Of a DNA stretch of 64,000 nt, positions 1 to 64,000 are shown piece by piece. Position numbers and translations under genes: made by a program. Every line of letters begins with the position of its first letter. Position 1 is the stretch's first letter. The notes beneath the pieces were generated by a model. It was not told where the DNA came from. It worked only from the letters and a program-made list of their open reading frames with translations, and ran no database searches. Source of the DNA: a virus (lineage: Duplodnaviria > Caudoviricetes); IMG/VR virus record IMGVR_UViG_3300033075_000927, positions 14,404-78,403 of that record; one strand, written 5' to 3'.

Positions 1-8
1 AGCAAGCC

Positions 9-200
9 GTGACGTGGTGGTCGTTCCTCAAGTCGGCGCTCAAGGTGCAGGTGCAGGGCTACCCGCTCGACGAGACTGTCGTCTTCCTAGGGCCGCACAA
101 GTGGCCAGAGTGGTGGGCCGCCAACCGAAACGCAGCTCCGCTCACCGCCCGGCTGCATATCGACAACGTGATGGCACTTGGTGCCGTGAAGGAGGGGTGA
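9..200 (+). CDS. hypothetical protein (probably 5'-truncated by window edge)
   Basis: Open frame ending TGA directly before the ATG of the next gene, which has a GGAGG RBS. Confidence 0.5.
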   Translation: MTWWSFLKSALKVQVQGYPLDETVVFLGPHKWPEWWAANRNAAPLTARLHIDNVMALGAVKEG

Positions 201-201
201 G

Positions 202-456
202 ATGCTTGGAGCCAATCTGGCGATTGTGGCCGCCACACTGTGGTATATTTTGGTAAGCGTTGACGGCAGGTTGCTAGCATGGCTAGCAACCTGCCTGCTC
301 CTGCCGCTGCTGTTTGCCGTAGGGTGCCTGCTCTTGTTCTCGGTTCCTGTGTGTTGGCTAGCTAGAATGCTGGCCAAAGCTAGCCAGGCTTCTGTGGAAG
401 GTGTCTACACCCTGTTTGACTGGTTCATGGACACTGAAGACCGCCTCTACAAATGA
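202..456 (+). CDS. small membrane protein
   Basis: RBS aaggagg; 2-3 hydrophobic segments; ATGA overlap with the helicase. Confidence 0.6.
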   Translation: MLGANLAIVAATLWYILVSVDGRLLAWLATCLLLPLLFAVGCLLLFSVPVCWLARMLAKASQASVEGVYTLFDWFMDTEDRLYK

Positions 457-1844
457 AGTACGAAGCCATCAAGCCTCAATTTGAGCAGGCAGCTGGCTTC
501 GCTCCGACCGCCCTGCAGGTGTCGGATGCGGAGCTGCTGAGCCAGCTACCGGCCTCTGCCAACTTCTCTGACGTGGGCACTGGAAAGACGGTCATCAGCA
601 CCCTGACCAGCCTGCTGCGCGAGGTCGATGTGACCTTGGTGGTCGTCCCACCAATCCTGATTCCGCAGTGGACTTCTTGGCTACAGCAGGTGGGCCGGGG
701 CCCCGTCTGCCGCTTTGATGGCCCACCAGCCAAGAGGGCCAAGCTCAGGCCTCAAGAGGCGCGGTGGGTGGTGATGAGCCATGCCATCTACCGGGACAAC
801 CCAAGCAACTGGCTAAAACTTGGAATGGAGAGAGAACTTGAGCTGATAGTCGATGAAGCGCATGCACTTAAATCGACTAGAAGCGTGCTATTTAAGTCTG
901 TGCTGCGGCAGCCAAAAGCGGCCTTGCAGCTTCTGACTGCTACGCCAACTTCCGGCCCAATCGACGCCTACTCTTACATCAGGCTGAAGACACCGAACGT
1001 CTACAAGTCCTTGGGAGAGTTTGAGCTTAGGCACATTGAGACGAGAGACATTTTCCAGAAACCTACAGCATGGCGAGGCCTAGATGTTGTGGCCAAGCAC
1101 CTAGCCGTCCACACCGTGAAACGTACCAAGGAGGAGGTGTTCGGTTACGATCTGACACCAATCTTCCAGACGATGAATTACGACTTGGATACCGCCCACC
1201 AGAAGCTGTACAGGAAGCTGGTTGACGAGCAGTTTCTACTCCTGCCCGACGGCGAGAAGATTGATGCGACGACTGCTACACGGCTTTACCACGCTGTGCA
1301 GCAGATAGTCTGTAACTGGCACGAGTTCTCTGGGTCTCCGGGTGACCGATCAACCATCTACGACTTGGTGGACAATGTGGTGGAAGACAGCCGCTGCCTT
1401 GAGCACGACCGTAGCAAGCTGATCATATTCACTTACTACAAGCGCACCAGCCGCAACATGCTTGAGTACCTGAATACCAAGCACGGTGATGTAGCTGTAG
1501 GTGCCTACTCTGAAGTCGATAGTGCAAAGTCAGTTGCCAGATTCCTGAACGATCCGTCGTGCAGAATCCTAGTCGGACAACCTTCGTCATGCGGGGCTGG
1601 CTTAAACCCAGCCCACCTCTGCTCGGAAGTGTTGTTCGTTGAGGCTTCAACAATACCGATTCAGATGACACAGGCGATAGGGCGCGTTGATCGTATGGGG
1701 CAGAAGGTACGTCCAACTGTTAGGTTTGCACTAGCAAACGGAACTGTGCAGCGCAAGTTGTTCGGGCAGTTGGCAACCAACTCAGACCTCGTCGCAACCG
1801 TGGAAAACAAAAAATCGCTCCGAGATGTTTTGCTCGGCCTTTGA
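453..1844 (+). CDS. SNF2/SF2-family helicase
   Basis: Motif I SDVGTGKT, motif II DEAH, motif III TATP, motif VI QAIGRVDRMGQ. Confidence 0.9.
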   Translation: MKYEAIKPQFEQAAGFAPTALQVSDAELLSQLPASANFSDVGTGKTVISTLTSLLREVDVTLVVVPPILIPQWTSWLQQVGRGPVCRFDGPPAKRAKLRPQEARWVVMSHAIYRDNPSNWLKLGMERELELIVDEAHALKSTRSVLFKSVLRQPKAALQLLTATPTSGPIDAYSYIRLKTPNVYKSLGEFELRHIETRDIFQKPTAWRGLDVVAKHLAVHTVKRTKEEVFGYDLTPIFQTMNYDLDTAHQKLYRKLVDEQFLLLPDGEKIDATTATRLYHAVQQIVCNWHEFSGSPGDRSTIYDLVDNVVEDSRCLEHDRSKLIIFTYYKRTSRNMLEYLNTKHGDVAVGAYSEVDSAKSVARFLNDPSCRILVGQPSSCGAGLNPAHLCSEVLFVEASTIPIQMTQAIGRVDRMGQKVRPTVRFALANGTVQRKLFGQLATNSDLVATVENKKSLRDVLLGL

Positions 1845-1892
1845 CCATTTACAATCCGCCCGCCACCCCGGCGAGCCAACTCACTCAACCTC

Positions 1893-2417
1893 ATGCACCA
1901 TCAATTCCAGACCCCGTCACGGGGCGCGACCCAGACAGACCACCTTGCCCTTGAACGCCAGTTCAGCAACACGGCAGCAGAACACCTCCCAGACGACCAC
2001 CTCCGCGAATTCCACAGCGGCCACTACACGGTCAAGGTGAGCCTCTGCCCCAAGAAGAAGCTGTACCTGTTCCAGGCGTCTGCCGGGCGGCCCACCAATT
2101 TGCAGGTCATCCAGCTGCTGGACACCGACTTCACGTTGGACGAGGGCTTCAGCCTTGAAGTCGGCGGCTTCCCTGCCCCAGAAACCACTCGCCTGTTCGA
2201 CCACTCGCCGCGCCGTCTGGCTCCAGGTGTCTTCATGTGGCTGCCGCGCTTCACGATGGTAGAGCGGTACATCTACCAGGGCATGCCGAAGTCGCGCGTC
2301 GGTGTTGTGATCCGTTCCACGCACAGTCCAGAACGGCAGCTGGTGGACGGTAAGTGGTACCTAGTTGACGCGCGAAGACTTGACCTTATTGATCCGACTC
2401 TGACACAACGCTACTGA
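1893..2417 (+). CDS. hypothetical protein
   Basis: 174-aa ORF with high-GC3 coding style between helicase and primase; TACAAT -10 at about 1849-1854. Confidence 0.7.
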   Translation: MHHQFQTPSRGATQTDHLALERQFSNTAAEHLPDDHLREFHSGHYTVKVSLCPKKKLYLFQASAGRPTNLQVIQLLDTDFTLDEGFSLEVGGFPAPETTRLFDHSPRRLAPGVFMWLPRFTMVERYIYQGMPKSRVGVVIRSTHSPERQLVDGKWYLVDARRLDLIDPTLTQRY

Positions 2418-2427
2418 GGCTCTGCAC

Positions 2428-5346
2428 ATGAAAGTCCCACTCTTCAGGTATTACCAAAAAACCGGCGGCCAAGAGCCTTGGACTCCTGTTCGGTACACAG
2501 AAGACCTTTCAGCTATCAAGCCCACTTTCGTGACGATCCTCGGACTTGACACCCTCATGGACTCTGACCCAACACAGGAGCAGAAGGATCGCATCAGGTA
2601 CTATGGCCCGCTGTACTTCGACATTGACGCGAAGTCTCTGACAGATTCAATCGAGTCTGCTAACGAGCTGTACAGCAAACTAATAGCTGCTGGGCTTACC
2701 GAGCACGACATTGAAATCTACTGCTCCGGCAAGAAGGGTTTCCATCTGCTGGTACCGCCAGAGTGCTTCATGGAGAAGCCGGACGAGCCAGTGGCCCGCC
2801 TGCCCGCGATCTACAAGGAGCTGGCCTTCAAGTTCGCCGTGCGAGACCTGGACTTCCGGGTCTACACCGCCCAGCGCGGTCGCATGCTGCGCACCGTCTA
2901 CAACCAGCGAGAGAATGGCCTCTACAAGGTGGCCATCTCTGCTGACCAGCTGAGAGGGATGACCGAGGAGTCCTACGTCGAGTTGGCTGCCGTGCCCACA
3001 GGCCCGGCCACCATTCGACCAGGGTTCAGCGGTAAATTCTCGCTGGCTTACACCGCTGCCGTGCAGAAGGTCACCAACTGGAAGCCGCGCAAGGCCAAGC
3101 CTCCGTCTGCCGAGGTGCTCAAGCGTGACCTTGGGGTCGTCAACCGCATCCTGCGCAACGAGTGCAAGGGCGGATTCAATCGGATCGCCATTCAGTTGGC
3201 TGTCTATGCCAGAGAGGTCGGCTGGACGGAAGATCAACTCGTCAACTCGGCCAAGGAGCTGATCCAGAAGCACGAGAGCGACAGCAGCCGCTATGCCTCT
3301 CCGTCCAAACGGGCAGCCGAGTTGCGGCGCATGTGCCAGTACGTGGAGGACAACCAGGGCTATTCCTACAGCAGCGCCCACCTGTCGAAGCTGCTCACGA
3401 GCAGGGAGCAGCTTGTGGCCGCCCCGGCTGACGCCGCCAGTGAGGAGCCTGGCGAGGAGGTCGAAGGAGAGGCCGCCGAGGCCGCTCCAGACCTCAAGGT
3501 GCCTGACAACCGCACCACCTCACAGCACCAAGGTATCCAGGTCTCGCTGGAGGGCATCTTCTCCGACAACGGCAGCGACCTGCGCCAGCTAAGCAATGCG
3601 TCCTTGGGGAACCTGTCCGTCTCGCATGTGATCAACGGCGAGGTGTCAGCCATCCGGGCCGACGTTTACGTGGACAGCGAGCTGACTGCCTCCGGTGTCA
3701 GCTTCCCTACCGACAGTTTCACCAGCAGCGCTGGGCTGCACCGGGAGCTGGTTCGCTTCGGGTCCGGCTTCTGGGGCACCGACATGGATGCCCGTGGCGT
3801 GCTCGCCGCGCTGCAGAATGCTGGAGCCCCGGTCAAGACAGAGCTGCTGCACTGCGGCTTGGACTTGGTCAAGCTGCCCAACAGCCAGCACGCACCCTTG
3901 CAAGAAGGTGTGCTGGTCTGGGCCGGCAAGGGTGGGTGCGTGGCCCAGGCCTGGGCAGCCAAGCTGGCCGACTTCTCATTCAGCGAGGACGCATCCCACC
4001 AGGGTGTGCCCGACTTGCTGGATGCCCCCCACCCTCGCGAGCTTCTGACCACTTCAGACCAGAAACGTCGGCTGGTGGAGACCTGGCGTGCGCTGTGGGA
4101 GTCGAACGACAAGCAGACCATCGGGCAGGTCTATGGTTGGATGGCTGCATGCTTCTGGCGCTCGCTGATCCATGCAGCCACCGACCAGTACCCGCTGCTG
4201 CACGTCGCCGGGGCCGCAGGTTACGGCAAGACGCAGAACATCCGGCTGGCTGCCAGCATGCACACCTACCGAGTGCGCCTGCCAGAGGCCACGCCGAACT
4301 CCACCCCGTTCGCACTTGGACAACTGCTGTCGTGCTACACCTCGGCCCCGGTACTGCTTGACGAGTACAAGCCTCACCGCATGTCGGAGACACGGCTGGA
4401 GGGGTTCCGCAGCTTGCTGCGGGATGCCTACAACGGCAAGGCTTCTCTGCGCGGCGGTGGCGCGGGGGCAGGTGCTGGCCAGCGCAACCAGGGCTGGCGC
4501 AACCTGTCGGCCACCTACATCAAGGCCCCAGTGATCTTCATCGCAGAGGCGTTGGAGACTGAGACCGCAATCTTGGAGCGCTCGGTGCCTGTCACGTTCA
4601 CTCGCCGCCGTGGGCGCGGAGACACGTTCTCCAAGTTCACCAAGGTGCAAGAGAACAAGGACATTCTGGCTTCCTTGGGTCGGGCGCTGGTTGAGGACAT
4701 CTTGGCCACCGCCTCCGTCTCGGAGGTGTCAGCTGAGATGGCCAAGATCACCGCCGAGATGTCTGCCGAGCTGCGCCAGCCCCAGGATAGTGACAGCGCG
4801 GAGCTGGCGCGGGCCAGGCGCAACATCACCGAGCGCCCGTTGCACAACACCGCAGTCACAATCTTCGGCCTCGGCAAGTTGCATGCCAAGGTCTTGGAGA
4901 TCCTGGCCGAGGCCGGTAGCGAGTTTGCAGCCGAGGCAGCCGAATTCCAGGAGCTGCACGATCAGGCGGTGGAGGCGATGAAGGCAGCCCTGCTGGAAGC
5001 GTCGGCCACGGCCATGCCAGAGATGATCAAGTTCCTGATCGACGTGGCGGAAATTGCCAAGGGTGGCGAGCTGCTGCGGGCAGAGAGCGCATGCCTGGTG
5101 GAGCACAGGGGCGAGCTGTTCCTGCAGGTCGTCCCCCGGCAGGTGTTCAACGGTTACAGGCGCTGGGTTAAGAGTTGCGGGGCTCAGGCGTATTACGCAA
5201 CCCCGGAATCAGTGATCCACGCCCTGAGAAACTTTGATGGCTACCGTGCGGCGCTATCAGACTCAGAGCGTACCCTGCTTGAGTGGTCTACGCTGCAGGA
5301 CTACGGAATGACCTCTTGGCACACAAGAGCTGTGCCTTATAGATAA
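2428..5346 (+). CDS. primase-helicase (AEP/PrimPol-like N-terminus, P-loop helicase C-terminus)
   Basis: AEP motifs YFDID and SGKKGFH; Walker A GAAGYGKT; Walker B VLLDE. Confidence 0.85.
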   Translation: MKVPLFRYYQKTGGQEPWTPVRYTEDLSAIKPTFVTILGLDTLMDSDPTQEQKDRIRYYGPLYFDIDAKSLTDSIESANELYSKLIAAGLTEHDIEIYCSGKKGFHLLVPPECFMEKPDEPVARLPAIYKELAFKFAVRDLDFRVYTAQRGRMLRTVYNQRENGLYKVAISADQLRGMTEESYVELAAVPTGPATIRPGFSGKFSLAYTAAVQKVTNWKPRKAKPPSAEVLKRDLGVVNRILRNECKGGFNRIAIQLAVYAREVGWTEDQLVNSAKELIQKHESDSSRYASPSKRAAELRRMCQYVEDNQGYSYSSAHLSKLLTSREQLVAAPADAASEEPGEEVEGEAAEAAPDLKVPDNRTTSQHQGIQVSLEGIFSDNGSDLRQLSNASLGNLSVSHVINGEVSAIRADVYVDSELTASGVSFPTDSFTSSAGLHRELVRFGSGFWGTDMDARGVLAALQNAGAPVKTELLHCGLDLVKLPNSQHAPLQEGVLVWAGKGGCVAQAWAAKLADFSFSEDASHQGVPDLLDAPHPRELLTTSDQKRRLVETWRALWESNDKQTIGQVYGWMAACFWRSLIHAATDQYPLLHVAGAAGYGKTQNIRLAASMHTYRVRLPEATPNSTPFALGQLLSCYTSAPVLLDEYKPHRMSETRLEGFRSLLRDAYNGKASLRGGGAGAGAGQRNQGWRNLSATYIKAPVIFIAEALETETAILERSVPVTFTRRRGRGDTFSKFTKVQENKDILASLGRALVEDILATASVSEVSAEMAKITAEMSAELRQPQDSDSAELARARRNITERPLHNTAVTIFGLGKLHAKVLEILAEAGSEFAAEAAEFQELHDQAVEAMKAALLEASATAMPEMIKFLIDVAEIAKGGELLRAESACLVEHRGELFLQVVPRQVFNGYRRWVKSCGAQAYYATPESVIHALRNFDGYRAALSDSERTLLEWSTLQDYGMTSWHTRAVPYR

Positions 5347-5353
5347 AGTCTGC

Positions 5354-5379
5354 TGTACCACCTAAAACGGTGGTACAAT
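5354..5379 (+). promoter_or_regulatory. extended -10 promoter (TGGTACAAT) overlapped by a 9-bp inverted repeat
   Basis: TGTACCACC-taaaac-GGTGGTACA; the same CGGTGGTACAAT occurs at 60091-60102. Confidence 0.5.
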
Positions 5380-5447
5380 ACCAAAACCCCGCAAGTGGTT
5401 ACTTGCTGACAAGTCGGAAAGAACGGCTAACACTGAAAGCTAAAATC

Positions 5448-6149
5448 ATGCTGAAACCCGCAAATACTGCTACCGCAAATACTGCTACCACATCCGCAAC
5501 TTTTGAAGACCAGGACGACGTTGCCGTTGCCGCACCTGCTGCCACCACAGCTGTCGCAGTGGCCAAGCCCCTGGCCCCCTCCGCTGCTGCTCAGTTCAGC
5601 TCGGCAACTGACGTGATCAGCTCGCTGAAGAACGCAATGCCTGTCACATTCGACATGTTGATTCCTCTGATCGCAACCAACGGCAACGTCTGCAAACGCT
5701 CTGACAAGAAGCCTGTCGGTGATCAAGTTACCTTTGAGCTGATGTCTTGGCAGGATAGCTACACCCTCACACCTGGGGATGATCGCGCTCCAAAAGACCT
5801 CATACGCTACAGCGATGACGGCGTTGTATGCAGCGACGGCACCTTGGTGTCAGATCACCTGGCCTACCTGCGCAGCCTCGGTTTCGCCAAGGCTGCGCTC
5901 AAGCAGCGTGCAGTGGTTGTTGGCTCCATCATCTCCTGCTCACGCACCTCGGAACTGGACGACGAACTGGTTCAATTTGACTTGTCCCCCCAGAGCCGAG
6001 CCTCATTCCTGAACTACGCCCTGGGCTGCGTCAACAAGATCCGTCTGGGCAAGTTGACCTCCGAGCAGGTGACCAAGATCAAGGCTACGGCTGAAGTGGT
6101 AAGCATGGGCGGTAACCCATTCACCAAACTCATGTTCAGCGCCGCCTAA
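5448..6149 (+). CDS. putative ssDNA-binding/recombination protein
   Basis: Start reassigned to ATG 5448; Ala/Thr-rich N-tail followed by a beta-rich domain; function inferred only from position in the replication module. Confidence 0.5.
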   Translation: MLKPANTATANTATTSATFEDQDDVAVAAPAATTAVAVAKPLAPSAAAQFSSATDVISSLKNAMPVTFDMLIPLIATNGNVCKRSDKKPVGDQVTFELMSWQDSYTLTPGDDRAPKDLIRYSDDGVVCSDGTLVSDHLAYLRSLGFAKAALKQRAVVVGSIISCSRTSELDDELVQFDLSPQSRASFLNYALGCVNKIRLGKLTSEQVTKIKATAEVVSMGGNPFTKLMFSAA

Positions 6150-6170
6150 CCTAGGCGCATGACGCAACCA

Positions 6171-6204
6171 AGCCCACAGCGCAGCAATGCCCTGTGGGCT
6201 TTTT
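6171..6204 (+). terminator. intrinsic terminator
   Basis: AGCCCACAG...CTGTGGGCT followed by TTTT. Confidence 0.75.
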
Positions 6205-6213
6205 AAGGTCTAT

Positions 6214-6849
6214 ATGTACACAATCCTGGACACTGAAACAGCGTCACTGCAATCTGGCGTAGTAGAGCTTGCTCTGCTCCACATCGACCACGAACTCAAC
6301 GTGCTCGGTGAATTCCACACCAAGGTCAATCCTGAGCGTCCCATTGAGCCCGGTGCATTCGCAGTACACGGCATCTCAGATGCAGACGTAGCAGATGCCC
6401 CTACGCTGGCCCAAATCGCTGAACTGGGGGCGGTGACTCACGCCATTGCCCACAACTTGCCATTCGACAGCCGCATGCTGAAGGGCCACCTAAATGCGGA
6501 AGCTGGCCTTTGCACCTTGGCGCTGTCGCGCCAGTACCTGAAAGGCACTGCCAACCACAAGCTGGAAAACCTGAAACGCGAACTTGGGCTGCCTGACCAG
6601 AAATCTCACAGCGCCCTGGGCGACGTGTACACGACCCTGGACTTGCTGCGGCACCTGCTGCCGCTAGCAGGTGTGCCCCTTGATACCCTGTTCAAGAGGG
6701 CGGCTCAGCCGAAGCTGATACATCGAATGACATTCGGCAAGCACAAGGGCTTGCTGATCTCGCAGGTTCCCGCAGATTACCGATCCTGGCTTCTGGGCCA
6801 AGAAAACCTCGACAAAGATCTAAGATACACATTGGAGAGATTGAAATGA
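6214..6849 (+). CDS. DnaQ-like 3'-5' exonuclease (ExoX-like, DUF3820-like C-terminus)
   Basis: ExoI LDTET, ExoII AHNLPFD, ExoIII HSALGD; C-terminal FGKHKG...VPADY..WLL. Confidence 0.9.
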   Translation: MYTILDTETASLQSGVVELALLHIDHELNVLGEFHTKVNPERPIEPGAFAVHGISDADVADAPTLAQIAELGAVTHAIAHNLPFDSRMLKGHLNAEAGLCTLALSRQYLKGTANHKLENLKRELGLPDQKSHSALGDVYTTLDLLRHLLPLAGVPLDTLFKRAAQPKLIHRMTFGKHKGLLISQVPADYRSWLLGQENLDKDLRYTLERLK

Positions 6850-7172
6850 GCAACTTCGTGCTAATCACGTTGAGCGATAGCGATTACGCCAGACCTCTAC
6901 GAGAGGCGGCGCAGTACATGGCTCGCATTCTTCCTAGTGCTAGGGTGAGTAAAGACTCTATCGTTGTCGCCACTATCTCACAGTACCTCAAACACAGGCT
7001 GGTAGACGAGCGATATATAGACGCCAGTTACGTGCCAAAGGACGTAGCTAAGTTGTCCCGGCATCTGCTGGATTGCGTTACAGTTACAGAGCACAAGGCT
7101 ATGACTTGGCTCACAAACCACGACGTACAGGTTGTAATTGACCTGCACACCAAACACGTTCACTACCAGTAA
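6846..7172 (+). CDS. hypothetical protein
   Basis: ATGA-coupled ORF, 108 aa. Confidence 0.65.
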   Translation: MSNFVLITLSDSDYARPLREAAQYMARILPSARVSKDSIVVATISQYLKHRLVDERYIDASYVPKDVAKLSRHLLDCVTVTEHKAMTWLTNHDVQVVIDLHTKHVHYQ

Positions 7173-7181
7173 GGAGCTGAA

Positions 7182-7616
7182 ATGAGCAACGTATTTGAAA
7201 CAATCAAAGACTTCAACAAGTTCTACGGGCTGCCCTGTCCTGACGTACCAACACTCAGCGCAGTGCGCGACCCTGATGGGCGCATTCACGGCTTCATCAA
7301 GACGGTGGAGAAGGAGCTGTCCGAGGGCTTCGACATTCTGGAAAAGTACGAGGCAGGCTGCTCAGCCCTTGAGATGCTGACTGATTTGGCCGACTGGTAC
7401 GGGGATTTGGTCGTGTATGCACTCAGCGAAGCTGCTAAGTGGGGTATCCCTAGCGAGAGGGTGCTTCAGGCTATCATGGAGTCCAACTTCAGCAAAAAGC
7501 AGGCTGACGGCTCCACACTGAAGGATACCAACGGCAAGGTAGTCAAGGGTCCGAACTTTCAGCCGCCAGAGCCTGCTATTTGCCGGGCAATTATTGATGC
7601 GGGGTACAAGCCATGA
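7182..7616 (+). CDS. MazG-like / PRA-PH-like NTP pyrophosphohydrolase
   Basis: EKELSE...LTDLADWYGDLVVY...MESNFSK...GKVVKGPNFQPP pattern. Confidence 0.85.
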   Translation: MSNVFETIKDFNKFYGLPCPDVPTLSAVRDPDGRIHGFIKTVEKELSEGFDILEKYEAGCSALEMLTDLADWYGDLVVYALSEAAKWGIPSERVLQAIMESNFSKKQADGSTLKDTNGKVVKGPNFQPPEPAICRAIIDAGYKP

Positions 7617-8323
7617 GCAGGCTTGATAGACCTACTAAGCCTGCCAAGGGTTCACCAATCTGCGACGTTGACGGCACGCCAAGGTCATACGGCCCTATCT
7701 CGTCGAGCGTCGTTGACCCCGACCTCGGAAAATGGTCTGAGTGGTTTTGCCTACCTGAAACAGGTGCCCTCTTCTGCACCGACATGTACGAAGTTGAAAT
7801 CTGCGGCAACGACCGCGTTCTGCGCCCACTGACCAAGGACGGTGGCTGGTGGAAGCCACACCCTGACGCAACTCTCTGGAGGTGCCGCTTCCGGTGGCCC
7901 CGTGTCAAAGCCCCTCCCGTCCCGCCAGAAGATCGCGGATGGTCGAATTGGTACAGAGTCGTGTCATCTGGCACGCAGTTCGACCTTGAAAAGTTTGAGG
8001 TGCAGTTCTGTGACCCGGCAGGCAACTTCCAGCCGACAGCCGAAACCTCTACCGCTTGGCGGTGCCGGCCTCGCTCCAACTATGCTGGCAAACCAGAATT
8101 CAAGACCAAGCAGCACGGCTCGGTGGCAGTGACCACCTCCAGCGGCCAGCAGTGGCAGAGGCTTGACACCTGCCCACGAGGCAGCAAGGTGCAGCTGATG
8201 TTCCGCTTCGGCTTGCCTCGCTACGAGGTCTACACAGGCCAGCCAGATGCACTGGCCTGGGCACCGATGCCCGACAGCCCGGAGTGGCTGAAAGACGAAT
8301 TGTCAAACCAGAACAGGAGCTGA
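7613..8323 (+). CDS. hypothetical Trp-rich protein with internal repeat and DUF551-like C-terminus
   Basis: Two GxWSxW...(Y/F)EV(E/Q)xC...WRCR units; C-terminal WQRLDTCP...AWAPMPDSP. Confidence 0.65.
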   Translation: MSRLDRPTKPAKGSPICDVDGTPRSYGPISSSVVDPDLGKWSEWFCLPETGALFCTDMYEVEICGNDRVLRPLTKDGGWWKPHPDATLWRCRFRWPRVKAPPVPPEDRGWSNWYRVVSSGTQFDLEKFEVQFCDPAGNFQPTAETSTAWRCRPRSNYAGKPEFKTKQHGSVAVTTSSGQQWQRLDTCPRGSKVQLMFRFGLPRYEVYTGQPDALAWAPMPDSPEWLKDELSNQNRS

Positions 8324-8325
8324 AG

Positions 8326-8703
8326 ATGCCAAGAAGTGATTCGCCCGTTCCACCCAGACCGGGCCGCCCAAAGCCTCCAAGGTATCCAGATGGTCAGAGG
8401 CTGCAGTCAGAAGGCAAAAAGTTTGACTCTGGCAAGCCTCGCTGGAGCTTGCTGCCTCGTGGCACGCTGCTCAAGGTCATCCAAGTGTTGGAGGCCGGGG
8501 CCGTCAAATACGACGTGGATAACTGGAAGAGCGTACCGGACGCTCGCACCAGGTACTACGACGCCATGAACCGTCACATCGAGGCTTGGTGGGGCGGCGA
8601 GAAGCAGGACCCTGAGACGGGCATCCACCACCTGGCGCACGCAACCTGCTGCGCTTTGTTTCTGATCTGGCTTGATGAGCCGGTTGACGGGCCTGCACAG
8701 TGA
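8326..8703 (+). CDS. dATP/dGTP diphosphohydrolase (DUF5664)
   Basis: GKKFDSGKPRWSLLP...GAVKYDVDNW...YYDAMNRH..AWWGGEKQDPETGIHHLAHA. Confidence 0.9.
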   Translation: MPRSDSPVPPRPGRPKPPRYPDGQRLQSEGKKFDSGKPRWSLLPRGTLLKVIQVLEAGAVKYDVDNWKSVPDARTRYYDAMNRHIEAWWGGEKQDPETGIHHLAHATCCALFLIWLDEPVDGPAQ

Positions 8704-8942
8704 CCCGCCGCCCTGTCTTCAGCCGGTCGGCTCTGCCGACCAGGCCTATGGGGCTGCGCGACATGCTGCTTTGGTGGCTGGTCGCTGAAAAGACGGGCAT
8801 CGGCTTGTGGCTCACGGCTGCAATCGGTGCTCTGATGTTTCTCAGGTTCGTTGGTGAACTGGCCTCACTAGGTCAAGAAGACCAATGCCTGACACTTGTA
8901 GCAAGGAGTAAAGATGAAGCCAATAGCCAGAATAGTAACTAG
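8700..8942 (+). CDS. small membrane protein
   Basis: GTGA overlap with the upstream gene; hydrophobic segment. Confidence 0.45.
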   Translation: MTRRPVFSRSALPTRPMGLRDMLLWWLVAEKTGIGLWLTAAIGALMFLRFVGELASLGQEDQCLTLVARSKDEANSQNSN

Positions 8943-9237
8943 GATGCAAGGGGCAGGTGACGGGCTTATGCTCGGCAGTACGTTTCCTGGTCAGGACTTC
9001 TTCAAACCGAACACCGTCTACGAAGTGGAGAGATTCTGCGGCGTAGTGACTATCCGAGAAGTCGGCAAGGCCTGCGGATTCGAGAAAGGTGACGACCCTG
9101 ACGACAGGCACAGCTTCCTGAAGAGGCTCTTCAACTGGGCCGAGGAGATACAGGTGCTGCTCGTTGCCCGTGGCTCGAAGTTGTTTATGACGCGGGAAGA
9201 ATTTGATAGAGTACATGAAACTGTGAGGTACGATTGA
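8914..9237 (+). CDS. hypothetical protein
   Basis: RBS aaggag; overlaps the polA start. Confidence 0.7.
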   Translation: MKPIARIVTRMQGAGDGLMLGSTFPGQDFFKPNTVYEVERFCGVVTIREVGKACGFEKGDDPDDRHSFLKRLFNWAEEIQVLLVARGSKLFMTREEFDRVHETVRYD

Positions 9238-12200
9238 TGAAAGTTCTAGTTGATGTAAGCAGTCTAATCAAGACCTGCCTGTACGCCGGAAAAGACCCAG
9301 AAGCGATTCTGGCGTCTGACGGCTCTCAAGTAAGCTCTGCGCGATGGGGTTACGACAACACGGTCAACTCCCTGGTGGCCACCTTGGACTACCTCAAATG
9401 TGTGCCATCCGACATCGTGTTTGCTGTGGAGGGGTTTCACAGCAAGTCCCGTCGCCAGCACATCGACAAGGGGTACAAGCAGGACGCGAAGCCGAAGGCT
9501 CCTGAGATGTTCGAGCAGTTCAATGAGGCCAAGGTCCTGGTGCTTGGGGCTTTCCGCAGGTTGGGCTCCATTCAGGTGACCCAGGACGGCGTGGAGGCTG
9601 ACGACATTATCGCCTGGTTCTGCACCCACACCAAAGAGGACACCGTCATCGTCTCGAATGACGGCGACCTGTGCCAGCTGCTGGGGCCCAATGCTCACGG
9701 CGCGAACATCGCCGTCTACCGGACGCACGGCGTGCAGCGCGAAAACCCTTACGGCGAGTTCTCGCCCAAGAACATCCTGGTCTACAAAGCCACGGTCGGG
9801 GATTCGTCCGACAAGATCAAGGGTGTGCCCGGCTTTGGCCCAGCCAAGTTCCAAGCCCTGCTGGAGCGCTTCGGTGACGACGGCCTGACTGAGCTGCGCC
9901 GCCTGGGCGACGAGGGCTCGCTGAGGGAGCTGTACGAGCAGGCCAGCACCGAGCCGCTGGTCCAACGCCTGGTGGACGGTGAGGAAAACTACCTGACCAG
10001 CTTCCGACTGGCCAAACTCTACCCGGAGTGGTGCAACACGCTGCACCAGCCGCTCGTGTGGACACCAGGCATGGTGGCGGGGTCTACTGAGGACCTGCGG
10101 CTGAAGAAGTGGGAATCCGCCCGCCGACTGGTCACAGCCGACAAGTGGGAGGCCTTCAAGCCTTGGGCTACTCGCAACATCGGTGGCTGGATGGCCCTGG
10201 ACATTGAAACCTCCACACCGGACGAGTCGGACGATTGGCTGGCCGCCCAAGATGACAGCAAGGGTGTGGACGTGATCGGCTCGAAGCTGTCTGGCATGTC
10301 GCTGACCTTCGGCCCCAACAAGCAGTACACCGTCTACATCCCGGTTGACCACGTTGACACAGACTGCGTGAAGTCGGAAGACCTGCGCGACTTCATCGCG
10401 TCGCTGCACGGCGTGACGAAGGTGATCCACAACACCCAGTTCGAGGGCACCGTCCTGTTCAACGAGTGGGGTGCCGAGTGGGCCGACAACGGGTTCCACG
10501 GCTACCTGCCCAATTGGCTGGACACCAAGTTCGAGGCCTCATATGTGGACGAGAACTTCTCACTGGGCCTGAAGAAACTGTCGAAGAGGTGGCTGGACTA
10601 CAACCAGGTGGACTACGACACGGTCACCACCCTCGAAGGTGAGCCAGGCTCTCTGAAGGGTGGGCGGCTGCTGGGCGAGTTCAAGAAGTGTGTCAAGGAG
10701 GCGGTGACGCGGGTGGCGACGCAGGAGGATGTGATCTGCGCCGACGAGTTTGGCCTCGACGAAGTACACCTTGGCGACACCATCGAAGTCAGCCCCGCCG
10801 AATTCGTGATGGTCGAACGCCGCCAGTACAAGATGCGCGAACTCAGCGCCCAGCACGTCTTCGACTACGCCTGCGACGACACGGTCACCACTGCAGCCCT
10901 GCACAATTTCTTCAAGCTGATCATGCAGCTTGAGGGAACTTGGCAGACCTATCTGGACGTGGAAATTTCCGCCTCCTACCTGCACACCCAGTCGTTTGTT
11001 CAAGGCGTTCCAATTGATTTGGCCAAGTTGCAAGAGTTGCGTGAGATTGACGACAAGACCTATGACGAGGCCTGGGCCAAGCTCTCCGCCTACCTGATGA
11101 CCAAGGGCTGGGATGGCTGCCTGCCGCCAGTCTACGACGGCGAGCCCACGCCGAAGCAGATCAAAGAGGCCTTCACCATCGTGACCGGCGAGGAGCTGGA
11201 GACGGCGGTACGCAAGCTCGACCGGCTGGCCGACGCCGTGGAAGCAGGCGGAAGCCTGGCGATGGCGGAGCTGATCCGCAACCGCGACTGGGAGTCGTTC
11301 AAGACCTTGGTGCTGCAGCACTTCGACGGCCAGCCGAAGTTCAATCCAGGCTCTCCGAAGCAGATGCAGCGCCTCTTCTACGAGGTCATGGGCCTGCCGG
11401 TGCGGGTGTTCAACGCCCCCACCGCCACCATGCGTGCTAAGGGCATCAAGCAGGGCACACCACAGACGAACGAGCTGGCCGTCAAGTATGCGATGCTTGA
11501 GGCTGGGCCGGAGGAAGCCGCTGCGCTGGAGGCAATCCGCCTGATGAAAATGGTGAGCACTAGGCGAGGCCTGTACTACGACACCTACCCGTACTTCGTA
11601 CACTGGAAGACTGGGCTGGTACACAGCTCACATAACCAATGTGCCACGAACACTAGACGAGCATCCTCCGCAAAGCCTAACGTACAGCAACTCGCTAAGC
11701 ACGAGAAGGTGAAAGGATTTGCGGCCAGGTTCCGCGAAGTAATCTCCCCGCACAAGAAGGGCGCTGTGGTGGTATCTATGGACTTCTCGTCCCAGGAGAT
11801 CCTGCTGCTGGCCGAATGGTCTCACGACCCTGTGCTGGAGCTTGCCTTCACTGGCGACCCACCGCTTGATATGCACAGCAAGACTGGGGTCGGTATCTGG
11901 AACCGCACCAATGAGCCGCTAACTTATGAGGAGTTTAAGACTATAGTTGATAACCAGTCGCACCCACTACACAAGAATATCAAGAAAGCGAGAGCTCTAG
12001 GTAAGACTGTGAACTTCGGAGCACTCTACCGTATGGCTGCTAAGAAGGCTGCCTCTGTGATGCTAGTTACTGAAGAAGAGGCGCAGGCGAGTTTGGACGC
12101 AAAAGCGGAGGCCTTCCCTGTGTCCGAGGCTTGGGCGCTGAGAGAGATGGAGATCGTCAAGGAGGCCGGGATCAGCAAGACCCTGCTCGGGGCGGTACGC

Positions 12201-12584
12201 CACCTCGGGCCAGCACTCCTGTCGGAAGACAAATACGAGGCTGTAAAGGCGGAGCGACAAACCTTGAGCTTCAGAATTCAGGGTTCTGCCGCTGAAATGA
12301 CCAAGCAGGCTGAGGGTGCCATGTGGGACATGGGTCTAGTTCAGAAGTATGATTGCAGAGTGTACTTTCCCGTGCATGATGAAGTGGTAGCTTCTGTTGT
12401 TGTTTCAGACTTAGAGCCGTTCCTACTAGATATGCACAAGGCGATGGTCAGGCCCTACGCTAACATGCGGTTGCCGATCCGGTCTTCTGTATCGTTCGGC
12501 CCGTCGTTTGGGGAGCAAATCGAAGTGGGCAACGTGGGCACACCAACCCTTGAGGAGATTCGCGCAGCCGTGGCGAAGTTGTGA
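9234..12584 (+). CDS. polA: family A DNA polymerase with fused 5'-3' exonuclease and 3'-5' exonuclease
   Basis: 5' nuclease motifs GVEADD, SNDGD, GDSSDKIKGVPGFG; exo LDIET, HNTQFE, YACDD; pol A DFSSQE, B KTVNFGALY, C VHDE. Confidence 0.95.
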   Translation: MMKVLVDVSSLIKTCLYAGKDPEAILASDGSQVSSARWGYDNTVNSLVATLDYLKCVPSDIVFAVEGFHSKSRRQHIDKGYKQDAKPKAPEMFEQFNEAKVLVLGAFRRLGSIQVTQDGVEADDIIAWFCTHTKEDTVIVSNDGDLCQLLGPNAHGANIAVYRTHGVQRENPYGEFSPKNILVYKATVGDSSDKIKGVPGFGPAKFQALLERFGDDGLTELRRLGDEGSLRELYEQASTEPLVQRLVDGEENYLTSFRLAKLYPEWCNTLHQPLVWTPGMVAGSTEDLRLKKWESARRLVTADKWEAFKPWATRNIGGWMALDIETSTPDESDDWLAAQDDSKGVDVIGSKLSGMSLTFGPNKQYTVYIPVDHVDTDCVKSEDLRDFIASLHGVTKVIHNTQFEGTVLFNEWGAEWADNGFHGYLPNWLDTKFEASYVDENFSLGLKKLSKRWLDYNQVDYDTVTTLEGEPGSLKGGRLLGEFKKCVKEAVTRVATQEDVICADEFGLDEVHLGDTIEVSPAEFVMVERRQYKMRELSAQHVFDYACDDTVTTAALHNFFKLIMQLEGTWQTYLDVEISASYLHTQSFVQGVPIDLAKLQELREIDDKTYDEAWAKLSAYLMTKGWDGCLPPVYDGEPTPKQIKEAFTIVTGEELETAVRKLDRLADAVEAGGSLAMAELIRNRDWESFKTLVLQHFDGQPKFNPGSPKQMQRLFYEVMGLPVRVFNAPTATMRAKGIKQGTPQTNELAVKYAMLEAGPEEAAALEAIRLMKMVSTRRGLYYDTYPYFVHWKTGLVHSSHNQCATNTRRASSAKPNVQQLAKHEKVKGFAARFREVISPHKKGAVVVSMDFSSQEILLLAEWSHDPVLELAFTGDPPLDMHSKTGVGIWNRTNEPLTYEEFKTIVDNQSHPLHKNIKKARALGKTVNFGALYRMAAKKAASVMLVTEEEAQASLDAKAEAFPVSEAWALREMEIVKEAGISKTLLGAVRHLGPALLSEDKYEAVKAERQTLSFRIQGSAAEMTKQAEGAMWDMGLVQKYDCRVYFPVHDEVVASVVVSDLEPFLLDMHKAMVRPYANMRLPIRSSVSFGPSFGEQIEVGNVGTPTLEEIRAAVAKL

Positions 12585-12701
12585 TAAGATGGCAGCTTGA
12601 ATCTTGAACTCAGGCTGCTGCAACAGTATTAGTTCAGGGTTTACTCCCTGCGGGTTCGATTGGAGGTGTTGCAGCACCGACTTTCGAGCCCGTTTTCTTT
12701 T
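12582..12701 (+). ncRNA. structured leader RNA element A (C4/CI-like) with promoter and terminator
   Basis: TGATAAGAT extended -10; hairpin loop CTGCAA; hairpin CAGGG/CCCTG; stem CGGGTTCGA/TCGAGCCCG holding loop TTGCAG; U-tract; RBS. Confidence 0.55.
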
Positions 12702-12711
12702 GGAGATCGAA

Positions 12712-13314
12712 ATGCCAGATACAGCTGACACAGACGGAGCTAAACCAAAAACTGCCGGTGAAGCTGACACCTCAGAAGCAGGCATGCAGGCGTACATGCT
12801 CAAGCACTTCTACTTTTGCGAGGCTATTAAGGGGCTTCGTGTCAAGGAGAAAAGGCACTTCAACGGCAAGGAGGTCGGAGAGCCAGCCGGAAGTCCTACA
12901 CACTACGGATACCGACAGATAAATGTGTTCGGTAGACCGCACCTAGAGCACAGACTTGTATGGCTGATGTGTAAAGGGCACATGCCAACCCTAGAGCTGG
13001 ATCACGCTGATCAGGATAAGTTGAATAACCACATCTCCAACCTTAGAGAAGTGACACGGTCACAGAATAGCCAGAACAAGGGTAAGCAGAGTAACAATAA
13101 ATCCGGCAGAGTAGGGGTTCACAGGTCCGTAGACAGGTGCGGTAACGCATCCTGGATAGCCCAGATATGGGTAGACAATAAATATCGGAGCAAGACTTTC
13201 AGCTGTAATAAGTATGGCGAGGACAGTGCCAGGGATCAGGCCCTCTCTTGGAGAAGCCTGGCAGAACTCAACTTACACACTCACAGACCGACACAACCCA
13301 CGGAGCAGATATGA
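12712..13314 (+). CDS. free-standing HNH endonuclease (HNH_3 plus AP2-like tail)
   Basis: HRLVW...LELDHADQDKLNNHISNLR; start at ATG 12712 after GGAG. Confidence 0.85.
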   Translation: MPDTADTDGAKPKTAGEADTSEAGMQAYMLKHFYFCEAIKGLRVKEKRHFNGKEVGEPAGSPTHYGYRQINVFGRPHLEHRLVWLMCKGHMPTLELDHADQDKLNNHISNLREVTRSQNSQNKGKQSNNKSGRVGVHRSVDRCGNASWIAQIWVDNKYRSKTFSCNKYGEDSARDQALSWRSLAELNLHTHRPTQPTEQI

Positions 13315-14216
13315 GCATCAAACCCCAGCTGGCAAGTAATTACGAAGAAGGTAACATCCAACTACCTACCTTCGCCCAGCCCAAGATCGACGGAGTGCGA
13401 GGCCTCAACCTAGACGGTAGGCTCGTCGGACGCAGCCTCAAGGCCTTTAAAAACAAGGCTCTGACGGCCAAGTTCAGCCAACCAAAGTACCAAGGTCTGG
13501 ACGGTGAGCTGGCCCTTGGTGATGAGACTTCAAGCTCTCTGTGCCGAGACACCACCTCCGCCGTCAACACGATCACAGGCCCCTCCGAAGGTGTCGTGTG
13601 GCACGTATTCGACCTTGTGACCGAGGAGACGATTAAGTTGCCGTACTACGAGCGGTACAAGCTTCTGTGTCAGCGAGTGGAAGAGCTGGACGAGAATTGC
13701 ATCAAGCTTGTGCCCTACTTCAGGCTCAATTCCTCATCTGAGGTCGAGGAATACGACGAGGAGAACTTGGCTGATGGCTACGAGGGCACGATCCTGCGCA
13801 ACCCTAACTCCCTGTACAAGGAAGGTCGGCCAGGCAAGAAAGAGCAACAGCTGATGCGAATTAAACGGTTCTCAGACTCTGAAGCCCTGGTGTTGGCAGT
13901 TGTCGAAGGTCGGACAAACCTGAACGAAGCTGTGGTCAACGAGATTGGCCGCTCAGAAAGAAGCTCTCACGCCGAGAACCAAGTTCCGAACGGCATGGTC
14001 GGATCGCTGACATGCAGAGACTTGGAGTCTGGCATGACGATCACAGTCTCCCCAGGGGAGATGGATCACATTGAACGCAAGTTCTACTTCGACAACCAGC
14101 AGGAAATTGTCGGCAAGACGATCACCTACAAGAGCTTCAAGAAGGGTGTGAAGACCTTGCCTCGGTTCCCGACATTCAAGAACATCCGCAGTGCGGAAGA
14201 TATGGAGCAGAAATGA
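13311..14216 (+). CDS. ATP-dependent DNA ligase
   Basis: Motif I PKIDGVR, GLDGEL, GYEGTILR, KRF.D.EA, C-terminal PRFP.F. Confidence 0.95.
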   Translation: MSIKPQLASNYEEGNIQLPTFAQPKIDGVRGLNLDGRLVGRSLKAFKNKALTAKFSQPKYQGLDGELALGDETSSSLCRDTTSAVNTITGPSEGVVWHVFDLVTEETIKLPYYERYKLLCQRVEELDENCIKLVPYFRLNSSSEVEEYDEENLADGYEGTILRNPNSLYKEGRPGKKEQQLMRIKRFSDSEALVLAVVEGRTNLNEAVVNEIGRSERSSHAENQVPNGMVGSLTCRDLESGMTITVSPGEMDHIERKFYFDNQQEIVGKTITYKSFKKGVKTLPRFPTFKNIRSAEDMEQK

Positions 14217-14248
14217 CCGGTATCCCACCGCCAGAAACGGACTGACCG

Positions 14249-14370
14249 TGGTAAACTTTGCGACAGGGCGTTCCCGCACCGGCTGTCGCAAAGCCTTGCA
14301 GTGCGGGAGGGTCTTGACCTTCTGGGCTGAATCGGCGTGTTGCGACCACACCGTTTCGGCCCTTTCTTTT
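14249..14370 (+). ncRNA. structured leader RNA element B (C4/CI-like) with promoter and terminator
   Basis: TGGTAAACT extended -10; loop GTCGCAA; stem GGGCTGAA/TTCGGCCC holding loop TTGCGAC; TTTCTTTT; RBS. Confidence 0.6.
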
Positions 14371-14380
14371 GGAGAATCGA

Positions 14381-15016
14381 ATGCAATCAGTAAAGTTAGT
14401 ATGGGCTACACCTGAAATTGACAGGCACCTGGCGTACATCGCCCGTGTGAGCAACCCTGAGAACCAGGAAAACGAAAACATCGTGGGACTTCTGCGCTAC
14501 ATGCTGCGCAACGGCCATGTCAGCCCGTTCGAGATGAGCCACATGTGCGTGGAGATCAACACCACACGAGACATTGGCCGACAAATTCTGCGCCACAGAT
14601 CGTTCTCGTTCCAGGAATTTAGTGGCCGCTACCAGTCCTATGACAAACTTCCGGCAGCCGAGTTTCGCGAGTGCCGACTGCAGGATGCCAAGAATCGGCA
14701 GAACAGTCTGCACACAGACGACGCTGAGCTTGCTGAGCAGTGGCACTGCCGCCAAGGTGTGCTGCTGGCAAAGGCTCAGCAGACCTACCAGTGGGCACTT
14801 GATCACGGCATCGCCAAGGAGCAGGCCCGCGCGGTGCTGCCGGAAGGCTTGACACCATCCCGCCTGTACATGGTGGGCAGCCTGCGCAGCTGGATTCACT
14901 ACCTGAAGTCCAGGCTCGACCCGTCCACGCAAAAAGAGCATCGCCTGATCGCCGCCGAGGTTCAGGCGATTCTCCGCGAGCTGGCTCCAGTGGCTGCGGA
15001 GGCTGCCGGTTTATGA
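14381..15016 (+). CDS. thyX: flavin-dependent thymidylate synthase
   Basis: GHVSPFE and ThyX motif QILRHRSFSFQEFSGRY; ARAVLP; QKEHR. Confidence 0.95.
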   Translation: MQSVKLVWATPEIDRHLAYIARVSNPENQENENIVGLLRYMLRNGHVSPFEMSHMCVEINTTRDIGRQILRHRSFSFQEFSGRYQSYDKLPAAEFRECRLQDAKNRQNSLHTDDAELAEQWHCRQGVLLAKAQQTYQWALDHGIAKEQARAVLPEGLTPSRLYMVGSLRSWIHYLKSRLDPSTQKEHRLIAAEVQAILRELAPVAAEAAGL

Positions 15017-15423
15017 GCACTTCAGCAAACCGTGGCAAGGAAGCGGAGACCCTTGTCAAAAAGCGGCTGGAGGTGTTGGCCAAGTCCTCCAACGTGGCCT
15101 GGCACCGCCCACCGGACATGCGCTCCGGCAGCTTCCAGCCAGCCCTCTGTGACTTCATCCTCTTGCAGGAAGGGCAGCTCACCTTGATCGAGGTGAAGCA
15201 GACTCAGCACGATTACCGCTTGCCGCACGGCAACCTCAGCACCGAACAAGTTGGTCGTATGCGGGTCTGGGAGATGGCAGGAGCTAGGTGCTATATCCTG
15301 GTTTACCACTCAGGTATTAAGCAGTGGCGCATGGAGGATGTGGGCTACTTCTCTGAACGTACAGGCGGCTCATGGGACTTGAGGCCACTGTCAACACGAA
15401 GACTTGAGGAGATATTGCTATGA
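15013..15423 (+). CDS. PD-(D/E)XK nuclease, RecU-like Holliday junction resolvase
   Basis: GKEAE...CDFI...IEVKQT...LSTEQ pattern. Confidence 0.75.
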   Translation: MSTSANRGKEAETLVKKRLEVLAKSSNVAWHRPPDMRSGSFQPALCDFILLQEGQLTLIEVKQTQHDYRLPHGNLSTEQVGRMRVWEMAGARCYILVYHSGIKQWRMEDVGYFSERTGGSWDLRPLSTRRLEEILL

Positions 15424-15474
15424 GTGAAGCGAGTAAAAAGGTCCCAGAGCTGCCGGTAAAATTGGGGAGGTACT

Positions 15475-16155
15475 ATGGGCAGTAAAATTTTAAGCGAAGC
15501 TGACGGAATTGGCCGGGTATTCCACAGGCTGACTGTACTAGGCTGGGCAGGTAAGACCAAACGAAACCACAGGCTCTGGAGGTGTGCTTGCTCCTGCGGA
15601 CGTGAGCACATAACCGAAATGTACCCACTCACAGCCGGACTTGTTAAGTCCTGCGGTTGCTATAAGGTTGACATGGCTGGTTCGCATTCTATAACCCACG
15701 GCGCTGCCTCAATCAAAAGTGACCCTGAAGCCCGCAGAGTTTACCGAGTGTGGACTGGTATACGAAAACGCTGCCTGAGTCCTAAATCCAAAGCATACGC
15801 AGACTATGGTGGTAGAGGGGTAACGCTATGCGACGAGTGGCTTGATTTCAGCAATTTTATCCGTGATATGGGCCCCAACTCTGAAGGTATGACAGTAGAG
15901 CGTATTGATGTGAATAAGGGCTATGAACCTGGAAACTGCAAGTGGTTGCCGCTCAGTAGACAGAATGAGAACAAGCGCAACACCTTACGAGTAACTTACA
16001 GCGGTAAAGAGTGGTGCTTGAAGCGTCTGTGCGAACATCTTGAGGTGCCATACGGCAGAACATTCAAAAGGTTACGCAGAATGTCCTTAGCGGAAGCCCT
16101 TGACCTGCCCGACACCTGTGAGATAAGCCTAGTTAACAGGGGTACACAATGCTAA
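15475..16155 (+). CDS. free-standing HNH endonuclease (Cys-rich N-terminus)
   Basis: RLTV...WRCACSCG...KSCGC; YGGRGVTLCDEW..F..DMG...TVERIDVNKGYEPGNCKW. Confidence 0.9.
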   Translation: MGSKILSEADGIGRVFHRLTVLGWAGKTKRNHRLWRCACSCGREHITEMYPLTAGLVKSCGCYKVDMAGSHSITHGAASIKSDPEARRVYRVWTGIRKRCLSPKSKAYADYGGRGVTLCDEWLDFSNFIRDMGPNSEGMTVERIDVNKGYEPGNCKWLPLSRQNENKRNTLRVTYSGKEWCLKRLCEHLEVPYGRTFKRLRRMSLAEALDLPDTCEISLVNRGTQC

Positions 16156-17147
16156 CTGTCCTAAACGACTGCCACCTTGGAACTGTACGTTCCGCTGGAA
16201 CGACACCAGTCACCCGACAAGCTCTAAGAGAGAGACTTCTAAGCAAGTTCAAGAACTTGCTCCCTGAGCAGGGAGACCTACTGATAGGGGGAGACCTTTT
16301 CGATGCCACCCACATTGCAGCCTCTGACCTGTTCGCGGTGTACGGAATCCTGACTCGTTGGCTGACTGCCAACCCTGACAGCTTCCTGTACAACAGCCGA
16401 GGAAACCACGACTGTGCGAGCTCAAGCAACGTGATGTCAAGCTTTGACCTGCTTGGTAAGCTGTTGACAATGCACTTTCCTAATCGGTACGTGCATATAG
16501 ATAAGCCGACAGCAACACCTCACGGCTATGTCATCCCGCATATGCCAAATCAGGTGCTGTTCGATGACGCGATTGCAGCTGTACCTGAATGTGATTTCCT
16601 GTTTGTGCATTGCAACATCAGCAACTGCTTCGCCGCACAGTCTGATCACAGCCTAAACCTCAGCTTAGAGCAGATCGCTGCGTGCAAGGCCAAGCAGATT
16701 GTCTGCGCTCACGAGCACCACGGAAGAACACTTGGTAAGGTTACCGTCACAGGCTTGCAGACACCTTCCAGTGTGTCAGACCTACTCAGCCCAGGAGACA
16801 AGCAGTATGCTGTGATCCGAGACGGCAAGCTCACCTTGCACACCTGCGCCCGCCGCGCCGACGAGTTTGCCGAGATGCCCTGGAACGACCTGAAGCCCAG
16901 CGCCGCGCCGTTCATCCGCATCAGCGGCGAGGCCACGGCAGCTCAGGCCTCTGAAGCCCTGGCCGCAGTCGCCGCCTACCGGCGCACGTCGGAAGCCCTG
17001 GTGGTGGCCAATGCCGTCAAGGTTCAGGCAGCTGAAGGTGCCGACTTCGAGGATGCAGTGGCAGACATGAAGGGGTATGATGTCATGTCCATGCTCCGGG
17101 AAGTCCTGGAGCCGAATGAAGTGAAAATTTTGGAGGGGTTGAAGTGA
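16149..17147 (+). CDS. metallophosphoesterase, SbcD/Mre11-like nuclease subunit
   Basis: NDCHLG, GGDLFD, GNHD, AHEH motifs; SbcC-like gene downstream. Confidence 0.85.
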   Translation: MLTVLNDCHLGTVRSAGTTPVTRQALRERLLSKFKNLLPEQGDLLIGGDLFDATHIAASDLFAVYGILTRWLTANPDSFLYNSRGNHDCASSSNVMSSFDLLGKLLTMHFPNRYVHIDKPTATPHGYVIPHMPNQVLFDDAIAAVPECDFLFVHCNISNCFAAQSDHSLNLSLEQIAACKAKQIVCAHEHHGRTLGKVTVTGLQTPSSVSDLLSPGDKQYAVIRDGKLTLHTCARRADEFAEMPWNDLKPSAAPFIRISGEATAAQASEALAAVAAYRRTSEALVVANAVKVQAAEGADFEDAVADMKGYDVMSMLREVLEPNEVKILEGLK

Positions 17148-17368
17148 AATTTTGCAAAGACTGTAAGCACCTGCGACTTTTGTATTGGTGCCAGCACCCA
17201 AAACTAGGCATCAACACCGTGACAGGTGGGCCACAGTCGGCGCGTGCCGACGAGATTCGCGGAACGCAAGGTCGCTGCGGAAGCGACTGGACTAGGTGCG
17301 GCCCAGAGGCTATCTGGTTCGAGCCCAATATGCGCAGTAGGTTTGTCACATGGCTCACTCAAAAGTGA
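17144..17368 (+). CDS. small Cys-rich protein
   Basis: CKDCKH...C...C..C pattern; GTGA overlap. Confidence 0.65.
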   Translation: MKFCKDCKHLRLLYWCQHPKLGINTVTGGPQSARADEIRGTQGRCGSDWTRCGPEAIWFEPNMRSRFVTWLTQK

Positions 17369-17571
17369 TAGCCTACTGCACCAACTGCCGGCACTACCAG
17401 CCTCCGGCAAAGTCACACGGGGCTGGCCAGTGTCTGGCAGTATCCTTGCCCGCCATCACCGCCAGGGCTCAGGCCTGCGGCACCTTCGGCCACCTGTTTG
17501 AGGCAGCTCCTTTGCACGCTGCGCACCCAAGGATGGTAAAAGGGCCAACAAAGAAGAGGAAATCACCGTGA
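17350..17571 (+). CDS. small Cys-rich protein
   Basis: CTNCRHY...C...C pattern. Confidence 0.6.
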   Translation: MAHSKVIAYCTNCRHYQPPAKSHGAGQCLAVSLPAITARAQACGTFGHLFEAAPLHAAHPRMVKGPTKKRKSP

Positions 17572-17696
17572 ACAGCGTATCGCCACACAGTTACTTCGCC
17601 TACCCGGAAGCCTTCGTACCTGGAGCTGCCATGCTCGTCAATGCAGCATTTGCCACTGTGGGCTGGGGCATCAGTGACCAGACGCTTGGCTTATGA
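17568..17696 (+). CDS. micro-ORF A1 (42 aa, MNSVSPHSYFAYPEAFV...ATVGWGIS)
   Basis: GTG start overlapping the upstream TGA, RBS aagagga; translated by hand; not in the ORF track. Confidence 0.55.
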   Translation: MNSVSPHSYFAYPEAFVPGAAMLVNAAFATVGWGISDQTLGL

Positions 17697-17836
17697 CACC
17701 GGCTACTGAGCCTGTTGAGCAGTGCAACTGCGCATCCTACTATCTGTCGTACCACCCAGACACGATTACGCTTGTGTTCAGAATCATCCGACCGGTTACC
17801 CGCATCAGACCCGCCAGAGAGCGACTACTACCATGA
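17693..17836 (+). CDS. micro-ORF A2 (47 aa, MTPATEP...FRIIRPVTRI)
   Basis: ATGA overlap at both ends; translated by hand. Confidence 0.55.
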   Translation: MTPATEPVEQCNCASYYLSYHPDTITLVFRIIRPVTRIRPARERLLP

Positions 17837-17967
17837 CACCTTCATTCGATACCTCCACACTTTACTGCCAAACAATAAAAACTACTGTGCATGGGTGGGT
17901 GTACGTTTCGCGTGAGTTCAGAGACGTAGGCCGTAACATCGTGCCGCTGATCGGACTTGTGCTGTGA
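17833..17967 (+). CDS. micro-ORF A3 (44 aa, MTPSFDT...)
   Basis: ATGA/GTGA overlaps; translated by hand. Confidence 0.55.
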   Translation: MTPSFDTSTLYCQTIKTTVHGWVYVSREFRDVGRNIVPLIGLVL

Positions 17968-18143
17968 CACCAGCCTACTCCGTAACTAGCCAGAGCTACA
18001 GCTCACACTACATACAGTATCCGCTAGATGGCTGCGACGCGCAGGCGCTGGTGTATGCAGGCATACGAGAAGTGTTCTTGAAATCACCATTAAGATGGAC
18101 TTTACTACAATGGCACCAGCCCACTTCAGCCTCGGCTGTTTAA
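17964..18143 (+). CDS. micro-ORF A4 (59 aa, MTPAYSV...)
   Basis: GTGA overlap; same TGACACC start as A2 and A3. Confidence 0.5.
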   Translation: MTPAYSVTSQSYSSHYIQYPLDGCDAQALVYAGIREVFLKSPLRWTLLQWHQPTSASAV

Positions 18144-18249
18144 CTAATCCGCACTGCTTCCCTTACTTCATAGTCAAGGCTAAGAGGGTAGTCTGGGCCG
18201 CGCTAGACAGCATCCGACACAACACACCAACCAAAAGCCGCCTACTCTG

Positions 18250-20253
18250 ATGATCAAAACCTTAACACTCACCAACTTCCGCAAGCACCGAGACCTGCAT
18301 ATCGACTTTGCCCAGGGTCTTACGGTTCTGGCCGGGGACAACGAGGCAGGCAAGTCCTCCGTGCTGGAGGCCCTGCTCTACGCTTGGGGCGGCAGCCGAG
18401 CGCTGCCGCGCTCGCTGGATGCCACAGTCACCTATGGCCAGCCCGTCAGCAGCCTGAAGGTGCAGCTGACCTTCGAGGTTGGCGGCGTGCTGTACACCCT
18501 CACCCGCTCCAAGGCCGGCGCTGAGATGATGGGCGGCGGGGCACTATCGGTCGGCCAGACGGAGGTGACAGCGGCTGTCGAGCGGCTGCTGGGTGCCCCG
18601 GTGGCCACGCTGAGCCGGCTGCTGGTGGCCAGGCAAACTGACCTGAAGGGTGTGGCCGCCGAGGGCGCTGCAGCCGTCAAGCTGATCGAAGAGCTTGCCG
18701 AACTCGGCGCCATCGAAGACTTGGTCGAAAAGGTGCAGGCCCAGTTGCCATACGGCTCTACGAAGGCGGCGCTCGAAAAGCTCGAAGCTCTGCGCCAAGA
18801 ACGCGCCCCGGAGCTGCCCGACTTCTCGCCTGAGCTGAAGCAGGCCGAGCTGGAAGCTGCGCTGGCGGCAGCCGAGGCCAGCGAGGGGGCGGAACTTGAG
18901 CGCGAGGCGCTGGCCGAGTTGCTGGATGCCCAGGCGGCTGACATGGCACACCAGGCAGCCAAGTCTGAGCAGGCGCGGCTGCAAGCCATTCTGGCCCTGC
19001 CGCAGACCAAGCCCCTGGATCACTCTGCCACTCCTGTCGAGCAGATCATCGCTGCGCGGACGGAGCAGGCTCGGCAGGTAGAGCTGCGCAACGCTTGGGC
19101 GGCGTGGACCAACTTGGCCGTGGTCCCTGACCCAGGCCCGATGCCAGTAGTTGACCACGGCGCACCGGAAAAGCTGCAGGCGCAGCTGCGAAACCTTGGG
19201 TACTCACGCCCACAGATAGAGAGCCATTGCGAACATTGCGGCAGCCCGTTGGAACCGCCTACAGCTGAAATACTGGCCAGAGTGGCCGGAATTGACGCTG
19301 AGATGGCTAAGCTGCGAGCAGAGCACCAAGCAGCAGTGGCCGCAAGAGCTGAAGCCGTGGCTGCCCAGACTGCCTGGTGCTCTGCACAGGAGAACTGGAA
19401 AACCTACCTGCACAAGCTTTCGCTGCTCAGTCGCTACGTGCAGGACGGAGCCTGGGTCGGCGGCCCAGTCTCGTCAGAAGTGGACACCACCAACTACGAC
19501 GTGATGCTGAACAACGAGCTGCGCAAGCAGCGCGAGGCTGCTCAGATCGAAGAGCGCATCAAGCTGGAGTCGGTGCAGCGGGCCCAGGCCGAGAAAGATT
19601 TGGCACGGCTGGTTGTGCCCCCAGCCGTCACCGACCTGGACAACCTGTCGAAGCACGCGGCGCTGCGCAGCAGCCAGGCGCGAACCTTGGCCAAGGTCGC
19701 GCAGTCGGCTGCGGACGGGCTGCGAGCCAAGCAGGCGGCAGCCAGAGACCTGGAGACCCAGTACAAAGTACAGATGGCCACCTACCAAGCCGGGCAGGCG
19801 CAGTTGGCCGAACTGACGCGCACCGTCAGCGAGATGGACACGAACAATGCCCTGATCAAGAAGTTGCGCCAGGCCCGCCCCGTGCTGGCGGCGAAGTTGT
19901 GGGCCGGCCTGCTGGCGGCCATCAGCCGCACGTTCAGCGAGCTGCGCGGTGTGCCTTCGGTGGTGGGCCGGTCTGCCGATGGGTTCGAGGTGGACGGCAA
20001 GCCTGCCTCCGACCTGAGCGGATCGACACTTGACATCTTGGGACTTGCCGTTCGCATCAGCCTGATGCGAGCATTTCTGCCTGGTGTCGGCCTGCTGATT
20101 CTGGATGAGCCGGCTGCGGCTATGGATGCAGCCCGCGAGGAGCGGCTGCTGGCAGCACTTGCCACACTCGACTTCGGCCAGGTCTTGATGGTTTCACACG
20201 GCGACACTGCGAAAGCTGTTGCCGGTAGCGTAATTTTGTTACAAGGAGTCTGA
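18250..20253 (+). CDS. SbcC/Rad50-like SMC ATPase
   Basis: Walker A GDNEAGKSS, coiled coil with HCEHCG zinc hook, signature LSGST, Walker B LILDEP, H-loop VSH. Confidence 0.92.
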   Translation: MIKTLTLTNFRKHRDLHIDFAQGLTVLAGDNEAGKSSVLEALLYAWGGSRALPRSLDATVTYGQPVSSLKVQLTFEVGGVLYTLTRSKAGAEMMGGGALSVGQTEVTAAVERLLGAPVATLSRLLVARQTDLKGVAAEGAAAVKLIEELAELGAIEDLVEKVQAQLPYGSTKAALEKLEALRQERAPELPDFSPELKQAELEAALAAAEASEGAELEREALAELLDAQAADMAHQAAKSEQARLQAILALPQTKPLDHSATPVEQIIAARTEQARQVELRNAWAAWTNLAVVPDPGPMPVVDHGAPEKLQAQLRNLGYSRPQIESHCEHCGSPLEPPTAEILARVAGIDAEMAKLRAEHQAAVAARAEAVAAQTAWCSAQENWKTYLHKLSLLSRYVQDGAWVGGPVSSEVDTTNYDVMLNNELRKQREAAQIEERIKLESVQRAQAEKDLARLVVPPAVTDLDNLSKHAALRSSQARTLAKVAQSAADGLRAKQAAARDLETQYKVQMATYQAGQAQLAELTRTVSEMDTNNALIKKLRQARPVLAAKLWAGLLAAISRTFSELRGVPSVVGRSADGFEVDGKPASDLSGSTLDILGLAVRISLMRAFLPGVGLLILDEPAAAMDAAREERLLAALATLDFGQVLMVSHGDTAKAVAGSVILLQGV

Positions 20254-20254
20254 G

Positions 20255-20422
20255 ATGTCGTGCGAAAACTGCAACTACGACTGTGACCAAGGTCGCAGGT
20301 GTTCTGGCCGTGTGCTGGGCGGCCCCTGGTACGGGTTGGTCGCAGCTGTGGCCATCACCTTCTTCATTGGCTGGGTTCTGGCTCCGCTGGTGGCGCGGGC
20401 GCTGACTGGGTGGCGGGTGTAG
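20255..20422 (+). CDS. small Cys-rich membrane protein (55 aa)
   Basis: RBS aaggag; MSCENCNYDCDQGRRC followed by a TM segment; translated by hand. Confidence 0.6.
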   Translation: MSCENCNYDCDQGRRCSGRVLGGPWYGLVAAVAITFFIGWVLAPLVARALTGWRV

Positions 20423-20867
20423 GCCAGGCCTCTTTCAAGGTTTGGACGTCGTTCGCGTGGCCCTGAGCAAGGCTCTCCATTCGGACAACTTCAGTTGCAC
20501 AGTCTCCGAATACGGTTTCGAGGGCAGAGGTGTAGTCAGCTCCGGGGCTGACGGGATCACCGGGCAAGGACTCCCGTTCGGCTCGATAACGGGCAAGGTC
20601 GCTCCGCAGCCCGTCAACATCACGCTCAAGAGCAGAATTTTGGCTCTGCCAAAATCGCTGGCGCTGGGCTGCGGTACGCGAAGCTGCATCTTTTTGACTT
20701 TGGAGACGGGTGGTTTCGGCATTTGCATTCTCCAGGGCGCGAAAATCGCGCTTCAGGTGATCGGTTGACAGGCTGGCCAAGGCCAACTCATATTTTTGGG
20801 CTTGGTACTTCCACACCCCGCCGCCAGCCAGCAAGGCCGAGATCAGACACAGAATCAGGTAGGGCAT
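20364..20867 (-). CDS. Rz-like i-spanin
   Basis: N-terminal TM, coiled coil, follows the endolysin, contains an embedded lipoprotein ORF. Confidence 0.8.
   Translation of the reverse strand: MPYLILCLISALLAGGGVWKYQAQKYELALASLSTDHLKRDFRALENANAETTRLQSQKDAASRTAAQRQRFWQSQNSALERDVDGLRSDLARYRAERESLPGDPVSPGADYTSALETVFGDCATEVVRMESLAQGHANDVQTLKEAWPTPATQSAPAPPAEPEPSQ
20435..20689 (-). CDS. Rz1-like o-spanin embedded in Rz
   Basis: Alternate frame; lipobox LLLSVMLTGC followed by a Pro-rich segment. Confidence 0.75.
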   Translation of the reverse strand: MQLRVPQPSASDFGRAKILLLSVMLTGCGATLPVIEPNGSPCPVIPSAPELTTPLPSKPYSETVQLKLSEWRALLRATRTTSKP

Positions 20868-21064
20868 GCTGCTCTCCTGGCCGACGAATCGTCGGCATCC
20901 TCCACCTCATCGGGTGCCGGCTTCGGGGCTGGCGGCACGAATACCGACTTCTCACGCGCCCGGCGCGAGCGGGCTCTGGACTCAGCCGGGTCGAGGAGGG
21001 CCACCAGCTCTCCAGTGTCAGTTTGTCTCAGTCCAAGTTGTTGCGCCCAGTGCGATGTGTTCAT
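20855..21064 (-). CDS. hypothetical protein in lysis cassette
   Basis: ATG 21064 immediately after the endolysin stop. Confidence 0.5.
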   Translation of the reverse strand: MNTSHWAQQLGLRQTDTGELVALLDPAESRARSRRAREKSVFVPPAPKPAPDEVEDADDSSARRAACPT

Positions 21065-21066
21065 GC

Positions 21067-21564
21067 TCAGGCCTCCGACTTGCTGAACTCGCCTGGCTCT
21101 GCCACGGCAACCTGGGCCAACCCTTCGCCGGCAGGTGCTCGCCAAAACTTGACGCGCTGGGTCGGGAACCAGCTCTCGCGCACAGCGTCACCCTGGTTGC
21201 CTCCCAGCAGCCTGACGGACTTGCCGTCGCGGCTGATGCCGGTCACGATGGCAACGTGGCCACCGCCTTCACGGGTCAGCACGGCCACACAGCCCTGAGC
21301 CGGGTAATTCAGCGGCTCGCCCCAAGTGGCCCAGGCCAGCGCTGAGCTGTATTTGGCGGGGAACGGCAGGCCGGCCTCCTTGCAGACTCTGGCCGCGAAC
21401 GCCCCACACCAAGGAAGCTTGGAATCGTCTTGCCCGTACTCGCCCCAGAACCACTTGCCACCGGGCAGCGAGAGCCAAGTGTCCTTGATCCAGGCATTCA
21501 CGCCTGGGCCGGGCACCTCGCGCTGGCCAATGTAAAGCATGGCGACTTTGATGAGTTTACTCAT
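21067..21564 (-). CDS. endolysin, TIGR02594 family (NlpC/P60-CHAP-like)
   Basis: DD..PWCGAF, GCVAVL.R.GGGHV, LLGGNQGDAV. Confidence 0.88.
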   Translation of the reverse strand: MSKLIKVAMLYIGQREVPGPGVNAWIKDTWLSLPGGKWFWGEYGQDDSKLPWCGAFAARVCKEAGLPFPAKYSSALAWATWGEPLNYPAQGCVAVLTREGGGHVAIVTGISRDGKSVRLLGGNQGDAVRESWFPTQRVKFWRAPAGEGLAQVAVAEPGEFSKSEA

Positions 21565-21817
21565 GGCGCAGTACCCTTCTGTGATGGCGGAATTTGATGG
21601 CGTTCTTGGCAGTGCCAACCGCGTACACAGCGACACCCACGGCAAGGATGGTGACCGGCCTCTCCGGGCACGGGCTGTCGCTGAGCAGTGACAATGTGCT
21701 GCCCATGCAGGCGGCTGACAGCCCAACCCGCTGAAGCAGGTTGTCGGAGAATTCTGGATGCAGCACGCCGACCAGGGCCAGCACCGCTGTAGTGGCTAAG
21801 GCAAAGTCGAACATCAT
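21557..21817 (-). CDS. putative holin/antiholin (3 TM)
   Basis: Three hydrophobic segments, basic C-terminus, directly upstream of the endolysin. Confidence 0.6.
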   Translation of the reverse strand: MMFDFALATTAVLALVGVLHPEFSDNLLQRVGLSAACMGSTLSLLSDSPCPERPVTILAVGVAVYAVGTAKNAIKFRHHRRVLRHE

Positions 21818-22116
21818 GCACCCCACTTCCGCTTAATAGCCTCTACAATGTCACCGGCCTGTGTGGCCTGTATCACCTCATAGCACTTGGCCATGATAGC
21901 CATTCCGAATAGACCGACAAGAAAGCCGATTAGGCCTTCGGCGTCGGGCTTGCCTACCCACAGCGCGGTCGGAGTGGAGCCGTAGTAGCTTAAAGCAGCA
22001 CCACCCACGCACATGCTGGCCCGTTCAAACAGTGAGCCCTTGACGAAGCGCAGGCTCACGACAGAGCCAAGCACCCCGGCAAGTATTTTGGCGGTCGGCA
22101 AATCAGGCTCAGCCAT
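21814..22116 (-). CDS. putative holin
   Basis: AGVLGSVVSL...GGAALSYYG...LIGFLVGLFGM; basic C-terminus. Confidence 0.7.
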   Translation of the reverse strand: MAEPDLPTAKILAGVLGSVVSLRFVKGSLFERASMCVGGAALSYYGSTPTALWVGKPDAEGLIGFLVGLFGMAIMAKCYEVIQATQAGDIVEAIKRKWGA

Positions 22117-22609
22117 TCTCAGCGCTCCAAGGAATACCGAACTCGTCGGCAGCCAGTACCCGAAATCCAGGCTGCTGCTCGGCCCACTTGTACAGGTCAC
22201 CAGGAGACGTGTGCCAGGCGTCAGCAAGCTTGAACGCCTTGGCTATCACCTCGCTACAGAAATCCCAAGGTGTACTGACACGAAACGGCAACAAGAAGCT
22301 CAGCAAGTCTGGCCACCCGTATGGGGTGCCTATCCGGCTTCTGATGTAGGCGACGGCCTCAGACGAGTCGCCGTCGAACTCCACAATCACCCAGCGCTCA
22401 GGGGCAAGTGCCCGCCACGCAGCCCGCACACCCTTGTCGCGTAGCGAGGACGACAACACCTCAGACCAGGCAGGCCACATGCTGGCCACCAGTTCGACGT
22501 GCGAGAACTGACTGCCGGTGACCCAGCAGATCAGCCAGTCCCCGATCAAGGACTTGCGGTTCTCGGACTTGCGGCCCTTGTAGAAAGCCAGTCTGGTCTT
22601 CTTAGTCAT
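22109..22609 (-). CDS. permuted papain-like amidase (YaeF/YiiX, C92-like)
   Basis: SQFSHVEL...IGTPYGW...FCSEV...SPGDL (His before Cys). Confidence 0.8.
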   Translation of the reverse strand: MTKKTRLAFYKGRKSENRKSLIGDWLICWVTGSQFSHVELVASMWPAWSEVLSSSLRDKGVRAAWRALAPERWVIVEFDGDSSEAVAYIRSRIGTPYGWPDLLSFLLPFRVSTPWDFCSEVIAKAFKLADAWHTSPGDLYKWAEQQPGFRVLAADEFGIPWSAENG

Positions 22610-23127
22610 AGCTTGCTCGCAGTGATAAAGAGTTGATCAAGTTGAGCAGAGGTCATGCCCAGTGCGGTGGCCAAGCCTATTAGGGCTGGGCGGTAGCGGT
22701 CAAACTCGTTGCTGTCGTCCCACTCGATTTGAACCATAGCCCGCATGGCGGCGTTGGGTATCGCATCAATCGCTGGCTGAACCTGGCTCAGCAGCCCAGC
22801 CAGCAGCAACGCCTGTCGAGCTTGGCGACGGGTCACGCTGGCTGGAGCAGGTGGGGGCGGGCTCAGGTCAGCGGTCTCCAGTGCGAGCAGGAAGTCTGCC
22901 TCCGCGCCGAACGTGTAGAACACGGTTTCCTGCCCACCGAAGACGCGCCGGGGCGTAGCCGGGGTGACTTTGTACGCATCCCAGCCCGCGATGGGCCAGG
23001 GCGCATTGACATGCCAGCCTGGCAGCTCGGCTGCTGGTGTGGTCTCGGTTGGCTGAGCGAACAGCTTGCCGATCACGTCCAGCGGGCCGAGGTCTCGGGG
23101 CGGTTGTGTGATGATTTCGTCGCTCAT
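22606..23127 (-). CDS. tail fibre assembly/chaperone-like protein
   Basis: GWHVN...VTPATPRRVF plus SVTRRQARQALL...EW...LG.T..QLD.LF..A; follows the tail fibre. Confidence 0.7.
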   Translation of the reverse strand: MSDEIITQPPRDLGPLDVIGKLFAQPTETTPAAELPGWHVNAPWPIAGWDAYKVTPATPRRVFGGQETVFYTFGAEADFLLALETADLSPPPPAPASVTRRQARQALLLAGLLSQVQPAIDAIPNAAMRAMVQIEWDDSNEFDRYRPALIGLATALGMTSAQLDQLFITASKL

Positions 23128-25385
23128 TGCAGCACTCCTGGAGTTGTGATCGCGGACAGTTCGGCACTGGTCATGGCGCGTGGGTATAGCTCGGTGCGCT
23201 GGATAAGGCCTGCCCAGGTTGATGACCCGAGGCGGTTGACGGGTGGCATCGTGCCCACGGTGTCCAGCGTGCTCAGCGTGCCGTTTGTGGCGAGCTGCAT
23301 GCTGTTGGTGGTGTATGCGTAAGCGGTTGTAGCTGGGGTGACCGAGAACGCACTGGCCACGGCTGATGCTTGGGTAGTGCCCGCATTGACCGTGGAGCCG
23401 GTGGCAGCGCCGGTTGACGCTGCGCTGCTGATGGCGTGGCGGAAATTCGATGACCCGGAAAAGTCCAGCGCGGCAGCTACTCTGGCCGCTGACCACACCG
23501 CATCCTCAACACTGGCTCGCACCAGCAGCGTGCCCTCGGCTGGGCTGATGATTGCGGTGGTTGAGTAAGTCCAGGTCTGTGCGCCGCGAGTCACGGCGGC
23601 GGTGGTGGTTGGGATGTAGGGCAGCAGAATATCGCCAGCAGCTACATGCACGCGGGTGGCGAGGATGGCTGCGCCTGAAGGGCCAATCCCGAAGCTGGAG
23701 GGGTAAATATAAAGCCCGATTGAGGTCGTGCCGACTGGAACCTGCGCTGTAATGCGAATCAGCGTGGGCACCGTGGTTGACAGCCCGGCTATGTCGATAT
23801 TACCTTGGGCAGTCGCCGAAACACTACCCGGCCCAGATATGACGACAGCCGACTGTGTAGGCCACGTGCCACCAGTCACATTCCTGATACCTACCATCCC
23901 AGTTGTACATCCTGACCACTGGTCGCCCATTAGCGCGATAGTCGCTGTATACGCTGTTATTGCTGTCAGCGCCGCAAATGAGACTGCTTGCAGTGCCGCT
24001 GCGTAGCTTGTAGAGTCTGTACGAGCAATTCTCCAAAACGGAGCACTGGCTGCCCAGAGACGCTTGGTAACTGCAACACTAACCATAGATTTCGACCAGC
24101 TTGCATGCCCCAAGTTCTGCGACTGCAAAATCAAGTTGGTGTCAGCAGGGTACTGCAACAGACCAACGCACTCACCACGGCTGTTGTGCTGGTACGCCAA
24201 CTCGTTCGCAGCAGCCGTCAGCAGCGGGTTGGCGTACTGCGTGATCGGCACGTCAGTAGTCGGCACGTAGTCGCCATCAAAATTGTGTTGCAACTGAGCT
24301 GCGTAGACCTCGATGCCGGAGGTGCCGTCTCCGGTGTAGCTGGCCCCGGTCGCGCTGAGCGTGGCACCGCTATCTGGGTAACCAATAATCGTCGGCTCCC
24401 AGTCTGTGCCCGCTGCTGCACTGGTCATCACGAGATTGCACCAGTACAGCCCGCCGCCCAGCGTGTGAGCCTCGACAGAGTGACTGGTGTAGCCAGCACC
24501 AAACGTGCTGGCAATTGTGGTGCCCGCAGTCAAATCAAACGCGGCGGCTGCACGGCCAGTTGTGCGATCCGCAATGATAGCTTTGGTGTACGTCGCCGCT
24601 TTGCACAGAAACCGCACGCGGTATGTCTGGCTGCCGAGGTTTGTACTGGTAGTCAGCTCCCCCAGGGCGTGCTGCCCAGCTCCGGCAGCTGCGATGACCG
24701 TTGAGCCTACAAGCCCGCTCTCGTCAGTCACCGCCGCAGGTGCAACCAGGCCGGTCTTTACCCAGCTTGCATGGCCGAAATCGGCGCTCCGCACAAACAA
24801 GTTCTCAGCCACTTTCACCGGCACCGGCCCAAAGTATGTCATCTCTCCGGCCCGCGAAACCGTCCAACCAGCAGCCGTCAGCGCGGCGGCAGTGGGTTTT
24901 TTCGTCCAGTCAACCGACAGTGATGGCGTAATTGCTGGGCGCTGGGTCACTGCACTGATCAAGGTGGTGGCAGCTGCGGTTGCGGCAGTGCCTGCTGACG
25001 TTGCCGAGGTGGCAGCGGAGGTGGCGGATGCAGCGGCTGCGCTGGCGGATGTGGCAGCAGCACCTGCTGAAGTCGCGGATGCTGTGGCCTGCGAAGATGC
25101 AGTCGCCACATGGGCAGCCGCCAGCGCAACTTGGGCCGCGCCTGCGGCTGTGGTCAAACCAACCTGGTCAGCGGCTGACGACGCACTGCTGGCAGCCGCA
25201 CCCGCCGAGGCCGATGCCTCTCCAGCCTTGGTCACCGTGTTCGCTGCCACGGCTACCACCTGCGCAAGTGCTGGGACAAACCTCGTTCGGTGGCCGCCAC
25301 CGTCAAGTCCGGTGGTCGCGTTGGAGTCGTCGGTGACGGTCGAGCCGTCACCACCCACTGAAGGGGAGAATGTTACGCTGCTCAC
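23124..25385 (-). CDS. tail fibre / receptor-binding protein
   Basis: Ala/Thr/Ser-rich N-terminus, two NL.(R/Q)S carbohydrate-binding-like modules, C-terminal ELYPRAMTSAEL. Confidence 0.8.
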   Translation of the reverse strand: MSSVTFSPSVGGDGSTVTDDSNATTGLDGGGHRTRFVPALAQVVAVAANTVTKAGEASASAGAAASSASSAADQVGLTTAAGAAQVALAAAHVATASSQATASATSAGAAATSASAAAASATSAATSATSAGTAATAAATTLISAVTQRPAITPSLSVDWTKKPTAAALTAAGWTVSRAGEMTYFGPVPVKVAENLFVRSADFGHASWVKTGLVAPAAVTDESGLVGSTVIAAAGAGQHALGELTTSTNLGSQTYRVRFLCKAATYTKAIIADRTTGRAAAAFDLTAGTTIASTFGAGYTSHSVEAHTLGGGLYWCNLVMTSAAAGTDWEPTIIGYPDSGATLSATGASYTGDGTSGIEVYAAQLQHNFDGDYVPTTDVPITQYANPLLTAAANELAYQHNSRGECVGLLQYPADTNLILQSQNLGHASWSKSMVSVAVTKRLWAASAPFWRIARTDSTSYAAALQAVSFAALTAITAYTATIALMGDQWSGCTTGMVGIRNVTGGTWPTQSAVVISGPGSVSATAQGNIDIAGLSTTVPTLIRITAQVPVGTTSIGLYIYPSSFGIGPSGAAILATRVHVAAGDILLPYIPTTTAAVTRGAQTWTYSTTAIISPAEGTLLVRASVEDAVWSAARVAAALDFSGSSNFRHAISSAASTGAATGSTVNAGTTQASAVASAFSVTPATTAYAYTTNSMQLATNGTLSTLDTVGTMPPVNRLGSSTWAGLIQRTELYPRAMTSAELSAITTPGVLQ

Positions 25386-26236
25386 AGCAATTCCTTTACG
25401 GTGAATGAGGTCTGGTGGGCCTCAAAATATGGTTGGTCGAGTGGGCTCAGCTCCTGCAGACGACCGAGAAATGAGCGCCTAATCAGATGCTGCACATCCG
25501 CCTGATCCCAGACGAACAGCACCTCCTTGTCGATACCGGCAACGCGTTGCATATCGAATGCACGCATCATGGCCTCGTAAGTGCTCATGTTCTCAAGTCT
25601 GAAATTAGCGACGCGAAACGGTGCCTTATAGTCGAAATACTCTGTCCCGTCCCAGGCTTCTTCCACCTCAGTGCGGCTGTTGTAGCCTAACCCAGCACCG
25701 TAGCTCATATTCAGGGTCGGTACCCAGGCCTCTGACAGAAACATGCGACCTATCTCCACGTACCCTGCCGGGTTGGTGGAGTCGAAAACCTCTACCTTCC
25801 AGTAGCGGGCATAGGTAGTCGAAGTAAGGATGTGAATGGCGTTCCAGTAGAAGCCGGCCAAGTCCTCTGCGTCAGGCTTCCCGTTCCAGAAGTTGTCGTC
25901 TTGCCACTCAAGCTGGAGTGAGTCAAGCGGTGGCCAGACTTCCAGTGTCCCGCTGTCGTAGGCCAGGTTCGTGAGCCCGGCATCGAGGTATCCGCGCAGG
26001 CGCCAGGTTGCGTTGGCGGAGAAGTTGTGGCGGCAAAGGGACACCACGCTGATCGAGTAGCCCTTGTCCAAGGCTGCCACAAACTGAGTGGCAGATGTGC
26101 TGGCTGAGGACGACCGACCCACCTTGCTCAGGCGACGGTCTTTCAGGTTGTTGAGCGGCAACGTGCTTGCCCAGGTGCCGCCTGCCAAGGTGGCACCGTC
26201 TACCCGGTTACGGTAAGCAAGCAGCGCATTTGCCAA
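25382..26236 (-). CDS. minor tail (distal tail-like) protein
   Basis: RYW.VE..D..NPAGYVEIGR.F; position in the tail module. Confidence 0.7.
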   Translation of the reverse strand: MANALLAYRNRVDGATLAGGTWASTLPLNNLKDRRLSKVGRSSSASTSATQFVAALDKGYSISVVSLCRHNFSANATWRLRGYLDAGLTNLAYDSGTLEVWPPLDSLQLEWQDDNFWNGKPDAEDLAGFYWNAIHILTSTTYARYWKVEVFDSTNPAGYVEIGRMFLSEAWVPTLNMSYGAGLGYNSRTEVEEAWDGTEYFDYKAPFRVANFRLENMSTYEAMMRAFDMQRVAGIDKEVLFVWDQADVQHLIRRSFLGRLQELSPLDQPYFEAHQTSFTVKELL

Positions 26237-26238
26237 GT

Positions 26239-27774
26239 TCAGCCCCAGAGTGAGAGTTCGGCTCGCTTTGACCGGAGGTCTAAAGTCAAGCCCGTGATGA
26301 GCAGCAGTTTACCTGCCTGCAACCCGAAGCGAGGGAAGGTAACGCGGACGACCTGTCCAATATCGAGGGTTGTGGCAAGTTCCGACTCCCAGCGGACGGT
26401 GGCGGTGTACGTGCGGCGCTGGATTTTGAATAGGCTCAGCAGGCGGCTGGCTTCTGCCTGCGCATCCGACTCGGAGGTCAGTGCGGTCGTCCTTTGAAGC
26501 TCTCTGGCATTGGGGTATATGCTCTGGGTGTCTGAGTCGGTGGCCACCGCTGTCCGATACTCCTGCGCCAACTCACCGCGCCGAGCGATGGTCACGCTGC
26601 CAGCGATGTCACCGTCAGTTTGCACCGTGTAGAGCTTCTTCCACAGCACGCTCACCTTCCAGGTTGGTAAGCCGTTCAGCTCGTCGCTGGCTGTGACCTG
26701 CTCCAGCGTCACGATATTGGACGGGCCAAATTCAATGACAGCTGAACCTGTCGGTGCCGCCACGCGAGCGCAGCGCAGCACCCCTGCCTGATCGAACCCG
26801 TACCACGCACCAAGTGACTGGGCCACCTCGTCCAGCAGTTGCAGCGCAGTGGTGCCAGACCCAGCCTCAGTGCTCGAATCCTGAAAGTAGAGGCCGCCCA
26901 AGGCTGGGTTGGCAGCCTTCAGGGCTGCGATGTCTGAGCTGCTCATCGTCACACCTGCGTCGGTGGCGATAGCGCCCAGTATTTCAGCCAGATATTCGCT
27001 GCCGGCTGTCGCATCGCAGGTTACCGTGCCGACGTGATTTGACCCAAGTCTGAACAGGCCTATCGCCGCGCAGGTGCTATAGGAGCCGCTGGGGACTGTA
27101 GCAGCTTCAAGCGCAGCCAAGTTTGCGTAGTCGTCGTGAAACGTCAGAGCAACCGCCTTGTCGTATACGGCCTGAATAGAGGCTGAACCTGAGTTCATCT
27201 GGAACATTAGCAGACTAGAGTTGACCACAGGAGGGCTTACATTAAACACCTTCCCATACATCCTAGGCTTACGCTGCCCCTTTAGGTCGTCTGCGGTGCC
27301 CTCTGCCCCGTTTGGCAGTGCGTTGCTGCCTGCGAATACTGGCAGCGGCAGTGGGTTGCTAAGTTTTTCTTGGTTGTCCTTCACTCTCAGTGTCACAGAT
27401 CTAAGCGTGACCTCGGCCTGTTCAACAGTGGCCCGCAGCACCAGTGCAAACGTAGAGTACGCAGCCGACTGCTCGCCTACCAGGATTCGGATCGACCGGC
27501 CAAAAGACTTGTCCATCAGGAAGTCTAGGCCCCCGTCAGGATTGGCAAGCACCACCTCTCCGTAGCCCACCTGGGTGCTGCCGAACGCTGCCCCGCCAGA
27601 GAACAGGTCTCTGCGGACCAGCCCAGGCTGCTGCACACGGGGTTCGTAGTAGGTGTTGGCCGGAGAGTCCGCTGGTGTCGTTGTGTAGCCGGCTGTGGCG
27701 TAGCGGTAAACCTCCTCCGCAGCGCCCACGGCTTGATCGGTCACTGTGACTTCGATCAGGTAGATTGTGCTCAT
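26239..27774 (-). CDS. minor tail / hub protein
   Basis: GQRKPRMYGKVFNVSP; immediately downstream of the TMP gene. Confidence 0.7.
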   Translation of the reverse strand: MSTIYLIEVTVTDQAVGAAEEVYRYATAGYTTTPADSPANTYYEPRVQQPGLVRRDLFSGGAAFGSTQVGYGEVVLANPDGGLDFLMDKSFGRSIRILVGEQSAAYSTFALVLRATVEQAEVTLRSVTLRVKDNQEKLSNPLPLPVFAGSNALPNGAEGTADDLKGQRKPRMYGKVFNVSPPVVNSSLLMFQMNSGSASIQAVYDKAVALTFHDDYANLAALEAATVPSGSYSTCAAIGLFRLGSNHVGTVTCDATAGSEYLAEILGAIATDAGVTMSSSDIAALKAANPALGGLYFQDSSTEAGSGTTALQLLDEVAQSLGAWYGFDQAGVLRCARVAAPTGSAVIEFGPSNIVTLEQVTASDELNGLPTWKVSVLWKKLYTVQTDGDIAGSVTIARRGELAQEYRTAVATDSDTQSIYPNARELQRTTALTSESDAQAEASRLLSLFKIQRRTYTATVRWESELATTLDIGQVVRVTFPRFGLQAGKLLLITGLTLDLRSKRAELSLWG

Positions 27775-30700
27775 CGTGCAAGTTCCATTAGTCGTTGAGA
27801 TTTTGCGGAGTCTGCTGAGGCATCAGCAATGACCTCCAGGGTCTCGATCTGGGCCTTCCCTACGGCTTGGGCAACGCGGACGTTGGCTGCGGCGTGCTGC
27901 TTCAGTTCGGCCACCTCGGCTCGCAGGGCACGCAACTCAGCCACCAGCTCTGAGTTGTCGCCCTGCCCAGAGTAGCCAGCCAGCAGGTCGCGAGTCTGCT
28001 GGGCAGAATAGATACGTGCAGCCCCCGTCACCTCAAGTTCTGGGCCGTTCTCGCCTACTAGGCGCATGCCTCCTGCGTGGAAGCCGCCACGGGCGAAGGC
28101 CAGCCCTTCCTTACGCCACTGCGCGGCTATTTCAGGGTACGTCAAGGCCAGCGAGGCCATGTCTGATGCGGAGTTGGTGGACAGTGGCACCTTGGTTCCA
28201 TCGGCCTTTGTCCATACAGCACCGGAGCCTGTATTGCGGACGGTCCCACCAGCCCAGTCTACGGTAGTGCCGGCAGCTGTACCGAGGAAGTCCTTAGTGG
28301 CCTTCAACGCAGCTTCTGCTGGTTGTGCTAGATACTGATTAGCCCAAGCACTGTTCAGGTCTGGGTTAGTCTTTGCCAGGTCCACTACCGACGCTCCACT
28401 GGAGATTGTCGATGTACCGCTCGGTCCAGTTACCGTAGATTGCCCGTTCCCGGTATTTGTAACAGTGACGTTGCTGCCAGGTATTTTCGCACTCTGACCA
28501 ACAGACGAGGTTCTGAACCAGCTGTCGTAGTCAGCTTGCATCCGAGACAGTAAACTAGCGTTTGTGGCCAGAATCGACACCAACCCTGACGTGTTGCCTT
28601 TAATCGCTTCGAGTAGAGTTATTTGGCCGTTGCCGTCAGCGTCAATAGCAGTGAACACCTTGTTCAGGGTTGACTCGCTAGCCATGCTGGAAAATTTAGC
28701 CAACATCTCCTTAAGTGACACAGTTGAGTCGCCGTTTGTATCTATATACCGCAGGTGACTTACCAGGTCAACAGAGATGGCTGATGACACGGAGCTGGTG
28801 TATAGCTGCATGGATTCACTGAGTGACTTGACACTGCTGCCTATTTCCTTAAGTGCTTCCAGCTGCCTCTCAGCGTCGGTAAGCTCAGCTACTGCCGACT
28901 CCTTAGCCACCTTGGCTGCCGCCTCAGTCGCTGTCAACATAGTATTCACGCCAGCTAGGTCTGTGAAGTATCCCTGGCTAGATGCGTAATAGGAGGAAGA
29001 GGCGTCCAGGAACTTGCCTGCTACGTCTGAGAACTCAGCCATAGCAGACTTGTCACCTGACCGCACCAGAGCCTGATTCTTGTCTAACTCAACTTTCGCT
29101 GCCCTGTAGGCCTCCTGCGGGCTGAGTTGTGACTTATTAAGACTTATATCTGTCCTGAACTTCGCCAAAGACTCCAGCACAGTAGTGAAGTCGTTTACAG
29201 CACTCTGCAATGAGCTGATCAGCTCACCAAGAGCTGACACCATAGCGTCCTTAGCCTCGGACACCGCCTCCATAGCGTTGACGTGATCAAATAAGGCTCT
29301 GTTGCCTGGCAAAATCTGAGCACGCTCCAGGGCCAGAAGCTCTGTACGAGTCATTGTCGCTTCATTCAACCGCTGCTGCAGCCCCTTCTGCTCTTTTGCC
29401 AGCTGAACAGAGTCAAACAGCGCCTGATTGCCTGGCAAAATCTGAGCACGCTCCAGAGCCAGAAGCTCTGTGCGAGACATAGTTGCCTCATTCAACTGCT
29501 GCTGCAGCCCTTTCTGCTCTTCTGCCAGCTGAACAGAGTCAAACAGTGCCTGATTGCCTGGCAAAATCTGAGCACGCTCCAGAGCCAGCAGCTCTGTGCG
29601 AGACATAGTTGCTTCGTTAAGACGCTGTTCCAGACTTTTACGCTCTTCTGCCAGCTGAACAGAGTCAAACAAAGCCTGATTGCCTGGCAGAATCTGAGCA
29701 CGCTCCAGAGCCAGAAGCTCTGTACGAGTCATTGTAGCTTCATTAAGTCTCTGATCTAAGCTCTTACGCTCTTCTGCCAACTGTACAGAGTCAAACAGCG
29801 CCTGATTGCCTGGCAAAATCTGAGCACGCTCCAGAGCCAGAAGCTCTGTACGAGTCATTGTAGCTTCATTAAGACGTTGTTGCAGGTCTTTAGCCTCTTC
29901 CAGCGTAGCGACGGCAAACAACAGACCTACATTTGATATGTCGTACTGCTTGGCCTCCTGCTCCAGCAGCTGGGTCTTTGTCATGCTTGCGGCATTCCAA
30001 CGGTCTGTCAGACCTGCCAGCTGAGTTTCGCGGGTGACCTGATCCTCCAGGGCGAAGATACGGCGGCGGCTGACTTTCTCGTCTTCGCTCAGCAGCGCGA
30101 TGTCGAGTTCTCTCTGACGGTTCAGAGCCTCCTGCGATTTGCCCTGGGCGTTCAGGATGGCGATCTGGGCCTGCTGCTCGGCGTTCCACCAGCCATAGGC
30201 GCGGGACAGGGCCTCCTGAGCGGTCTCGCCAACCTTCTGGATGGACTGAATCCCGCCGACCTGGCCTGCTACGCCCTCGGCATACGTAGCAACCTGGTCA
30301 GACAGAATCTGGGCAAACTTGGCCTGCACCTGCTCAGCAGTCATGCCATCCTGCTTGAACTCGGTGGCAGCCTCGTCGATTTTCAGTGTGTAGCCTGCGA
30401 TGCGCGAGGCATCCATGCCCAGCGCGTCCGCCATAGCCTTGGTGCTGCCGATGATCTGGCCGGTGGCCTGGTTCATCACGTTGGTCAGCTCTGCCGAGTC
30501 GGTGCGATCCTTCCAGTATTTTGGGCCACTGAACAAGGTTCCAGACTTGCGCATATTGGCGTAAGTCTCAATGTCCGAAGACGCGCCAATGGTGCCGCTC
30601 AGGCCAGTGCCAACCTGCTTCGTCTTACGGAACACGCCAAGTGCGTTGAGGGCTACAAGGGCGGCAGCTGCAGGCCCTGCAACTGAGGCCAAGGCCGAGC

Positions 30701-33700
30701 CAGCGGATGCGCCAGCCGCCGCTCCAGGGGCTGCGATGTGGCCGGCACTGGTCAGTGATGTGACCATCTGAGCGGTAGTGCCCTTCAGGCCCACCAGGCT
30801 CTGCGCCCCGGCTGCCAGGGCGCTGGTGAATCCACTGACAGCCCCACTGGCTGTTGCAAGCACACCAGAGCCGCCAAACAGGGTTGACAGACTGGAGGCC
30901 CCGCTCAGCGCTGACAGTGCGGTAGAGCCGGATGCGGCTCCAAAGAGATTCGAGCCGACCAAACTCTGCACCCCGCCTGCGACCGCTGTCGTGAACGGTT
31001 GGATCAGAGCCTTCACGACCAGAGTGAAGGGCTCAGACACCAGCTGCTTCTCCAGAATGGCCCGCAGGCGGTCGCCACCCTCACGCCCGCCAGTCAGCAG
31101 CGCATCAACGATGCCGTCTGACAGGGCATTGGACATGGTCTCGACACGTTGACGGAACTCCTTCCGGTACACAGCAGACACCGTGGCAGCTGCCTCAGTC
31201 TGGAGCTGGACTTCGAGGTCGGTGCGGCCCGCCACCAGCTCGCGTACCTGAGCGTCTAAATTATCAGCCAAGCGGTGCTTGGCTTCCCAGACTTTGTCGT
31301 CAGCAGCCAGCTCAGCGTCTGCACGCAGGCGGTCACGGGCCTGAATCTTGTCGAGTGACTCAAGGTCGAACTTGCGCAGCTCTTTCTTGGCCTCCAGCTC
31401 GATCTTCAGGCGAGCCTGAGTGGCCTCAAGGTCTACACCTCCAAGTCCCAGCGTCTTGTCGGCCATTGCCTGCTCATCACGGATGGCCTGCACGCGATCC
31501 TTAGAGTTTGCGATGGCCGTCTCGTTAGCCTTGCGCAGCTTGTCCAGCTCCTTGTACTGGTCGGTGGCCAAGCGGCGCTCGCGCTTGTTGGCTTCCTCGT
31601 CAATGCTTGCCATGCGGTTGTTGAATTCCTCAGCCGCATTGAGCAGCTTGGCATTCAGCTCCTGCACCCGGTTCGCCTTGTCGTTGTCGCTGATCTGCGA
31701 CTTGGGCATGGCAGACAGCCCGGTCAGCAGGTGGTCGATCTCGGCAGCATAGCTCAGCCAGCCGGATATGGCAGCCGCTTTCTGAGCCTTCTCGCCCTCG
31801 ATGGTGATCGAGGTGATGCGTGACTGGTACTCGCCTTCCTGCACCATGTTGGCATCACGGAAGTCCTTCAGCGCCTCAGCCTCACTGCTCAGTCGGCTGC
31901 GCAGCCCGTCAAGTTCTGTCTTGTTGGCTTTGGCGATCTCATCCAGACGGTTGTAGCGCAGCTCGTTGTCGAGCTTGTTTTGAGCGGCGGTTCCGGCAAG
32001 TTGGCGCTGCTGCTCAGCCAAAAACTTGTCAGTGCCGGTCTTTGCTGCAGCTTGGCGAGCTGCCTGCAGAGCTTTAGTCACTTCAGCGTTCTTCTTTGCC
32101 GCTGCGATGTTGGCATCAAGTGCGACCTGCTCCTTGGATGAGGCCTTATCTTTGGCTGCCAAGGCTGTGGTCAGCGCCGACTCTGCTTTGGCTGTATCGT
32201 TTACGGCCTTAGTTATCTGAGCCTGCAGAACTACTGCAGCTTGCTGCGACCCGCCACCGTTGGTCTTCTCGAAGATGTCCAACAGCTCATTGGCTTGCTT
32301 GGCGTAGCGGTCACGTTCAGCACGCAGAAGGCTGGTGTCCGAGTTGTCAGCCTTGATGGCCCTGCTCGCCCGCAACTGCTCAACTGTCATGTTGGCCAGC
32401 ATTGCGTCGGTATTTTCGTTGAGGCGGGCAGTCTCGGCCTCCAGCTCCTTGATGCGTCGCTCCGAAGCCGTGGAGTTCGCCGCGTCCTCCATTGCCTGTG
32501 TCGAAGACCCGACCACCGACTCGTACAGCATCCAGGCCCCTGTCGCCACTGCAAGCACAACCCCGACGTAGGGCAGAGCGGCTGCAAACAGCTTGGAGGC
32601 TGTGATGGCTGCGTATTTTGCCCCGGTGTTCGCCCAGGTGGCCAGCGTGTCTGCCTGGGTGGCAGAAGTGGCGATGGCCTTCTGGACAGCCAGGGGGCCC
32701 TGCGCCACGCGCTCAGCCGTCACGGCAGCCGTTGCAGCCCAAGAGCCGGTGGTGGCCAGCGTCTGCGCCTTCGTGTAGAAGGTCATCAGCTCCAGCGAGT
32801 GGCCGACAGCCAGTCGCAGTCCGATATAAGCAGCGGTCAGGGTGGCCAGAACCCCAGCATTCTCGTTGGCAAACCTGGCCAGAGAGACCAGACCGCCTGC
32901 TAAGTTGAGTGTGAGCTGAAGCAGAGATTCGAGGTTCGACCGGAAGCTGTCGGAGCGGAACAAGTCCTGCAGAGCCAACGCCACCCCGCTGGCCTCAGAC
33001 TTGACACTGCTGAAGGCGCTGACCAGAGACGACTGCAGGGCAGATACTGCGGTCTCCATCTGCTTGAGAGGGGTTTCCGACAGCTCAATCCTGGCCATGA
33101 TCTGGAACCCAGCGCTATCACCGATGGAGTCGCGCATGCGCTGAAGACGGTTCTTTACGCCCTCCTCGAAGCCTTCTACCACAGCCTGGCCTGAGCGCTT
33201 GGCGAACTCACGGGCTACCTTCTCCTCCTCGATCACCAGCTCGCGCAGCTCGACCATAGGCTTGCCGCCGCGCTCGCTCAGAATCGTGAGCAGAGCGTTC
33301 TTCTGCGCAGTGCCATCCAGACGAGACAGTCCCTTGTCGAACTCCATCGTCAGGGTCACCAAGTCTTTGAACTTGCCGCTCTGGTCGCGCAGCTCAAGTC
33401 CCAGCTCCTTCATGGCCTTGGTCACCTTCGGGGTGCGGCCAGACAGGTCGGTGTACATATTGCGCAGTGCAGTACCTGCAGCCGTACCTTGGATACCCAG
33501 GTTTGCCAAGGCTGCGATGCCGACACCCGCGTCTTCCAGCGACACACCGAACTGCTTGTGGATCACCGATGCGGTTTTGAAAGCCTCGCCTACCGACTCG
33601 ACCGAAGCCTTGGACACGGCTGCCGTCTTGGCAATCACATCACCGACATAGTTGAAGCCGGTGGCCGTCACGTTGAAGGCGGTGGCCACCGAGGTCATTA

Positions 33701-35282
33701 CGTCAGCTGCCTGCTTCAGGTCTGTCGTACCGGCCACAGCGAAGTTCATCACGTCGCGGATTGCCACGCTGACATCGCCAGCGCTCATGCCGGCCAGCGA
33801 CAGGGTCTTCATGGCCTCAGCCACTTCCAGCGGCCCGACCGGGCCAGTGCTGGCGAGCTGAAGCAGCTGGTCGTTCAGGCCAGAAATGGCTTCTTGGGTC
33901 TCGCCAGACAGCACGCGGATGGTCTGCAAGGTGTGGTCAACCTGAGTGCCCATCTTGACACTGAACGCAGTGCCGAAACTGATGGCTGCGCCGGCCAGCA
34001 GAGGCAGCATCTCGCCCCAGGTCAGCCAAAGCATGTTGAAGCCGGAGGCGAGGCCTCGGCTGGCCGAGTGCAAGGTGTTGGCCTCGAACGTAACACCGCG
34101 CAGCGAGCGAGCCAGCTCGTCGGCCCGGTCGCGGGCTTGGCGCGTGCTGGTGGCGGCGGCCACCATTTTGCGATTGAATTCCTCTTTGCTTCGTAGCTGC
34201 TCCTTCTGGAACCTCTGCTCCTCCCTTAACACGTCGCTTTGCCAGCCAGATAGGCTAGTCTGCATACCCTTTATCCATGAGTTGTGCGATGCAAGTTTTT
34301 CCGCCTCAGCCGCTCTCTGCTTACTGGCTGACTCCTTCTGGAACCTCTGTTCCTCTCTTAACACGTCGCTTTGCCAGCCAGATAGGCTAGTCTGCATACC
34401 CTTTATCCAGGAGTTGTGCGATGCAAGTTTTTCTGCCTCGGCAGCCCTCTGCTTGGCTACCTCAGACCTAGTCACCTCAGTATTCAGCTTAACGGCGCTC
34501 TGTCGCTCGGCCCACAACTCCTTGTCTATAGCCCCGAGCCGCACACCGCGTGCCTTATACTCTGCAAGTGTGTCTATTGGCAGCAGATCATCCGCCTTAA
34601 TGGATTTATAGCTTACGCCCTCACCAAGTTTTTCATATGTTTTGCGATACAGCGCGTCGTACTCAGCCTGCCACTTGGCAAGTTGGCTGATGCGGAAGTT
34701 AAGCTGGTCGGCATTTTTGTCAACCTCCTTTAATGCCTCCTTCATGCCGTCTTGTCCGAGGTCTACCTTTGGTTTTTTCTTCTTCAACCTGTTCTCGAAG
34801 TCCTGATCCACCTTTATATAGGCGGCTGTGGCCATGCCAACCCTGTCTACAGCGTCCTCGAACTGCTTGGCAGCAGATGTGAACTGGCTTGTAAAGGCTT
34901 TGACAGATGCTGCTGAGGCTCCTTTCCTGGGCAGGTCTACAGACCCGAGCTTCTCAGAAGCTTCCTGCAGCTGTTTGGCAGCGTCCCGCAGAAGCTTGGC
35001 GTGGTCCTGAGCGGCTCTACGCAGGTTTGTGGCATCCTTCCTGAACGAGTTGGCTCGCTGTTCCATGCGACTTGCCATACTGGACAAGGCCTCAACCGAC
35101 CCGCCTGCAGCCCCCTCCATCTCCGCAACCATCTTCCTCAAGTCCTTGGCTGAGGACTTACCGGCACCGTCAAGCACAGCTACCGTCTTCAGGGCTGATG
35201 CCTGTAGCCGCTTCAAGGCCGCAGACGCAGCCTTCTCCATCTCCGGGGCTGTGGATGTGAACTCAAAGACAAGGTCGGTCAT
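27771..35282 (-). CDS. tape measure protein (TP901-type core, about 2500 aa)
   Basis: Helical Ala-rich; SKASVESVGEAFK...LANLGIQGTAAGTALRN core; C-terminal FARGG...LVGENGPEL. Confidence 0.92.
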   Translation of the reverse strand: MTDLVFEFTSTAPEMEKAASAALKRLQASALKTVAVLDGAGKSSAKDLRKMVAEMEGAAGGSVEALSSMASRMEQRANSFRKDATNLRRAAQDHAKLLRDAAKQLQEASEKLGSVDLPRKGASAASVKAFTSQFTSAAKQFEDAVDRVGMATAAYIKVDQDFENRLKKKKPKVDLGQDGMKEALKEVDKNADQLNFRISQLAKWQAEYDALYRKTYEKLGEGVSYKSIKADDLLPIDTLAEYKARGVRLGAIDKELWAERQSAVKLNTEVTRSEVAKQRAAEAEKLASHNSWIKGMQTSLSGWQSDVLREEQRFQKESASKQRAAEAEKLASHNSWIKGMQTSLSGWQSDVLREEQRFQKEQLRSKEEFNRKMVAAATSTRQARDRADELARSLRGVTFEANTLHSASRGLASGFNMLWLTWGEMLPLLAGAAISFGTAFSVKMGTQVDHTLQTIRVLSGETQEAISGLNDQLLQLASTGPVGPLEVAEAMKTLSLAGMSAGDVSVAIRDVMNFAVAGTTDLKQAADVMTSVATAFNVTATGFNYVGDVIAKTAAVSKASVESVGEAFKTASVIHKQFGVSLEDAGVGIAALANLGIQGTAAGTALRNMYTDLSGRTPKVTKAMKELGLELRDQSGKFKDLVTLTMEFDKGLSRLDGTAQKNALLTILSERGGKPMVELRELVIEEEKVAREFAKRSGQAVVEGFEEGVKNRLQRMRDSIGDSAGFQIMARIELSETPLKQMETAVSALQSSLVSAFSSVKSEASGVALALQDLFRSDSFRSNLESLLQLTLNLAGGLVSLARFANENAGVLATLTAAYIGLRLAVGHSLELMTFYTKAQTLATTGSWAATAAVTAERVAQGPLAVQKAIATSATQADTLATWANTGAKYAAITASKLFAAALPYVGVVLAVATGAWMLYESVVGSSTQAMEDAANSTASERRIKELEAETARLNENTDAMLANMTVEQLRASRAIKADNSDTSLLRAERDRYAKQANELLDIFEKTNGGGSQQAAVVLQAQITKAVNDTAKAESALTTALAAKDKASSKEQVALDANIAAAKKNAEVTKALQAARQAAAKTGTDKFLAEQQRQLAGTAAQNKLDNELRYNRLDEIAKANKTELDGLRSRLSSEAEALKDFRDANMVQEGEYQSRITSITIEGEKAQKAAAISGWLSYAAEIDHLLTGLSAMPKSQISDNDKANRVQELNAKLLNAAEEFNNRMASIDEEANKRERRLATDQYKELDKLRKANETAIANSKDRVQAIRDEQAMADKTLGLGGVDLEATQARLKIELEAKKELRKFDLESLDKIQARDRLRADAELAADDKVWEAKHRLADNLDAQVRELVAGRTDLEVQLQTEAAATVSAVYRKEFRQRVETMSNALSDGIVDALLTGGREGGDRLRAILEKQLVSEPFTLVVKALIQPFTTAVAGGVQSLVGSNLFGAASGSTALSALSGASSLSTLFGGSGVLATASGAVSGFTSALAAGAQSLVGLKGTTAQMVTSLTSAGHIAAPGAAAGASAGSALASVAGPAAAALVALNALGVFRKTKQVGTGLSGTIGASSDIETYANMRKSGTLFSGPKYWKDRTDSAELTNVMNQATGQIIGSTKAMADALGMDASRIAGYTLKIDEAATEFKQDGMTAEQVQAKFAQILSDQVATYAEGVAGQVGGIQSIQKVGETAQEALSRAYGWWNAEQQAQIAILNAQGKSQEALNRQRELDIALLSEDEKVSRRRIFALEDQVTRETQLAGLTDRWNAASMTKTQLLEQEAKQYDISNVGLLFAVATLEEAKDLQQRLNEATMTRTELLALERAQILPGNQALFDSVQLAEERKSLDQRLNEATMTRTELLALERAQILPGNQALFDSVQLAEERKSLEQRLNEATMSRTELLALERAQILPGNQALFDSVQLAEEQKGLQQQLNEATMSRTELLALERAQILPGNQALFDSVQLAKEQKGLQQRLNEATMTRTELLALERAQILPGNRALFDHVNAMEAVSEAKDAMVSALGELISSLQSAVNDFTTVLESLAKFRTDISLNKSQLSPQEAYRAAKVELDKNQALVRSGDKSAMAEFSDVAGKFLDASSSYYASSQGYFTDLAGVNTMLTATEAAAKVAKESAVAELTDAERQLEALKEIGSSVKSLSESMQLYTSSVSSAISVDLVSHLRYIDTNGDSTVSLKEMLAKFSSMASESTLNKVFTAIDADGNGQITLLEAIKGNTSGLVSILATNASLLSRMQADYDSWFRTSSVGQSAKIPGSNVTVTNTGNGQSTVTGPSGTSTISSGASVVDLAKTNPDLNSAWANQYLAQPAEAALKATKDFLGTAAGTTVDWAGGTVRNTGSGAVWTKADGTKVPLSTNSASDMASLALTYPEIAAQWRKEGLAFARGGFHAGGMRLVGENGPELEVTGAARIYSAQQTRDLLAGYSGQGDNSELVAELRALRAEVAELKQHAAANVRVAQAVGKAQIETLEVIADASADSAKSQRLMELAR
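28608..28742 (-). other. EF-hand pair within TMP
   Basis: DTNGDSTVSLKE and DADGNGQITLLE loops. Confidence 0.7.
29288..29882 (-). repeat. 126-bp (42-aa) tandem repeat, about 5 copies, in TMP
   Basis: GAGCACGCTCCAG at 29318, 29444, 29570, 29696, 29822. Confidence 0.95.
34200..34455 (-). repeat. 132-bp (44-aa) duplication in TMP N-terminus
   Basis: TCCTTCTGGAACCTCTG at 34201 and 34333. Confidence 0.92.
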
Positions 35283-35336
35283 GCTGGTTTCCTGTTCGCT
35301 GCTATGCAGCGATGGTACCCGGAACCGGAAAAAATG

Positions 35337-35360
35337 AAGCCCCGGCAGGCGGGGCTTTTC
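35337..35360. terminator. intrinsic terminator-like hairpin upstream of TMP
   Basis: AAGCCCC-ggcaggc-GGGGCTT flanked by A and T runs. Confidence 0.6.
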
Positions 35361-35702
35361 ACTTATTGGACGACTTCGCTGGCTTTTTCGCCTCAATCCG
35401 ATCTCGCCAGTGCGCGTCCAGGCGACGCATCAGGCCCCAAAGCTCCTCGGCTTCGTCAATCTCCACCGAGTGCAACCAGCAGTAGGCCTGGAAAACCGGA
35501 AGGCTGATCGGCAGCAGCCCGGACATGCTGTAGGGCCTACTGCCGGAAAGCTCTAGGAATGCGTCATACAGATTCTGCTGGTAGACGCTCAGCTTGGGCT
35601 GGGAGCTGATGGCCTTGGGTACGATGCCAGTCTGCTCCATCATCTCGTAGAGGGCTGGCAGCTCCTGGCCCCACTCTACACTCCACGAGATGTAGTCCGT
35701 CA
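35359..35702 (-). CDS. tail assembly chaperone GT extension (-1 frameshift product)
   Basis: The -1 frame is open from the slippery site through MMEQTGIVPK to the stop at 35359. Confidence 0.8.
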
Positions 35703-36095
35703 GTTTTTTTCGTCTTCCTCGTCCTGGTGAACCTTGAATCGCTCAAGTTCGGCAGACGCGGTGTCGATGACCTCGCGGAAGTCCTTCATCTCCAGCAGCA
35801 GCTCGTAGGCAGTTTGCTGGCTGTACGGCAGATCCTTGCCGTCAACCTGCACGTTCTTCCAGCCCAGCAGGATGGTCTTCGACATCACTTCACACATGAT
35901 CTCGTCAGCCTTCTTCTCGGCTGCGTCGCCCTTGCCTTCAACGACCAGGCGATTGGCCTTCCACAACTTGCTGAACAGCTTGCGGTGGGTGGGGTTGAAC
36001 TTGCGGGCGATGATGAAGGTGGAGTCGCCGTACTCGAAGGGCACGCCCTTGATTTCGGCTTCGGTGTCGGTTGCAAAGGCTTTGCGCAGATCCAT
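35700..36095 (-). CDS. tail assembly chaperone G
   Basis: ILLGWKNV...LPYS..A; lies between tube and TMP; ends GAA AAA AAC TGA. Confidence 0.85.
   Translation of the reverse strand: MDLRKAFATDTEAEIKGVPFEYGDSTFIIARKFNPTHRKLFSKLWKANRLVVEGKGDAAEKKADEIMCEVMSKTILLGWKNVQVDGKDLPYSQQTAYELLLEMKDFREVIDTASAELERFKVHQDEEDEKN
35703..35709 (-). promoter_or_regulatory. -1 programmed frameshift slippery heptamer A AAA AAC
   Basis: X XXY YYZ heptamer immediately before the G stop. Confidence 0.8.
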
Positions 36096-36107
36096 GTCAG
36101 TCTTTCA

Positions 36108-36224
36108 GTTGGTTGGTGACGTGGGGATTGTACCCGGCTTCGAGCCCAGTGCAAACGAAAAAGCCGCCCAGGGCTTGCACCGAGGGCGGCAAAGGAAGTT
36201 GCAGCGAGCAACCCACCAACCAAC
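36108..36224 (-). promoter_or_regulatory. structured intergenic element: terminator, promoter and 11-bp long-range stem
   Basis: GCCGCCC/GGGCGGC plus T5; TTGCAC-16-TACAAT; GTTGGTTGGTG/CACCAACCAAC. Confidence 0.5.
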
Positions 36225-36229
36225 AGGTA

Positions 36230-37450
36230 TCAGACCACTGCAGACCCAATTCTGTCCACAAACAGAGTCTTGCGCAGGGCGGAGACAGCGTTGCTGTCAT
36301 CGTTCAGGCCCATGAACGAGATGGAGGCCATCACGTCAGTGTCCTTGCTGCCAGCATTGATCTTGTGGGTGGAGATGTTGGCGGCAGGCAAGGTGAAGAC
36401 GTAGCCGTTGCCAGCGCCGTCCACCGAGCTGAAGATGATCTGCGAATTGGCATTGCTGATGAAGCGGTCGAACAGCACACCGTCGCTGAAGTAGACCTCA
36501 ACGTCCACCGTGCAGTTGATCGTGCCGCTGCCGATGCCCACCGCACCCAGGGTGCAGATGCCGTCCTGGGTGCGCAGGGCGTTGTCGAACGACAGGGACA
36601 CCGACTTGGCGAATGTGCCGGTCAGGGGTGTGGTGCCAAGCCAAATCTGGCAGGCTGCCGTGTTGCTCACACCAGACTGGGTGCCGTAGGCGTAGGAGTC
36701 AACAGGCGTGCCGGGCAAGTTGGTGACCGTGTTGCGCACCGCATCCTTGCCCATGAAGTCGAAGTTGATCGTGGACAGGCTGCCAGAAGAGATGCCGATG
36801 TCCATCTTGGACGGTGTCATGCCACGGTGGTTGAAGAACTGGCCGACGTCGGTCAGCTGGCGCTCCAGTGAGAACGAGGTCTGGGTGCTGCCGTGTGTCA
36901 GGCGGCTGGTCTGCAGCGCCACGTTGGCCACAGCGGAGCCGACAGCCGCAGGCGTGTTGGCATCCAGGGTGATGACTGTGGCCGTGGGAGCTGTCACAGT
37001 GGATACGCGCAGCAGTCGCCCGTTGTTGGCGTTCGCGCCAGCACTGACTCGGAACCACTGGCCACGCTGCAGGGTGGTGAAGGCCGAGCCGCCGGTGGGT
37101 GCCACGGTGGCTGTGATCGTGGTGGCGGTGAAGTCTGCCGTGAAGGTGGCGCCGACCCCGTTGGTACCGTAGGCGGCCCAGGTGCTTTGCAGGGTGCCAG
37201 CCATCAGCAAGTCGTATTCAGCGTACTGCAGCTCGCCCTGGATGCCGCCAGTCGCGGAGGCGCTGACAGGGCTCATGGACGAGGTGGTGCGAGTCGAGTT
37301 GATCTCAGCCGAGGCGGTCTTCTCAATGGAGAAGTCCAGGCTCTCGCCTGTCATGCGCAGGCGGCGGTAGTTGCCTGTGGTGGGTGTGACGCCAAAGGTG
37401 GCTTCAGGGATGTAGCCGAGTGCGGCTGCGGAAGTTGATGCAAGAGGCAT
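36230..37450 (-). CDS. major tail tube protein
   Basis: LGYIPEATFGVTP...LRMTGESL...SAEI...GGIQGEL (phage tube_2-like). Confidence 0.88.
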   Translation of the reverse strand: MPLASTSAAALGYIPEATFGVTPTTGNYRRLRMTGESLDFSIEKTASAEINSTRTTSSMSPVSASATGGIQGELQYAEYDLLMAGTLQSTWAAYGTNGVGATFTADFTATTITATVAPTGGSAFTTLQRGQWFRVSAGANANNGRLLRVSTVTAPTATVITLDANTPAAVGSAVANVALQTSRLTHGSTQTSFSLERQLTDVGQFFNHRGMTPSKMDIGISSGSLSTINFDFMGKDAVRNTVTNLPGTPVDSYAYGTQSGVSNTAACQIWLGTTPLTGTFAKSVSLSFDNALRTQDGICTLGAVGIGSGTINCTVDVEVYFSDGVLFDRFISNANSQIIFSSVDGAGNGYVFTLPAANISTHKINAGSKDTDVMASISFMGLNDDSNAVSALRKTLFVDRIGSAVV

Positions 37451-37554
37451 TGTTTGGCTCCGTGGTGGGATGTGCCAGCATCATGCCCCGTGCAGGCGAG
37501 GAAGTGAACCCAGCAAGTTCCGGTTACAGGCTTGCTGAACGCCAAAGTTCCGAC

Positions 37555-37986
37555 TTACGGGATATTGACCACCACATCGAACCAAAACGGCACACCGACG
37601 TTGCTTTTGTACCAGCCGTCAGCCTTTCGGTCTGGGCGCATGTCCGTCAGCAGGGTGCGAACAATGCCGTGCGTGCGCCCGTGCAGGCGCGTGTAGAAGA
37701 AGTCCAGTAGGGCCAGGTTCTTGGTCGAGCCCAGGCCTTCCTTGGTGTTCGCCTCCAGCACCAGCACACCGATGTGACGGTGGAATGGCTTTCTGTTCAG
37801 GTCGCCCTGATAGGCATCCACAAACTTGACGTTCACGTCCAACCAGGTCTCATGCTGCTCGTGCTGGCTGACGGAGTCCCGGTTGTCGTAGTCCACCAGC
37901 AGCGGTTGGCCTGTGGCCGTCACGTAGGCGGCCCGCACCGCTTCTACAGCGGTGACGAGGTCTGCGCGGGCTTGGACAAGGCTCAT
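37555..37986 (-). CDS. tail terminator/neck protein
   Basis: Position upstream of the tube gene; ATG 37986. Confidence 0.6.
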   Translation of the reverse strand: MSLVQARADLVTAVEAVRAAYVTATGQPLLVDYDNRDSVSQHEQHETWLDVNVKFVDAYQGDLNRKPFHRHIGVLVLEANTKEGLGSTKNLALLDFFYTRLHGRTHGIVRTLLTDMRPDRKADGWYKSNVGVPFWFDVVVNIP

Positions 37987-38519
37987 GGTGACTCTCCGTA
38001 GAACTTCAGGTACTGGAACTTGGCAAGTGTAACCGACCTGATGTTCCAGGAGGCTGTCAGGATTTCGTCTGCCTGCCGCACCTGGGCGTGGTTGATGTCG
38101 CGCCACGACAAGGGGTCGAGGTCTCCCTCTGGCCGCGCCCCGAGGCTCAGCGCCATCGCCGCGTAATGGGTGTTGACCAGCTGGATCTTGGAGTTGTACT
38201 TCAGGGTGGCCACCTGCGCTCGCGCTTTGGCGACGGCCTGCTTCTTGTTGGCCTCGAACTCACCTGGTGTGTCCACCGGGTCGATGTCCGTCCAGTCCCC
38301 AGGCACCTTGGCGCTGGTGCCGGGCGAAATCAGGTTCGTGCGCAGGCTCCAGCTGTCCACCAGGGCACCGGAATACTGGGGTGTCGCGTCGATGACGAAT
38401 TTGTAGACGGCAAAGACGCGCTTGCGCACGTACTCCTGCGGTGCCGTCTTCAGCATCTGCTGTGCCCGCTTGGTCTTGGCCATGAACGGGTTGACGTTGA
38501 CGCGAGCGCCGATCTGCAT
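37983..38519 (-). CDS. neck protein (HK97 gp10-like)
   Basis: TPQYSGALVDSW pattern; position. Confidence 0.65.
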   Translation of the reverse strand: MQIGARVNVNPFMAKTKRAQQMLKTAPQEYVRKRVFAVYKFVIDATPQYSGALVDSWSLRTNLISPGTSAKVPGDWTDIDPVDTPGEFEANKKQAVAKARAQVATLKYNSKIQLVNTHYAAMALSLGARPEGDLDPLSWRDINHAQVRQADEILTASWNIRSVTLAKFQYLKFYGESP

Positions 38520-38520
38520 G

Positions 38521-39474
38521 TCAGGCCCTGCGAACGTGGAGGTTCCAGCAGTCGGCTTCCAGCGTGATGCCGACGATCTGCACGGGTGAGAACTGGGCGT
38601 TTGGCGCTGGCGCGGCGGAGTTGAACTCTGGAATGCGGATCAGCAGCGGCGTGCCAACCTTGGGAGCCGGGTAGTCAGCAAAGCGAACCAGCACCGTCAA
38701 GTCTTCGGGCTTGAACTTCTCAGCTTCGGCCTTGCGCCGGTAGAGCTGATGTGTGGGCATGACCAAGGTCTGGAACGCGCTGGTAGTGCCTGCAAACGTG
38801 TCTGTGACAGGATCGTAGGCCCCTGTCGTCACCTGGGCCTGTGTCAGGCCGTAGCGGTCGATCAGGTCGGCCTCCACCACCGTCATGCCGTCTTCTGCCG
38901 GGTAGCTGGTGCGGCAGCGAAATAGTGTGCCGTCCTCGATGCGGAAGAAGCCCAAGCCCCTGGTATTGGTCTGCTGGCCAGACCAGAAGTTCTGGCCCCA
39001 GAAGCTGTCCTGGGCCCAGTCGGAATTCAGGTTCTTGAAGTCCGCGCCGGCCAGCGTCAAGGTGAAGAACGGGAAGTAGTCTGAGCTGGTGGCCGTGTCC
39101 ACGGTGTTCTTCATCTGCTCCAACCGACCGTAAATGGCCAGGCCGGTGGAAGCCGTCACCACCTGGCCTGGGGTCAAGGCCTGGGCCAAGTTCGTGACCC
39201 TGCGCATGGGCACCGTCTGGCGGATCACCTTGTCGAAAACGGCGTCTGCCGAGGGCTCTCCCAACAGCCAGATTTCGCCAAGCAGGCTGGCCACTCTGCG
39301 GGCCGGCAGGGTGAGGCCTGGGGCCATGCTCATGGTGCGGCGGCGGGCGACGGAGCCGTCAGGGTCGGTCTCTTCGAACGTGCTGAACTGAACCTTGTAG
39401 GGCATTGCGGTGCCGGTGTAGGCATCGGCCATGCTGACACGGTCGAAATACTTGGCGGCGTTTGCGAGCTTCAA
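38521..39474 (-). CDS. head closure/connector protein
   Basis: 317-aa ORF with TTG start in the head-tail joining block. Confidence 0.6.
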   Translation of the reverse strand: MKLANAAKYFDRVSMADAYTGTAMPYKVQFSTFEETDPDGSVARRRTMSMAPGLTLPARRVASLLGEIWLLGEPSADAVFDKVIRQTVPMRRVTNLAQALTPGQVVTASTGLAIYGRLEQMKNTVDTATSSDYFPFFTLTLAGADFKNLNSDWAQDSFWGQNFWSGQQTNTRGLGFFRIEDGTLFRCRTSYPAEDGMTVVEADLIDRYGLTQAQVTTGAYDPVTDTFAGTTSAFQTLVMPTHQLYRRKAEAEKFKPEDLTVLVRFADYPAPKVGTPLLIRIPEFNSAAPAPNAQFSPVQIVGITLEADCWNLHVRRA

Positions 39475-39476
39475 GA

Positions 39477-39974
39477 TCAGGCTCCGGTCACTGGGTCGGT
39501 GGCGATGCCGGTCGAGCGCACGAAGATGGGCGCTACGATGCTGTTGGTCAGCGTGGTGCTGTTCAGGGTGCCGTAGGCGGCTGCAACGCGGCTGCGGGCC
39601 AGTGACAGTCCGGCCAGCACGCCGTCTCTCACGTCTTGGAATGGGTCGGCCTGCCGGTCGAAGTCTGCCCGGCCATCCCCGATGCTTTTCGGTGCGAACA
39701 AGGGAAGCGAGGTCAGGAGCTGTTTGGCGACGTTGAATGTTGAGAACAGCTGCACCGCGTCGTAAAACCGTTGCTGCACCGTGGTCAGGGGGCCGGGCAA
39801 GGCCGCAACTGTAGCATAAGTCGATTCGACATCCGAAGCGATGTCCGCCAGCTCGAAGCCCAGGTCTCGCATGTACATGGGCAGCGCCAGGGTCGCGTCT
39901 TCAAGCTCCTCGTCGCTCACGCCAAGGGTTGCTCGAATTTCGTCGTAGGATGTGAATTGGGTAATGGTGGCCAT
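39477..39974 (-). CDS. head-tail adaptor
   Basis: MATITQFTSYDEIRATLGVS; position; no RBS, -10 six nt upstream. Confidence 0.6.
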   Translation of the reverse strand: MATITQFTSYDEIRATLGVSDEELEDATLALPMYMRDLGFELADIASDVESTYATVAALPGPLTTVQQRFYDAVQLFSTFNVAKQLLTSLPLFAPKSIGDGRADFDRQADPFQDVRDGVLAGLSLARSRVAAAYGTLNSTTLTNSIVAPIFVRSTGIATDPVTGA

Positions 39975-40098
39975 GCCCGGATTATGTGCTTGGGGCCTTG
40001 TGGCGGCGGTGCAGAAGGTGGGAAGTGGGAAGTAGTTCAGCAGCACCTTGAGCTGTTCTGTGCTACAATGCAATCTTCATCAACTCAAGGTATTGAAA

Positions 40099-40233
40099 AT
40101 GGGCCCCACGATCCAAGTCCGGCTGCCGGACGAACTGAAAGCAGCACTTCAAGCCCGCGCCGACGCGGAAGGTCGCACGCTGTCTAACCTGATACGCAGG
40201 ATTCTGGAGCAGGCGATGAAGGAGCAGGCATGA
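40099..40233 (+). CDS. ribbon-helix-helix (Arc/CopG-like) regulator
   Basis: IQVRLPDELKAALQARADAEGRTLSNLIRRIL; extended -10 TGCTACAAT at 40061-40069. Confidence 0.85.
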   Translation: MGPTIQVRLPDELKAALQARADAEGRTLSNLIRRILEQAMKEQA

Positions 40234-40284
40234 GCTACACCGACATCAATGCTGGCAAGCGCCGGGTGGGCCAGAACCGCTAAG

Positions 40285-40316
40285 AATAAGGCCCGCATTA
40301 GCGGGCCTTATTATTT
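40285..40316. terminator. bidirectional intrinsic terminator
   Basis: AATAAGGCCCGC-atta-GCGGGCCTTATT. Confidence 0.8.
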
Positions 40317-40508
40317 CTGCTTCGGTTGTTCCGGCTCATACGGAACCAACCACCCAGCCTGCTCTCTTGTCCAAGCTGACGGAGTGACCCGCTGCGGTAC
40401 ACCGGGCTCAAAGACAAGTCCCGTATTTGGGTCTTGCATAGCGAAGACAGCCTTACTGACTAGCAAGGCTGTCTCTGTCTGCACCTGTTTCGCTGCCTGT
40501 GTAGCCAT
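40311..40508 (-). CDS. small head-associated protein
   Basis: 65 aa immediately downstream of MCP. Confidence 0.55.
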   Translation of the reverse strand: MATQAAKQVQTETALLVSKAVFAMQDPNTGLVFEPGVPQRVTPSAWTREQAGWLVPYEPEQPKQK

Positions 40509-40542
40509 GTCAGAAGCCCAGACTAGCTGGACACTTTAGCTA

Positions 40543-41739
40543 TTAGGCAGTGATGACCAGGCGGTCAAACGGTTTCAGGTCAACGTCACCGTAAGTGCGG
40601 AAGATACCTTCGCTCCAATCGAAGCGCATCATAGAGCTGCGCTTCATAGCGTACTCTTCCATTGCAGAGTAAGAGGCACCTGTGTTGGTGACTCGGGTCA
40701 GGGCGCTGCGAGCATCCAGGGCCCAGACTTGGCCTTCTGGGATTGGGCCGCCATCAGCAGCGTCATCGACCAGGAAAACCTTGACATCTTCGCCAAAAGA
40801 GACGTTGATGGGCATGGCGTTTTGGCCGCCAGCAATGGCACCAGCCATGCGAGGGTCATAGTTCACAGTGCCGGGGCGACCTGTGCGGCCTTCGATCTGC
40901 AGGTAAGTGCCGACCGTACAAGCAACGTGCGTGATCTTGCGATACTTGCGGTTACGGGCCAGGAACTTCACCCAAGCTTTGTGCGTCAGCACGCCGCCAG
41001 TAGAGGTGGAATCCAAGGCGCTGGATGCGACGGTTGCCACGGTGGTTTTGTTCAGGTCGCCGCCGCCAAGGAAGACCTCGGACAGGTAGGTGTTGACGCG
41101 CTCGTCGCGCTCGATCATCAGGTAGCGGGCCACCGACATCGTCACGAAGTCCAGGGTCGTTGCACGCAGGGCCTGGTCAGACCACTGCATACCCATGTTC
41201 CACACAGGAAGCTTGCGCACCACGTCAGAGGTGGAGAAGCTGATCAACAGGGGAGGCGGGGCGTTCTGGGCCATGCGCTGAGACTTGCCAGCCTCAGTCT
41301 TGGTGTAGTCGATGACAGGCTGCTCGAATACCTCAGTGGCGATGCTCATGTTCATGCCGACCATGCTATCGAACGCTGTGGTGTCGGAAGTCATGTCCTT
41401 GAGCATCTTGCTTTCAGTTGCATCAAGAATGGTCTGCACCACGAAGGCGCGGGACTCGGTGCCCATCGTGCCAGTGCCCTTGGACACGTTCAAGTTTGCC
41501 TCGATCTGGCCCAGGGTCAGGTCGGTGAAGCCGAAGTCCTTGTTGCCTTGGGCATAGATGCCCAGTGAGCTGCGGAACTGCTCCATCGCAGTGCCGACTT
41601 TCAGATTGGCATCAGCAAATGTGCGGTTGATGTAGGCTGTAGGACTGAGGCCGGCTTCGCGGGGCTTGTCAAGCAGCATGTCAGCGGTGATTTCCACCTG
41701 CTGAACACCGCCAGTTGAGTCGATATAAGATGCTTTCAT
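40543..41739 (-). CDS. major capsid protein
   Basis: 398 aa after protease and decoration genes; strong RBS aggag; HK97-like size and order. Confidence 0.85.
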   Translation of the reverse strand: MKASYIDSTGGVQQVEITADMLLDKPREAGLSPTAYINRTFADANLKVGTAMEQFRSSLGIYAQGNKDFGFTDLTLGQIEANLNVSKGTGTMGTESRAFVVQTILDATESKMLKDMTSDTTAFDSMVGMNMSIATEVFEQPVIDYTKTEAGKSQRMAQNAPPPLLISFSTSDVVRKLPVWNMGMQWSDQALRATTLDFVTMSVARYLMIERDERVNTYLSEVFLGGGDLNKTTVATVASSALDSTSTGGVLTHKAWVKFLARNRKYRKITHVACTVGTYLQIEGRTGRPGTVNYDPRMAGAIAGGQNAMPINVSFGEDVKVFLVDDAADGGPIPEGQVWALDARSALTRVTNTGASYSAMEEYAMKRSSMMRFDWSEGIFRTYGDVDLKPFDRLVITA

Positions 41740-41764
41740 GGGGTTCTCCTGTGCGGTTCTGGGG

Positions 41765-42241
41765 TTAGACTCGTTCGATCACGATGGTAGTACCCACCGC
41801 GCCAGTGCCGGCGGTCCACAAAGAGACGACGCGCCACTTGAAGTTCAAAGTGTTGCCAGCAGCCGTGGCCTTGCATACCTTGGGGTAACCGGTCAGCGCG
41901 GTGCCTTTGGCGGTGATGGTGCCAGCGACGACGTAGTCACCGATGGCAATGGCACCAGTGCCGGGTGTGGCCTGCAGGCCATCAGCCATTGCAAAGTAGC
42001 GGCCAAATTCGTGGACACCGCCAATTGAGAAATCGTTCTGGGTGGAGGACTCCACCGAGGTGATGAAACCTTCGATCTCGTTGCCAGCGGCACAAAGGTC
42101 AAAGCGGGAGTCGCCGGCCAATCTGACAGGCTTGCCGACTTCACGGTAGTCGTAGTTGTTGGCGGCACCGGCTGCGGCAAGGCGGACAACCTTGGAGCCT
42201 TCAGGTGTGGCAGAGGGGGCGAGGTAGTGGTCACGGGCCAT
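41765..42241 (-). CDS. head decoration protein
   Basis: VGKPVRLAGDSRFDLCAAGNEIEG; lies between protease and MCP. Confidence 0.7.
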   Translation of the reverse strand: MARDHYLAPSATPEGSKVVRLAAAGAANNYDYREVGKPVRLAGDSRFDLCAAGNEIEGFITSVESSTQNDFSIGGVHEFGRYFAMADGLQATPGTGAIAIGDYVVAGTITAKGTALTGYPKVCKATAAGNTLNFKWRVVSLWTAGTGAVGTTIVIERV

Positions 42242-42256
42242 TTTTGGGCTCCTAGG

Positions 42257-43654
42257 TTAACGGTTTTGGGCTTGCAGCAGGACTGCGAATAGTGGTGACT
42301 GCTGCTTGGTAGCTACTGGCTGTGTAACTGGCACAGTAGCCGCAGGCGTTGAAGCAGTCTTGAACTTGGACTTGAACTTGGCGCTCAGGTCTGCGTGGGC
42401 TTCCAGAACCTGCGCGATGGTCATGGCCTGCACGGCTTCAGCTGTCACGCCGAAGTGCAAGCCCATCGTGCGGACGGAGGCGCGGGCAATGTCAATGGAG
42501 CCGGCTGCCTGGGCCTCGGCGGTGGCCTGGGCTTCTTTGGCGGTGGCCAGCTCAGCTTGAGCGGCAGTCATGGCCTGGGCGGATGCAGCGGCTGCCGTCT
42601 CCGCATCTGCTTTCGCAGTGGCGAGGTCGGCTTTCAGCTGTTCAACCTCAGCCTGCAGCACAGAGACTTGGGGGTCAACCTGGGCCGTGGGCGGCGCAAG
42701 GTCTACCCCAGCTTCTGCAGCTGCCAGAGCTTCTGGGGAGAGTTCTGTAGGCATTTGGGATGTGGATGTGGTTTCGATAGCTGCATTATGGCCAGCCATC
42801 GTGCTTTGTCGAGTGCCGGGCGCAGCTTGACTTCGCAGATTCCGCTTATTGGATGCCTCACCCAACTTCACAGCTTCAGCCAAGGCTTCCTCGAATGTGC
42901 CAAGCTTGTCAACCAGTCCTGCGTCCACAGCCTGCTGGCCAATGAACACCCGGCCTTGGCCAAATTTCTCGTCAGCAACTTCAGCATTCAGGCCCCGCTG
43001 CTCGGCCACATGACCGAGGAACAAGCTGTAGAAGGCCTGAGCTTGATCTTCCATCTCGGCTTTGGCCTCGTCGGAGAGCTTCTCGTAGGGGTTGGACAAG
43101 GCCTTCTTGTCTCCGGCCCGAACGACCGTAACTTTCAGGCCTTCTTTTGCCAGCTGCTCTGTGCGGTCTACGTGCATCACCAGGATGCCAAGGCTGCCGA
43201 CCGTTGCTGACTCGGACGCGAAGACCTTCTTGCCAGAAGAGCCGGACCACAGGGCGGCGGAGGCCATCGTGCCGCCCGTGTAGGTGATCATGGGCTTCAT
43301 CTTGCCGGCCTTGGCCAGGAACTTGGACAGGTCATGCACGCCTGCCACCTGCCCGCCGCCTGAATCCACGTCCAGCAGAATGCTGGAAATGCTCTCATCG
43401 GCCAAGGCCTGGCTCACCGCAGCTTTCACGTCGCCGTAGCCGGTGTACCCGAAGTAGCCCATGAAGCCAGCGTAGCCGTTGATCAAAGAGCCCTTGATAC
43501 CCACCACAGCGACGTTGCCGTACTTGGCAAAGCGCAAAGGCTCTGGCGGCCTTGCATCCGGTGTCATGGACAAAGCTCTGGCAGCGCTGATGTCTGCCAT
43601 CAGGCGCTGGCCAGAGCCTTCGTCGCCGCAGTAAAGTGTGAGTTCGTGATTCAT
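42257..43654 (-). CDS. S49 (SppA/ClpP-like) prohead protease with C-terminal scaffold
   Basis: LLDVDSGGGQVAG, MASAALW, VGSLG, AGDKKA, AVDAGLVD; Ala-rich coiled C-terminus. Confidence 0.9.
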   Translation of the reverse strand: MNHELTLYCGDEGSGQRLMADISAARALSMTPDARPPEPLRFAKYGNVAVVGIKGSLINGYAGFMGYFGYTGYGDVKAAVSQALADESISSILLDVDSGGGQVAGVHDLSKFLAKAGKMKPMITYTGGTMASAALWSGSSGKKVFASESATVGSLGILVMHVDRTEQLAKEGLKVTVVRAGDKKALSNPYEKLSDEAKAEMEDQAQAFYSLFLGHVAEQRGLNAEVADEKFGQGRVFIGQQAVDAGLVDKLGTFEEALAEAVKLGEASNKRNLRSQAAPGTRQSTMAGHNAAIETTSTSQMPTELSPEALAAAEAGVDLAPPTAQVDPQVSVLQAEVEQLKADLATAKADAETAAAASAQAMTAAQAELATAKEAQATAEAQAAGSIDIARASVRTMGLHFGVTAEAVQAMTIAQVLEAHADLSAKFKSKFKTASTPAATVPVTQPVATKQQSPLFAVLLQAQNR

Positions 43655-43691
43655 GCGCAGATTATGTCTTTGGCGCATGAACCAGCCGTGT

Positions 43692-43904
43692 TCAATCTTG
43701 CGAAAGTGCCTCTTCTGGCTTGTCGGGCCAGGCTCCGATTGGGCATTTCGTGGCAGCCATCGAGATCTTGGAAGCCAGGATGCAGGAGCAGGCCCGGCAG
43801 ATCACGAACCCAAGGTCTGCCTTGTTCGGGCACTTGTCGCAGGCCGCCCACCGGGCCTGCTGGATTGGGGCTGAGGCGAAGAGGCTCAAATCACTTCGCC
43901 CCAC
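43692..43904 (-). CDS. small Cys-rich protein (DUF6171-like)
   Basis: R...CDKCP...CRACSCIL..K....CPIGAW. Confidence 0.65.
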   Translation of the reverse strand: MGRSDLSLFASAPIQQARWAACDKCPNKADLGFVICRACSCILASKISMAATKCPIGAWPDKPEEALSQD

Positions 43905-45154
43905 TCGATCACCGCGCTGACCACAGCCGACGTGGCCGTGCAGGTCACGACGATGTACTCGCCGCGCACAACTGGGAAGGTGATCAGGCCTGGGGCCGGA
44001 TTCTCGAAGCTGCGGGGGTTCAGGGCCTGCACCGGCACGGCCACCACGTTCTTCATCAGGGCCACGTTCACGGAGGTGGAGCGTACCGCCCCGGCCACTG
44101 TGTCAGGTGAGTTCGTCTCGATATAGCTGCCATTGCCGATCCCGACAAACGTGCCACCAGTGATGGCGGCTGGGTTGTTTCCTGTCCAGACCTTGAATGT
44201 GGCTGCCGTAGTGCTGGAGAAGTAGAGCCGAGCAAGTTGTACCGCCCTCGTGTTCGTCTTGCCATTGATCAGCAGCGGGCTGCGCACGACAATGACGTGC
44301 AGGTTGGTGCCGTTGATCGACACGGCCTCCGCGTAGGCTGAGTCATACTGGTAGACCACCTTGGTTCCATTCTCGCTGGTCACATCGGCGCAGGCGACGT
44401 TCATCACCACGTCCTGGGTCGTGCGAGTCGCCTTGAACGCGACAGGCAGAGCCGGATCTTCAAGGCTTGCAGACGTGAGCTTGCCCAGGTTGTCGAAGGT
44501 GTGGACGCGCTTTTGCACCCCGGTAGACGGGTCACCGATGAAGAAGTGGTAATTGCCAGCTGAGCGCCACTGAAACTGGATGTCGTAGATGTTGTTTTTC
44601 TCGACATCGAAGCCTGTCAGCACAGATGTGTCGATCAGCCCCTCGCGCACCTCTACCCCAGCGCGGCGCAGCACAGCATAAAGCTTTCCGTCCGACTTCA
44701 GGCGGAAGAACACGCCATTCTCGTTGGTGAACAAGCCGAAGTCGCGCACGCCTGCATTGGTCTTCGCCGGCAGCCACATGGCCGTGCTGAACAGGTGGCC
44801 ACGGTTGGGCTGGTAGCGCGGACACTCGCGGGATTCAAGCCTGACGACCGGCTGCGCCGCATTGGCCGTGATCTGAGCCACACCTCCGACAGAGGCGATG
44901 TTGGTTGAGGTGGCCACGTTCGTGGTGTTGTGCCACATCATCCAGACGGTGGGCGGGATGTCGAAGGTGAACAATCCGTGCAGCAAGCTGTGAGGCAGGC
45001 TGACCTTCTGGGCGCCCCAAGCGTCGATGGTCAGGTCGCCCTTGCCGGTGGCTCCGCCGCCTCCGATGGCCACGCGCTTGGCATGCGTGCCGTCTCCCAT
45101 GTCAACGAAGGTTTCTTTGGTGCCGTAGCCCGAGGGCCTGATGATGTCTGACAT
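43886..45154 (-). CDS. putative virion structural protein (beta-rich)
   Basis: 422 aa, RYQPNRG...FGLFTNENGVFF; lies between portal and protease. Confidence 0.6.
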   Translation of the reverse strand: MSDIIRPSGYGTKETFVDMGDGTHAKRVAIGGGGATGKGDLTIDAWGAQKVSLPHSLLHGLFTFDIPPTVWMMWHNTTNVATSTNIASVGGVAQITANAAQPVVRLESRECPRYQPNRGHLFSTAMWLPAKTNAGVRDFGLFTNENGVFFRLKSDGKLYAVLRRAGVEVREGLIDTSVLTGFDVEKNNIYDIQFQWRSAGNYHFFIGDPSTGVQKRVHTFDNLGKLTSASLEDPALPVAFKATRTTQDVVMNVACADVTSENGTKVVYQYDSAYAEAVSINGTNLHVIVVRSPLLINGKTNTRAVQLARLYFSSTTAATFKVWTGNNPAAITGGTFVGIGNGSYIETNSPDTVAGAVRSTSVNVALMKNVVAVPVQALNPRSFENPAPGLITFPVVRGEYIVVTCTATSAVVSAVIEWGEVI

Positions 45155-45210
45155 GTGCGTCTTTCAGAAATGTTTCTGGGATTTTGCTGTTGGCTGGCGG
45201 GCTGTCAAGT

Positions 45211-46713
45211 TCATTTTTGCGTTTTGGGCTGCGCTGGCGTGCCAGGTTTCAGGTTCTTGTCCGGTGCGCCCATGCCCGATGTCTGCGATGCAGCGGTTCC
45301 TGGTTGTTCTTGGGTGGTCGCGCTGGCGCTGGCGCTGTAGAAGCCGGTTCCGCTCAGGGGCTTGAAGCCTGCTGGGGTCAGGTGGCCGGTGAGGGCCAGG
45401 GCAGCTTCGTCGTCGGTGACAAATCCGAGGCTCAGCAGTTGCAAGGTGTTGGAGGTCTCCATGCTCCTGTAAGCGGCCAGCTCGGAGCTGGGGCGCAAGT
45501 CGATGTCTGCGTATCGGAATTCGACATAACCATCGACCCCCATCACGCGGATAGCCACGGTCAGCGCCCGACTGTACAGCTCGTTGAGTTTGCGCCTCAG
45601 CACGTCTGCCGTCTTTATGTAGAGCAAGGATTCGGTGGATGAGGTGTTGGAAGTGCCACCGTGACCAAGCACTACTGGCAAGGTCTTCGCGCCTGCGGCC
45701 AGTTTGCCATTCAGCACCTTCTGGATGCGCTCGATGATTGTAGAGGGGTCATGTCCTCCTTGGACGTAGCTCCACTCAACACTATCAAATGCTACGAGCG
45801 CGTCTTCTGGATTCAGTCCGTTCACCACCCCCTCAATAGCTTGTAGGACTGAGGACAGGTACTCGGAGAACTTGGTGGGGTCGTTCGCAATTTCTGGTGG
45901 GCAGTTCTTTCTGACCATTTCAGTATCGACTGTGCCTGTGAAGCGCGGATGAACAGCGCGTTTTAGCACTCGTCTTACATCATCGGTGAATTCTGTGTCA
46001 GCCAGGGCTGGTTGAGATGCCGCTTGGATAATGCCTGAGCTGTATGGTTCGGTTAAGAGCTGATCGACGGAAACGTAGATGAACGTCGGGATGTCCAAGT
46101 CGATTTCTTCTGAGCCGAGCTTCTGCTTCCACTTAATGGCATTGTCCTCGTCATAAGCTTCCAGCTTCGTGACTGAGATTGGGTTCATGGAGGCAGGGAT
46201 TCGGGCCTTGTCAAGGGCTACTTCTACTGCCGCAGCGCCATAGTAAATCAGCTCTTTTCCAAGTTGCTCTGACAGGCTCTGGATAGTTTGCTGCGCACCG
46301 TATGAGCCATCCACGTTGCCTAAGAATGTCAAGCGCCGCAGCAGCTCCTGTGCCAGCTCGGTAGCCTTCCTGTCAACCGCCCCATCTAGGTTGTAGCCTA
46401 TAGTAGTGAATTTTTCTGGAATGCCTGTGCGCAGGAGCATTGATACCGCAGCTGCGAGGTCTGGACTCGTCTCTGCCAGTTCTCTAGTTACGGCATATTG
46501 GTTGGCGCCAGTTCTTGCATTGAGCCTTGACGTGTTGGCAAGGTCTCGGGTGGGGCGGCGGATAGCCGACGCCTGTGGTTCGGCCTGTGTCCTGTGACTT
46601 GGCACCGCCTGAGGTGCGTTTGGTGCCTTGGGGAGGGGCGGCGCGGGGAGGGTCGCAGCCTGCGGCCCGGTGTCTGGCTTTTCGCCACGGTGGAAGAAGT
46701 CGAAGAATTTCAT
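45211..46713 (-). CDS. portal protein
   Basis: About 500 aa after TerL; ELIYYGAAAVEV and HGGTSN.SSTE patterns; size and synteny. Confidence 0.8.
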   Translation of the reverse strand: MKFFDFFHRGEKPDTGPQAATLPAPPLPKAPNAPQAVPSHRTQAEPQASAIRRPTRDLANTSRLNARTGANQYAVTRELAETSPDLAAAVSMLLRTGIPEKFTTIGYNLDGAVDRKATELAQELLRRLTFLGNVDGSYGAQQTIQSLSEQLGKELIYYGAAAVEVALDKARIPASMNPISVTKLEAYDEDNAIKWKQKLGSEEIDLDIPTFIYVSVDQLLTEPYSSGIIQAASQPALADTEFTDDVRRVLKRAVHPRFTGTVDTEMVRKNCPPEIANDPTKFSEYLSSVLQAIEGVVNGLNPEDALVAFDSVEWSYVQGGHDPSTIIERIQKVLNGKLAAGAKTLPVVLGHGGTSNTSSTESLLYIKTADVLRRKLNELYSRALTVAIRVMGVDGYVEFRYADIDLRPSSELAAYRSMETSNTLQLLSLGFVTDDEAALALTGHLTPAGFKPLSGTGFYSASASATTQEQPGTAASQTSGMGAPDKNLKPGTPAQPKTQK

Positions 46714-46768
46714 GGGTAGGCCTTTAGGTGGGCGGGCCATGAAAAATGCCCGCATCGCGGGCATGGTA

Positions 46769-47548
46769 TCACAGGTCTCTGGGTGCGTGGGAGTAGGTAG
46801 CTCTCACTTTCTCGTCCCTCCAAGCTTTCGCCAGCCTCTCAGCTTCCTCCGGGCCATACACGTCTTCTTTATAGGTTGGTGACGTACACTTTACCCCGTC
46901 AAAGGATACGTAGCCTTCCCAGTACCAAGCGCCTCTTCGGCAGTACCTGCCCACACCACGAGTACCTGAACTGTTGTCAACCCTCAATCCGCTGTTCTGG
47001 TTGTTCTGTGACCTTGTGGCGATCCTCAGATTCTCAGGCCTGTTGTCAGCCTTGTCCTGGTTTATATGATCTAAGTCAAACCCTTTAGGGGCAGGCTCAC
47101 CATAGAACATAGCCCAAACTATCTGGTGCTCTTTGTAAGTCCTGCGCTTTATCTGCAAATACCTGTAACCGTAGTTGTCCAGGTATGTCGCTTGCTCTCC
47201 CACTTTCTTGGCGTTGAAGTGCCTCTGCGTAGCTACACGAAGGCCTTTAAGTTCACGGCAAAAGTAAAAATGAGACCATAGATACTCAAAAAGTTCAACA
47301 AACTCAGGGTCGGTGGACTTACAGGACGGCTTCAGGAAGTTTACGAAGGAGTCTGTAGACACAGGTGCAACTTCCTCCTGCAGGTACTCTGAAGCTGCGA
47401 CTTCTGCACTAACTAGCGCATTGCTAATCTTGGCCGTGGTTTGACGGGCAGGTGTAGGGGCCTTGCTTTTACGCTTAGGCATAGGTAAACTGATACATGG
47501 CATGGTAATCTCCGTAGCGGTCGTGGAGGTGGGGGTAAGAAATGCCAT
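46769..47548 (-). CDS. free-standing HNH endonuclease
   Basis: YKEHQIVW...DLDHINQDKADNRPENLR; true start may be the second Met. Confidence 0.85.
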   Translation of the reverse strand: MAFLTPTSTTATEITMPCISLPMPKRKSKAPTPARQTTAKISNALVSAEVAASEYLQEEVAPVSTDSFVNFLKPSCKSTDPEFVELFEYLWSHFYFCRELKGLRVATQRHFNAKKVGEQATYLDNYGYRYLQIKRRTYKEHQIVWAMFYGEPAPKGFDLDHINQDKADNRPENLRIATRSQNNQNSGLRVDNSSGTRGVGRYCRRGAWYWEGYVSFDGVKCTSPTYKEDVYGPEEAERLAKAWRDEKVRATYSHAPRDL

Positions 47549-47564
47549 TATACAGTTACACCTG

Positions 47565-47602
47565 AAGCGTAGCTGTAATGAACTCTAATTACAGCTACGC
47601 TT
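47565..47602. promoter_or_regulatory. 15-bp inverted repeat upstream of the HNH promoter (-10 TATAAT at 47547-47552, minus strand)
   Basis: AAGCGTAGCTGTAAT-8-ATTACAGCTACGCTT. Confidence 0.6.
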
Positions 47603-47627
47603 TTGATAGAAATTCCCTATCCCGTGC

Positions 47628-49295
47628 TCACGTTTTCAACCGGAAGCTCGAAACCAATGCCACGCCCGCCCCTGCCGTCCACGAACCAGCAGTCCCTCTT
47701 AGCAGGCATGCAGTCAGCAAATACATAGTACCGAAATGGTAGTGGTCCGAGCCGTCAGTCTTTTGCCAGTTCCAGACTAAGTCATCCTTAACAAAAGACT
47801 GCACGCGCTTCAGTGACAGCAGCTGGCTGATGTACTTCCCTGATTCTGGGCTGCGTGCTATGACTGCTTTTCCGTTCTTAAACAGCTCAAGGAGCTTATC
47901 GAGCATTGCAGTCCGGTTAATCTTCACCATCCGAAGGTTAAGTTTGCCCTCCTCGCTATCTTCAGCCTTTAGTTGCGTTGTAAATAGCTCTGTCGTCTTG
48001 CTGGTAGTAAATATCCCTGCCCAAGCGTTCGGGTCACGGTCTGTAATCTTTGATACTAGGAAGGTCTCTGGCATGATGTCAAGCACCGTGACTACCACTC
48101 GGTACTCTCTACTCAGCTCAGACTTTCTAACCTCAAGGTTTCCAAGTGGGACCATCTCCTTGTGTACAACCAGCAGGGTTCCGTCCTGTGTCAGTCTACC
48201 GATAGTCACTGCACAAAGCTGACCGATGTCAACTCCCATGCAATGCAGCTCGGAACTATCAAGAGGGGAAGTGGTGAACGCTCGCTCAAGGTCTGATAGC
48301 GTCATCTGCTGAGACTCTTCCTCAGAAACCTCTCCCAGAACTTGGTTTACGAACTCAGACCGCGTGTTAAACTCTACCGATGAACTTACCAGGTACGACG
48401 GCTTCAGCACTGTGTGCGCAGTTACAGGCCCTACATAGTAAGTAGCAGCCTCGTAGTTGTCGTTAGGGTTCTCAGCCACCCACTGCAGCCTGTCGTTTGA
48501 TAGCACAGGATCTCTGTGGCACTCTGGACAATTCCAGCGTGCCTCTTTCCAGCGGACATCCTTAAGGTTCAGCCTGTCAAGTTCTTGCAGCGGTCTATCG
48601 TATTCCGGTACTACGATGTCGTTCCAGTAATTTGGTAGGTAGGTGTGCCCGCAATGCACACAGGTGCAGAAATGCTTGTAGCGCACACTTGCCTCTGCCT
48701 CCTTTGCGATACCGTAGCCTGCTATAGTGGGCGTCGAAAATTGACGAATTAGCCTGTGAGGTGAGGCCTGAAGACGTGATCGAAATTGTTTGAGGGTATC
48801 TGGGTCTGATCTGTCAATCTCATCTGCCACTAACAGATCGGCGGAAACAGAAAGCGCCGCTGTTTCTGACCTAGTTCCGCGAGTAAATAGAAAATTACCA
48901 TTAATTTCCTTCAATTCCGTAGAGTCCACGTTCACATTTAGCAGACGCTTCAGTTCTGGAGTGTTGTAAATAATGGGGTTTAGTTTAGTGGTAACTAATT
49001 TTGCAGCGTCGTTTGCTGATGGCAGGGCGTAGATAACATTCATTCGCTGCGTAGCCATCACAGATAGCAGGTAGGCCATAGTGGTCGTTGTTAAACCGAT
49101 TTGGGCGCACTTTACAGTGTTGACTACTCTCGACTCATTGTCCATGATAGCTCTTTGGAACTCATAACCCTTAAAACTAAACCGTTTACCCTCCAAATAA
49201 GCGTACTTCTCCACCCAGTTACTTAAAGATGTGAGAGAATACGTGTCAGCAACGCCTTCCTGAAGCCTCTCAAGGTGGTCAAGGTAGTAGCTCAT
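47628..49295 (-). CDS. terL: terminase large subunit (GpA-like)
   Basis: VKCAQIGLTT, ADEID, FSTPT, CVHCG/CPECH zinc ribbon, GVDIG, DHY. Confidence 0.9.
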   Translation of the reverse strand: MSYYLDHLERLQEGVADTYSLTSLSNWVEKYAYLEGKRFSFKGYEFQRAIMDNESRVVNTVKCAQIGLTTTTMAYLLSVMATQRMNVIYALPSANDAAKLVTTKLNPIIYNTPELKRLLNVNVDSTELKEINGNFLFTRGTRSETAALSVSADLLVADEIDRSDPDTLKQFRSRLQASPHRLIRQFSTPTIAGYGIAKEAEASVRYKHFCTCVHCGHTYLPNYWNDIVVPEYDRPLQELDRLNLKDVRWKEARWNCPECHRDPVLSNDRLQWVAENPNDNYEAATYYVGPVTAHTVLKPSYLVSSSVEFNTRSEFVNQVLGEVSEEESQQMTLSDLERAFTTSPLDSSELHCMGVDIGQLCAVTIGRLTQDGTLLVVHKEMVPLGNLEVRKSELSREYRVVVTVLDIMPETFLVSKITDRDPNAWAGIFTTSKTTELFTTQLKAEDSEEGKLNLRMVKINRTAMLDKLLELFKNGKAVIARSPESGKYISQLLSLKRVQSFVKDDLVWNWQKTDGSDHYHFGTMYLLTACLLRGTAGSWTAGAGVALVSSFRLKT

Positions 49296-49759
49296 TCTCC
49301 GCCTCCAAGTTTCTCAAGTTCGACCTTGTAGTCTTCCAAAAACGCCGTAGAAAGCTCAGGATGCCGTTTAAGAACCTTCAACAACACACTTTCAAGTGTT
49401 CGGACCCGCTCTGCTGAGTAGATGTCTGTGCGCTGCTTAACCATAGCAGTCAGCACTGTATTAAGGGCCCCAATAATCTGCGCCTTTTGATTCAGCGGTG
49501 TTTCCGAGTCATTAACGCATGAATCAAGCAAGGTTTTGGCGATCCTGAAGGCGTGTTCAAGTTCCACCCCTATGTCAATATCCTTCAACTCTACAGGCTC
49601 TGCTGACTTAGGCAGCACTACCCCGGCACCCAAGTCCCTGTCCTTAAGGTGCGGATACTTCTCGCGCAGGGACGGAGGCGCTGGCGCTGGTTGCGCTGCT
49701 GCTGAGCTTGGGCGCGTGACGACCAGGGTGGGGTTTGTGTGTTTGGTTGGTGTGCTCAT
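49292..49759 (-). CDS. putative terminase small subunit
   Basis: Helical 155-aa ORF coupled to terL. Confidence 0.6.
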   Translation of the reverse strand: MSTPTKHTNPTLVVTRPSSAAAQPAPAPPSLREKYPHLKDRDLGAGVVLPKSAEPVELKDIDIGVELEHAFRIAKTLLDSCVNDSETPLNQKAQIIGALNTVLTAMVKQRTDIYSAERVRTLESVLLKVLKRHPELSTAFLEDYKVELEKLGGGE

Positions 49760-50157
49760 TTCTTCGCTCCTTGCAGGATTTTCAACTCGGCCAGCGACTG
49801 GACATTCGAGACCTTCAGCACCAGGCGGCGCATGCAGGAATAGCTGCAGCAGGCCCGGTCAGCCGCCTCTTTCAAGCTCGTCAGGCCGTCGCGCACAAGT
49901 TCCGCCTGGAAGGCCCTCAAGCTGTCCCGTGTGGCGCGGCGCGTGCGCTTGTCCTCCAATGGGCGCTTGCCAGGAAAGGTCTTGCCCACCCACTTCTCGC
50001 TGACTTCGTACTTGCGTGCGAACTCCCTGGTGGTCACCCGCCTGTTGTAGAGGTCAACCAAGTCGTTGGGATCGACCCTGGAGACAAGTTTTCGGGGCCT
50101 GGCGGGGTCGGGTCCAGGCCAGGTGGTGGGGGTGGGGTGGAGGAAGTGGGCGCTCAT
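49756..50157 (-). CDS. putative HTH DNA-binding protein
   Basis: TTREFARKYEVSEKWV and SLKEAADRACCSYS HTH-like segments. Confidence 0.55.
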   Translation of the reverse strand: MSAHFLHPTPTTWPGPDPARPRKLVSRVDPNDLVDLYNRRVTTREFARKYEVSEKWVGKTFPGKRPLEDKRTRRATRDSLRAFQAELVRDGLTSLKEAADRACCSYSCMRRLVLKVSNVQSLAELKILQGAKK

Positions 50158-50485
50158 GGGCGGGATTGTACTGGTTTTTTCGGTTTTGGATGGGTGGTTG
50201 GTGGCGGTGTAGTTAGCATGTTTAGTTATTAGGTTTTAGTTAGTAGTCGAAGTTTTGAGTTGAAATTTATATGGGGAGGTGGGGCGAGACATGCGGCCTG
50301 TAAGTTTCGTGCAATATAGGCCATACGTCTAGCTTGTCAACCATACCCTACCATTTCACTAGGTTGTAATCTACCTGTAAGCCCACCATGTTAGGCATGT
50401 AGTACCTGACCATTCTAGTGGGCTTGTCAGTGTCGTGTAAGTTTTGCATGCTATTCGCGCATGCTCGCGCATTTATTCATCTAGT

Positions 50486-50534
50486 TGTGAGGTGTGAGGT
50501 GTGAGGTGTGAGGTGTGAGGTGTGAGGTGTGTGG
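50486..50534 (+). repeat. (TGTGAGG)6 plus one degenerate heptamer
   Basis: Direct reading; in non-coding DNA upstream of the packaging genes. Confidence 0.95.
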
Positions 50535-50648
50535 TGGCGCTACCTAGCAGCTAAGTCAGAGTAATCTAGTCGGATATTAGTGTTGGAGGCTTGCTTTACT
50601 ATGCTAGAATCTAGCCATGCACTTAAAATAGTAAGTGCAACTGGTGAC

Positions 50649-50701
50649 ACTGCCCATAGTGGGCAGTATGCTATAATGTGATCACGCGCCCATAGTGGGC
50701 G
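50649..50701 (+). promoter_or_regulatory. extended -10 promoter TGCTATAAT flanked by two GCCCA-TAG-TGGGC palindromes
   Basis: ACTGCCCA-TAG-TGGGCAGT 50649-50667; -10 50672-50677; CGCCCA-TAG-TGGGCG 50687-50701. Confidence 0.7.
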
Positions 50702-50718
50702 CATTTTAGGAGTTCAGA

Positions 50719-50919
50719 ATGTCCACTGCCACCACTGCCACCACTGCCACCACTGCCACCGTTATATTTTCTAAAATCAAGTTCGACAGTGACGAGCGTA
50801 TCTATTTGGACGTTGCAGACAATGACGAGTATGCGGATTGTGCATATGCACAGTCATACACTGAAGGGCGCAAAGGGGCTTGCAACTACTGCGCATGCCA
50901 ATATTACTGTAAGCAATAA
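50719..50919 (+). CDS. small acidic Cys-rich protein with (CCACTGCCA)4 repeat
   Basis: RBS taggag; 9-bp repeat 50723-50758 encodes TAT repeats. Confidence 0.6.
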   Translation: MSTATTATTATTATVIFSKIKFDSDERIYLDVADNDEYADCAYAQSYTEGRKGACNYCACQYYCKQ

Positions 50920-50926
50920 TCCACTG

Positions 50927-51009
50927 TGCGCCAATAGGCGCATGAAAGAGCCTTACCAAATAGGGCTCTTTCATATGCTATAATTAGCATATGCCCCGTA
51001 GTAGGGGCA
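50927..51009 (+). promoter_or_regulatory. chain of four abutting palindromes containing a second TGCTATAAT promoter
   Basis: TGCGCC/GGCGCA; ATGAAAGAGCC/GGCTCTTTCAT; CATATGCTA-taat-TAGCATATG; TGCCCC/GGGGCA. Confidence 0.65.
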
Positions 51010-51081
51010 AACGGTGACACTGTGAACCAGTGTCTTATGGGAAACTGCGCCTATTTTGTGGCGCACATTCTAGGAACTATC

Positions 51082-51843
51082 ATGGCTAACAATCTCTTCA
51101 ATGCTATCCGTATCGCGCACCGTTCACCCACTGCTATTTTGAACTTGCTGGTGGAGTCCTACGGCAAGGATTACACCACCTTCGCCACCGGCAATAACCG
51201 TGGGCCACTGGAGGAGGCCGTAAAAATTCTGACTGGCTCCAAATTGGACAAAGCCCTGGGCCTTGCCATTTCTAAGGGTTACGAGGCCGGGGGGTTGACT
51301 ACTGGCTACATTGGCTCGGTTAGCGGAAAGTATTCCGTTCAATCCCCCGAAATTCATGCAAAATACGATGAAGCTATTGAAAAGGCAACATCGGCTTTCC
51401 GTGTTTGCATGATTGATTCTGAACTGTTCACGGAAAAGCCAGAATTGTCCAAAGAAGAAAAGCAAAAGGCAAAAGAGGAACGCGAAGCCAAAAAAGCCGA
51501 AGCCGAAGCCGAAGCCAAAAAGGCCATTATCAATGCGGCTGTAATCGCCGGCGAAATTGTCATGGCTAAGGATGTTCACCCCGTGCCGGATACTTTTGAA
51601 ATGGTTACCATTATCTACAACAAGATTGTGGCCGGTCTGTTGACAAGTAAGGAGGAGGACTTGTTGTTTAATGGTATTGTTGACCGCATGGATTTAGGCG
51701 TGCTGCAACTGGTGCAAAAGCGTATCGCTAATGAAATAGCTGCCAAAGTTGCACCAGTGGCCCCTACGGTGGCAGAAGGCAAAAAAGCCAAAGCCAAAAA
51801 ATCCGCGCCAGTGGCAACAGTTGCCGATACAGTGACGGCATAA
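51082..51843 (+). CDS. hypothetical Lys/Glu/Ala-rich early protein (253 aa)
   Basis: RBS tagga; atypical AT-rich codon usage. Confidence 0.75.
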   Translation: MANNLFNAIRIAHRSPTAILNLLVESYGKDYTTFATGNNRGPLEEAVKILTGSKLDKALGLAISKGYEAGGLTTGYIGSVSGKYSVQSPEIHAKYDEAIEKATSAFRVCMIDSELFTEKPELSKEEKQKAKEEREAKKAEAEAEAKKAIINAAVIAGEIVMAKDVHPVPDTFEMVTIIYNKIVAGLLTSKEEDLLFNGIVDRMDLGVLQLVQKRIANEIAAKVAPVAPTVAEGKKAKAKKSAPVATVADTVTA

Positions 51844-51849
51844 CATACC

Positions 51850-51942
51850 GGGAGAGGCTTAACCTCTCCCCTTATCTGGTGCGCCTAGTGTAGGCGCACC
51901 AGATAAGGGGTATTTACCCCGAAGGGCAGTCGTAAAATGCCC
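51850..51942. other. interlocking hairpin chain including a perfect 20-bp stem
   Basis: GGGAGAGG/CCTCTCCC; CCCCTTATCTGGTGCGCCTA-gtg-TAGGCGCACCAGATAAGGGG; GGGGTA/TACCCC; GGGCA/TGCCC. Confidence 0.85.
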
Positions 51943-52386
51943 ATCGTGTGAGATATATCTGACATACGTGTCTTATATGTCTAACATGTGATCTTTAACC
52001 CTATGCCCACGGCATGGGATGATGTTAGATTGTAGGTTTGTTGTTCACCCTGCTAATGCGGGCCACATACGTGTGGTACGCAATTTTAGGTCACTGTGCA
52101 GCATGCTGGCGACACTCTGACATGGTAAGGGTAGGGCTTAGAAACTGCGCACCAGTTAATCGGGCACTATACCGCCAAACAATGCAACACTTGCATTGTT
52201 CCCTGACATAAGGGACATAACCCCATGATGACAATGACGCATACAACGTAAGCCCAGGCTTGCAGCGTGTGAACCACCAAGAAAATGGAGTGGGTAATCT
52301 GTTTTATGTCTCCGCCTGACAAGCGGGTAACGCCATCGCACAAGGCGTGTATTGTGTGCTTGCCGGGCTTTGAAGCCCGGTTCTAG

Positions 52387-52894
52387 TTGCGGGATAGAGT
52401 TCGCAACGCCGTACCCCTGCCCGGCGATAGGCAGGCCACCAGCACTGGTTAGACCCTTGCGGCACAGTGCTGTATTCCATATCGCGTTCACGTACTTGCG
52501 GGGCCATTCTGTGGCCCTTTGCGGGTTACGTTGCGGTATCGGTCAACCGCGCACCTCCCTGACGGGGCAGGTGTACCTGTGTCCAGTCAGTCACTGGAAT
52601 CCCATTCAAGTCTGCGGCCCACCTTGCGGGTGCCTTTCTGGGCACTTTGCGGGTGTGGTCGCTTGTCAAGACGCGAACTGCACCCCATCGTCTTGCGGTG
52701 AGGTGTGGTGCGTGCCTTGCGGCCCCAGCTGGCCTGACGCTGGTGGCCTTTCACTTGCGGGCGAGGTCAGCGCACCTCCGCCCTGTTTGCGGCCTCCACG
52801 GGCCGTTTTGCGTCCCTTTGCGGGCATTTTTTGGAGAATTTCATGTCACTGGTCGTTGTTTTTCATCAAGCGAGCGAGATCGTCCCTGTTGCGG
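52387..52894 (+). repeat. cluster of 13 same-strand TTGCGG motifs
   Basis: At 52387, 52457, 52496, 52519, 52531, 52624, 52647, 52693, 52717, 52755, 52787, 52818, 52889. Confidence 0.85.
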
Positions 52895-52974
52895 ACGAAT
52901 TCACAATCACGAACGAGGGTGAGGCAGCCCTGTACGTCGAGCTTCCAGACGTTGACCTGGACGAGATGCCATGA
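52843..52974 (+). CDS. small acidic protein (43 aa)
   Basis: RBS ggaga; translated by hand. Confidence 0.55.
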   Translation: MSLVVVFHQASEIVPVADEFTITNEGEAALYVELPDVDLDEMP

Positions 52975-53069
52975 AGCGCCGCCCCTTGCCCGATAACGCT
53001 GAAACCATGTTCCAGATGGTTGCGGCCATCGTGTGTTTCAGCCTGATTGGCGTACTGCTGGCGCTGTAA
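52971..53069 (+). CDS. small membrane peptide (32 aa)
   Basis: ATGA overlap; C-terminal hydrophobic helix. Confidence 0.5.
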   Translation: MKRRPLPDNAETMFQMVAAIVCFSLIGVLLAL

Positions 53070-53227
53070 GCGTCGGTGGTGAGGTTTGCAGGCCTCTCCG
53101 ACAGTTCCTGTCCCAGCGGCTTCTAACGAGGCTGCTGTTGCGGGCGCTGTCGGTATTTCGTTCGTAAGCGTTTATGCAAGTCCATTTCGCTGTGGGCTTG
53201 CGTGCTGCGCTTGTGTCTGCTCAATGC

Positions 53228-53254
53228 AAAACGGCCCTGTTATGGGCCGTTTTT
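53228..53254. terminator. bidirectional terminator
   Basis: AAAACGGCCC-tgttat-GGGCCGTTTT between convergent genes. Confidence 0.75.
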
Positions 53255-53268
53255 GCGTTAGTGGTGGG

Positions 53269-54153
53269 TTACTTTGCCAGCAGTAACTGGTTCAGGTTCG
53301 CTGACCCGCTCCATGTTGCAGTCGTTTGGCCTGTTACGCGGTTCAACGACATGTTGATATGGTTTCTTGCGAAGGCTTTTGCGGCTGATACTGGGGCGCT
53401 GACCTCCGAAGTCAGGTGTGTAACAAACACCGGATTGGTCACCAGGGAATACGGCATGTATTTCATGCGCCAGTTCAGGGATACGGCTTCAAGTTCCTCT
53501 GGCGTAGGCTCTGGCAAGGGCTTCTTGCCTGCCTGCTTGCGGGCAGCTACAAGTTCTTTCAGGTAGCTCTGTGCAAGTTCTTCAACAGCTGCCCAGGATT
53601 GGTGCTGATCGTAGTCTGACACTTCGCCCAGCATTTCCAGCATGCCGATAAGGTCTGGTCTGCCGTACTTGCGCAAGAGTTGGACAGTGAGGCGTTTGAT
53701 TCCTTCAGGGCCGTGGCCTGCCTTGCAGGCGAGAATGTCCATGATGGCAATGTCTTGCTTCAACATGTTGAAGTTGACGCTATCAAGGGCTTTGTAGTTC
53801 TCGACAGCTCTTTCGGCTGCGCCCTCTATCAGGTCTTTGAGGACTTGCGGGGCGATGTATTGGCCATTGACCTGGGTCTCAAGCTCTTGCCAGCGGTCAA
53901 TGATCTTGGCACGCATCGTTACGCTGTAACCAGTGATCAGGATGTAGGTCTCTCGCTTGGGCAGAGTGAAGAACTCATACTCGTTCCCTCTCTCCGTTTT
54001 GTACGCTCCTGAAAAGTCAGGAGCGTGGAGTTCGAGATCAGACATCATCTGCCGAATGTCGGCCATGACGTTATCGTGGCGCTTGCCGGTCAGCTCAGCG
54101 ATTTCGCGACTGGTCATGGTGAGGGTTTCGGGAATCATGGAAAGTTCGGACAT
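53269..54153 (-). CDS. rha: Rha-family phage regulatory protein
   Basis: MTSREIAELTGKRHDNVMADIR...Y..ERGNEY..F.LPKRET.ILITGYS..MRAKIIDRWQELE. Confidence 0.9.
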   Translation of the reverse strand: MSELSMIPETLTMTSREIAELTGKRHDNVMADIRQMMSDLELHAPDFSGAYKTERGNEYEFFTLPKRETYILITGYSVTMRAKIIDRWQELETQVNGQYIAPQVLKDLIEGAAERAVENYKALDSVNFNMLKQDIAIMDILACKAGHGPEGIKRLTVQLLRKYGRPDLIGMLEMLGEVSDYDQHQSWAAVEELAQSYLKELVAARKQAGKKPLPEPTPEELEAVSLNWRMKYMPYSLVTNPVFVTHLTSEVSAPVSAAKAFARNHINMSLNRVTGQTTATWSGSANLNQLLLAK

Positions 54154-54165
54154 TTTGCTCTTTCT

Positions 54166-54300
54166 AAAGGCAAAAGACCTCACCTGCGTCCTCACCACTT
54201 TCGTGGAGTTGGCAGAACGGTCGCAACAACCGCCAGGACGCATGTGAGGTCTCTGTTGCGTGGATTTGCTCCCTGCCAAGGGAGTGCGTGGATTATACCA
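54166..54300 (-). ncRNA. structured leader RNA element C (C4/c4-a1b1-like) upstream of rha
   Basis: TGGTATAAT promoter; nested stems AGACCTCAC/GTGAGGTCT and TGCGTCCT/AGGACGCA; cross-complementary CGCAACA/TGTTGCG and TTGGCAG/CTGCCAA; U-tract. Confidence 0.65.
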
Positions 54301-54306
54301 GAAAGC

Positions 54307-54334
54307 GAGCTCGGCTGAAAAGTCAGCCGAGCTC
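54307..54334. promoter_or_regulatory. operator-like palindrome over the rha -35 region
   Basis: GAGCTCGGCTGA-aaag-TCAGCCGAGCTC; core CTGAAAAGTCAG also at 54009-54020 inside rha. Confidence 0.6.
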
Positions 54335-54412
54335 CTGTAGGGGGGTGGTGTCGAGATATTCCGCCAATGGCGGAATATCAAACCCTCACTCGCCTGAAAA
54401 CTCAGGCCAGCA

Positions 54413-54438
54413 GGGTGTCCCCAAATTTGGGGACACCC
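54413..54438. repeat. perfect 26-bp palindrome
   Basis: GGGTGTCCCCAAATTTGGGGACACCC. Confidence 0.9.
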
Positions 54439-54513
54439 ACCCAAAACCCCAGACTTGATAGCACACAAGCGTTATCAAGCGTGCGGTTTTGCACGACTTT
54501 ATGGAGAACCCAA

Positions 54514-54711
54514 ATGATCAGATTTTTCATCGCTCTCAACGCAGCCATCCTCACCCAGCTCAGCCCAGCTGAAGCGGCAGATGCCGCTGTCCAGCTCACC
54601 CAGGCTGAGCGCAGTGCCGGTTACGCCGTGCTGCTCGAAGATGAGGATGGCAGCGAGGTCGAAGTCGTTGGCGACTTCGACCTGATCCGTGCTGAAAGGC
54701 GTTGGGCTTGA
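54514..54711 (+). CDS. hypothetical protein
   Basis: RBS ggaga, ATG 54514. Confidence 0.6.
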   Translation: MIRFFIALNAAILTQLSPAEAADAAVQLTQAERSAGYAVLLEDEDGSEVEVVGDFDLIRAERRWA

Positions 54712-54760
54712 GAGCCCTCAGGCGTGCAGGGTGCCCAGGTGTACCCTGCGCATCAGAAAA

Positions 54761-54800
54761 CCGCTCAGCGGGCCGATTTGTGGCCTTGCTGGGCATTTTG
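54761..54800 (+). repeat. 40-bp conserved leader, copy 1
   Basis: 39/40 identical to 55229-55268; directly before the RBS. Confidence 0.9.
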
Positions 54801-54811
54801 TGGAGATAGAA

Positions 54812-55225
54812 ATGGCAACCGTGTTGAATTCCAACTTTGGCCCTTGGAGAGTGGCCACCGACTCCAACCACGAAAAGGTGGGGATCATCGACCAGCTGGG
54901 CAGGCCCTGCCTGCATTTTGAGGAGGATGGCCCCATCGAGGTCACCGCCATCTGCAAAAACAGCCCTGAAAACCTGGCCAGCCTGCAGCAGTGGGTAGCG
55001 CAGTGGAACGAGGAATTCCATAGCGGCAACCGTTGGCCAGTCACGGCCACGCCGCCTGAACTGCAGGCGTTGGAAGCGGTGTGGCCTTCAGGCCCTGTCG
55101 CGCAAATCCAGACCATCCTTGCCTTGGAGCCCGACAAGGCTGCTGAGGTGCTGGCGAGTGTTGGAAAGCTGGCCGACAAGGACATTCAACAGGTGCTTGA
55201 GCGCATGAGCACACAGGCAATGTGA
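54812..55225 (+). CDS. hypothetical protein
   Basis: ATG 54812 after GGAGA. Confidence 0.7.
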   Translation: MATVLNSNFGPWRVATDSNHEKVGIIDQLGRPCLHFEEDGPIEVTAICKNSPENLASLQQWVAQWNEEFHSGNRWPVTATPPELQALEAVWPSGPVAQIQTILALEPDKAAEVLASVGKLADKDIQQVLERMSTQAM

Positions 55226-55228
55226 AAC

Positions 55229-55268
55229 CCGCTCAGCGGGCCGATTTGGGGCCTTGCTGGGCATTTTG
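55229..55268 (+). repeat. 40-bp conserved leader, copy 2
   Basis: 39/40 identical to 54761-54800. Confidence 0.9.
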
Positions 55269-55277
55269 GAGAGCCAA

Positions 55278-55484
55278 ATGAAACAGAAACTGACCAAGGT
55301 TGAGCGCAGGGCTCTGACCCTGCCCATCAACGACGAAATTGCAGCTTGCCTGACCTGCTTGCGAGAGGATTTGGAAGCGCTGAAGGTGGGCACTTGGGTG
55401 CCCGACGAGGCCTCTTGTGAGGCCAGCCTCCAGATGCTGGCTAAGCTCGAACACCTGATCGAGAAGTTGCCATGCGATTCCTGA
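55278..55484 (+). CDS. hypothetical protein
   Basis: ATG 55278 after GGAGAG. Confidence 0.65.
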   Translation: MKQKLTKVERRALTLPINDEIAACLTCLREDLEALKVGTWVPDEASCEASLQMLAKLEHLIEKLPCDS

Positions 55485-55675
55485 TCAGCGGTTACATCCA
55501 GGCTCAAGGTTTTGGCCTTGAACCGGAACCTTTGAAACTGGCTGTTGAGGCGGCCAGTATGGAAAGGGCATGCGCAATCGCAAGGGCGATTTACCCGAAT
55601 CTTCAACTGGAGCAAGCGCGTCTTGCTACTGTTTCTGAAGGCAGCGCACTGCTCTTTGAAGTGGCCAATGCCTGA
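55472..55675 (+). CDS. hypothetical protein
   Basis: Overlapping ORF, 67 aa. Confidence 0.55.
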   Translation: MRFLISGYIQAQGFGLEPEPLKLAVEAASMERACAIARAIYPNLQLEQARLATVSEGSALLFEVANA

Positions 55676-55689
55676 ATTGCATTTGCGCA

Positions 55690-56400
55690 CATGTAACTCA
55701 AGTTACCAAGTGCGCAAACGCCGGATTCTCCAAACCCCGCAAGCTCCGCAAGCCCCCTTTTCGATAGCAAAAGTTGCAGAAAACCTGTAATTTTTGTACC
55801 GACGGGTCGAAATGCGCGTAACTTTGTTACCAAATCGGTAACTTTCGCGCTTCAAGCCCCGTTTTGCGGGTTTTGCGGGGTTTCAAGAGTTATTTGCAGA
55901 CTTGAGTCGGGCTCAAGCGGGTTGCAAGCCTTTAGCAGCTCTTTGCAAGCCCTACACAGCCTTGCAAGCCTTTCTTACCTAATTCGCAGGCACCTCAAGC
56001 TTTGCTAGGCGCTTAAAAAATTTTTTACCGCCTAGTAGCAAAAATTATCCAAATTTAGCTAAAAATTTTGGAAATTTTTAGAGAAAAATACTAATTTACG
56101 ACTACTAAAACATGTATTTATATTTATATTTATATTATATATTTATATTTTTTTATTGTATTTTATTGTATTGCTTGTATTTTTACCCAGTTAATTCCTA
56201 TAACTGAAGTAGTCCGACTTTATGGGGAAAAAACGTTTTTTAAAAAATAAAAAAACGAAAAACATTTTTTCTGGCAAACGTGCCCCCCTTTTTGCTCCTG
56301 AACGAACAGGGTAAAAATACATGCAATACAACAAAATACTGTATTTTTTTGTGCAAAAGTACCAAAATACAAAATACACAAAATACTTTTTCAAGCTTTA
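55690..56400. other. putative replication origin (iteron-like repeats plus AT-rich tract with inverted arms)
   Basis: TTGCAAGCC x3 (55922, 55943, 55962); CCGCAA/TTGCGG pairs; very AT-rich 56020-56400; 23-bp IR 56166-56188/56309-56331. Confidence 0.55.
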
Positions 56401-56738
56401 GCAGCCGATACCGGCCAGCGCGGATCTACCGCTTGCTAGGCTCGCCTTGTTAGACTCTTGGACAGAATCTCTAGCCGCATCCAAACACGGCTAAACCAGA
56501 ACCCAGGCCGACCACCTAGCTTCAAATTAGTAGTCGCTACAGTTCTGATAGCGTATCCATTGACTTCCTTGCTGCGAAACCGATAGCACCCACCATAAAA
56601 ATAAAGCTTGACACCGAGTCCAAGACTTGATCTAGCGAAAATCCGCCGAAAATCCGCCGAAAACCCGCCGTCCATCCCAAGCAAAACACGAAGTATTTCG
56701 AGATTAAAATACACCACCACCCCAACCCACCCGCCACC

Positions 56739-57770
56739 ATGACCTCCCCAAACTTCACCTTGATCAGAGACCTCTCCCGCCAAGAGGCCAAAGACCTTGG
56801 GCAGCAGCAGCTCTCCGGTACAGGCCGGGTCGTAGAGTTACGCTGCGACCTGACCGGCACGGTACTCTACCGCCCAGCCGTAGCCTGGCGGGCCGGGCAA
56901 GTAGGGCACCGGGCTTGCTGCGGCATCGTCGAACGCAAACCCGAACCCACCCCCAGGCCCCAGAAAACCTTGGAGGCTGCCCTCTACGGCATAAAAAACG
57001 GCTTCACAACCCGCCTCAGAGCCCAGCCGGACACCTTGGCAGGCCTCTGGAGACGGGCAGCCCCCGCCTCAGACTTGGATGGTGTGAGGCTTGACATCCT
57101 CCTGCCCGACTCAAGCCAGCTGGAGACCTTCAACCTTGACAAAGAGCAGGTCGCCCTGCTCAACTGGTGGTTCGCCCTTGAGGCCAACCCAACTATCTGG
57201 GTGCAACCCCCGAAGCTGACCCAGACCTACCATCAGGCCCCCCCCCCGGAGACCTCAACCCACCCCCGACTCCCGGTTCAGTACATGACCGGAGGCTTTG
57301 GGTACAGAAAAACGCATGTGGACATCGCCACCGACCCACCAACCCACCTCAGCCAGGACCTGGTGGCCTGGCTGCTCCTGCGGCTGCATGAGCACTCCTA
57401 CGCCATGCAGGAGGCCGTACCAGCTCCGGCAGACTTGATGGACGACGACCTTACCCCAGAGCAGCTGGCCACTCACGCCATCCGCTTCCTGGACTGGCCC
57501 GCCCCTGTCAACCCGAACCCATCCAGATTCAAGTACCGCAGACCTGACAGGCAGGACGCTGAGATCCACACGACAGCAACAACCGGCGAGCCGTCGATCA
57601 TCAGCACAGACCTGGACGGCACCATGCTGTGCTTGCGCCGCCCTCGCCCCGTAGAGCCCCTCCCGAAGGGCCGCTACGGCCCACCCAAGACTTGGGACCT
57701 CAACGACCTTGAAGATGTCGAGGTAGCCATACCCGAGCACTGGCAAGCCCTGCCACTTTGGAGGACATAA
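56739..57770 (+). CDS. hypothetical protein (343 aa, Pro-rich)
   Basis: Long ORF directly downstream of the putative origin. Confidence 0.75.
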   Translation: MTSPNFTLIRDLSRQEAKDLGQQQLSGTGRVVELRCDLTGTVLYRPAVAWRAGQVGHRACCGIVERKPEPTPRPQKTLEAALYGIKNGFTTRLRAQPDTLAGLWRRAAPASDLDGVRLDILLPDSSQLETFNLDKEQVALLNWWFALEANPTIWVQPPKLTQTYHQAPPPETSTHPRLPVQYMTGGFGYRKTHVDIATDPPTHLSQDLVAWLLLRLHEHSYAMQEAVPAPADLMDDDLTPEQLATHAIRFLDWPAPVNPNPSRFKYRRPDRQDAEIHTTATTGEPSIISTDLDGTMLCLRRPRPVEPLPKGRYGPPKTWDLNDLEDVEVAIPEHWQALPLWRT

Positions 57771-57773
57771 CCT

Positions 57774-58097
57774 ATGTTGCGGATTCAAGTGAGGTTCCCT
57801 GACGAGAACCCTGACACCCCACCCACCTTCCCCCAAACCCCGAAAGGGCTGATCGAGCTTGCGAAGGCCTTGCCAGCAGTCCGGGCCCAGGCCAAGGCAA
57901 AGAGCATAGAATCAGAGGTGTGGGTGGAGACATCTACGGGCAGACGAATCCCGCAGGAAGACCTTGACTACGTGTTGCACGTAGAACATCAAGAACGCTC
58001 CACCCAGCGCCTACGACGACCAGATCAGCGAAGGGTGCAGCGAGGCCAAGGCCCCCTGAAACGGGCTGCTGAAGTTCTGAAGGGGCTTGAGGTATGA
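57774..58097 (+). CDS. hypothetical protein
   Basis: RBS ggagga. Confidence 0.7.
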   Translation: MLRIQVRFPDENPDTPPTFPQTPKGLIELAKALPAVRAQAKAKSIESEVWVETSTGRRIPQEDLDYVLHVEHQERSTQRLRRPDQRRVQRGQGPLKRAAEVLKGLEV

Positions 58098-58237
58098 CTC
58101 CAGTGTCTATCCTCAGCCGTGGGCCTGAGCTGTTCGTGTATACGTCCAAGAGCTCAGAGGCCTTGCTCGTGTCATACACGATACTCTGGCCAGTTACTTT
58201 CGTCGTAGATCGGATGCAGTATGACGGAAACGCCTGA
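58094..58237 (+). CDS. micro-ORF B1 (47 aa, MTPVSILSRGPELFV...YTILWPVT)
   Basis: ATGA overlap; translated by hand. Confidence 0.65.
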   Translation: MTPVSILSRGPELFVYTSKSSEALLVSYTILWPVTFVVDRMQYDGNA

Positions 58238-58355
58238 GTTCTCAGAATGTCCTGAGCTGTTCATCAGGGAAGATTGCAACAGCCTAACCGCATCGGAAGT
58301 AGCCAACGAACTGATGTGGCCGCTGTCGTGGCTTGTGGATCAGATGCGACCATGA
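58221..58355 (+). CDS. micro-ORF B2 (44 aa, MTETPEFSECPELFI...ANELMWPLS)
   Basis: Shares CCTGAGCTGTTC with B1; ends in an ATGA overlap. Confidence 0.65.
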   Translation: MTETPEFSECPELFIREDCNSLTASEVANELMWPLSWLVDQMRP

Positions 58356-58516
58356 CCCACTTCTACCTACCTTCGCCGGACTACCTGTTCCGTGGCCGTT
58401 ATAGGTATAGGTATAGCTCTGCCTACACTGACGTGGACTGGAACGTCAAGTGGCCGATAACAAAGCTAGTCATCAACATGGAGCACCCAGCATGGTGGAA
58501 CCGCCCCTCAACTTGA
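58352..58516 (+). CDS. micro-ORF B3 (54 aa, MTHFYLPSPDYLFRG...NVKWPIT)
   Basis: ATGA overlap; C-terminal part of track ORF 58274..58516. Confidence 0.65.
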   Translation: MTHFYLPSPDYLFRGRYRYRYSSAYTDVDWNVKWPITKLVINMEHPAWWNRPST

Positions 58517-58622
58517 GTGCCCTGAATACTTCATTCGCGGTCAGGTTGGCTACGTGTATTCGGTGGTCGCAAATGCGATCCTGTGGCCGCTGTCCGAGCT
58601 TACAGCAAAGGTAAAGGAATGA
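58492..58622 (+). pseudogene. micro-ORF B4, apparently frameshifted (…LECPEYFIRG...ANAILWPLS)
   Basis: The homologous frame has no ATG; ATG 58492 (RBS ggag) is one frame off across a GCCCC run. Confidence 0.5.
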
Positions 58623-58744
58623 CCGAGGTAAAGTTGCTATTCGATGCTGACAGCCTCGTGAGGCCTTGGGTTCGACGCGTAGTAGATGTAGCCATCAGCT
58701 TAATGTGGCAGATACCCTACGCAGAAGGCGACCACCTGATATGA
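58619..58744 (+). CDS. micro-ORF B5 (41 aa, MTEVKLL...DVAISLMWQIP)
   Basis: RBS aagga; ATGA overlaps. Confidence 0.65.
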   Translation: MTEVKLLFDADSLVRPWVRRVVDVAISLMWQIPYAEGDHLI

Positions 58745-58899
58745 CACCTTGCAGAATACCCACCTTCTACTGCCCAGACGGCAGTAGAGACTTAGTAAAT
58801 TGGGTCAGGTTGGCACTACCAGAGAACGGCGTGCCGTCCTTGGTAGCTATTAACGTCGTGTGGGGCATCCCAAGGCCCACAGTGGAGTGTGAAATATGA
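58741..58899 (+). CDS. micro-ORF B6 (52 aa, MTPCRIP...LVAINVVWGIP)
   Basis: ATGACACC start; ATGA overlaps. Confidence 0.65.
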   Translation: MTPCRIPTFYCPDGSRDLVNWVRLALPENGVPSLVAINVVWGIPRPTVECEI

Positions 58900-59219
58900 A
58901 CCAAACACCAGAAGAACTTTATCGCAACCTGAGATCACTACCCACACAGCACCCCAACGAGCACCTTGTAGCAGCGCTATCTGATGCGCTTGCAATGGTC
59001 GATGCTCAGGAACAGGAAATCGAAGACCTTGAAAAGAAGGTTTTAGAACTTGAAAACGCAGACCTAGACGAGCTGAAAGCGGAGGTAGCTGAACTTACTC
59101 AGCGCCTAAACGCACAAAACAGGGCTTTCAGGGAGCTTTACAATGCCGTACCAGAGGCCAAAACGGTTGCAGCACGTAAGGCGCTGCAAGCGAAACATAT
59201 GAAAGATCTAAGCATATGA
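58896..59219 (+). CDS. coiled-coil hypothetical protein
   Basis: RBS ggag; heptad-rich. Confidence 0.7.
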   Translation: MNQTPEELYRNLRSLPTQHPNEHLVAALSDALAMVDAQEQEIEDLEKKVLELENADLDELKAEVAELTQRLNAQNRAFRELYNAVPEAKTVAARKALQAKHMKDLSI

Positions 59220-59419
59220 TCTACATCCAAAGAAAGTCGTCCACCCTTGAGACGGTGGACGAATTCGAGACACGCAAGGAAGCCCTTGCAGGGCCTGGAG
59301 CATCAAATGAACTGCACGATCTGCGGCAAATCAATCAAACTTGTACCATCGGCGGAAGAGCGGGCCAAGAAAGACCTTACAGGAAAGACAGCTGCGGATT
59401 ACCGCTCGTTGTTTACTGA
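59216..59419 (+). pseudogene. probable truncated small phage protein (MIYIQRK...ETVDEFETRKEA)
   Basis: Plausible N-terminus, then runs out of frame over the next gene. Confidence 0.35.
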
Positions 59420-59546
59420 GCACAGCGACTGCACTCTGCGCAAAAGGGCGGAAGACACGAGCAAACTCGTGTCAGAGCGTAAGGCAGCAACAAAGTATAT
59501 CAACCCACATAATGTGTGGGCCTTAAACAACTTCATAGGAGCCTAA
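59307..59546 (+). CDS. small Zn-finger-like protein
   Basis: MNCTICGK...HSDC; RBS ggag. Confidence 0.65.
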   Translation: MNCTICGKSIKLVPSAEERAKKDLTGKTAADYRSLFTEHSDCTLRKRAEDTSKLVSERKAATKYINPHNVWALNNFIGA

Positions 59547-59548
59547 TC

Positions 59549-60082
59549 ATGGGACGCAGCGTATCCACCCCACCAAACACTACTCTCGTCGAGTACCTAC
59601 ACCTGACCCAGGAACGCTACTGGTGCCCTGAGTGCGGCGAGACATTCGATGACCCGGCCAGAGTCGAGCAGGCCTGTGGCCACATTCATTCAGTCTGCCC
59701 TCACTGCGGCAGCATGGACTTCATCGAACAGGATTCCCAACTCCTGTACGATGACTTCAACGAAGACCTGAAGACCTTGCTGGTAGAGGCCTTCCCTAGT
59801 CTCACTTCTGATGAGAAGTGGCTCGGCAGAGAAGACAAGGCCCTGCTTTCCAACAGCTACGCCTACTTTGGCTGGTCGGAATATTGCGGCTTGGTCGCCG
59901 TCTGGGTGGCGGAGAAGGAGAAGGACTACAGAGCATCATCCGCCTGGGAAGCGATGCGAGACCGCTGGATCGCCTCCATCGAGAAGAGGTTCGCCAAGAC
60001 GGTTGCCAAGGCCTGGGGCACGCCCTTGACCAAAGTGGGCCAATTCAGCAACGGAGAAGTCGTGTTTCAGAAGAAATCTTAG
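59549..60082 (+). CDS. hypothetical protein with zinc ribbon
   Basis: MGRSVS...CPECG...CPHCG...WLGRED...SEYCGL; RBS aggag. Confidence 0.75.
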   Translation: MGRSVSTPPNTTLVEYLHLTQERYWCPECGETFDDPARVEQACGHIHSVCPHCGSMDFIEQDSQLLYDDFNEDLKTLLVEAFPSLTSDEKWLGREDKALLSNSYAYFGWSEYCGLVAVWVAEKEKDYRASSAWEAMRDRWIASIEKRFAKTVAKAWGTPLTKVGQFSNGEVVFQKKS

Positions 60083-60090
60083 GTCGTTTT

Positions 60091-60139
60091 CGGTGGTACA
60101 ATGCAAAAACCTCGACAGGTTCCAGCCTGTCGAGGTTTT
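60091..60139 (+). promoter_or_regulatory. HNH promoter TGGTACAAT plus 14-bp inverted repeat
   Basis: AAAACCTCGACAGG-ttccag-CCTGTCGAGGTTTT; the RBS is further enclosed in a CTGAAA/TTTCAG hairpin. Confidence 0.6.
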
Positions 60140-60169
60140 CTAAACCCACTGAAAATAGGAGTTTCAGAG

Positions 60170-60685
60170 ATGTCTGAACATAGTATAGCACACCCAGAAC
60201 TCACTGCAGAGAAGTTGAGAGAGCTTCTTCATTACGACCAAGTTTCTGGGATTTTCACATGGAAAGTGCGCACGTCTAGGAGTGTCAAAGTCGGCAACCT
60301 AGCCGGTAGCGTGGATGGAGACGGCTACCTGCGAGTCATGGCACTTAGCCGAAGATACCAAGCCCACCGCCTCGCATGGCTCTATATGTACGGAGTTTGG
60401 CCTGAAGGCCAAATAGATCACATTAACAGAATAAGAACTGATAACCGAATCGCTAATTTGAGAGAAGTAACTAACAAGCAGAACCACCAAAACAGGAGTA
60501 AGCCGAGCAACAACACATCAGGACACTCAGGCGAGAGCTGGTACAAGCGTGACTCCAAGTGGGTAGCCAAGATTACGCATAACTACAAACACACCCACCT
60601 CGGCTACTTCGAGAACCTAGAAGAAGCAATCGCAGCCCGCAAAGCCGCCGAGAAACTTTACTGGGCAGACACCTACACCACCTAA
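60170..60685 (+). CDS. free-standing HNH-AP2 endonuclease
   Basis: LTAEKLRELLHYD..SGIFTW; AHRLAWLYMYG.WP...IDHINRIRTDNRIANLR; HLGYF..LEEAIAARK. Confidence 0.92.
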   Translation: MSEHSIAHPELTAEKLRELLHYDQVSGIFTWKVRTSRSVKVGNLAGSVDGDGYLRVMALSRRYQAHRLAWLYMYGVWPEGQIDHINRIRTDNRIANLREVTNKQNHQNRSKPSNNTSGHSGESWYKRDSKWVAKITHNYKHTHLGYFENLEEAIAARKAAEKLYWADTYTT

Positions 60686-60696
60686 CCCCACACCAC

Positions 60697-60718
60697 AGCC
60701 TGCATTAGCGGGCTTTTT
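60697..60718 (+). terminator. intrinsic terminator
   Basis: AGCCTGC-atta-GCGGGCT-TTTT. Confidence 0.7.
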
Positions 60719-60769
60719 ACTGGCCGAGCCAGCAATGGCGAGGCCGTTTTCCAAAAGAAGGAGGCCTAA
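60719..60769 (+). pseudogene. orphaned duplicate of the 3' end of gene 59549-60082
   Basis: Encodes TGRASNGEAVFQKKEA* versus VGQFSNGEVVFQKKS*. Confidence 0.8.
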
Positions 60770-60771
60770 TC

Positions 60772-61284
60772 ATGGGCTGGTCATTCGCAATGCAAGACAT
60801 CGGGCGCAAAGCCCACATAGAGTCCCTCACCAGTCACCGACGCTTCCACAACGGCTACGTCCCAATTACCTACCGGGTCGTCGGCAACCACATCTGGCAG
60901 TTGGTGCAGAAGCCAGACGGCACCAAGTACATCACCTTGGACTTGATCGCCAAGGAGCGCGGAGGCGCGTGGGGCTACAAAGGACTTGACGAAGATTGGG
61001 GGCCGTACCACTACGACTGCCCGCTGACCCTTCTTGACAGGGCCGACCCACCAGCCACGCCTAACGCGACGGCTTGGCGGGCCAAGGTGTACGAGTACGC
61101 TGATCGGCAGAAGCGGCTCAAGCGGGAGATGCAGACCCTTAAACCTGGCACCGTGATCGTCGTCGGCCCGTGCCAGTACACGCTGCTGGAAGACCTCGGC
61201 AGGTCAGGTTGGAGGGTTAAGGATCTTGGCGGGGCTTACTGGAGGCTCACGCGCAGGTTCATCAAATCGCAGCTGAAGGTATGA
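60772..61284 (+). CDS. DUF6927-like protein
   Basis: WGYKGLDEDWGPYHYDCPLTLLD...A.AWRAKV. Confidence 0.75.
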   Translation: MGWSFAMQDIGRKAHIESLTSHRRFHNGYVPITYRVVGNHIWQLVQKPDGTKYITLDLIAKERGGAWGYKGLDEDWGPYHYDCPLTLLDRADPPATPNATAWRAKVYEYADRQKRLKREMQTLKPGTVIVVGPCQYTLLEDLGRSGWRVKDLGGAYWRLTRRFIKSQLKV

Positions 61285-61285
61285 C

Positions 61286-61702
61286 ATGACCACCCTAACC
61301 GACACCCAATCCAGAGCACTACTTGATTTCGCCCTCTCCCAGGTGCAGCACCTGCTGCCTGACCCGCTGCCACCAAACCTGGAGCTCACCTTGCAAGAAC
61401 TTGCACCCGGCCAGCCGGGCTTTCGGGGTGCCACCTACAATGCCCTGTCCGTGCTCGAAGCTCAGCGAGGCCAAGCCACCAACTTGACGGCTCGTGACGC
61501 TGCCCGCCTGGCCCGACTTGCGCTGGCGCATGAGGCGTGCGACAACTTCCCGCCACCGGAAAACTTGCCAGAAGCTCGCCAGGCGAGGAGCGAGGCAATC
61601 CAGCAGCACGAGACGGAGAGCCTGCGAGCTGGAAACCTTGCCAGGCATCAAGCCATGCTCGTCCAGAAGGATTACATGGCCTCTATTGGAGGTGCCCTGT
61701 GA
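61286..61702 (+). CDS. hypothetical protein
   Basis: 138-aa ORF in the operon chain. Confidence 0.65.
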   Translation: MTTLTDTQSRALLDFALSQVQHLLPDPLPPNLELTLQELAPGQPGFRGATYNALSVLEAQRGQATNLTARDAARLARLALAHEACDNFPPPENLPEARQARSEAIQQHETESLRAGNLARHQAMLVQKDYMASIGGAL

Positions 61703-61836
61703 CCCAGTTTCTTGCTGCCGTCTGCATCTACCTGTCGCCCCTCTACCTGACCAGGGCCCTCACCGTCAGGTGGATGCCTCTCAGCACGGCCATCGGACTG
61801 GCCCTGGGCCATTACATCGGACTGGAGCTGCTATGA
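61699..61836 (+). CDS. small membrane protein
   Basis: RBS ggagg, GTG start, two TM-like segments. Confidence 0.55.
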   Translation: MTQFLAAVCIYLSPLYLTRALTVRWMPLSTAIGLALGHYIGLELL

Positions 61837-62108
61837 GAAAGTCTCGCCTAGCTCGGCACCCACTGCAAGCGTACTGGAACCGCAACTACATTGGTCACCT
61901 GCTCGATGAGCAGTGGTTCGACGTGCAGAATGACGGGAGCATTGAAGGGCCATTCTTTGCCCACGCTATCGGGTGCCTTGACGCACTCGACTACATTCCG
62001 GCAGGCTCAATGAAGCACGTAGGTCACATCTGGTATGACGCTACTGTTTGCGTCCGAGGCATGACCTTGGCCGAGCTTGAAGCATTCGACGCCATATTGG
62101 AGGAGTGA
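61833..62108 (+). CDS. hypothetical protein
   Basis: ATGA overlap; RBS ggag. Confidence 0.65.
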   Translation: MRKSRLARHPLQAYWNRNYIGHLLDEQWFDVQNDGSIEGPFFAHAIGCLDALDYIPAGSMKHVGHIWYDATVCVRGMTLAELEAFDAILEE

Positions 62109-62109
62109 C

Positions 62110-62262
62110 ATGGCTCTTAATCCCGAAAACCTTGCCCTCATCGCCTCTGCCTACGTGGCCGCCATCGGCCTCATCGCCTGGCAGAGTCAGGCCCGCCTAT
62201 TCGACAGCTTGGCGCTGGCTACGCTGGGAGTCTGCCTTGGAAGCTTGGCTCGCTATGTCTGA
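62110..62262 (+). CDS. small membrane protein
   Basis: RBS ggagga; two hydrophobic segments. Confidence 0.6.
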   Translation: MALNPENLALIASAYVAAIGLIAWQSQARLFDSLALATLGVCLGSLARYV

Positions 62263-62416
62263 ACTCGCTGCTCCACCAGAACCCTCCAGGCCTGCCGTTT
62301 GGCCCTTCAAAAATTACCCCCGGCAAGGCAGCCACACCGCTGCCATACAGCGAGCCGCCACTACCGACCTTCCGCCCGTCTGATGAAGATGAGGCGCTAC
62401 TTTAAGGAGAACCACC

Positions 62417-62920
62417 ATGAAAACCCGCTACAAAGACACCCTCACAAGGGCCGACACACCCTCCACAAGGCTTGAGGTCACCTACGGCCTGCAGGCCATA
62501 GGCAAGCAGCCCAAGTATTTCAGCGTGACGGCCACCCGCTACAGCCGGGGCCGATGTGAATCTGGCGGCTGCATGCACGATGAAGTGCTCCAGACCTGGC
62601 CCGACCTTGCTCCGCTGGTCGCCCTGCACTTGAGTACAGCAGATGGTGTGCCCATGCACGCTGAGTCCAATGGGTGGTACTTCTTGGCTGGCGCAGCCGG
62701 TGGGCTGGGCGAAAAGTATCACGGAGGGTCTGACAAGACTCCGGCCCAGTGCCTCGAAATCCTGGCTAACCACTTGCGCGTCAGCCTTGACGAAGCACAT
62801 GGCCTTGTGCAGGCCCAACTTGCTGGGGCTGGAAGGCCAGCGTTTGCGGCCTATGTGGGGGCATGCAAGTCTAGGTGGAAGGTTGAAGCTGAAGCCGCTA
62901 TTAAGGAGTTTGGATTATGA
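62417..62920 (+). CDS. hypothetical protein
   Basis: RBS aaggag; YFSVT...GGCMHDE...HL...G.PMHA. Confidence 0.75.
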   Translation: MKTRYKDTLTRADTPSTRLEVTYGLQAIGKQPKYFSVTATRYSRGRCESGGCMHDEVLQTWPDLAPLVALHLSTADGVPMHAESNGWYFLAGAAGGLGEKYHGGSDKTPAQCLEILANHLRVSLDEAHGLVQAQLAGAGRPAFAAYVGACKSRWKVEAEAAIKEFGL

Positions 62921-63303
62921 AAATCAAAACGTCCGAACTCACCGGCCCTGCCCTTGATTGGGCGGTGGCTAAGTGTGGAGGCCTTGAAGTCTATGTACCA
63001 GCCTTCGCTGAAAAACCTTGGCTGCAATACCGGGACTGCTACGGGCAGCCCCACATGTGCCCCAAGTACAGCACTGATTGGGCCTTCACCGGCCCAATCA
63101 TTGAGCGGGAGTTCATCCAACTGGCTGACCCCTGTACAAACGCGGGCTACGAATGGCGTGCCTGGTGCGGCGGGTGGAATCTCTGTGGGCCGACCGCCTT
63201 GATCGCCATCTGCCGCTGCTATGTGGCCAGCCTGCTGGGCGACGAGGTTGATGTACCAGAGGAGCTGCTATGTCCTTCACCAATTACCAACTCAGCCTCA
63301 TAG
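62917..63303 (+). CDS. DUF2591 / NinX-family protein
   Basis: TSELTGPALDWAVAK...YSTDW...GPIIERE...ALIAICRCYV. Confidence 0.85.
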   Translation: MKIKTSELTGPALDWAVAKCGGLEVYVPAFAEKPWLQYRDCYGQPHMCPKYSTDWAFTGPIIEREFIQLADPCTNAGYEWRAWCGGWNLCGPTALIAICRCYVASLLGDEVDVPEELLCPSPITNSAS

Positions 63304-63533
63304 CCCATGCCGAGGCCCTCGGTTACGGCTACTCCATTTTCGCTGGCAACGTCAAGAAGCAAGGCTTCTGCTCACCCAAGCAAGAAGAGGCACTTGCACG
63401 GATGACGGCTGCTGGCGAGTTTCGCAAGAACAACTGGGGCGGTAAGAAGTACGGCAACTTCAGTCGCCGCCGTCGCAGCCCAGAGCACGACATCTCGGAC
63501 AACGAAGCCGCCCGGTCGGGCGACTATTTTTAG
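63270..63533 (+). CDS. hypothetical protein
   Basis: RBS gaggag. Confidence 0.65.
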   Translation: MSFTNYQLSLIAHAEALGYGYSIFAGNVKKQGFCSPKQEEALARMTAAGEFRKNNWGGKKYGNFSRRRRSPEHDISDNEAARSGDYF

Positions 63534-63543
63534 GAATTGCACC

Positions 63544-63702
63544 ATGAAATACCACATCCGCATATATTACAGGGGCGGCTTCTCTTATCTCTGGCACCAG
63601 GACAAAAATGCCTGGTGCAAGCGTACTGCCACCAAGTATGCCAACGAATGGAATGCCCGCAACCCTGAAAGCCCAGCAGAACTTGAGGAAAGTGCGCAAT
63701 GA
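63544..63702 (+). CDS. hypothetical protein (52 aa)
   Basis: RBS tagga; translated by hand. Confidence 0.55.
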   Translation: MKYHIRIYYRGGFSYLWHQDKNAWCKRTATKYANEWNARNPESPAELEESAQ

Positions 63703-63950
63703 TCACCATCATCAGCTCTGACAACGTCATCACCCGCGCCTCCAAGAGCTTGCGCGGCATCACTGCGCACAGCCACCGCCACGGCAAGCCGGAGGTTACC
63801 ATCACTGACCAAAGAGACGGATCAGCGCAGTGCTACCTGCGCTGGTCGAACGGCGTTACGTCGCATTTCAGCTTCGCCAGTGCTAACCTGGCGGAGAGTT
63901 ACTTCTCAACCCGCTCATCGAAGGTGACTCGCCATGCCTACGCTGTATGA
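63699..63950 (+). CDS. hypothetical protein
   Basis: ATGA overlap; SRNL.G-like start (SKSLRGI). Confidence 0.6.
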   Translation: MITIISSDNVITRASKSLRGITAHSHRHGKPEVTITDQRDGSAQCYLRWSNGVTSHFSFASANLAESYFSTRSSKVTRHAYAV

Positions 63951-64000
63951 AGACCTGGTAGCAGCAGACCAAGAGGTCTCCAACTGGCAGTCAGACTTAT

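Follow-up and report, generated by a model that had tools for sequence, protein, structure and literature searches.

Complementary loop codes link the leader to the interior of its own terminator in a family of portable phage modules

What does a leader RNA do when the loop of its first hairpin is the exact complement of the loop of a later one, and that later hairpin runs directly into a series of uridines and the ribosome site of the next gene? This question is raised by the DNA ahead of thyX in a siphovirus-like genome (57% G+C) encoding a 2541-aa tape measure protein, a large terminase and a major head protein. We analyzed a stretch of 64,000 nucleotides, hereafter referred to as the window, which comprises bases 14404-78403 of the 78,403-base IMG/VR virus record. 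No phage RNA polymerase was seen in the genome, and a domain search revealed no encoded Q-type antiterminator domain. The leader, module B, lies within a plus-strand block of replication and recombination genes, where ThyX is followed in order by a RecU-like protein, a Mre11/SbcD-like phosphoesterase and an SbcC-like ATPase (Table 1). We found that module B belongs to a previously undescribed family of portable phage modules, each composed of a predicted promoter, a folded leader RNA, a terminator and a ribosome site. The family is real, conserved and structured, and its design is unusual; its regulatory logic, as we infer it, would lie in the pairing of each leader with its own terminator.

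Table 1. Positions in the window of the parts of modules B, A and C and of neighboring genes, together with the loop codes of the A, B and X types.
Feature	Position	Strand	Remark
PolA	9234-12584	+	preceded by helicase and primase
HNH_3+AP2 endonuclease gene	12712-13314	+	
ATP-dependent DNA ligase	ends 14216	+	between HNH_3+AP2 gene and ThyX
ThyX	14381-15016	+	Thy1 match, E 7.5e-37
B: extended -10 promoter-like box TGGTAAACT	14249-14257	+	fits TGnTAnnnT
B: seq1, third copy TTTGCGACAG (UUUGCGACAG)	14257-14266	+	10-bp pairing with loop 1 and flanks = helix H0
B: hairpin H1	14272-14308	+	apical loop L1 GUCGCAA 14285-14291; -23.1 kcal/mol, z -2.3 (RNAfold)
B: small hairpin H2, GAGGGU CUUG ACCUUC	14307-14322	+	
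B: hairpin H3	14324-14362	+	apical loop L2 UUGCGAC 14340-14346; -22.6 kcal/mol, z -3.8 (RNAfold)
B: U-run TTTCTTTT	14363-14370	+	directly 3' of H3
B: SD GGAG	14371-14374	+	then thyX start codon ATG 14381-14383
Module A	12582-12714	+	before HNH_3+AP2 gene; -10-like box TGATAAGAT overlaps polA stop
A: H0 5' strand	12592-12600	+	
A: L1	12616-12625	+	
A: terminator hairpin H3	12651-12692	+	L2 12667-12676
A: U-run	12693-12701	+	GGAG 12702-05; ATG 12712
Module C	54151-54334	-	before rha
C: upstream hairpin and T-run	54334-54307	-	
C: -10-like box TGGTATAAT	54300-54292	-	
C: H1 loop UUGGCA	54279-74	-	
C: single-stranded S2 CGCAACA	54260-54	-	
C: long terminator stem P3	54251-54176	-	encloses inner hairpin, segment J, GAAA hairpin
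C: inner hairpin loop UGUUGCG	54228-22	-	inside P3
C: segment J UGCCAA	54214-09	-	inside P3
C: U-run	54175-66	-	ATG 54153
Code of B			leader GUCGCAA / terminator partner UUGCGAC
Code of A (window)			leader UGCUGCAACA / terminator partner UGUUGCAGCA
Code of A (L214)			leader UGCGGCAACA / terminator partner UGUUGCCGCA
Code of L215, L217			leader GUACCAG / terminator partner CUGGUAC

All motifs that an earlier note on this DNA had listed for leader B are present where it had placed them, and RNAfold recovers both hairpins. The H1 stem is formed by TCCCGCAC (14272-79) with GTGCGGGA (14301-08) and encloses the hairpin GGCT-GTCGCAA-AGCC, while the H3 stem joins GGGCTGAA (14324-31) to TTCGGCCC (14355-62). 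H3 has the form of an intrinsic terminator, with a G+C-rich hairpin (GGGCUGAA...UUCGGCCC) followed at once by UUUCUUUU, and together with its U-run it resembles other terminators of the same genome. Since the U-run adjoins the SD, thyX is accessible only via H3. Upstream, the box looks like an extended -10 promoter; no good -35 element precedes it, and we treat it as a predicted promoter with a transcription start near 14263-14266. Because seq1 straddles this predicted start, the complete copy would be found only in read-through RNA. Helix H0, formed by seq1, becomes the minimum-energy fold once the upstream sequence is included (RNAfold), and a C-to-U change in the seq1 pairing of one relative (L210) retains a G.U pair.

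The window of this 78-kb siphovirus contains three such modules, A before an HNH gene, B before thyX and C before rha, and the 3' 78 nt of B show 70% identity to element A. Approximately 15 further modules were found beyond this genome, in metagenomic relatives and ahead of other genes; the relatives (three-digit L numbers) were drawn from contigs of ThyX-related proteins (94-73% identity, public assemblies) and from one metagenome pattern scan. All members share the order of a TGnTAnnnT box, a 5' hairpin, a terminator-form hairpin with its U-run, an SD and an ATG. The nine box variants (TGGTAAACT, TGCTAAAAT, TGGTAAAAT, TGATAAGAT, TGATAAAAT, TGGTACAAT, TGGTACACT, TGGTATAAT and TGCTATAAT) all fit this consensus, with TG, TA and the final T invariant and the remaining positions variable. 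The terminator form recurs in A, L214, L217 and all C types, and in L215 the U-run begins 3 nt past the stem. B-type modules occur in eleven distinct sequence versions, the 5' half being intact in six, and three different coding sequences are joined to this one module, which ends in GGAGAAT; homology among the B copies starts just ~8 nt 5' of the box and extends to that end. A-type copies precede an HNH gene, a Rha-like gene and a gene of no assigned function, and two phages of more distant relationship contribute an X type, found ahead of a pRha gene in L215 and of an HNH gene in L217. Homologues of Rha yielded three more C-type leaders, preceding Rha and Bro-N genes. The proposal in the earlier note that such leaders stage the expression of replication operons is thus too narrow, as modules also precede genes for HNH endonuclease, Rha and Bro-N and genes of no assigned function.

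The distribution of the family is patchy. Relatives at 79-83% ThyX identity have no complex leader, yet carry a simple hairpin and U-run at the same site before thyX, and the ThyX relatives in IMG/VR (64-67% identity) are without such a leader. PolA relatives (L200-L207, 43-50% identity) share the module order, and an A/B-like element was absent from them by eye and by covariance model; the ligase has no relatives in IMG/VR, and blastn against a phage collection returned thyX-level matches only. The covariance model built from the A, B and X types matched these members only. An H3 pattern retrieved 7 true B-type modules among 18 matches in metagenomes, no IMG/VR match beyond this record, and only chance matches in bacterial genomes; a C-type pattern matched neither bacterial genomes nor IMG/VR (both genome scans covered 185,579 bacterial and archaeal species, each represented by one genome), and the loose pattern TTTCTTTTGGAGANNNNAATG gave chance matches only. 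Rfam 15 returned no match at the gathering threshold across the whole window, C4 antisense RNA, riboswitches and small ribozymes included. Around A, B and C, with E up to 10, Rfam matches were at chance level and far below cut-offs, involving eukaryotic lncRNA and miRNA models and unrelated plasmid antisense RNA and sRNA models. Judged by its absence from Rfam and from both pattern scans, this is a putative structured RNA class so far seen only in uncultivated phages.

The 142-nt element of the window shows 1-2 differences from that of L210 or L213 (98.6-99.3% identity), and the adjoining thyX in the same comparison has 85-86% identity, with 69-70% at third codon positions. The substitutions in L210 and L213 are confined to unpaired positions of the fold. 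The last 58 nt are identical in 5 of the 6 B-type relatives compared, copies before other genes included, and in L239 they agree at 57 of 58 positions. At the level of sequence, this near-identity shows strong constraint, recent spread, or both. A small ORF in the leader was considered and rejected, as the variants are separated by indels and what is conserved is the nucleotide sequence. We also rejected a group I intron, which the HNH gene beside polA and thyX might suggest: PolA is complete and no intron model matches.

We further compared the pairing of the loops across the family. The code pairs of B, A, L214, L215 and L217 are exact complements when checked sequence by sequence, and the complement of the terminator loop always lies 34-39 nt 5' of the terminator stem. 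From A of the window to A of L214, one L1:L2 pair changes from U-A to G-C and one pair of the H3 upper stem from G-C to U-A. C-type leaders carry two such pairings: the H1 loop with J (UUGGCA/UGCCAA, UUGACC/GGUCAA or UUGACG/CGUCAA), and S2 with the inner hairpin loop (CGCAACA/UGUUGCG or CCAAUA/UAUUGG), the latter switched as a whole. There are at least four codes in the A, B and X types, three in C-type pairing 1 and two in pairing 2, and a code can be replaced entirely from one close relative to the next. In 3.6% of dinucleotide shuffles for B, the upstream 79 nt contained a 7-nt complement of the terminator-loop region, so that, with p ~0.04, the B loop match is weak taken alone; the corresponding frequencies were 0.035% in A, 4.6% in C, and 6.4% and 1.7% in two relatives.

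The alignments carry the argument further. In a model-based alignment of 8 distinct, related sequences of the A, B and X types, partly fitted to structure, all cells of the seven L1:L2 pairs are canonical (100%) and in 4 of the 7 both partners have changed, making this the cleanest helix. Overall, 88% of cells are paired in this alignment, against 35-50% with partners slid; seven stem pairs of H3 change on both sides, and H2 retains its GGG/CCC core across these types with 84.8% of cells paired and little covariation. For the C type, with 4 distinct, related sequences aligned partly to structure, 28 pairs (stem P3, the two inner hairpins and the L1:J pairing) are 100% canonical and 14 are changed on both sides; in slid controls, 31-40% were paired. 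MAFFT set the A-type stems and the C-type S2 one column out of register, and the pairing of S2 with the inner loop was therefore checked per sequence and not by the pair counter. Individual B-type relatives add compensated changes: L233 has two compensatory pairs in the H1 stem (CCCGCAC/GUGCGGG to CCCCUAC/GUAGGGG), L235 repairs a C.A mismatch in H3, and L239 turns an H3 U.G into C-G. These results bear out the earlier idea of a leader family with one topology and different compensated loops, both within the genome and across relatives. Many stem G.U pairs would be A.C on the opposite strand, which assigns the structure to the sense RNA.

The modules might chiefly serve as recombination joints at the DNA level, with hairpins that are ordinary terminators or 5' stabilizers and loop complementarity that has no regulatory role. 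In T4-type phages, PeSLs are conserved composite promoter/stem-loop motifs found on either side of variable genes in hyperplastic regions, where they are probable recombination joints (PMC2839356, PMC4122927). Like these (PMC4122927), the modules are conserved promoter/stem-loop composites at indel borders in a hyperplastic region: the polA-thyX interval holds HNH, Rha-like, ligase, methylase, pRha or small genes, or is empty, depending on the phage, and modules lie at the edges of the HNH, Rha, ligase, methylase and pRha insertions. C-type modules even share the terminator-then-promoter order, which is reversed, promoter first, in the A, B and X types. The identity of the B terminator and tail (100% in five of six relatives, ahead of three genes) points the same way, as do hybrids such as a B variant without L1, a ligase fragment 3' of thyX in L219, and mixed C-type codes in L246a. 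In contrast to PeSLs, which belong to T4-like myoviruses and are short motifs with one stem-loop, the modules are found in a siphovirus-type genome and are multi-hairpin leaders of 130-190 nt with three to five helices, whose covarying long-range pairings have no PeSL counterpart. Moreover, joints require identity rather than compensated loop changes, whereas here the loop pairings are the best-kept helices although their letters differ, and the G.U pairs tie the structure to one strand. A PeSL-like role in recombination is compatible with an RNA function and may accompany it without replacing it; as the chief explanation we consider it quite improbable.

How the pairing could act was explored by folding, since the covariation agrees both with a tertiary kissing contact in the terminated RNA and with an alternative, antiterminator helix. 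In the full-length RNA, the terminator fold (H1 with H3) is 8-11 kcal/mol better than the nested L1:L2 helix, whose probability is 0; L1:L2 is therefore possible at equilibrium only as a kissing contact. For nascent RNA ended just before the terminator 3' strand, all 4 C-type leaders gave P(L1:J) of 0.78-0.94, with the H1 3' strand also pairing with the inner part of the terminator 5' strand, and one step earlier 3 of the 4 gave P(S2:loop) of 0.82-0.94. From the predicted start, nascent P(L1:L2) was 0.61 in B, 0.70 in A of the window and 0.69 in L217, and it was low in L233 (~0), L214_A (0.03) and L215 (0.06), so that support from nascent folds is uneven. For the unfinished RNA, the fold based on H1 and the antiterminator fold are isoenergetic, at -38.4 vs -38.5 for B and -28.0 vs -29.0 for A. 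With upstream sequence containing seq1, nascent P(L1:L2) fell to 0.004 in B and to 0.0 in L217. Upstream context raised it in both leaders of the A type, and a uniform rule that seq1 blocks the antiterminator fails for the A type.

Because pairing is predicted in nascent RNA of the C type, B, A and L217, we favor a kinetic attenuator that works through leader invasion of the terminator interior. Pairing of the leader with the interior of its own terminator probably decides whether transcription continues into the next gene. Specifically, module B would be a copy of a portable cassette acting as a cis transcription attenuator, in which L1:L2 serves as the antiterminator and seq1 captures L1 in read-through RNA; we give this reading a probability of about 0.45. 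Each module would comprise an extended -10 promoter, a structured leader of ~100 nt, an intrinsic terminator with its U-run, and the SD and start codon of the next gene, with the 5' loop L1 pairing in cis with the apex or interior (L2) of the terminator hairpin. Before the terminator 3' strand exists, this pairing would form an antiterminator that encloses or sequesters the terminator 5' strand and slows closure, and the delay would let some polymerases continue into the gene, with equilibrium favoring the terminator. In modules within operons (B, L215 and L217), the seq1 copy spans the -10 box or transcription start and would be present only in RNA from upstream, where it could capture L1, for B and L217 in the manner of a decoy; read-through transcripts would then stop and locally started ones might pass, yielding an insulated cassette. 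In the C type, a separate upstream terminator (hairpin and T-run) would take the place of seq1, and the presence of this element without seq1 fits the proposed insulating role of seq1 in modules inside operons. The activity of the promoter, the termination event, the direction of control, the part played by seq1 and the input signal are predictions of this model. The alternative pairing spares the basal terminator stem, targeting the apex or interior and not the stem beside the U-run, and little transcription time separates L2 from the terminator 3' strand. L1 also appears dispensable in one B variant, since five contigs lack it and keep the terminator unchanged; that variant carries UUCAGC, complementary to GCUGAA of the terminator 5' strand.

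The arrangement resembles that of known antisense leaders. The c4 RNA of phages P1 and P7 is derived from a leader and, as an antisense RNA, causes premature termination. For P4, the CI RNA is likewise described as a leader-derived antisense RNA that involves seqA, seqB and seqC and brings about premature termination (PMC4825925). As in these systems, the modules hold target, antisense and target within one leader (in B, seq1 14257-66, L1 14285-91 and L2 14340-46), their short codes differ between relatives through compensating changes, and rha- and ant-like genes are among those downstream. The target/antisense/target layout proposed in the earlier note accordingly stands for B; equivalents exist in L215 and L217, where UGGUAC within the -10 box serves as the first copy, and A has another form. 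Membership in the P4 CI and P1 c4 group is not supported: the modules lack any sequence or structure match to the Rfam C4 model, so that the resemblance is one of layout only, and their downstream target lies within the terminator hairpin rather than at a ribosome site. In Gifsy-1, IsrK comprises a promoter, a short structured RNA and a Rho-independent terminator, with read-through yielding the mRNA of the next genes, and its short form can act on the long form with an effect on translation (PMC4825925). The modules share this order of promoter, short RNA, terminator and gene without any sequence relation to IsrK, which, unlike them, shows no covariation between loop and terminator.

These precedents, the dual-function small and messenger RNA IsrK and, in outline, P4 CI (PMC4825925), lend some weight to a different view, namely that the main product is the terminated RNA of ~105-125 nt. 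Its pairings would be kissing or pseudoknot contacts within a compact, stable small RNA, which perhaps acts in trans on read-through copies or on other modules, the codes setting specificity. A promoter ~100 nt ahead of a strong terminator is what such an RNA would have, the dominance of the terminator fold in full-length RNA leaves only a kissing contact to persist, and the constant spacing between L1 and H3, the sharing of codes in trans within a genome and their wholesale replacement between close relatives all agree with it. However, the SD and ATG adjoin the U-run before at least 7 different genes without a promoter of their own, which makes a cis role in gene expression unavoidable. We also estimate that a 7-bp coaxial kiss between two ~14-bp hairpins linked by a ~16-nt joiner would be sterically tight, and neither the C4 model nor any other in Rfam matches. 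That the small RNA is the main product seems to us rather unlikely.

The sharing of codes bears on a further possibility. Loop 1 of B is fully complementary to the inner loop of C, S2 of C is fully complementary to UGUUGCG of B, A shares the 6-nt core GCAACA/UGUUGC with both, and the two C-type leaders of L246 share pairing 2. The modules are hence not the orthogonal switches that the earlier note had supposed. As codes are shared within a genome (B and C; the L246 pair) yet differ between related phages, leaders may communicate in trans. The cassettes could then be self-recognizing, with a shared code that passes RNA from their own promoter only and a decoy copy that stops RNA from upstream, and they could form a phage-specific network that discriminates self from co-infecting relatives. 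We hold this extension to be unlikely.

Alternatively, the folded leader may be a site of protein recognition or processing, with loop-loop stacking that forms the substrate of RNase III, which would cut between cistrons as it does in T7, or of a phage antiterminator or RNA-binding regulator. Its intergenic position in a long polycistronic early or middle region would suit such a site, the isoenergetic H1 and antiterminator folds would suit a factor that tips the balance, and a GNRA hairpin is conserved in the C type. Yet the genome encodes no Q-type antiterminator domain, and unpaired positions show no conservation across types that would mark a common protein site; we consider this explanation very unlikely.

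The proposed attenuator can also be set beside established regulatory leaders. Similar to the trp-type 1-2-3-4 and the bgl/sac RAT attenuators, the modules consist of a leader between promoter and gene that ends in an intrinsic terminator, and an upstream segment would pair either with one still further 5' or with a portion of the terminator, a choice that would be made during transcription. They differ in that the proposed antiterminator involves the apical loop or interior of the terminator hairpin and not the 5' strand of its basal stem, in that no leader peptide and no known binding protein or ligand is involved, in that the proposed input would be which promoter made the RNA, and in that the whole unit is a mobile cassette. 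In the kissing-loop platforms of cobalamin riboswitches and in the pseudoknot activator of IncB and IncI-alpha rep translation, a 5' or sensing loop pairs with the loop of a regulatory hairpin. The modules have in common with them a 5' loop that pairs with the loop of a signal-bearing hairpin; unlike them, they have neither a conserved ligand core nor an antisense gene, and the signal is a terminator. Metabolite riboswitches offer no better fit, as unpaired positions are unconserved between types and the genes downstream are thyX, HNH, rha, bro and unknowns.

If the attenuator reading is true, the family would represent a new attenuator design, based on invasion of the terminator apex or interior by the leader. 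The modules would be natural cassettes, compact, portable and insulated, that move accessory genes such as homing endonucleases and Rha/Bro regulators through the phage replication module, and they would link RNA switches with the recombination joints of hyperplastic phage regions, two themes usually kept apart. Their naturally diversified 6-10-nt RNA codes may also provide material for tests of specificity. The box itself extends beyond the three modules, as TGGTAYAAT occurs at three additional intergenic sites of the genome, with a hairpin after each.

The leader RNAs of modules B (plus strand, before thyX) and C (minus strand, before rha) of the window genome carry one code. We found that UUGCGAC in the inner-hairpin loop of C is complementary to GUCGCAA, the first loop of B, and that UGUUGCG in the terminator loop of B is complementary to CGCAACA in S2, a single-stranded segment of C; the core GCAACA/UGUUGC is also present in module A, the leader before the HNH gene. 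The two C-type leaders of a related phage contig, L246, have an identical pairing 2 (S2 with the inner-hairpin loop) and a different pairing 1 (loop of the 5' hairpin with segment J).

Five contigs of related phages carry a variant of B in which approximately 64 nt replace the middle 30 nt, comprising loop 1 and the 3' strand of the 5' hairpin, while the promoter box and the terminator-form hairpin (H3) are the same as in intact B. This insert is predicted to fold as another long hairpin and contains UUCAGC, the complement of GCUGAA in the 5' strand of H3. In one relative, thyX is directly followed by the 3' end of the ligase gene (L219:700-980), a rearrangement adjoining a module.

Features of the leader modules and related sites
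Feature	Location	Strand	Remark
B variant, replaced middle	L214:3833-4003; L219:1735-1907; L232:564-718; L238:92-246; L239:592-746		
Leader B code segments	window 14285-14291 and 14338-14346	+	complementarity to C
Leader C code segments	window 54260-54254 and 54228-54220	-	complementarity to B
TGGTACAAT, then directly a perfect hairpin, then SD and second HNH gene	window 60094-60180	+	
TGGTAYAAT box, intergenic	window 5371-5379	+	
TGGTAYAAT box, intergenic	genome 3286-3294		ahead of window
12-bp perfect hairpin and T-run	window 54334-54307	-	immediately 5' of rha promoter box

The site before the second HNH gene has the promoter-hairpin-gene order of the modules in a simple, single-hairpin form, with an A-run on one side of the hairpin and a U-run on the other (AAAACCUCGACAGG...CCUGUCGAGGUUUU). 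Both further boxes of the predicted TGGTAYAAT promoter motif have a hairpin without a U-run no more than a few bases 3'. Every C-type relative has a hairpin at the site equivalent to that upstream of the rha box, each one different.

Many short ORFs start with ATGACACC, which overlaps the preceding stop (window 17568-18143; genome 1-14400). In L206, a distant relative (PolA 43% identical), GAAAGGAACTTTC is repeated immediately 5' of several start codons (L206:9360-10790), a start-associated motif in common without hairpins.

Follow-up and report, generated by a model that had tools for sequence, protein, structure and literature searches.

Seven chained small genes between the sbcD- and sbcC-like genes of an uncultured tailed phage, with a recurring 8-base stop/start overlap as their putative preferred exchange point

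Phage 'dark matter' consists mostly of tiny, fast-evolving genes. To our knowledge, the gain and loss of tiny phage genes is known in detail only for the promoter–terminator cassettes of T4-type phages. These PeSL (promoter-early stem-loop) cassettes are described from the hyperplastic regions of T4-type genomes (Arbiol et al. 2010, PMC2839356; Comeau et al. 2014, PMC4122927), in which small ORFans are bordered by a short repeated element, at which indels and replacements between closely related phages begin and end. Occasionally, PeSL elements occur at exceptionally plastic loci within conserved replication modules. The element itself is intergenic, consists of a sigma-70 promoter and a terminator stem-loop, and acts on transcription. 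Small ORFs are also found between the SbcD-like and SbcC-like genes of T4, where hypothetical ORFs of 87 and 68 aa stand in the order 47–46.2–46.1–46 (AF158101.6) and are chained by 4-nt overlaps. Overlaps of the ATGA type couple translation by termination–reinitiation (Huber et al. 2019, PMC6728339), and a passage in PMC9031893, citing Martin-Farmer and Janssen 1999, states that CA repeats after the start codon enhance translation. Here, we compare with these systems an array of small genes in which stop and start codons overlap in a recurring 8-base sequence, RTGACACC (hereafter, the joint).

The array belongs to an uncultured tailed phage represented by a 78,403-bp IMG/VR virus contig. The window, i.e., the whole stretch of 64,000 nucleotides that was analysed, corresponds to contig bases 14404–78403, and positions refer to the window unless a contig position is given. 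Pfam and PHROG annotation placed the array within a replication and recombination module on the + strand (Table 1). A metallophosphoesterase gene is followed on the same strand by an SMC-like ATPase gene, as in SbcCD and gp47–gp46 nuclease operons, and this sbcD–sbcC synteny was kept in 31 distant and 11 close relatives. The SbcD-like gene had 421 homologs and a dN/dS of 0.10–0.15. A blastn comparison of the region with 50,697 phage records matched nothing, and a search of viral contigs for related loci with SbcC only found none. The close relatives are 11 metagenome contigs (L148–L158) that a scan with SbcD recovered at SbcD amino acid identities of 85%–100%, and they represent approximately seven independent lineages.

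Table 1. Position and characteristics of the genes and joints at the sbcD–sbcC locus and of the module around it.
Feature	Position	Strand	Remarks
SNF2-type helicase, primase-like protein, family A polymerase, HNH endonuclease, ligase		+	Start of the module, in this order
ThyX-type reading frame		+	After the ligase; putative assignment
Resolvase-like protein	15013–15423	+	Followed by a second HNH-like ORF
SbcD/Mre11-like nuclease gene	16149–17147	+	332 aa; left anchor; Pfam Metallophos E 3e-6; PHROG 100 'SbcD-like'
o74	17144–17368	+	Cys-rich (CxxC...C...C) small gene with basic tail; GTGA-coupled to the sbcD stop
o73	17350–17571	+	Cys-rich (CxxC) small gene with basic KKRK tail; 91%–94% aa identity in all relatives
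A1	17568–17696	+	42 aa; GTG start; own Shine–Dalgarno (AAGAGGAAA); GTGA overlap with o73
A2	17693–17836	+	47 aa; joint ATGACACC; member of the A2/A4/A4'/A5 paralog family
Joint 1	17693–17700	+	ATGACACC; A1 stop/A2 start; end of the A2+A3 indel and L152/L156 crossover site
A3	17833–17967	+	44 aa; joint ATGACACC; singleton
Joint 2	17833–17840	+	ATGACACC; A2 stop/A3 start
A4	17964–18143	+	59 aa; GTG; joint GTGACACC; 49 aa in relatives
Joint 3	17964–17971	+	GTGACACC; A3 stop/A4 start; other end of the A2+A3 indel
A5	18110–18250	+	46 aa; joint decayed to ATGGCACC; stop overlaps the sbcC start (TGATG)
SbcC/Rad50-like ATPase gene	18250–20253	+	667 aa; right anchor; Pfam AAA_23, SMC_N; PHROG 77 'SbcC-like' E 2e-28

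The interval between the two nuclease genes (17144–18250) is occupied by seven chained accessory small genes, namely o74, o73 and A1–A5. The initial annotation had recorded four ORFs of 42, 47, 44 and 59 aa between the SbcD-like and SbcC-like genes; all four exist at the claimed places, but the count was too low, with A5 and the o74/o73 pair having been missed. The most conserved member of the interval was o73 (dN/dS 0.08–0.23), and o74 occurred in the close relatives as three divergent alleles, with nucleotide identities of 49%–63% between groups and up to 99% within them. A1 has a hydrophobic core (maximum 17-aa hydropathy, 1.68), and its start is spelled GTGAACAG, not RTGACACC. In the relatives, the shorter A4 stops within an ATGAC(G/A)CC joint, at which A5 begins, the A5 spelling being ATGACGCC or ATGACACC. 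In the window, the A4/A5 joint has lost its TGA, and A4 thus extends 10 codons over the A5 start.

All junctions from sbcD to sbcC overlap. RTGA or TGATG overlaps were found at six of them, including the 4-nt RTGA overlaps that chain A1–A4; the overlaps of o74 with o73 (19 nt) and at the decayed junction of A4 with A5 are longer. The stop/start overlaps expected of termination–reinitiation pairs (ATGA, GTGA, TGATG) are therefore present at the locus. At the sequence level, the array resembles such coupled pairs in having an overlap at every junction and no strong Shine–Dalgarno sequences upstream of A2–A5. It differs from ordinary overlapping pairs in that the four bases past the overlap are fixed genome-wide too (ACACC). 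The promoter scan found no promoter-like site between 17147 and 18250, and no terminator-like site was found on the + strand of the interval. Given that the interval also had no Rfam family and no stable local RNA fold (z-scores around the joints, −0.8 to +0.9), the seven small genes are probably co-transcribed with the nuclease genes on one transcript.

Substitution patterns among the close relatives indicate that the A ORFs are real, fast-evolving genes under frame-specific purifying selection. In five genome pairs, the pooled pN/pS of A1–A5 was 0.32–0.52 in the claimed frame (binomial p 4e-8 to 5e-4), compared with 0.84–1.32 in the two shifted frames; the latter contained many stops, whereas the claimed frame contained none in any relative. 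Among informative pairs, A1 had a dN/dS of ca. 0.10–0.15, constrained like SbcD, and A2–A5 were looser at ca. 0.2–0.5 (A5: 0.16–0.37). The synonymous divergence of the A genes equalled that of the flanks, and indels were in frame, e.g., a 33-nt duplication in A1. None of the exact sequences of the seven small ORFs was present in a collection of 15 billion proteins, and neither Pfam nor PHROGs held a family for any of the seven proteins, as might be expected of ORFs that had arisen fortuitously in non-coding spacer DNA or in an RNA element. However, the excess of synonymous change is specific to the frame, the ORFs stay open at the same lengths in relatives at 57%–88% amino acid identity, and the interval has neither an Rfam match nor a stable fold; we regard chance ORFs as barely credible. 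The same protein collection does hold the SbcC of this contig and the 55-aa ORF after it; gene calling on this contig thus overlooked the entire chain or gave it wrong starts. Orthologs from other data sets are present as called genes (P0151–P0156).

The initial annotation had also assigned the A ORFs to the family of a second array (array B, 58094–58899), of which they would be diverged members seeded at another locus. The two arrays do share the start motif, with TGACACC at 58742 and B1 starting ATGACTCC at 58094, and thus an MT(P) N-terminus. A1 can be aligned through YFAYPEAFVPG with the 'PELF' of a 6-sequence B alignment (hhalign P = 0.008, 16 columns; P = 0.022 with a larger B profile), and the best non-self match of the A2/A4/A5 profile is B6 (E = 0.084). 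However, the A peptides did not rise above background against B profiles: A1–A4 ranked 33, 149, 159 and 644 among 1503 six-frame genome segments searched with a B1–B6 profile (E 11–180), whereas left-out B members were recovered at rank 6–8 of the same number. With a 37-sequence B profile, which includes the P-E-[LY]-F and conserved Trp columns, the hhalign probability was 2.2% for A1 (11 columns, in the YPEAF/PELF region), 0.8% for A3 and, with the four residues MTPA only, 2.6% for the A2/A4/A5 family. The motif echoes of array B that had been read into A1 and A2 did not hold: the A1 Trp, which seemed to correspond to the best-conserved B residue, is Leu or Cys in the A1 orthologs of relatives. 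What A and B have in common is only the joint-encoded Met-Thr(-Pro). A failure of the A peptides to score against a B-derived profile is the outcome that the initial annotation had itself named as refuting, and the family assignment, highly improbable in our judgement, is close to refuted at the sequence level. A common joint does not imply common protein ancestry. Within array B, B4 (58515–58619) carries the B-family motif and has no in-frame ATG, GTG or TTG start in the window; the version of a relative (P0163) is intact and starts MTEPLPQLECPEYF, and the window copy has probably lost its start.

Paralogy was found within array A itself. A2, A4, A5 and A4', an extra cassette present in L149, L151 and L154, align over their full length (46–49 residues; consensus MTPAY..Q....HY..Y......V..[IL]R.V...P.R.LL), with hhalign probabilities of 97% for A4–A4', 90% for A2–A4' and 92% for A4'–A5. 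No paralog of A1 or A3 was detected anywhere in the genome. Searched against 1.84 billion representative proteins, the A2/A4/A5 profile returned seven matches, all from this clade, and an ESM Atlas search with A5 gave no usable match. AlphaFold2 run on the 15-sequence family alignment yielded an unusable prediction (pLDDT 54). One further candidate, a micro-ORF at contig position 10237, resembled A4 (E 0.0045) over its first ca. 14 residues only; the similarity vanished without the N-terminal columns, and the micro-ORF was therefore not counted as a paralog.

The joint itself recurs well beyond the interval. TGACACC is present, as claimed, at 17694, 17834 and 17965, and its 19 occurrences in the window compare with 9.8 ± 3.3 in shuffled sequence. 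Over the whole contig, the + strand carried 33 of the 35 [AGT]TGACACC sites found and the − strand two. An ORF of 31–60 codons that overlaps the upstream stop begins at nearly every RTGACACC site; these micro-genes lie mostly in the first 14 kb of the contig, upstream of the window. Among the 106 small RTGA joints, 29 encoded Met-Thr-Pro, and the dipeptide ranking second was found at six. In 25 of these 29 starts, Thr was ACA, compared with an ACA share of 19.5% among Thr codons of large genes, and the third base of the Pro codon was free. The conserved unit is therefore a nucleotide string, silent third base of the Thr codon included, and not the peptide alone; between relatives, this silent base does vary (ACA/ACG). 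A1–A4 are, like the other micro-genes, + strand ORFs of 31–60 codons with a 4-nt overlap, as is A5 in relatives, and A2, A3 and A4 also have the RTGACACC spelling. Array A is an outpost of this genome-wide RTGACACC micro-gene set inside the replication module. The initial annotation had further suggested that members of its proposed family would fall in both early and middle transcription units; what is seen for array A is its location within the replication and recombination module. A search of viral contigs for the pattern TGACACC-N-RTGACACC-N-RTGACACC returned 115 stretches, which were chance or unrelated repeats and included no relative and no joint-type ORFs. At contig positions 12684–12735 (L159), three tandem 17-nt units, each beginning ATGACACC, form two 6-codon ORFs before a 46-aa gene; these units represent joint-plus-head slippage.

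The initial annotation had proposed that the junction motif acts as a micro-homology for gain, loss or shuffling of cassette-like genes. Comparison of the close relatives confirmed that the interval is not fixed and that one indel ends at TGACACC. This indel comprises the A2+A3 block (271 nt, 17693–17963 give or take the repeat), which is present in the window, L149/L150/L151 and L153/L158 and absent from L148 and L152/L156 (three contigs, two lineages), and both ends of the gap lie inside the repeated RTGACACC motif. Each cassette of the interval has its own tree, and a natural crossover could be placed at Joint 1. L152/L156 are 99%–100% identical to L149 over the stretch that begins at the end of o73, includes A1 and stops at the joint; past the joint, they are 52%–76% identical to L149 and 82%–88% to L148. 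Informative sites were L149-like at 34 of 41 positions up to 17691 and L148-like at 68 of 97 after 17972, and this switch of nearest relative (Fisher p 8e-9) falls within about 3 nt of the joint. Because the gene to the right of the joint is A2 in one parent and A4 in the other, the joint is the only sequence common to both at the exchange point. The A4' cassette of L149/L151/L154 also has its left end at a joint, with its right end inside A5, and a 14-nt stretch immediately 5' of the A4/A5 joint is tandemly duplicated in L148. P0156, from a relative, is one 90-aa ORF in which A2 runs into A3 (…TREAIC-MTPSFDT…), indicating that nature tolerates a change of frame close to the joint.

The proposed role in gain, loss and exchange therefore held for the A2+A3 indel and the crossover, whereas other indels and allele swaps of the interval did not use TGACACC. 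The three o74 alleles were swapped between conserved flanks without TGACACC, a 68-aa ORF was inserted after sbcD in L153/L158, and the 33-nt duplication in A1 also did not use the joint. In L154, a low-coverage contig, one deletion joined the CxxC-coding heads of o74 and o73 into an o74/o73 hybrid, and a second, at a 3-nt match, destroyed o73, A1–A3 and half of A4. The joint thus appears from these alignments to be a preferred, not an exclusive, exchange point, and some of this preference may be due to selection that keeps coupled genes intact. Given that approximately seven independent lineages were compared, the number of independent events is small.

Variation was also seen on either side of the interval. 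The gene border between the resolvase-like gene and sbcD (15423–16149) is a further variable slot, without an RTGACACC joint: it is occupied by a 226-aa HNH-like ORF in the window, by two unrelated ORFs (131 and 72 aa) in L148/L149, and by the 72-aa ORF alone in L152. In the middle of sbcC (19157–19456), L149 has 48%–62% nucleotide identity to the other close relatives, with flanks of 85%–100%, representing an allele replacement inside a probable coiled-coil region. Farther along the window, an AT-rich, low-complexity stretch (56100–56400) lies just upstream of the + strand block with array B and may be a regulatory or origin-like region.

Considering these observations together, we favour, with a probability of roughly 60%, the reading that the joint serves both as a restart signal and as a short homology for the deletion, duplication and swap of whole genes. 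As the same 8 bases stand at many gene borders, we infer that the joint also offers a short homology for recombination. Slippage or short-homology recombination at these recurring bases would delete, duplicate or swap whole genes, and swaps at the joint would keep every frame and the coupling to sbcC intact. On the translational side, the UGA/AUG overlap would let a terminating ribosome restart without a Shine–Dalgarno sequence (cf. PMC6728339), and the CA-rich bases after the AUG could perhaps help the restart, in line with the passage in PMC9031893. Against a dual role stands the decay of the window's own A4/A5 joint; moreover, selection for intact coupled genes alone would enrich surviving breakpoints at gene borders. 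The interval contains 54 repeated 7-mer pairs, of which the joint supplies 3. Homologous recombination usually needs far more than 8 bases.

The joint could instead be a translation signal only, with RTGACACC kept for efficient restart or for a favoured Met-Thr-Pro N-terminus. The rearrangements would then stem from ordinary recombination in the flanks or from random illegitimate events, among which only those ending at gene borders survive. The literature on ATGA coupling (PMC6728339) and the passage on CA-rich enhancement (PMC9031893) are consistent with such a signal, as are the joint-free rearrangements described above, namely those in the same interval, including the o74 alleles exchanged between conserved flanks, and those in the resolvase–sbcD slot. 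The inserts that distant relatives carry between sbcD and sbcC likewise lack RTGACACC joints. However, this explanation does not readily account for the L152/L156 crossover (17691–17972), where the joint is all that the parents share at the exchange point, or for the tandem duplications that abut joints (L148; 17-nt repeats at contig 12684–12718). We therefore treat a purely translational role as the main rival, though a less likely one, and retain the combined role in restart and exchange as the working interpretation.

The distant relatives clarify how unusual the interval is. The claim that sbcD and sbcC are normally adjacent was borne out by 31 relatives with SbcD identities of 36%–53%, in which the two genes mostly abut (gap 0–15 nt) and from which the RTGACACC joint is absent. 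A few of the 31 carry unrelated single inserts (HNH endonuclease, methyltransferase-like gene, small ORFs); the sbcD|sbcC border is a recurrent insertion site. The arrangement of T4 46.2/46.1 shows that splitting the subunit genes with small coupled ORFs is not new, and the gene order and the chaining by 4-nt overlaps are the same. T4 differs in having two ORFs, compared with seven here, and no common joint motif, and gp46.1 and gp46.2 had no sequence similarity to any small ORF of the present array.

The position between the subunit genes might also be explained if the small proteins were dedicated partners or regulators of the SbcCD-type nuclease and not generic cassettes. The retention of o73, A1 and A5 in nearly all close relatives would fit such a function, as would the constant stop/start coupling of A5 to sbcC and the chaining of the T4 ORFs between genes 47 and 46. 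Nevertheless, the sbcD and sbcC genes of most distant relatives abut or are separated by unrelated inserts, A2 and A3 are dispensable in nature, the T4 proteins are dissimilar, and the paralog family is confined to this clade, which makes dedicated partners unlikely. The small proteins would most likely be individually dispensable accessory micro-proteins with host-interaction or nuclease-modulating roles.

Among described systems, the PeSL cassettes of T4-type phages are the closest: the outcome is the same, and the element and the level at which it operates are different. Neither a sigma-70-like early promoter nor a stable stem-loop was found at the locus, whereas the joint does mark indel and replacement ends, as seen for the A2+A3 block and the L152/L156 crossover. 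Unlike the intergenic PeSL element, the joint is 8 bases inside overlapping coding sequence (stop, start and two codons) and would act on translation. Integron cassettes, recombined at attC and attI, form another set of arrays of small, individually dispensable, promoter-less genes that come and go as units at a recurring boundary element. Only this outcome is alike; unlike in integrons, the boundary here is 8 nt inside coding sequence, and neither an integrase nor an attC-like folded site was found. A stronger proposal, that RTGACACC is a dedicated dual cis-element for ribosome restart and for the programmed capture, loss and reshuffling of promoter-less micro-genes, on which the phage's neighbouring SbcCD-like nuclease, resolvase-like protein and HNH endonucleases might act, appears very doubtful. 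If true, it would represent a translation-level analogue of the integron across the early and replication regions.

The locus provides a clean, small comparative example within an otherwise conserved recombination-nuclease operon. What it contributes is the base-level mapping of a two-gene indel and a natural crossover at an 8-base stop/start overlap, together with a clear negative on protein ancestry common to array B. If the joint truly promotes exchange, gene shuffling could be organised at the level of translation signals, and the joint would offer annotators a simple rule for the micro-genes that gene callers missed on this contig.

Follow-up and report, generated by a model that had tools for sequence, protein, structure and literature searches.

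Evidence for six predicted coupled micro-genes, one of them broken, in a rightward operon of an uncultured 78 kb phage

When six very short open reading frames follow one another without a gap between two conserved phage genes, are they genes at all, do they share an ancestor, and what might their products do? The question is raised by a locus in the genome of an uncultured 78 kb phage, represented by an IMG/VR virus record of 78,403 bp that is rated complete. The DNA analysed here, called the window, is the stretch of 64,000 nucleotides formed by bases 14404-78403 of that record. An earlier note on this DNA had described six coupled micro-ORFs tiling 58094-58899, and these frames (B1 to B6, together array B) were found at the positions it gave.

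No close cultured relative of the phage was found, and the array region has no match in the named phage collection; the identity of the terminase to those of cultured Vibrio phages is only 26%. GTDB genomes were searched for a relative of the terminase as a clue to the host, and none was found. The tRNA search detected none in the window, and no Rfam family reached its gathering score there. The cyanobacterial sRNA PsrR1 is matched below threshold in Rfam at 60105-60184 on the minus strand (25.8 bits against a gathering score of 42, E 0.095), overlapping the start of the HNH endonuclease gene; this is probably a chance match, unusable as a host clue. Two related fragments are classed as proviruses in IMG/VR, and the phage may therefore be temperate.

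The structural genes occupy the minus strand up to ~50 kb of the window. The array lies beyond them in a rightward operon, in which a gene for a protein of 343 residues is followed by p107, array B, a gene for a coiled-coil-like protein of 107 residues, zinc-ribbon proteins and an HNH endonuclease (Table 1). The operon is preceded by an AT-rich stretch (55900-56400) that may represent a cluster of early promoters or an origin of replication; at the equivalent position, relatives of the phage have ~1 kb without called genes. The protein encoded by the first gene of the operon has no match in Pfam or PHROG, and Pfam matches of the coiled-coil-like protein are weak and of the coiled-coil type only. 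Both genes that flank the array are constant in position, with p107 to its left in 13 of 14 loci and the coiled-coil gene to its right in all loci that reach that far. In two relatives a gene of the P22 NinX family is located ~4 kb downstream of the array (L025:6619-7020, L029:6677-7087), with a MoxR-type AAA gene beyond it. Taken as a whole, the rightward region is nin-like, made up of small accessory genes.

Table 1. Features of array B and its surroundings, with selection estimates (omega) where available. Positions are those of the window.
Feature	Positions	Strand	Omega (p)	Basis or remark
399-aa Rha-type regulator	53269-54468	-		Phage_pRha domain (E 2.6e-17); divergent to rightward operon
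Three tandem TTGCAAGCC-type iterons	55922-55979			just upstream of AT-rich control region
AT-rich control region	56000-56400			upstream of operon; GC 21-30% vs ~57% for genome
Promoter-like, sigma-70-like site	56095-56124	+		promoter scan
40-nt inverted repeat	56158-56197 / 56300-56339			repeat search
Conserved 343-aa gene	56739-57770	+	0.14 (7e-17 or below)	first of operon; omega from 6 relatives
p107, conserved 107-aa gene	57774-58097	+	0.25 (7e-17 or below)	left anchor of array
B1, 47 aa	58094-58237	+	0.43 (1e-4)	PE[LY]F...WP mini-protein family; 44 aa in most relatives
B2, 44 aa	58221-58355	+	0.50 (1e-3)	PE[LY]F...WP family
B3, 54 aa	58352-58516	+	0.56 (0.02)	PE[LY]F...WP family
B4, broken here	58492-58622	+	0.40 (0.002), intact orthologues	ATG 58492 in frame 1, body 58509-58622 in frame 0; alignment with 7 relatives
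B5, 41 aa	58619-58744	+	0.53 (0.007)	second family, with B6; 47 aa in relatives (18-nt in-frame difference)
B6, 52 aa	58741-58899	+	0.62 (0.04)	second family, with B5
Conserved 107-aa coiled-coil-like gene	58896-59219	+	0.18 (7e-17 or below)	right anchor of array
Gene matching only phrog_8738 (unknown function)	59247-59546			PHROG search
Zinc-ribbon-like gene	59516-60082	+		Pfam scan
HNH endonuclease gene	60101-60685	+		database match
Omega of B1 to B6 is for the proposed frames.

Within the array there is no intergenic DNA, and neighbouring units overlap by 4-17 nt. An ATGA overlap of stop and start occurs at the B2/B3, B4/B5 and B5/B6 junctions, and likewise where p107 meets B1 and where B6 meets the coiled-coil gene; B1 and B2 overlap by 17 nt. 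The units begin with M-T because the conserved junction is ATGAC, in which the stop TGA is followed by C. Recognizable Shine-Dalgarno motifs are found at only about half of the starts, and a scan of 58094-58899 detected neither a promoter-like site nor a terminator-like site on the plus strand.

Junctions of this type are common in the genome. When a coupled junction is defined as an ATGA or GTGA start that overlaps the stop of the upstream ORF, the plus strand of the whole genome has 108 of them between ORFs of at least 30 codons, compared with ~34 in shuffled sequence. Some 47 of these are in the first 14 kb of the genome (G000 250-14200, before the window) and are mostly ATGACACC, which encodes M-T-P. 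The coupled micro-ORFs outside array B have 37-60 codons, and some are also present at 17568-18143 of the window. These other arrays have no sequence relation to array B, and an HMM search for further copies of its family elsewhere in the genome retrieved none. The relative G001 (80 kb, rated complete, terminase 57% identical) has no excess of coupled junctions.

Evidence that the units are protein-coding genes comes from their relatives. In 13 related metagenome contigs the same units are present between p107 and the coiled-coil gene with ORF boundaries and frames kept, at 79-91% nucleotide identity to the window across the array region. A profile of B1-B4 retrieved 13 proteins of 43-48 residues that had been called by other pipelines in unrelated assemblies, with orthologues of B1 independently called as proteins in three cases (P0003, P0011 and P0012), and the profile of the B5/B6 family matched 35 protein clusters elsewhere. 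An HMM search over 1.84 billion representatives found only proteins of 32-47 residues from the same clade, together with P0014 (2683 residues) and P0019 (304 residues), which were considered as fused homologues and rejected as tandem-repeat artefacts. The array is thus not the remains of a decayed larger gene as far as this collection goes, since it holds no longer homologue, and the suggestion of the earlier note that these are real micro-genes, located in an early operon and belonging to an unnamed family, is upheld by orthologues called elsewhere and by frame-specific selection.

Selection was estimated as omega, from the minimum numbers of synonymous and non-synonymous changes counted per codon column, and pairwise Nei-Gojobori estimates agree with the values in Table 1. 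In the other two frames of the same alignments omega is 0.74-1.4, without significance. Where intact units differ by insertions or deletions, the frame is kept (6 nt in B3, 18 nt in B5). These patterns indicate that B1 to B6 are protein-coding genes under moderate purifying selection, relaxed in comparison with their neighbours, with B6 differing only marginally from neutral. No positive selection was found in any unit by codon-column omega. Pairwise dS of B2, B3 and B6 is 0.15-0.31, compared with 0.43-0.67 in the neighbouring genes, which suggests that recent recombination or added nucleotide-level constraint may contribute to their conservation. In the centre of B2, ~70 nt (58260-58330) are almost identical in seven relatives, third codon positions included.

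The short motifs on which the earlier note based its proposal of paralogy are all present in the translations. The C-terminal motifs follow the pattern x-V-x-x-x-hydrophobic-W-[PQG]-x-[STP], the upstream motifs are GPELFV, CPELFI, SPDYLF and CPEYFI, and CCTGAGCTGTTC is common to B1 and B2. Pairs of units were compared by Smith-Waterman alignment against 500 shuffles, giving z values of 10.5 for B1-B2, 6.8 for B1-B3, 5.4 for B1-B4, 14.7 for B2-B4, 9.0 for B3-B4 and only 2.3 for B2-B3. The B5-B6 pair reached 4.3, and pairs across the two groups gave at most 2.5. Similarity is therefore above the shuffled control for five of the six pairs within B1-B4 (z 5.4-14.7) and for B5-B6, so that B1-B4 are clear paralogues and B5-B6 a second pair; homology of all six, as originally proposed, was not established. 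Comparison of the profile of B1-B4 and their orthologues with that of B5-B6 by hhalign gave P 6e-4 over 15 columns with a probability of 28%, and the columns that link the two are those of the C-terminal V-A-x-x-hydrophobic-W motif. Neither B5 nor B6 was retrieved by the HMM of B1-B4 (E 6.4 in one search, nothing in another), and the link between the groups is best described as suggestive and weak.

Paralogues are 24-43% identical and orthologues mostly 60-100% identical, which places the duplications before the divergence of all 13 relatives. This age, along with purifying omega values of 0.40-0.62, does not agree with the description of the array as amplified and rapidly diversifying. Copy number does differ among relatives when they are compared, as considered below.

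The reading frame of B4 is damaged in this genome. A frameshift at its C-run had been suspected, and it is real in this sequence, which has one base fewer than all seven relatives that cover the B3/B4 junction: they read GCATGACGGAACCG[T/C][C/T]CCC where the window has GCATGGTGGAACCG-CCCC. The missing base adjoins a C-run (58504-58507), and ATGGT has replaced ATGAC at the junction. In the relatives, the stop of B3 and the start of B4 share ATGA; the TGA at the position of 58493-58495 reads TGG here, so that B3 is 7 residues longer than its orthologues of 45-47 residues. The second residue of B4 is altered by the same junction change, and the body has no start codon in its own frame, the nearest ATG (58492) being in frame 1. 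The body is otherwise intact and 97% identical to the intact orthologue of L024, one of four loci with a complete B4 of 43 residues (the others are L025, L027 and L028). A stretch of 12 nt holds three differences, which resembles true decay more than an error in a homopolymer, and B4 appears to be inactivated in this genome. A programmed frameshift that would rescue it was considered and rejected: 58501-58509 contains no canonical slippery heptamer, and a +1 slip meets a stop.

Comparison of 14 loci shows that array content between p107 and the coiled-coil gene ranges from 3 to at least 8 units. At one end, L028 has all of B1-B6 intact, L024 has B3-B6 intact, and L027 has B1-B6 followed by a further unit, X1, and the start of another, X2. 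The unrelated micro-genes X1 and X2 also follow B6 in L017, and both are absent from the genome studied here. In the B2 orthologue of L028 (L028:2265-2408), a 9-nt in-frame duplication repeats M-W-P-L, another small in-frame change tolerated in a conserved helix. Other loci carry deletions. In L022, a 21-nt in-frame deletion in B4 has removed the W-P motif. L017, L018, L020 and L021 have in common a 151-nt deletion (58554 to 58705 of the window), through which the first part of B4 runs out of frame into the end of B5 and only a remnant of 26 codons is left; it was considered as a sign of B4-B5 homology, for which it is uninformative, its endpoints not being at equivalent positions. L025 has a deletion across the B5/B6 junction.

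Two loci have permuted orders. L026 has only three units, in the order frameshifted B6-like, B2-like and B3-like, and each of its two novel joints falls within ~10 nt of a start or stop shared by neighbours. The order in L029 is B1, a divergent B3 (B3'), B6, X1, an X2 that is broken, another B3 and Y, a new unit. In the first unit of L029, B1 sequence extends as far as the shared GATCGGATGC and is followed by the B2/B3 junction; this crossover between B1 and B2 indicates that recombination between conserved paralogue ends has removed one unit. In the alignments, units are lost through recombination between paralogue ends, microhomology deletion and frameshifts, and in some cases a whole ORF is duplicated or changes its place. 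With 3 to at least 8 of them in related phages, the units are individually dispensable.

The proteins of the B1-B4 family have an invariant proline at position 11, within P-E-[LY]-F, and a nearly invariant tryptophan at position 33 that is usually followed by proline; their tail is a hydrophobic L-V-D-x-M. Variation is concentrated in the N-terminal 9 residues and in residues 16-30, and is greatest in B1. An AlphaFold model of B2, made with 27 sequences, places a helix at 11-18 against a long helix at 22-42 (pLDDT 67, pTM 0.35), so B2 may be a helical hairpin, at modest confidence. The model of B6 (pLDDT 46) is not confident and is too poor for fold comparison. Net charge ranges from about -7 in the strongly acidic B2 to +3 in B3. 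No transmembrane segment was detected in any unit, the maximum 17-residue Kyte-Doolittle means being 0.08-1.64.

Searches for described relatives of these proteins returned little. In Pfam-A the best matches of the units had E values of 0.019-0.21, all below gathering scores, and in PHROG the sole match was phrog_28085 for B3 (E 0.015). Sequence searches of the PDB and Foldseek searches against it found nothing; the best score in the ESM Atlas, 0.82, is uninformative; and the array region has no match in Rfam. Relatives in IMG/VR were sought through the flanking genes, with none found, and through the terminase, which identified phages (including G001) that share core genes and have no detectable B unit. 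An exact-pattern scan of IMG/VR and JGI metagenome contigs for the conserved start of B3 also gave nothing. On this evidence the mini-protein family appears to be confined to this phage clade.

On balance, we consider it slightly more probable than not that array B consists of coupled early micro-genes whose products are small proteins binding host or phage factors stoichiometrically. The array itself is a translationally coupled block for proteins of ~41-54 residues in the first rightward operon, which is proposed to start at the AT-rich control region with its promoter-like site. B1-B4 are old paralogues of one clade-restricted mini-protein family and B5-B6 a second pair. Ribosomes may be passed from unit to unit at the ATGA(C) overlaps by termination-reinitiation, and partial redundancy may allow the loss of single units to be tolerated. 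The products may be early accessory proteins with a role in host takeover, counter-defence or exclusion. This functional half is the weak part of the explanation, and is drawn by analogy with characterized small early phage proteins (review PMC11323111).

The same arrangement can be read in other ways. The units could be ORFs that relay ribosomes by termination-reinitiation from p107 to the conserved genes downstream, with peptides of little or no function. Such a purpose would fit the ATGA-type or short overlap at every junction, the recognizable Shine-Dalgarno motifs at only about half of the starts, the retention of coupling whatever the number of units, and the relaxed selection on the peptides. 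It is unlikely, since purifying selection is frame-specific on all six units and paralogues have kept the core residues of PE[LY]F and WP since an old duplication; furthermore, 6-8 units would be needless for a relay, as L026 manages with three. The paralogous helical hairpins might instead be co-translated in fixed ratios and packed as a bundle, forming a hetero-oligomeric assembly. Stoichiometry is commonly set by translational coupling, the model of B2 is a hairpin, and B2 and B3 are present together at all loci spanning their positions apart from L029, which is without B2. The number of units, 3 to at least 8, and the absence or breakage of B1, B2, B4 and B5, each in some relatives, speak against a fixed assembly and make it quite unlikely.

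Two further readings are very improbable. That the frames are not genes, and are instead ORFs that arose by chance, pieces of a larger gene in decay or some non-coding element, might be supposed from their very short lengths, the lack of a database family and the broken B4. This is already largely refuted by the boundaries and frames kept in 13 relatives at 79-91% nucleotide identity, by omega values below 1 only in the proposed frames, and by the failure to find a longer homologue in the 1.84 billion representatives or a match in Rfam. The size range would also suit small membrane, lysis-type or secreted signalling peptides, whether holin-like or arbitrium-like, and B1 has a moderately hydrophobic stretch, at the top of the Kyte-Doolittle range given above (1.64). 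Against this, there is neither a clear transmembrane segment nor an N-terminal signal-like hydrophobic region, the stretch of B1 contains an Asp in orthologues, B3 is hydrophilic, B2 is highly acidic, and the array is in an early operon rather than a lysis cassette.

Gene arrays with some of these properties have been described in other phages. In the hyperplastic regions of T4-type phages, cassettes of small ORFan genes are shuffled (Arbiol et al. 2010, PMC2839356; Comeau et al. 2014, PMC4122927). As in those regions, the small variable genes of array B are located between conserved genes, and whole units are inserted, deleted or replaced among relatives. Shuffling in T4-type phages is by intergenic promoter-plus-stem-loop motifs (PeSLs), which give each cassette its own promoter (PMC2839356, PMC4122927), whereas array B has neither PeSLs nor intergenic DNA and its units are joined by ATGA overlaps. 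Its events are recombination between paralogue ends and at start/stop junctions, and its units are smaller and partly paralogous. Array B thus resembles the T4-type hyperplastic pattern without belonging to it, because the PeSL motifs that define the class are absent.

Families of small genes have also been predicted in phage genomes (Fremin et al. 2022, PMC9254267), and, as summarized in a review (PMC11323111), these include proteins of fewer than 100 residues from uncultured phages, mostly without known function and often unannotated, as are those of array B; in that summary the work is a catalogue, rather than an account of one defined family. Small early proteins that act in host takeover or counter-defence have been characterized, such as Gp2 and Gp5.7 of T7 (bioRxiv 10.1101/262279), the host-takeover module of SPO1 (bioRxiv 10.1101/569657) and the products of anti-CRISPR operons (PMC3993853). 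Array B is like these in its short proteins, its early operon, its small genes in a row and the individual dispensability of its units, and differs in showing no similarity to them in sequence or fold in searches of Pfam, PHROG and the PDB. A Pfam search for an Aca-type HTH regulator found no HTH family in the two downstream genes that it covered, 58896-59219 and 59516-60082. The family is undescribed, in that it has no Pfam, PHROG or PDB match; loci of this kind, in which early orphan genes of small size form variable arrays, are already familiar from phages.

By itself, array B leaves knowledge of phage early regions unchanged. A more specific, and unlikely, proposal is that the PE[LY]F...WP hairpin serves as a minimal binder scaffold, and that a panel of copies with diversified surfaces is reassorted against variable host defence sensors by recombination at ATGAC junctions and paralogue ends. 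If true, and taken with the ~50 further ATGACACC-coupled micro-ORFs, this would amount to a dedicated cassette-shuffling system for micro-proteins. Whatever its function, the array is a clean, well-controlled case of real genes of fewer than 55 residues that ordinary annotation misses or mis-starts, and its 13 natural variants allow the loss, fusion and reordering of units to be traced base by base. A family of 44-residue proteins is small enough for chemical synthesis, and so offers a convenient entry to the function of phage micro-proteins.
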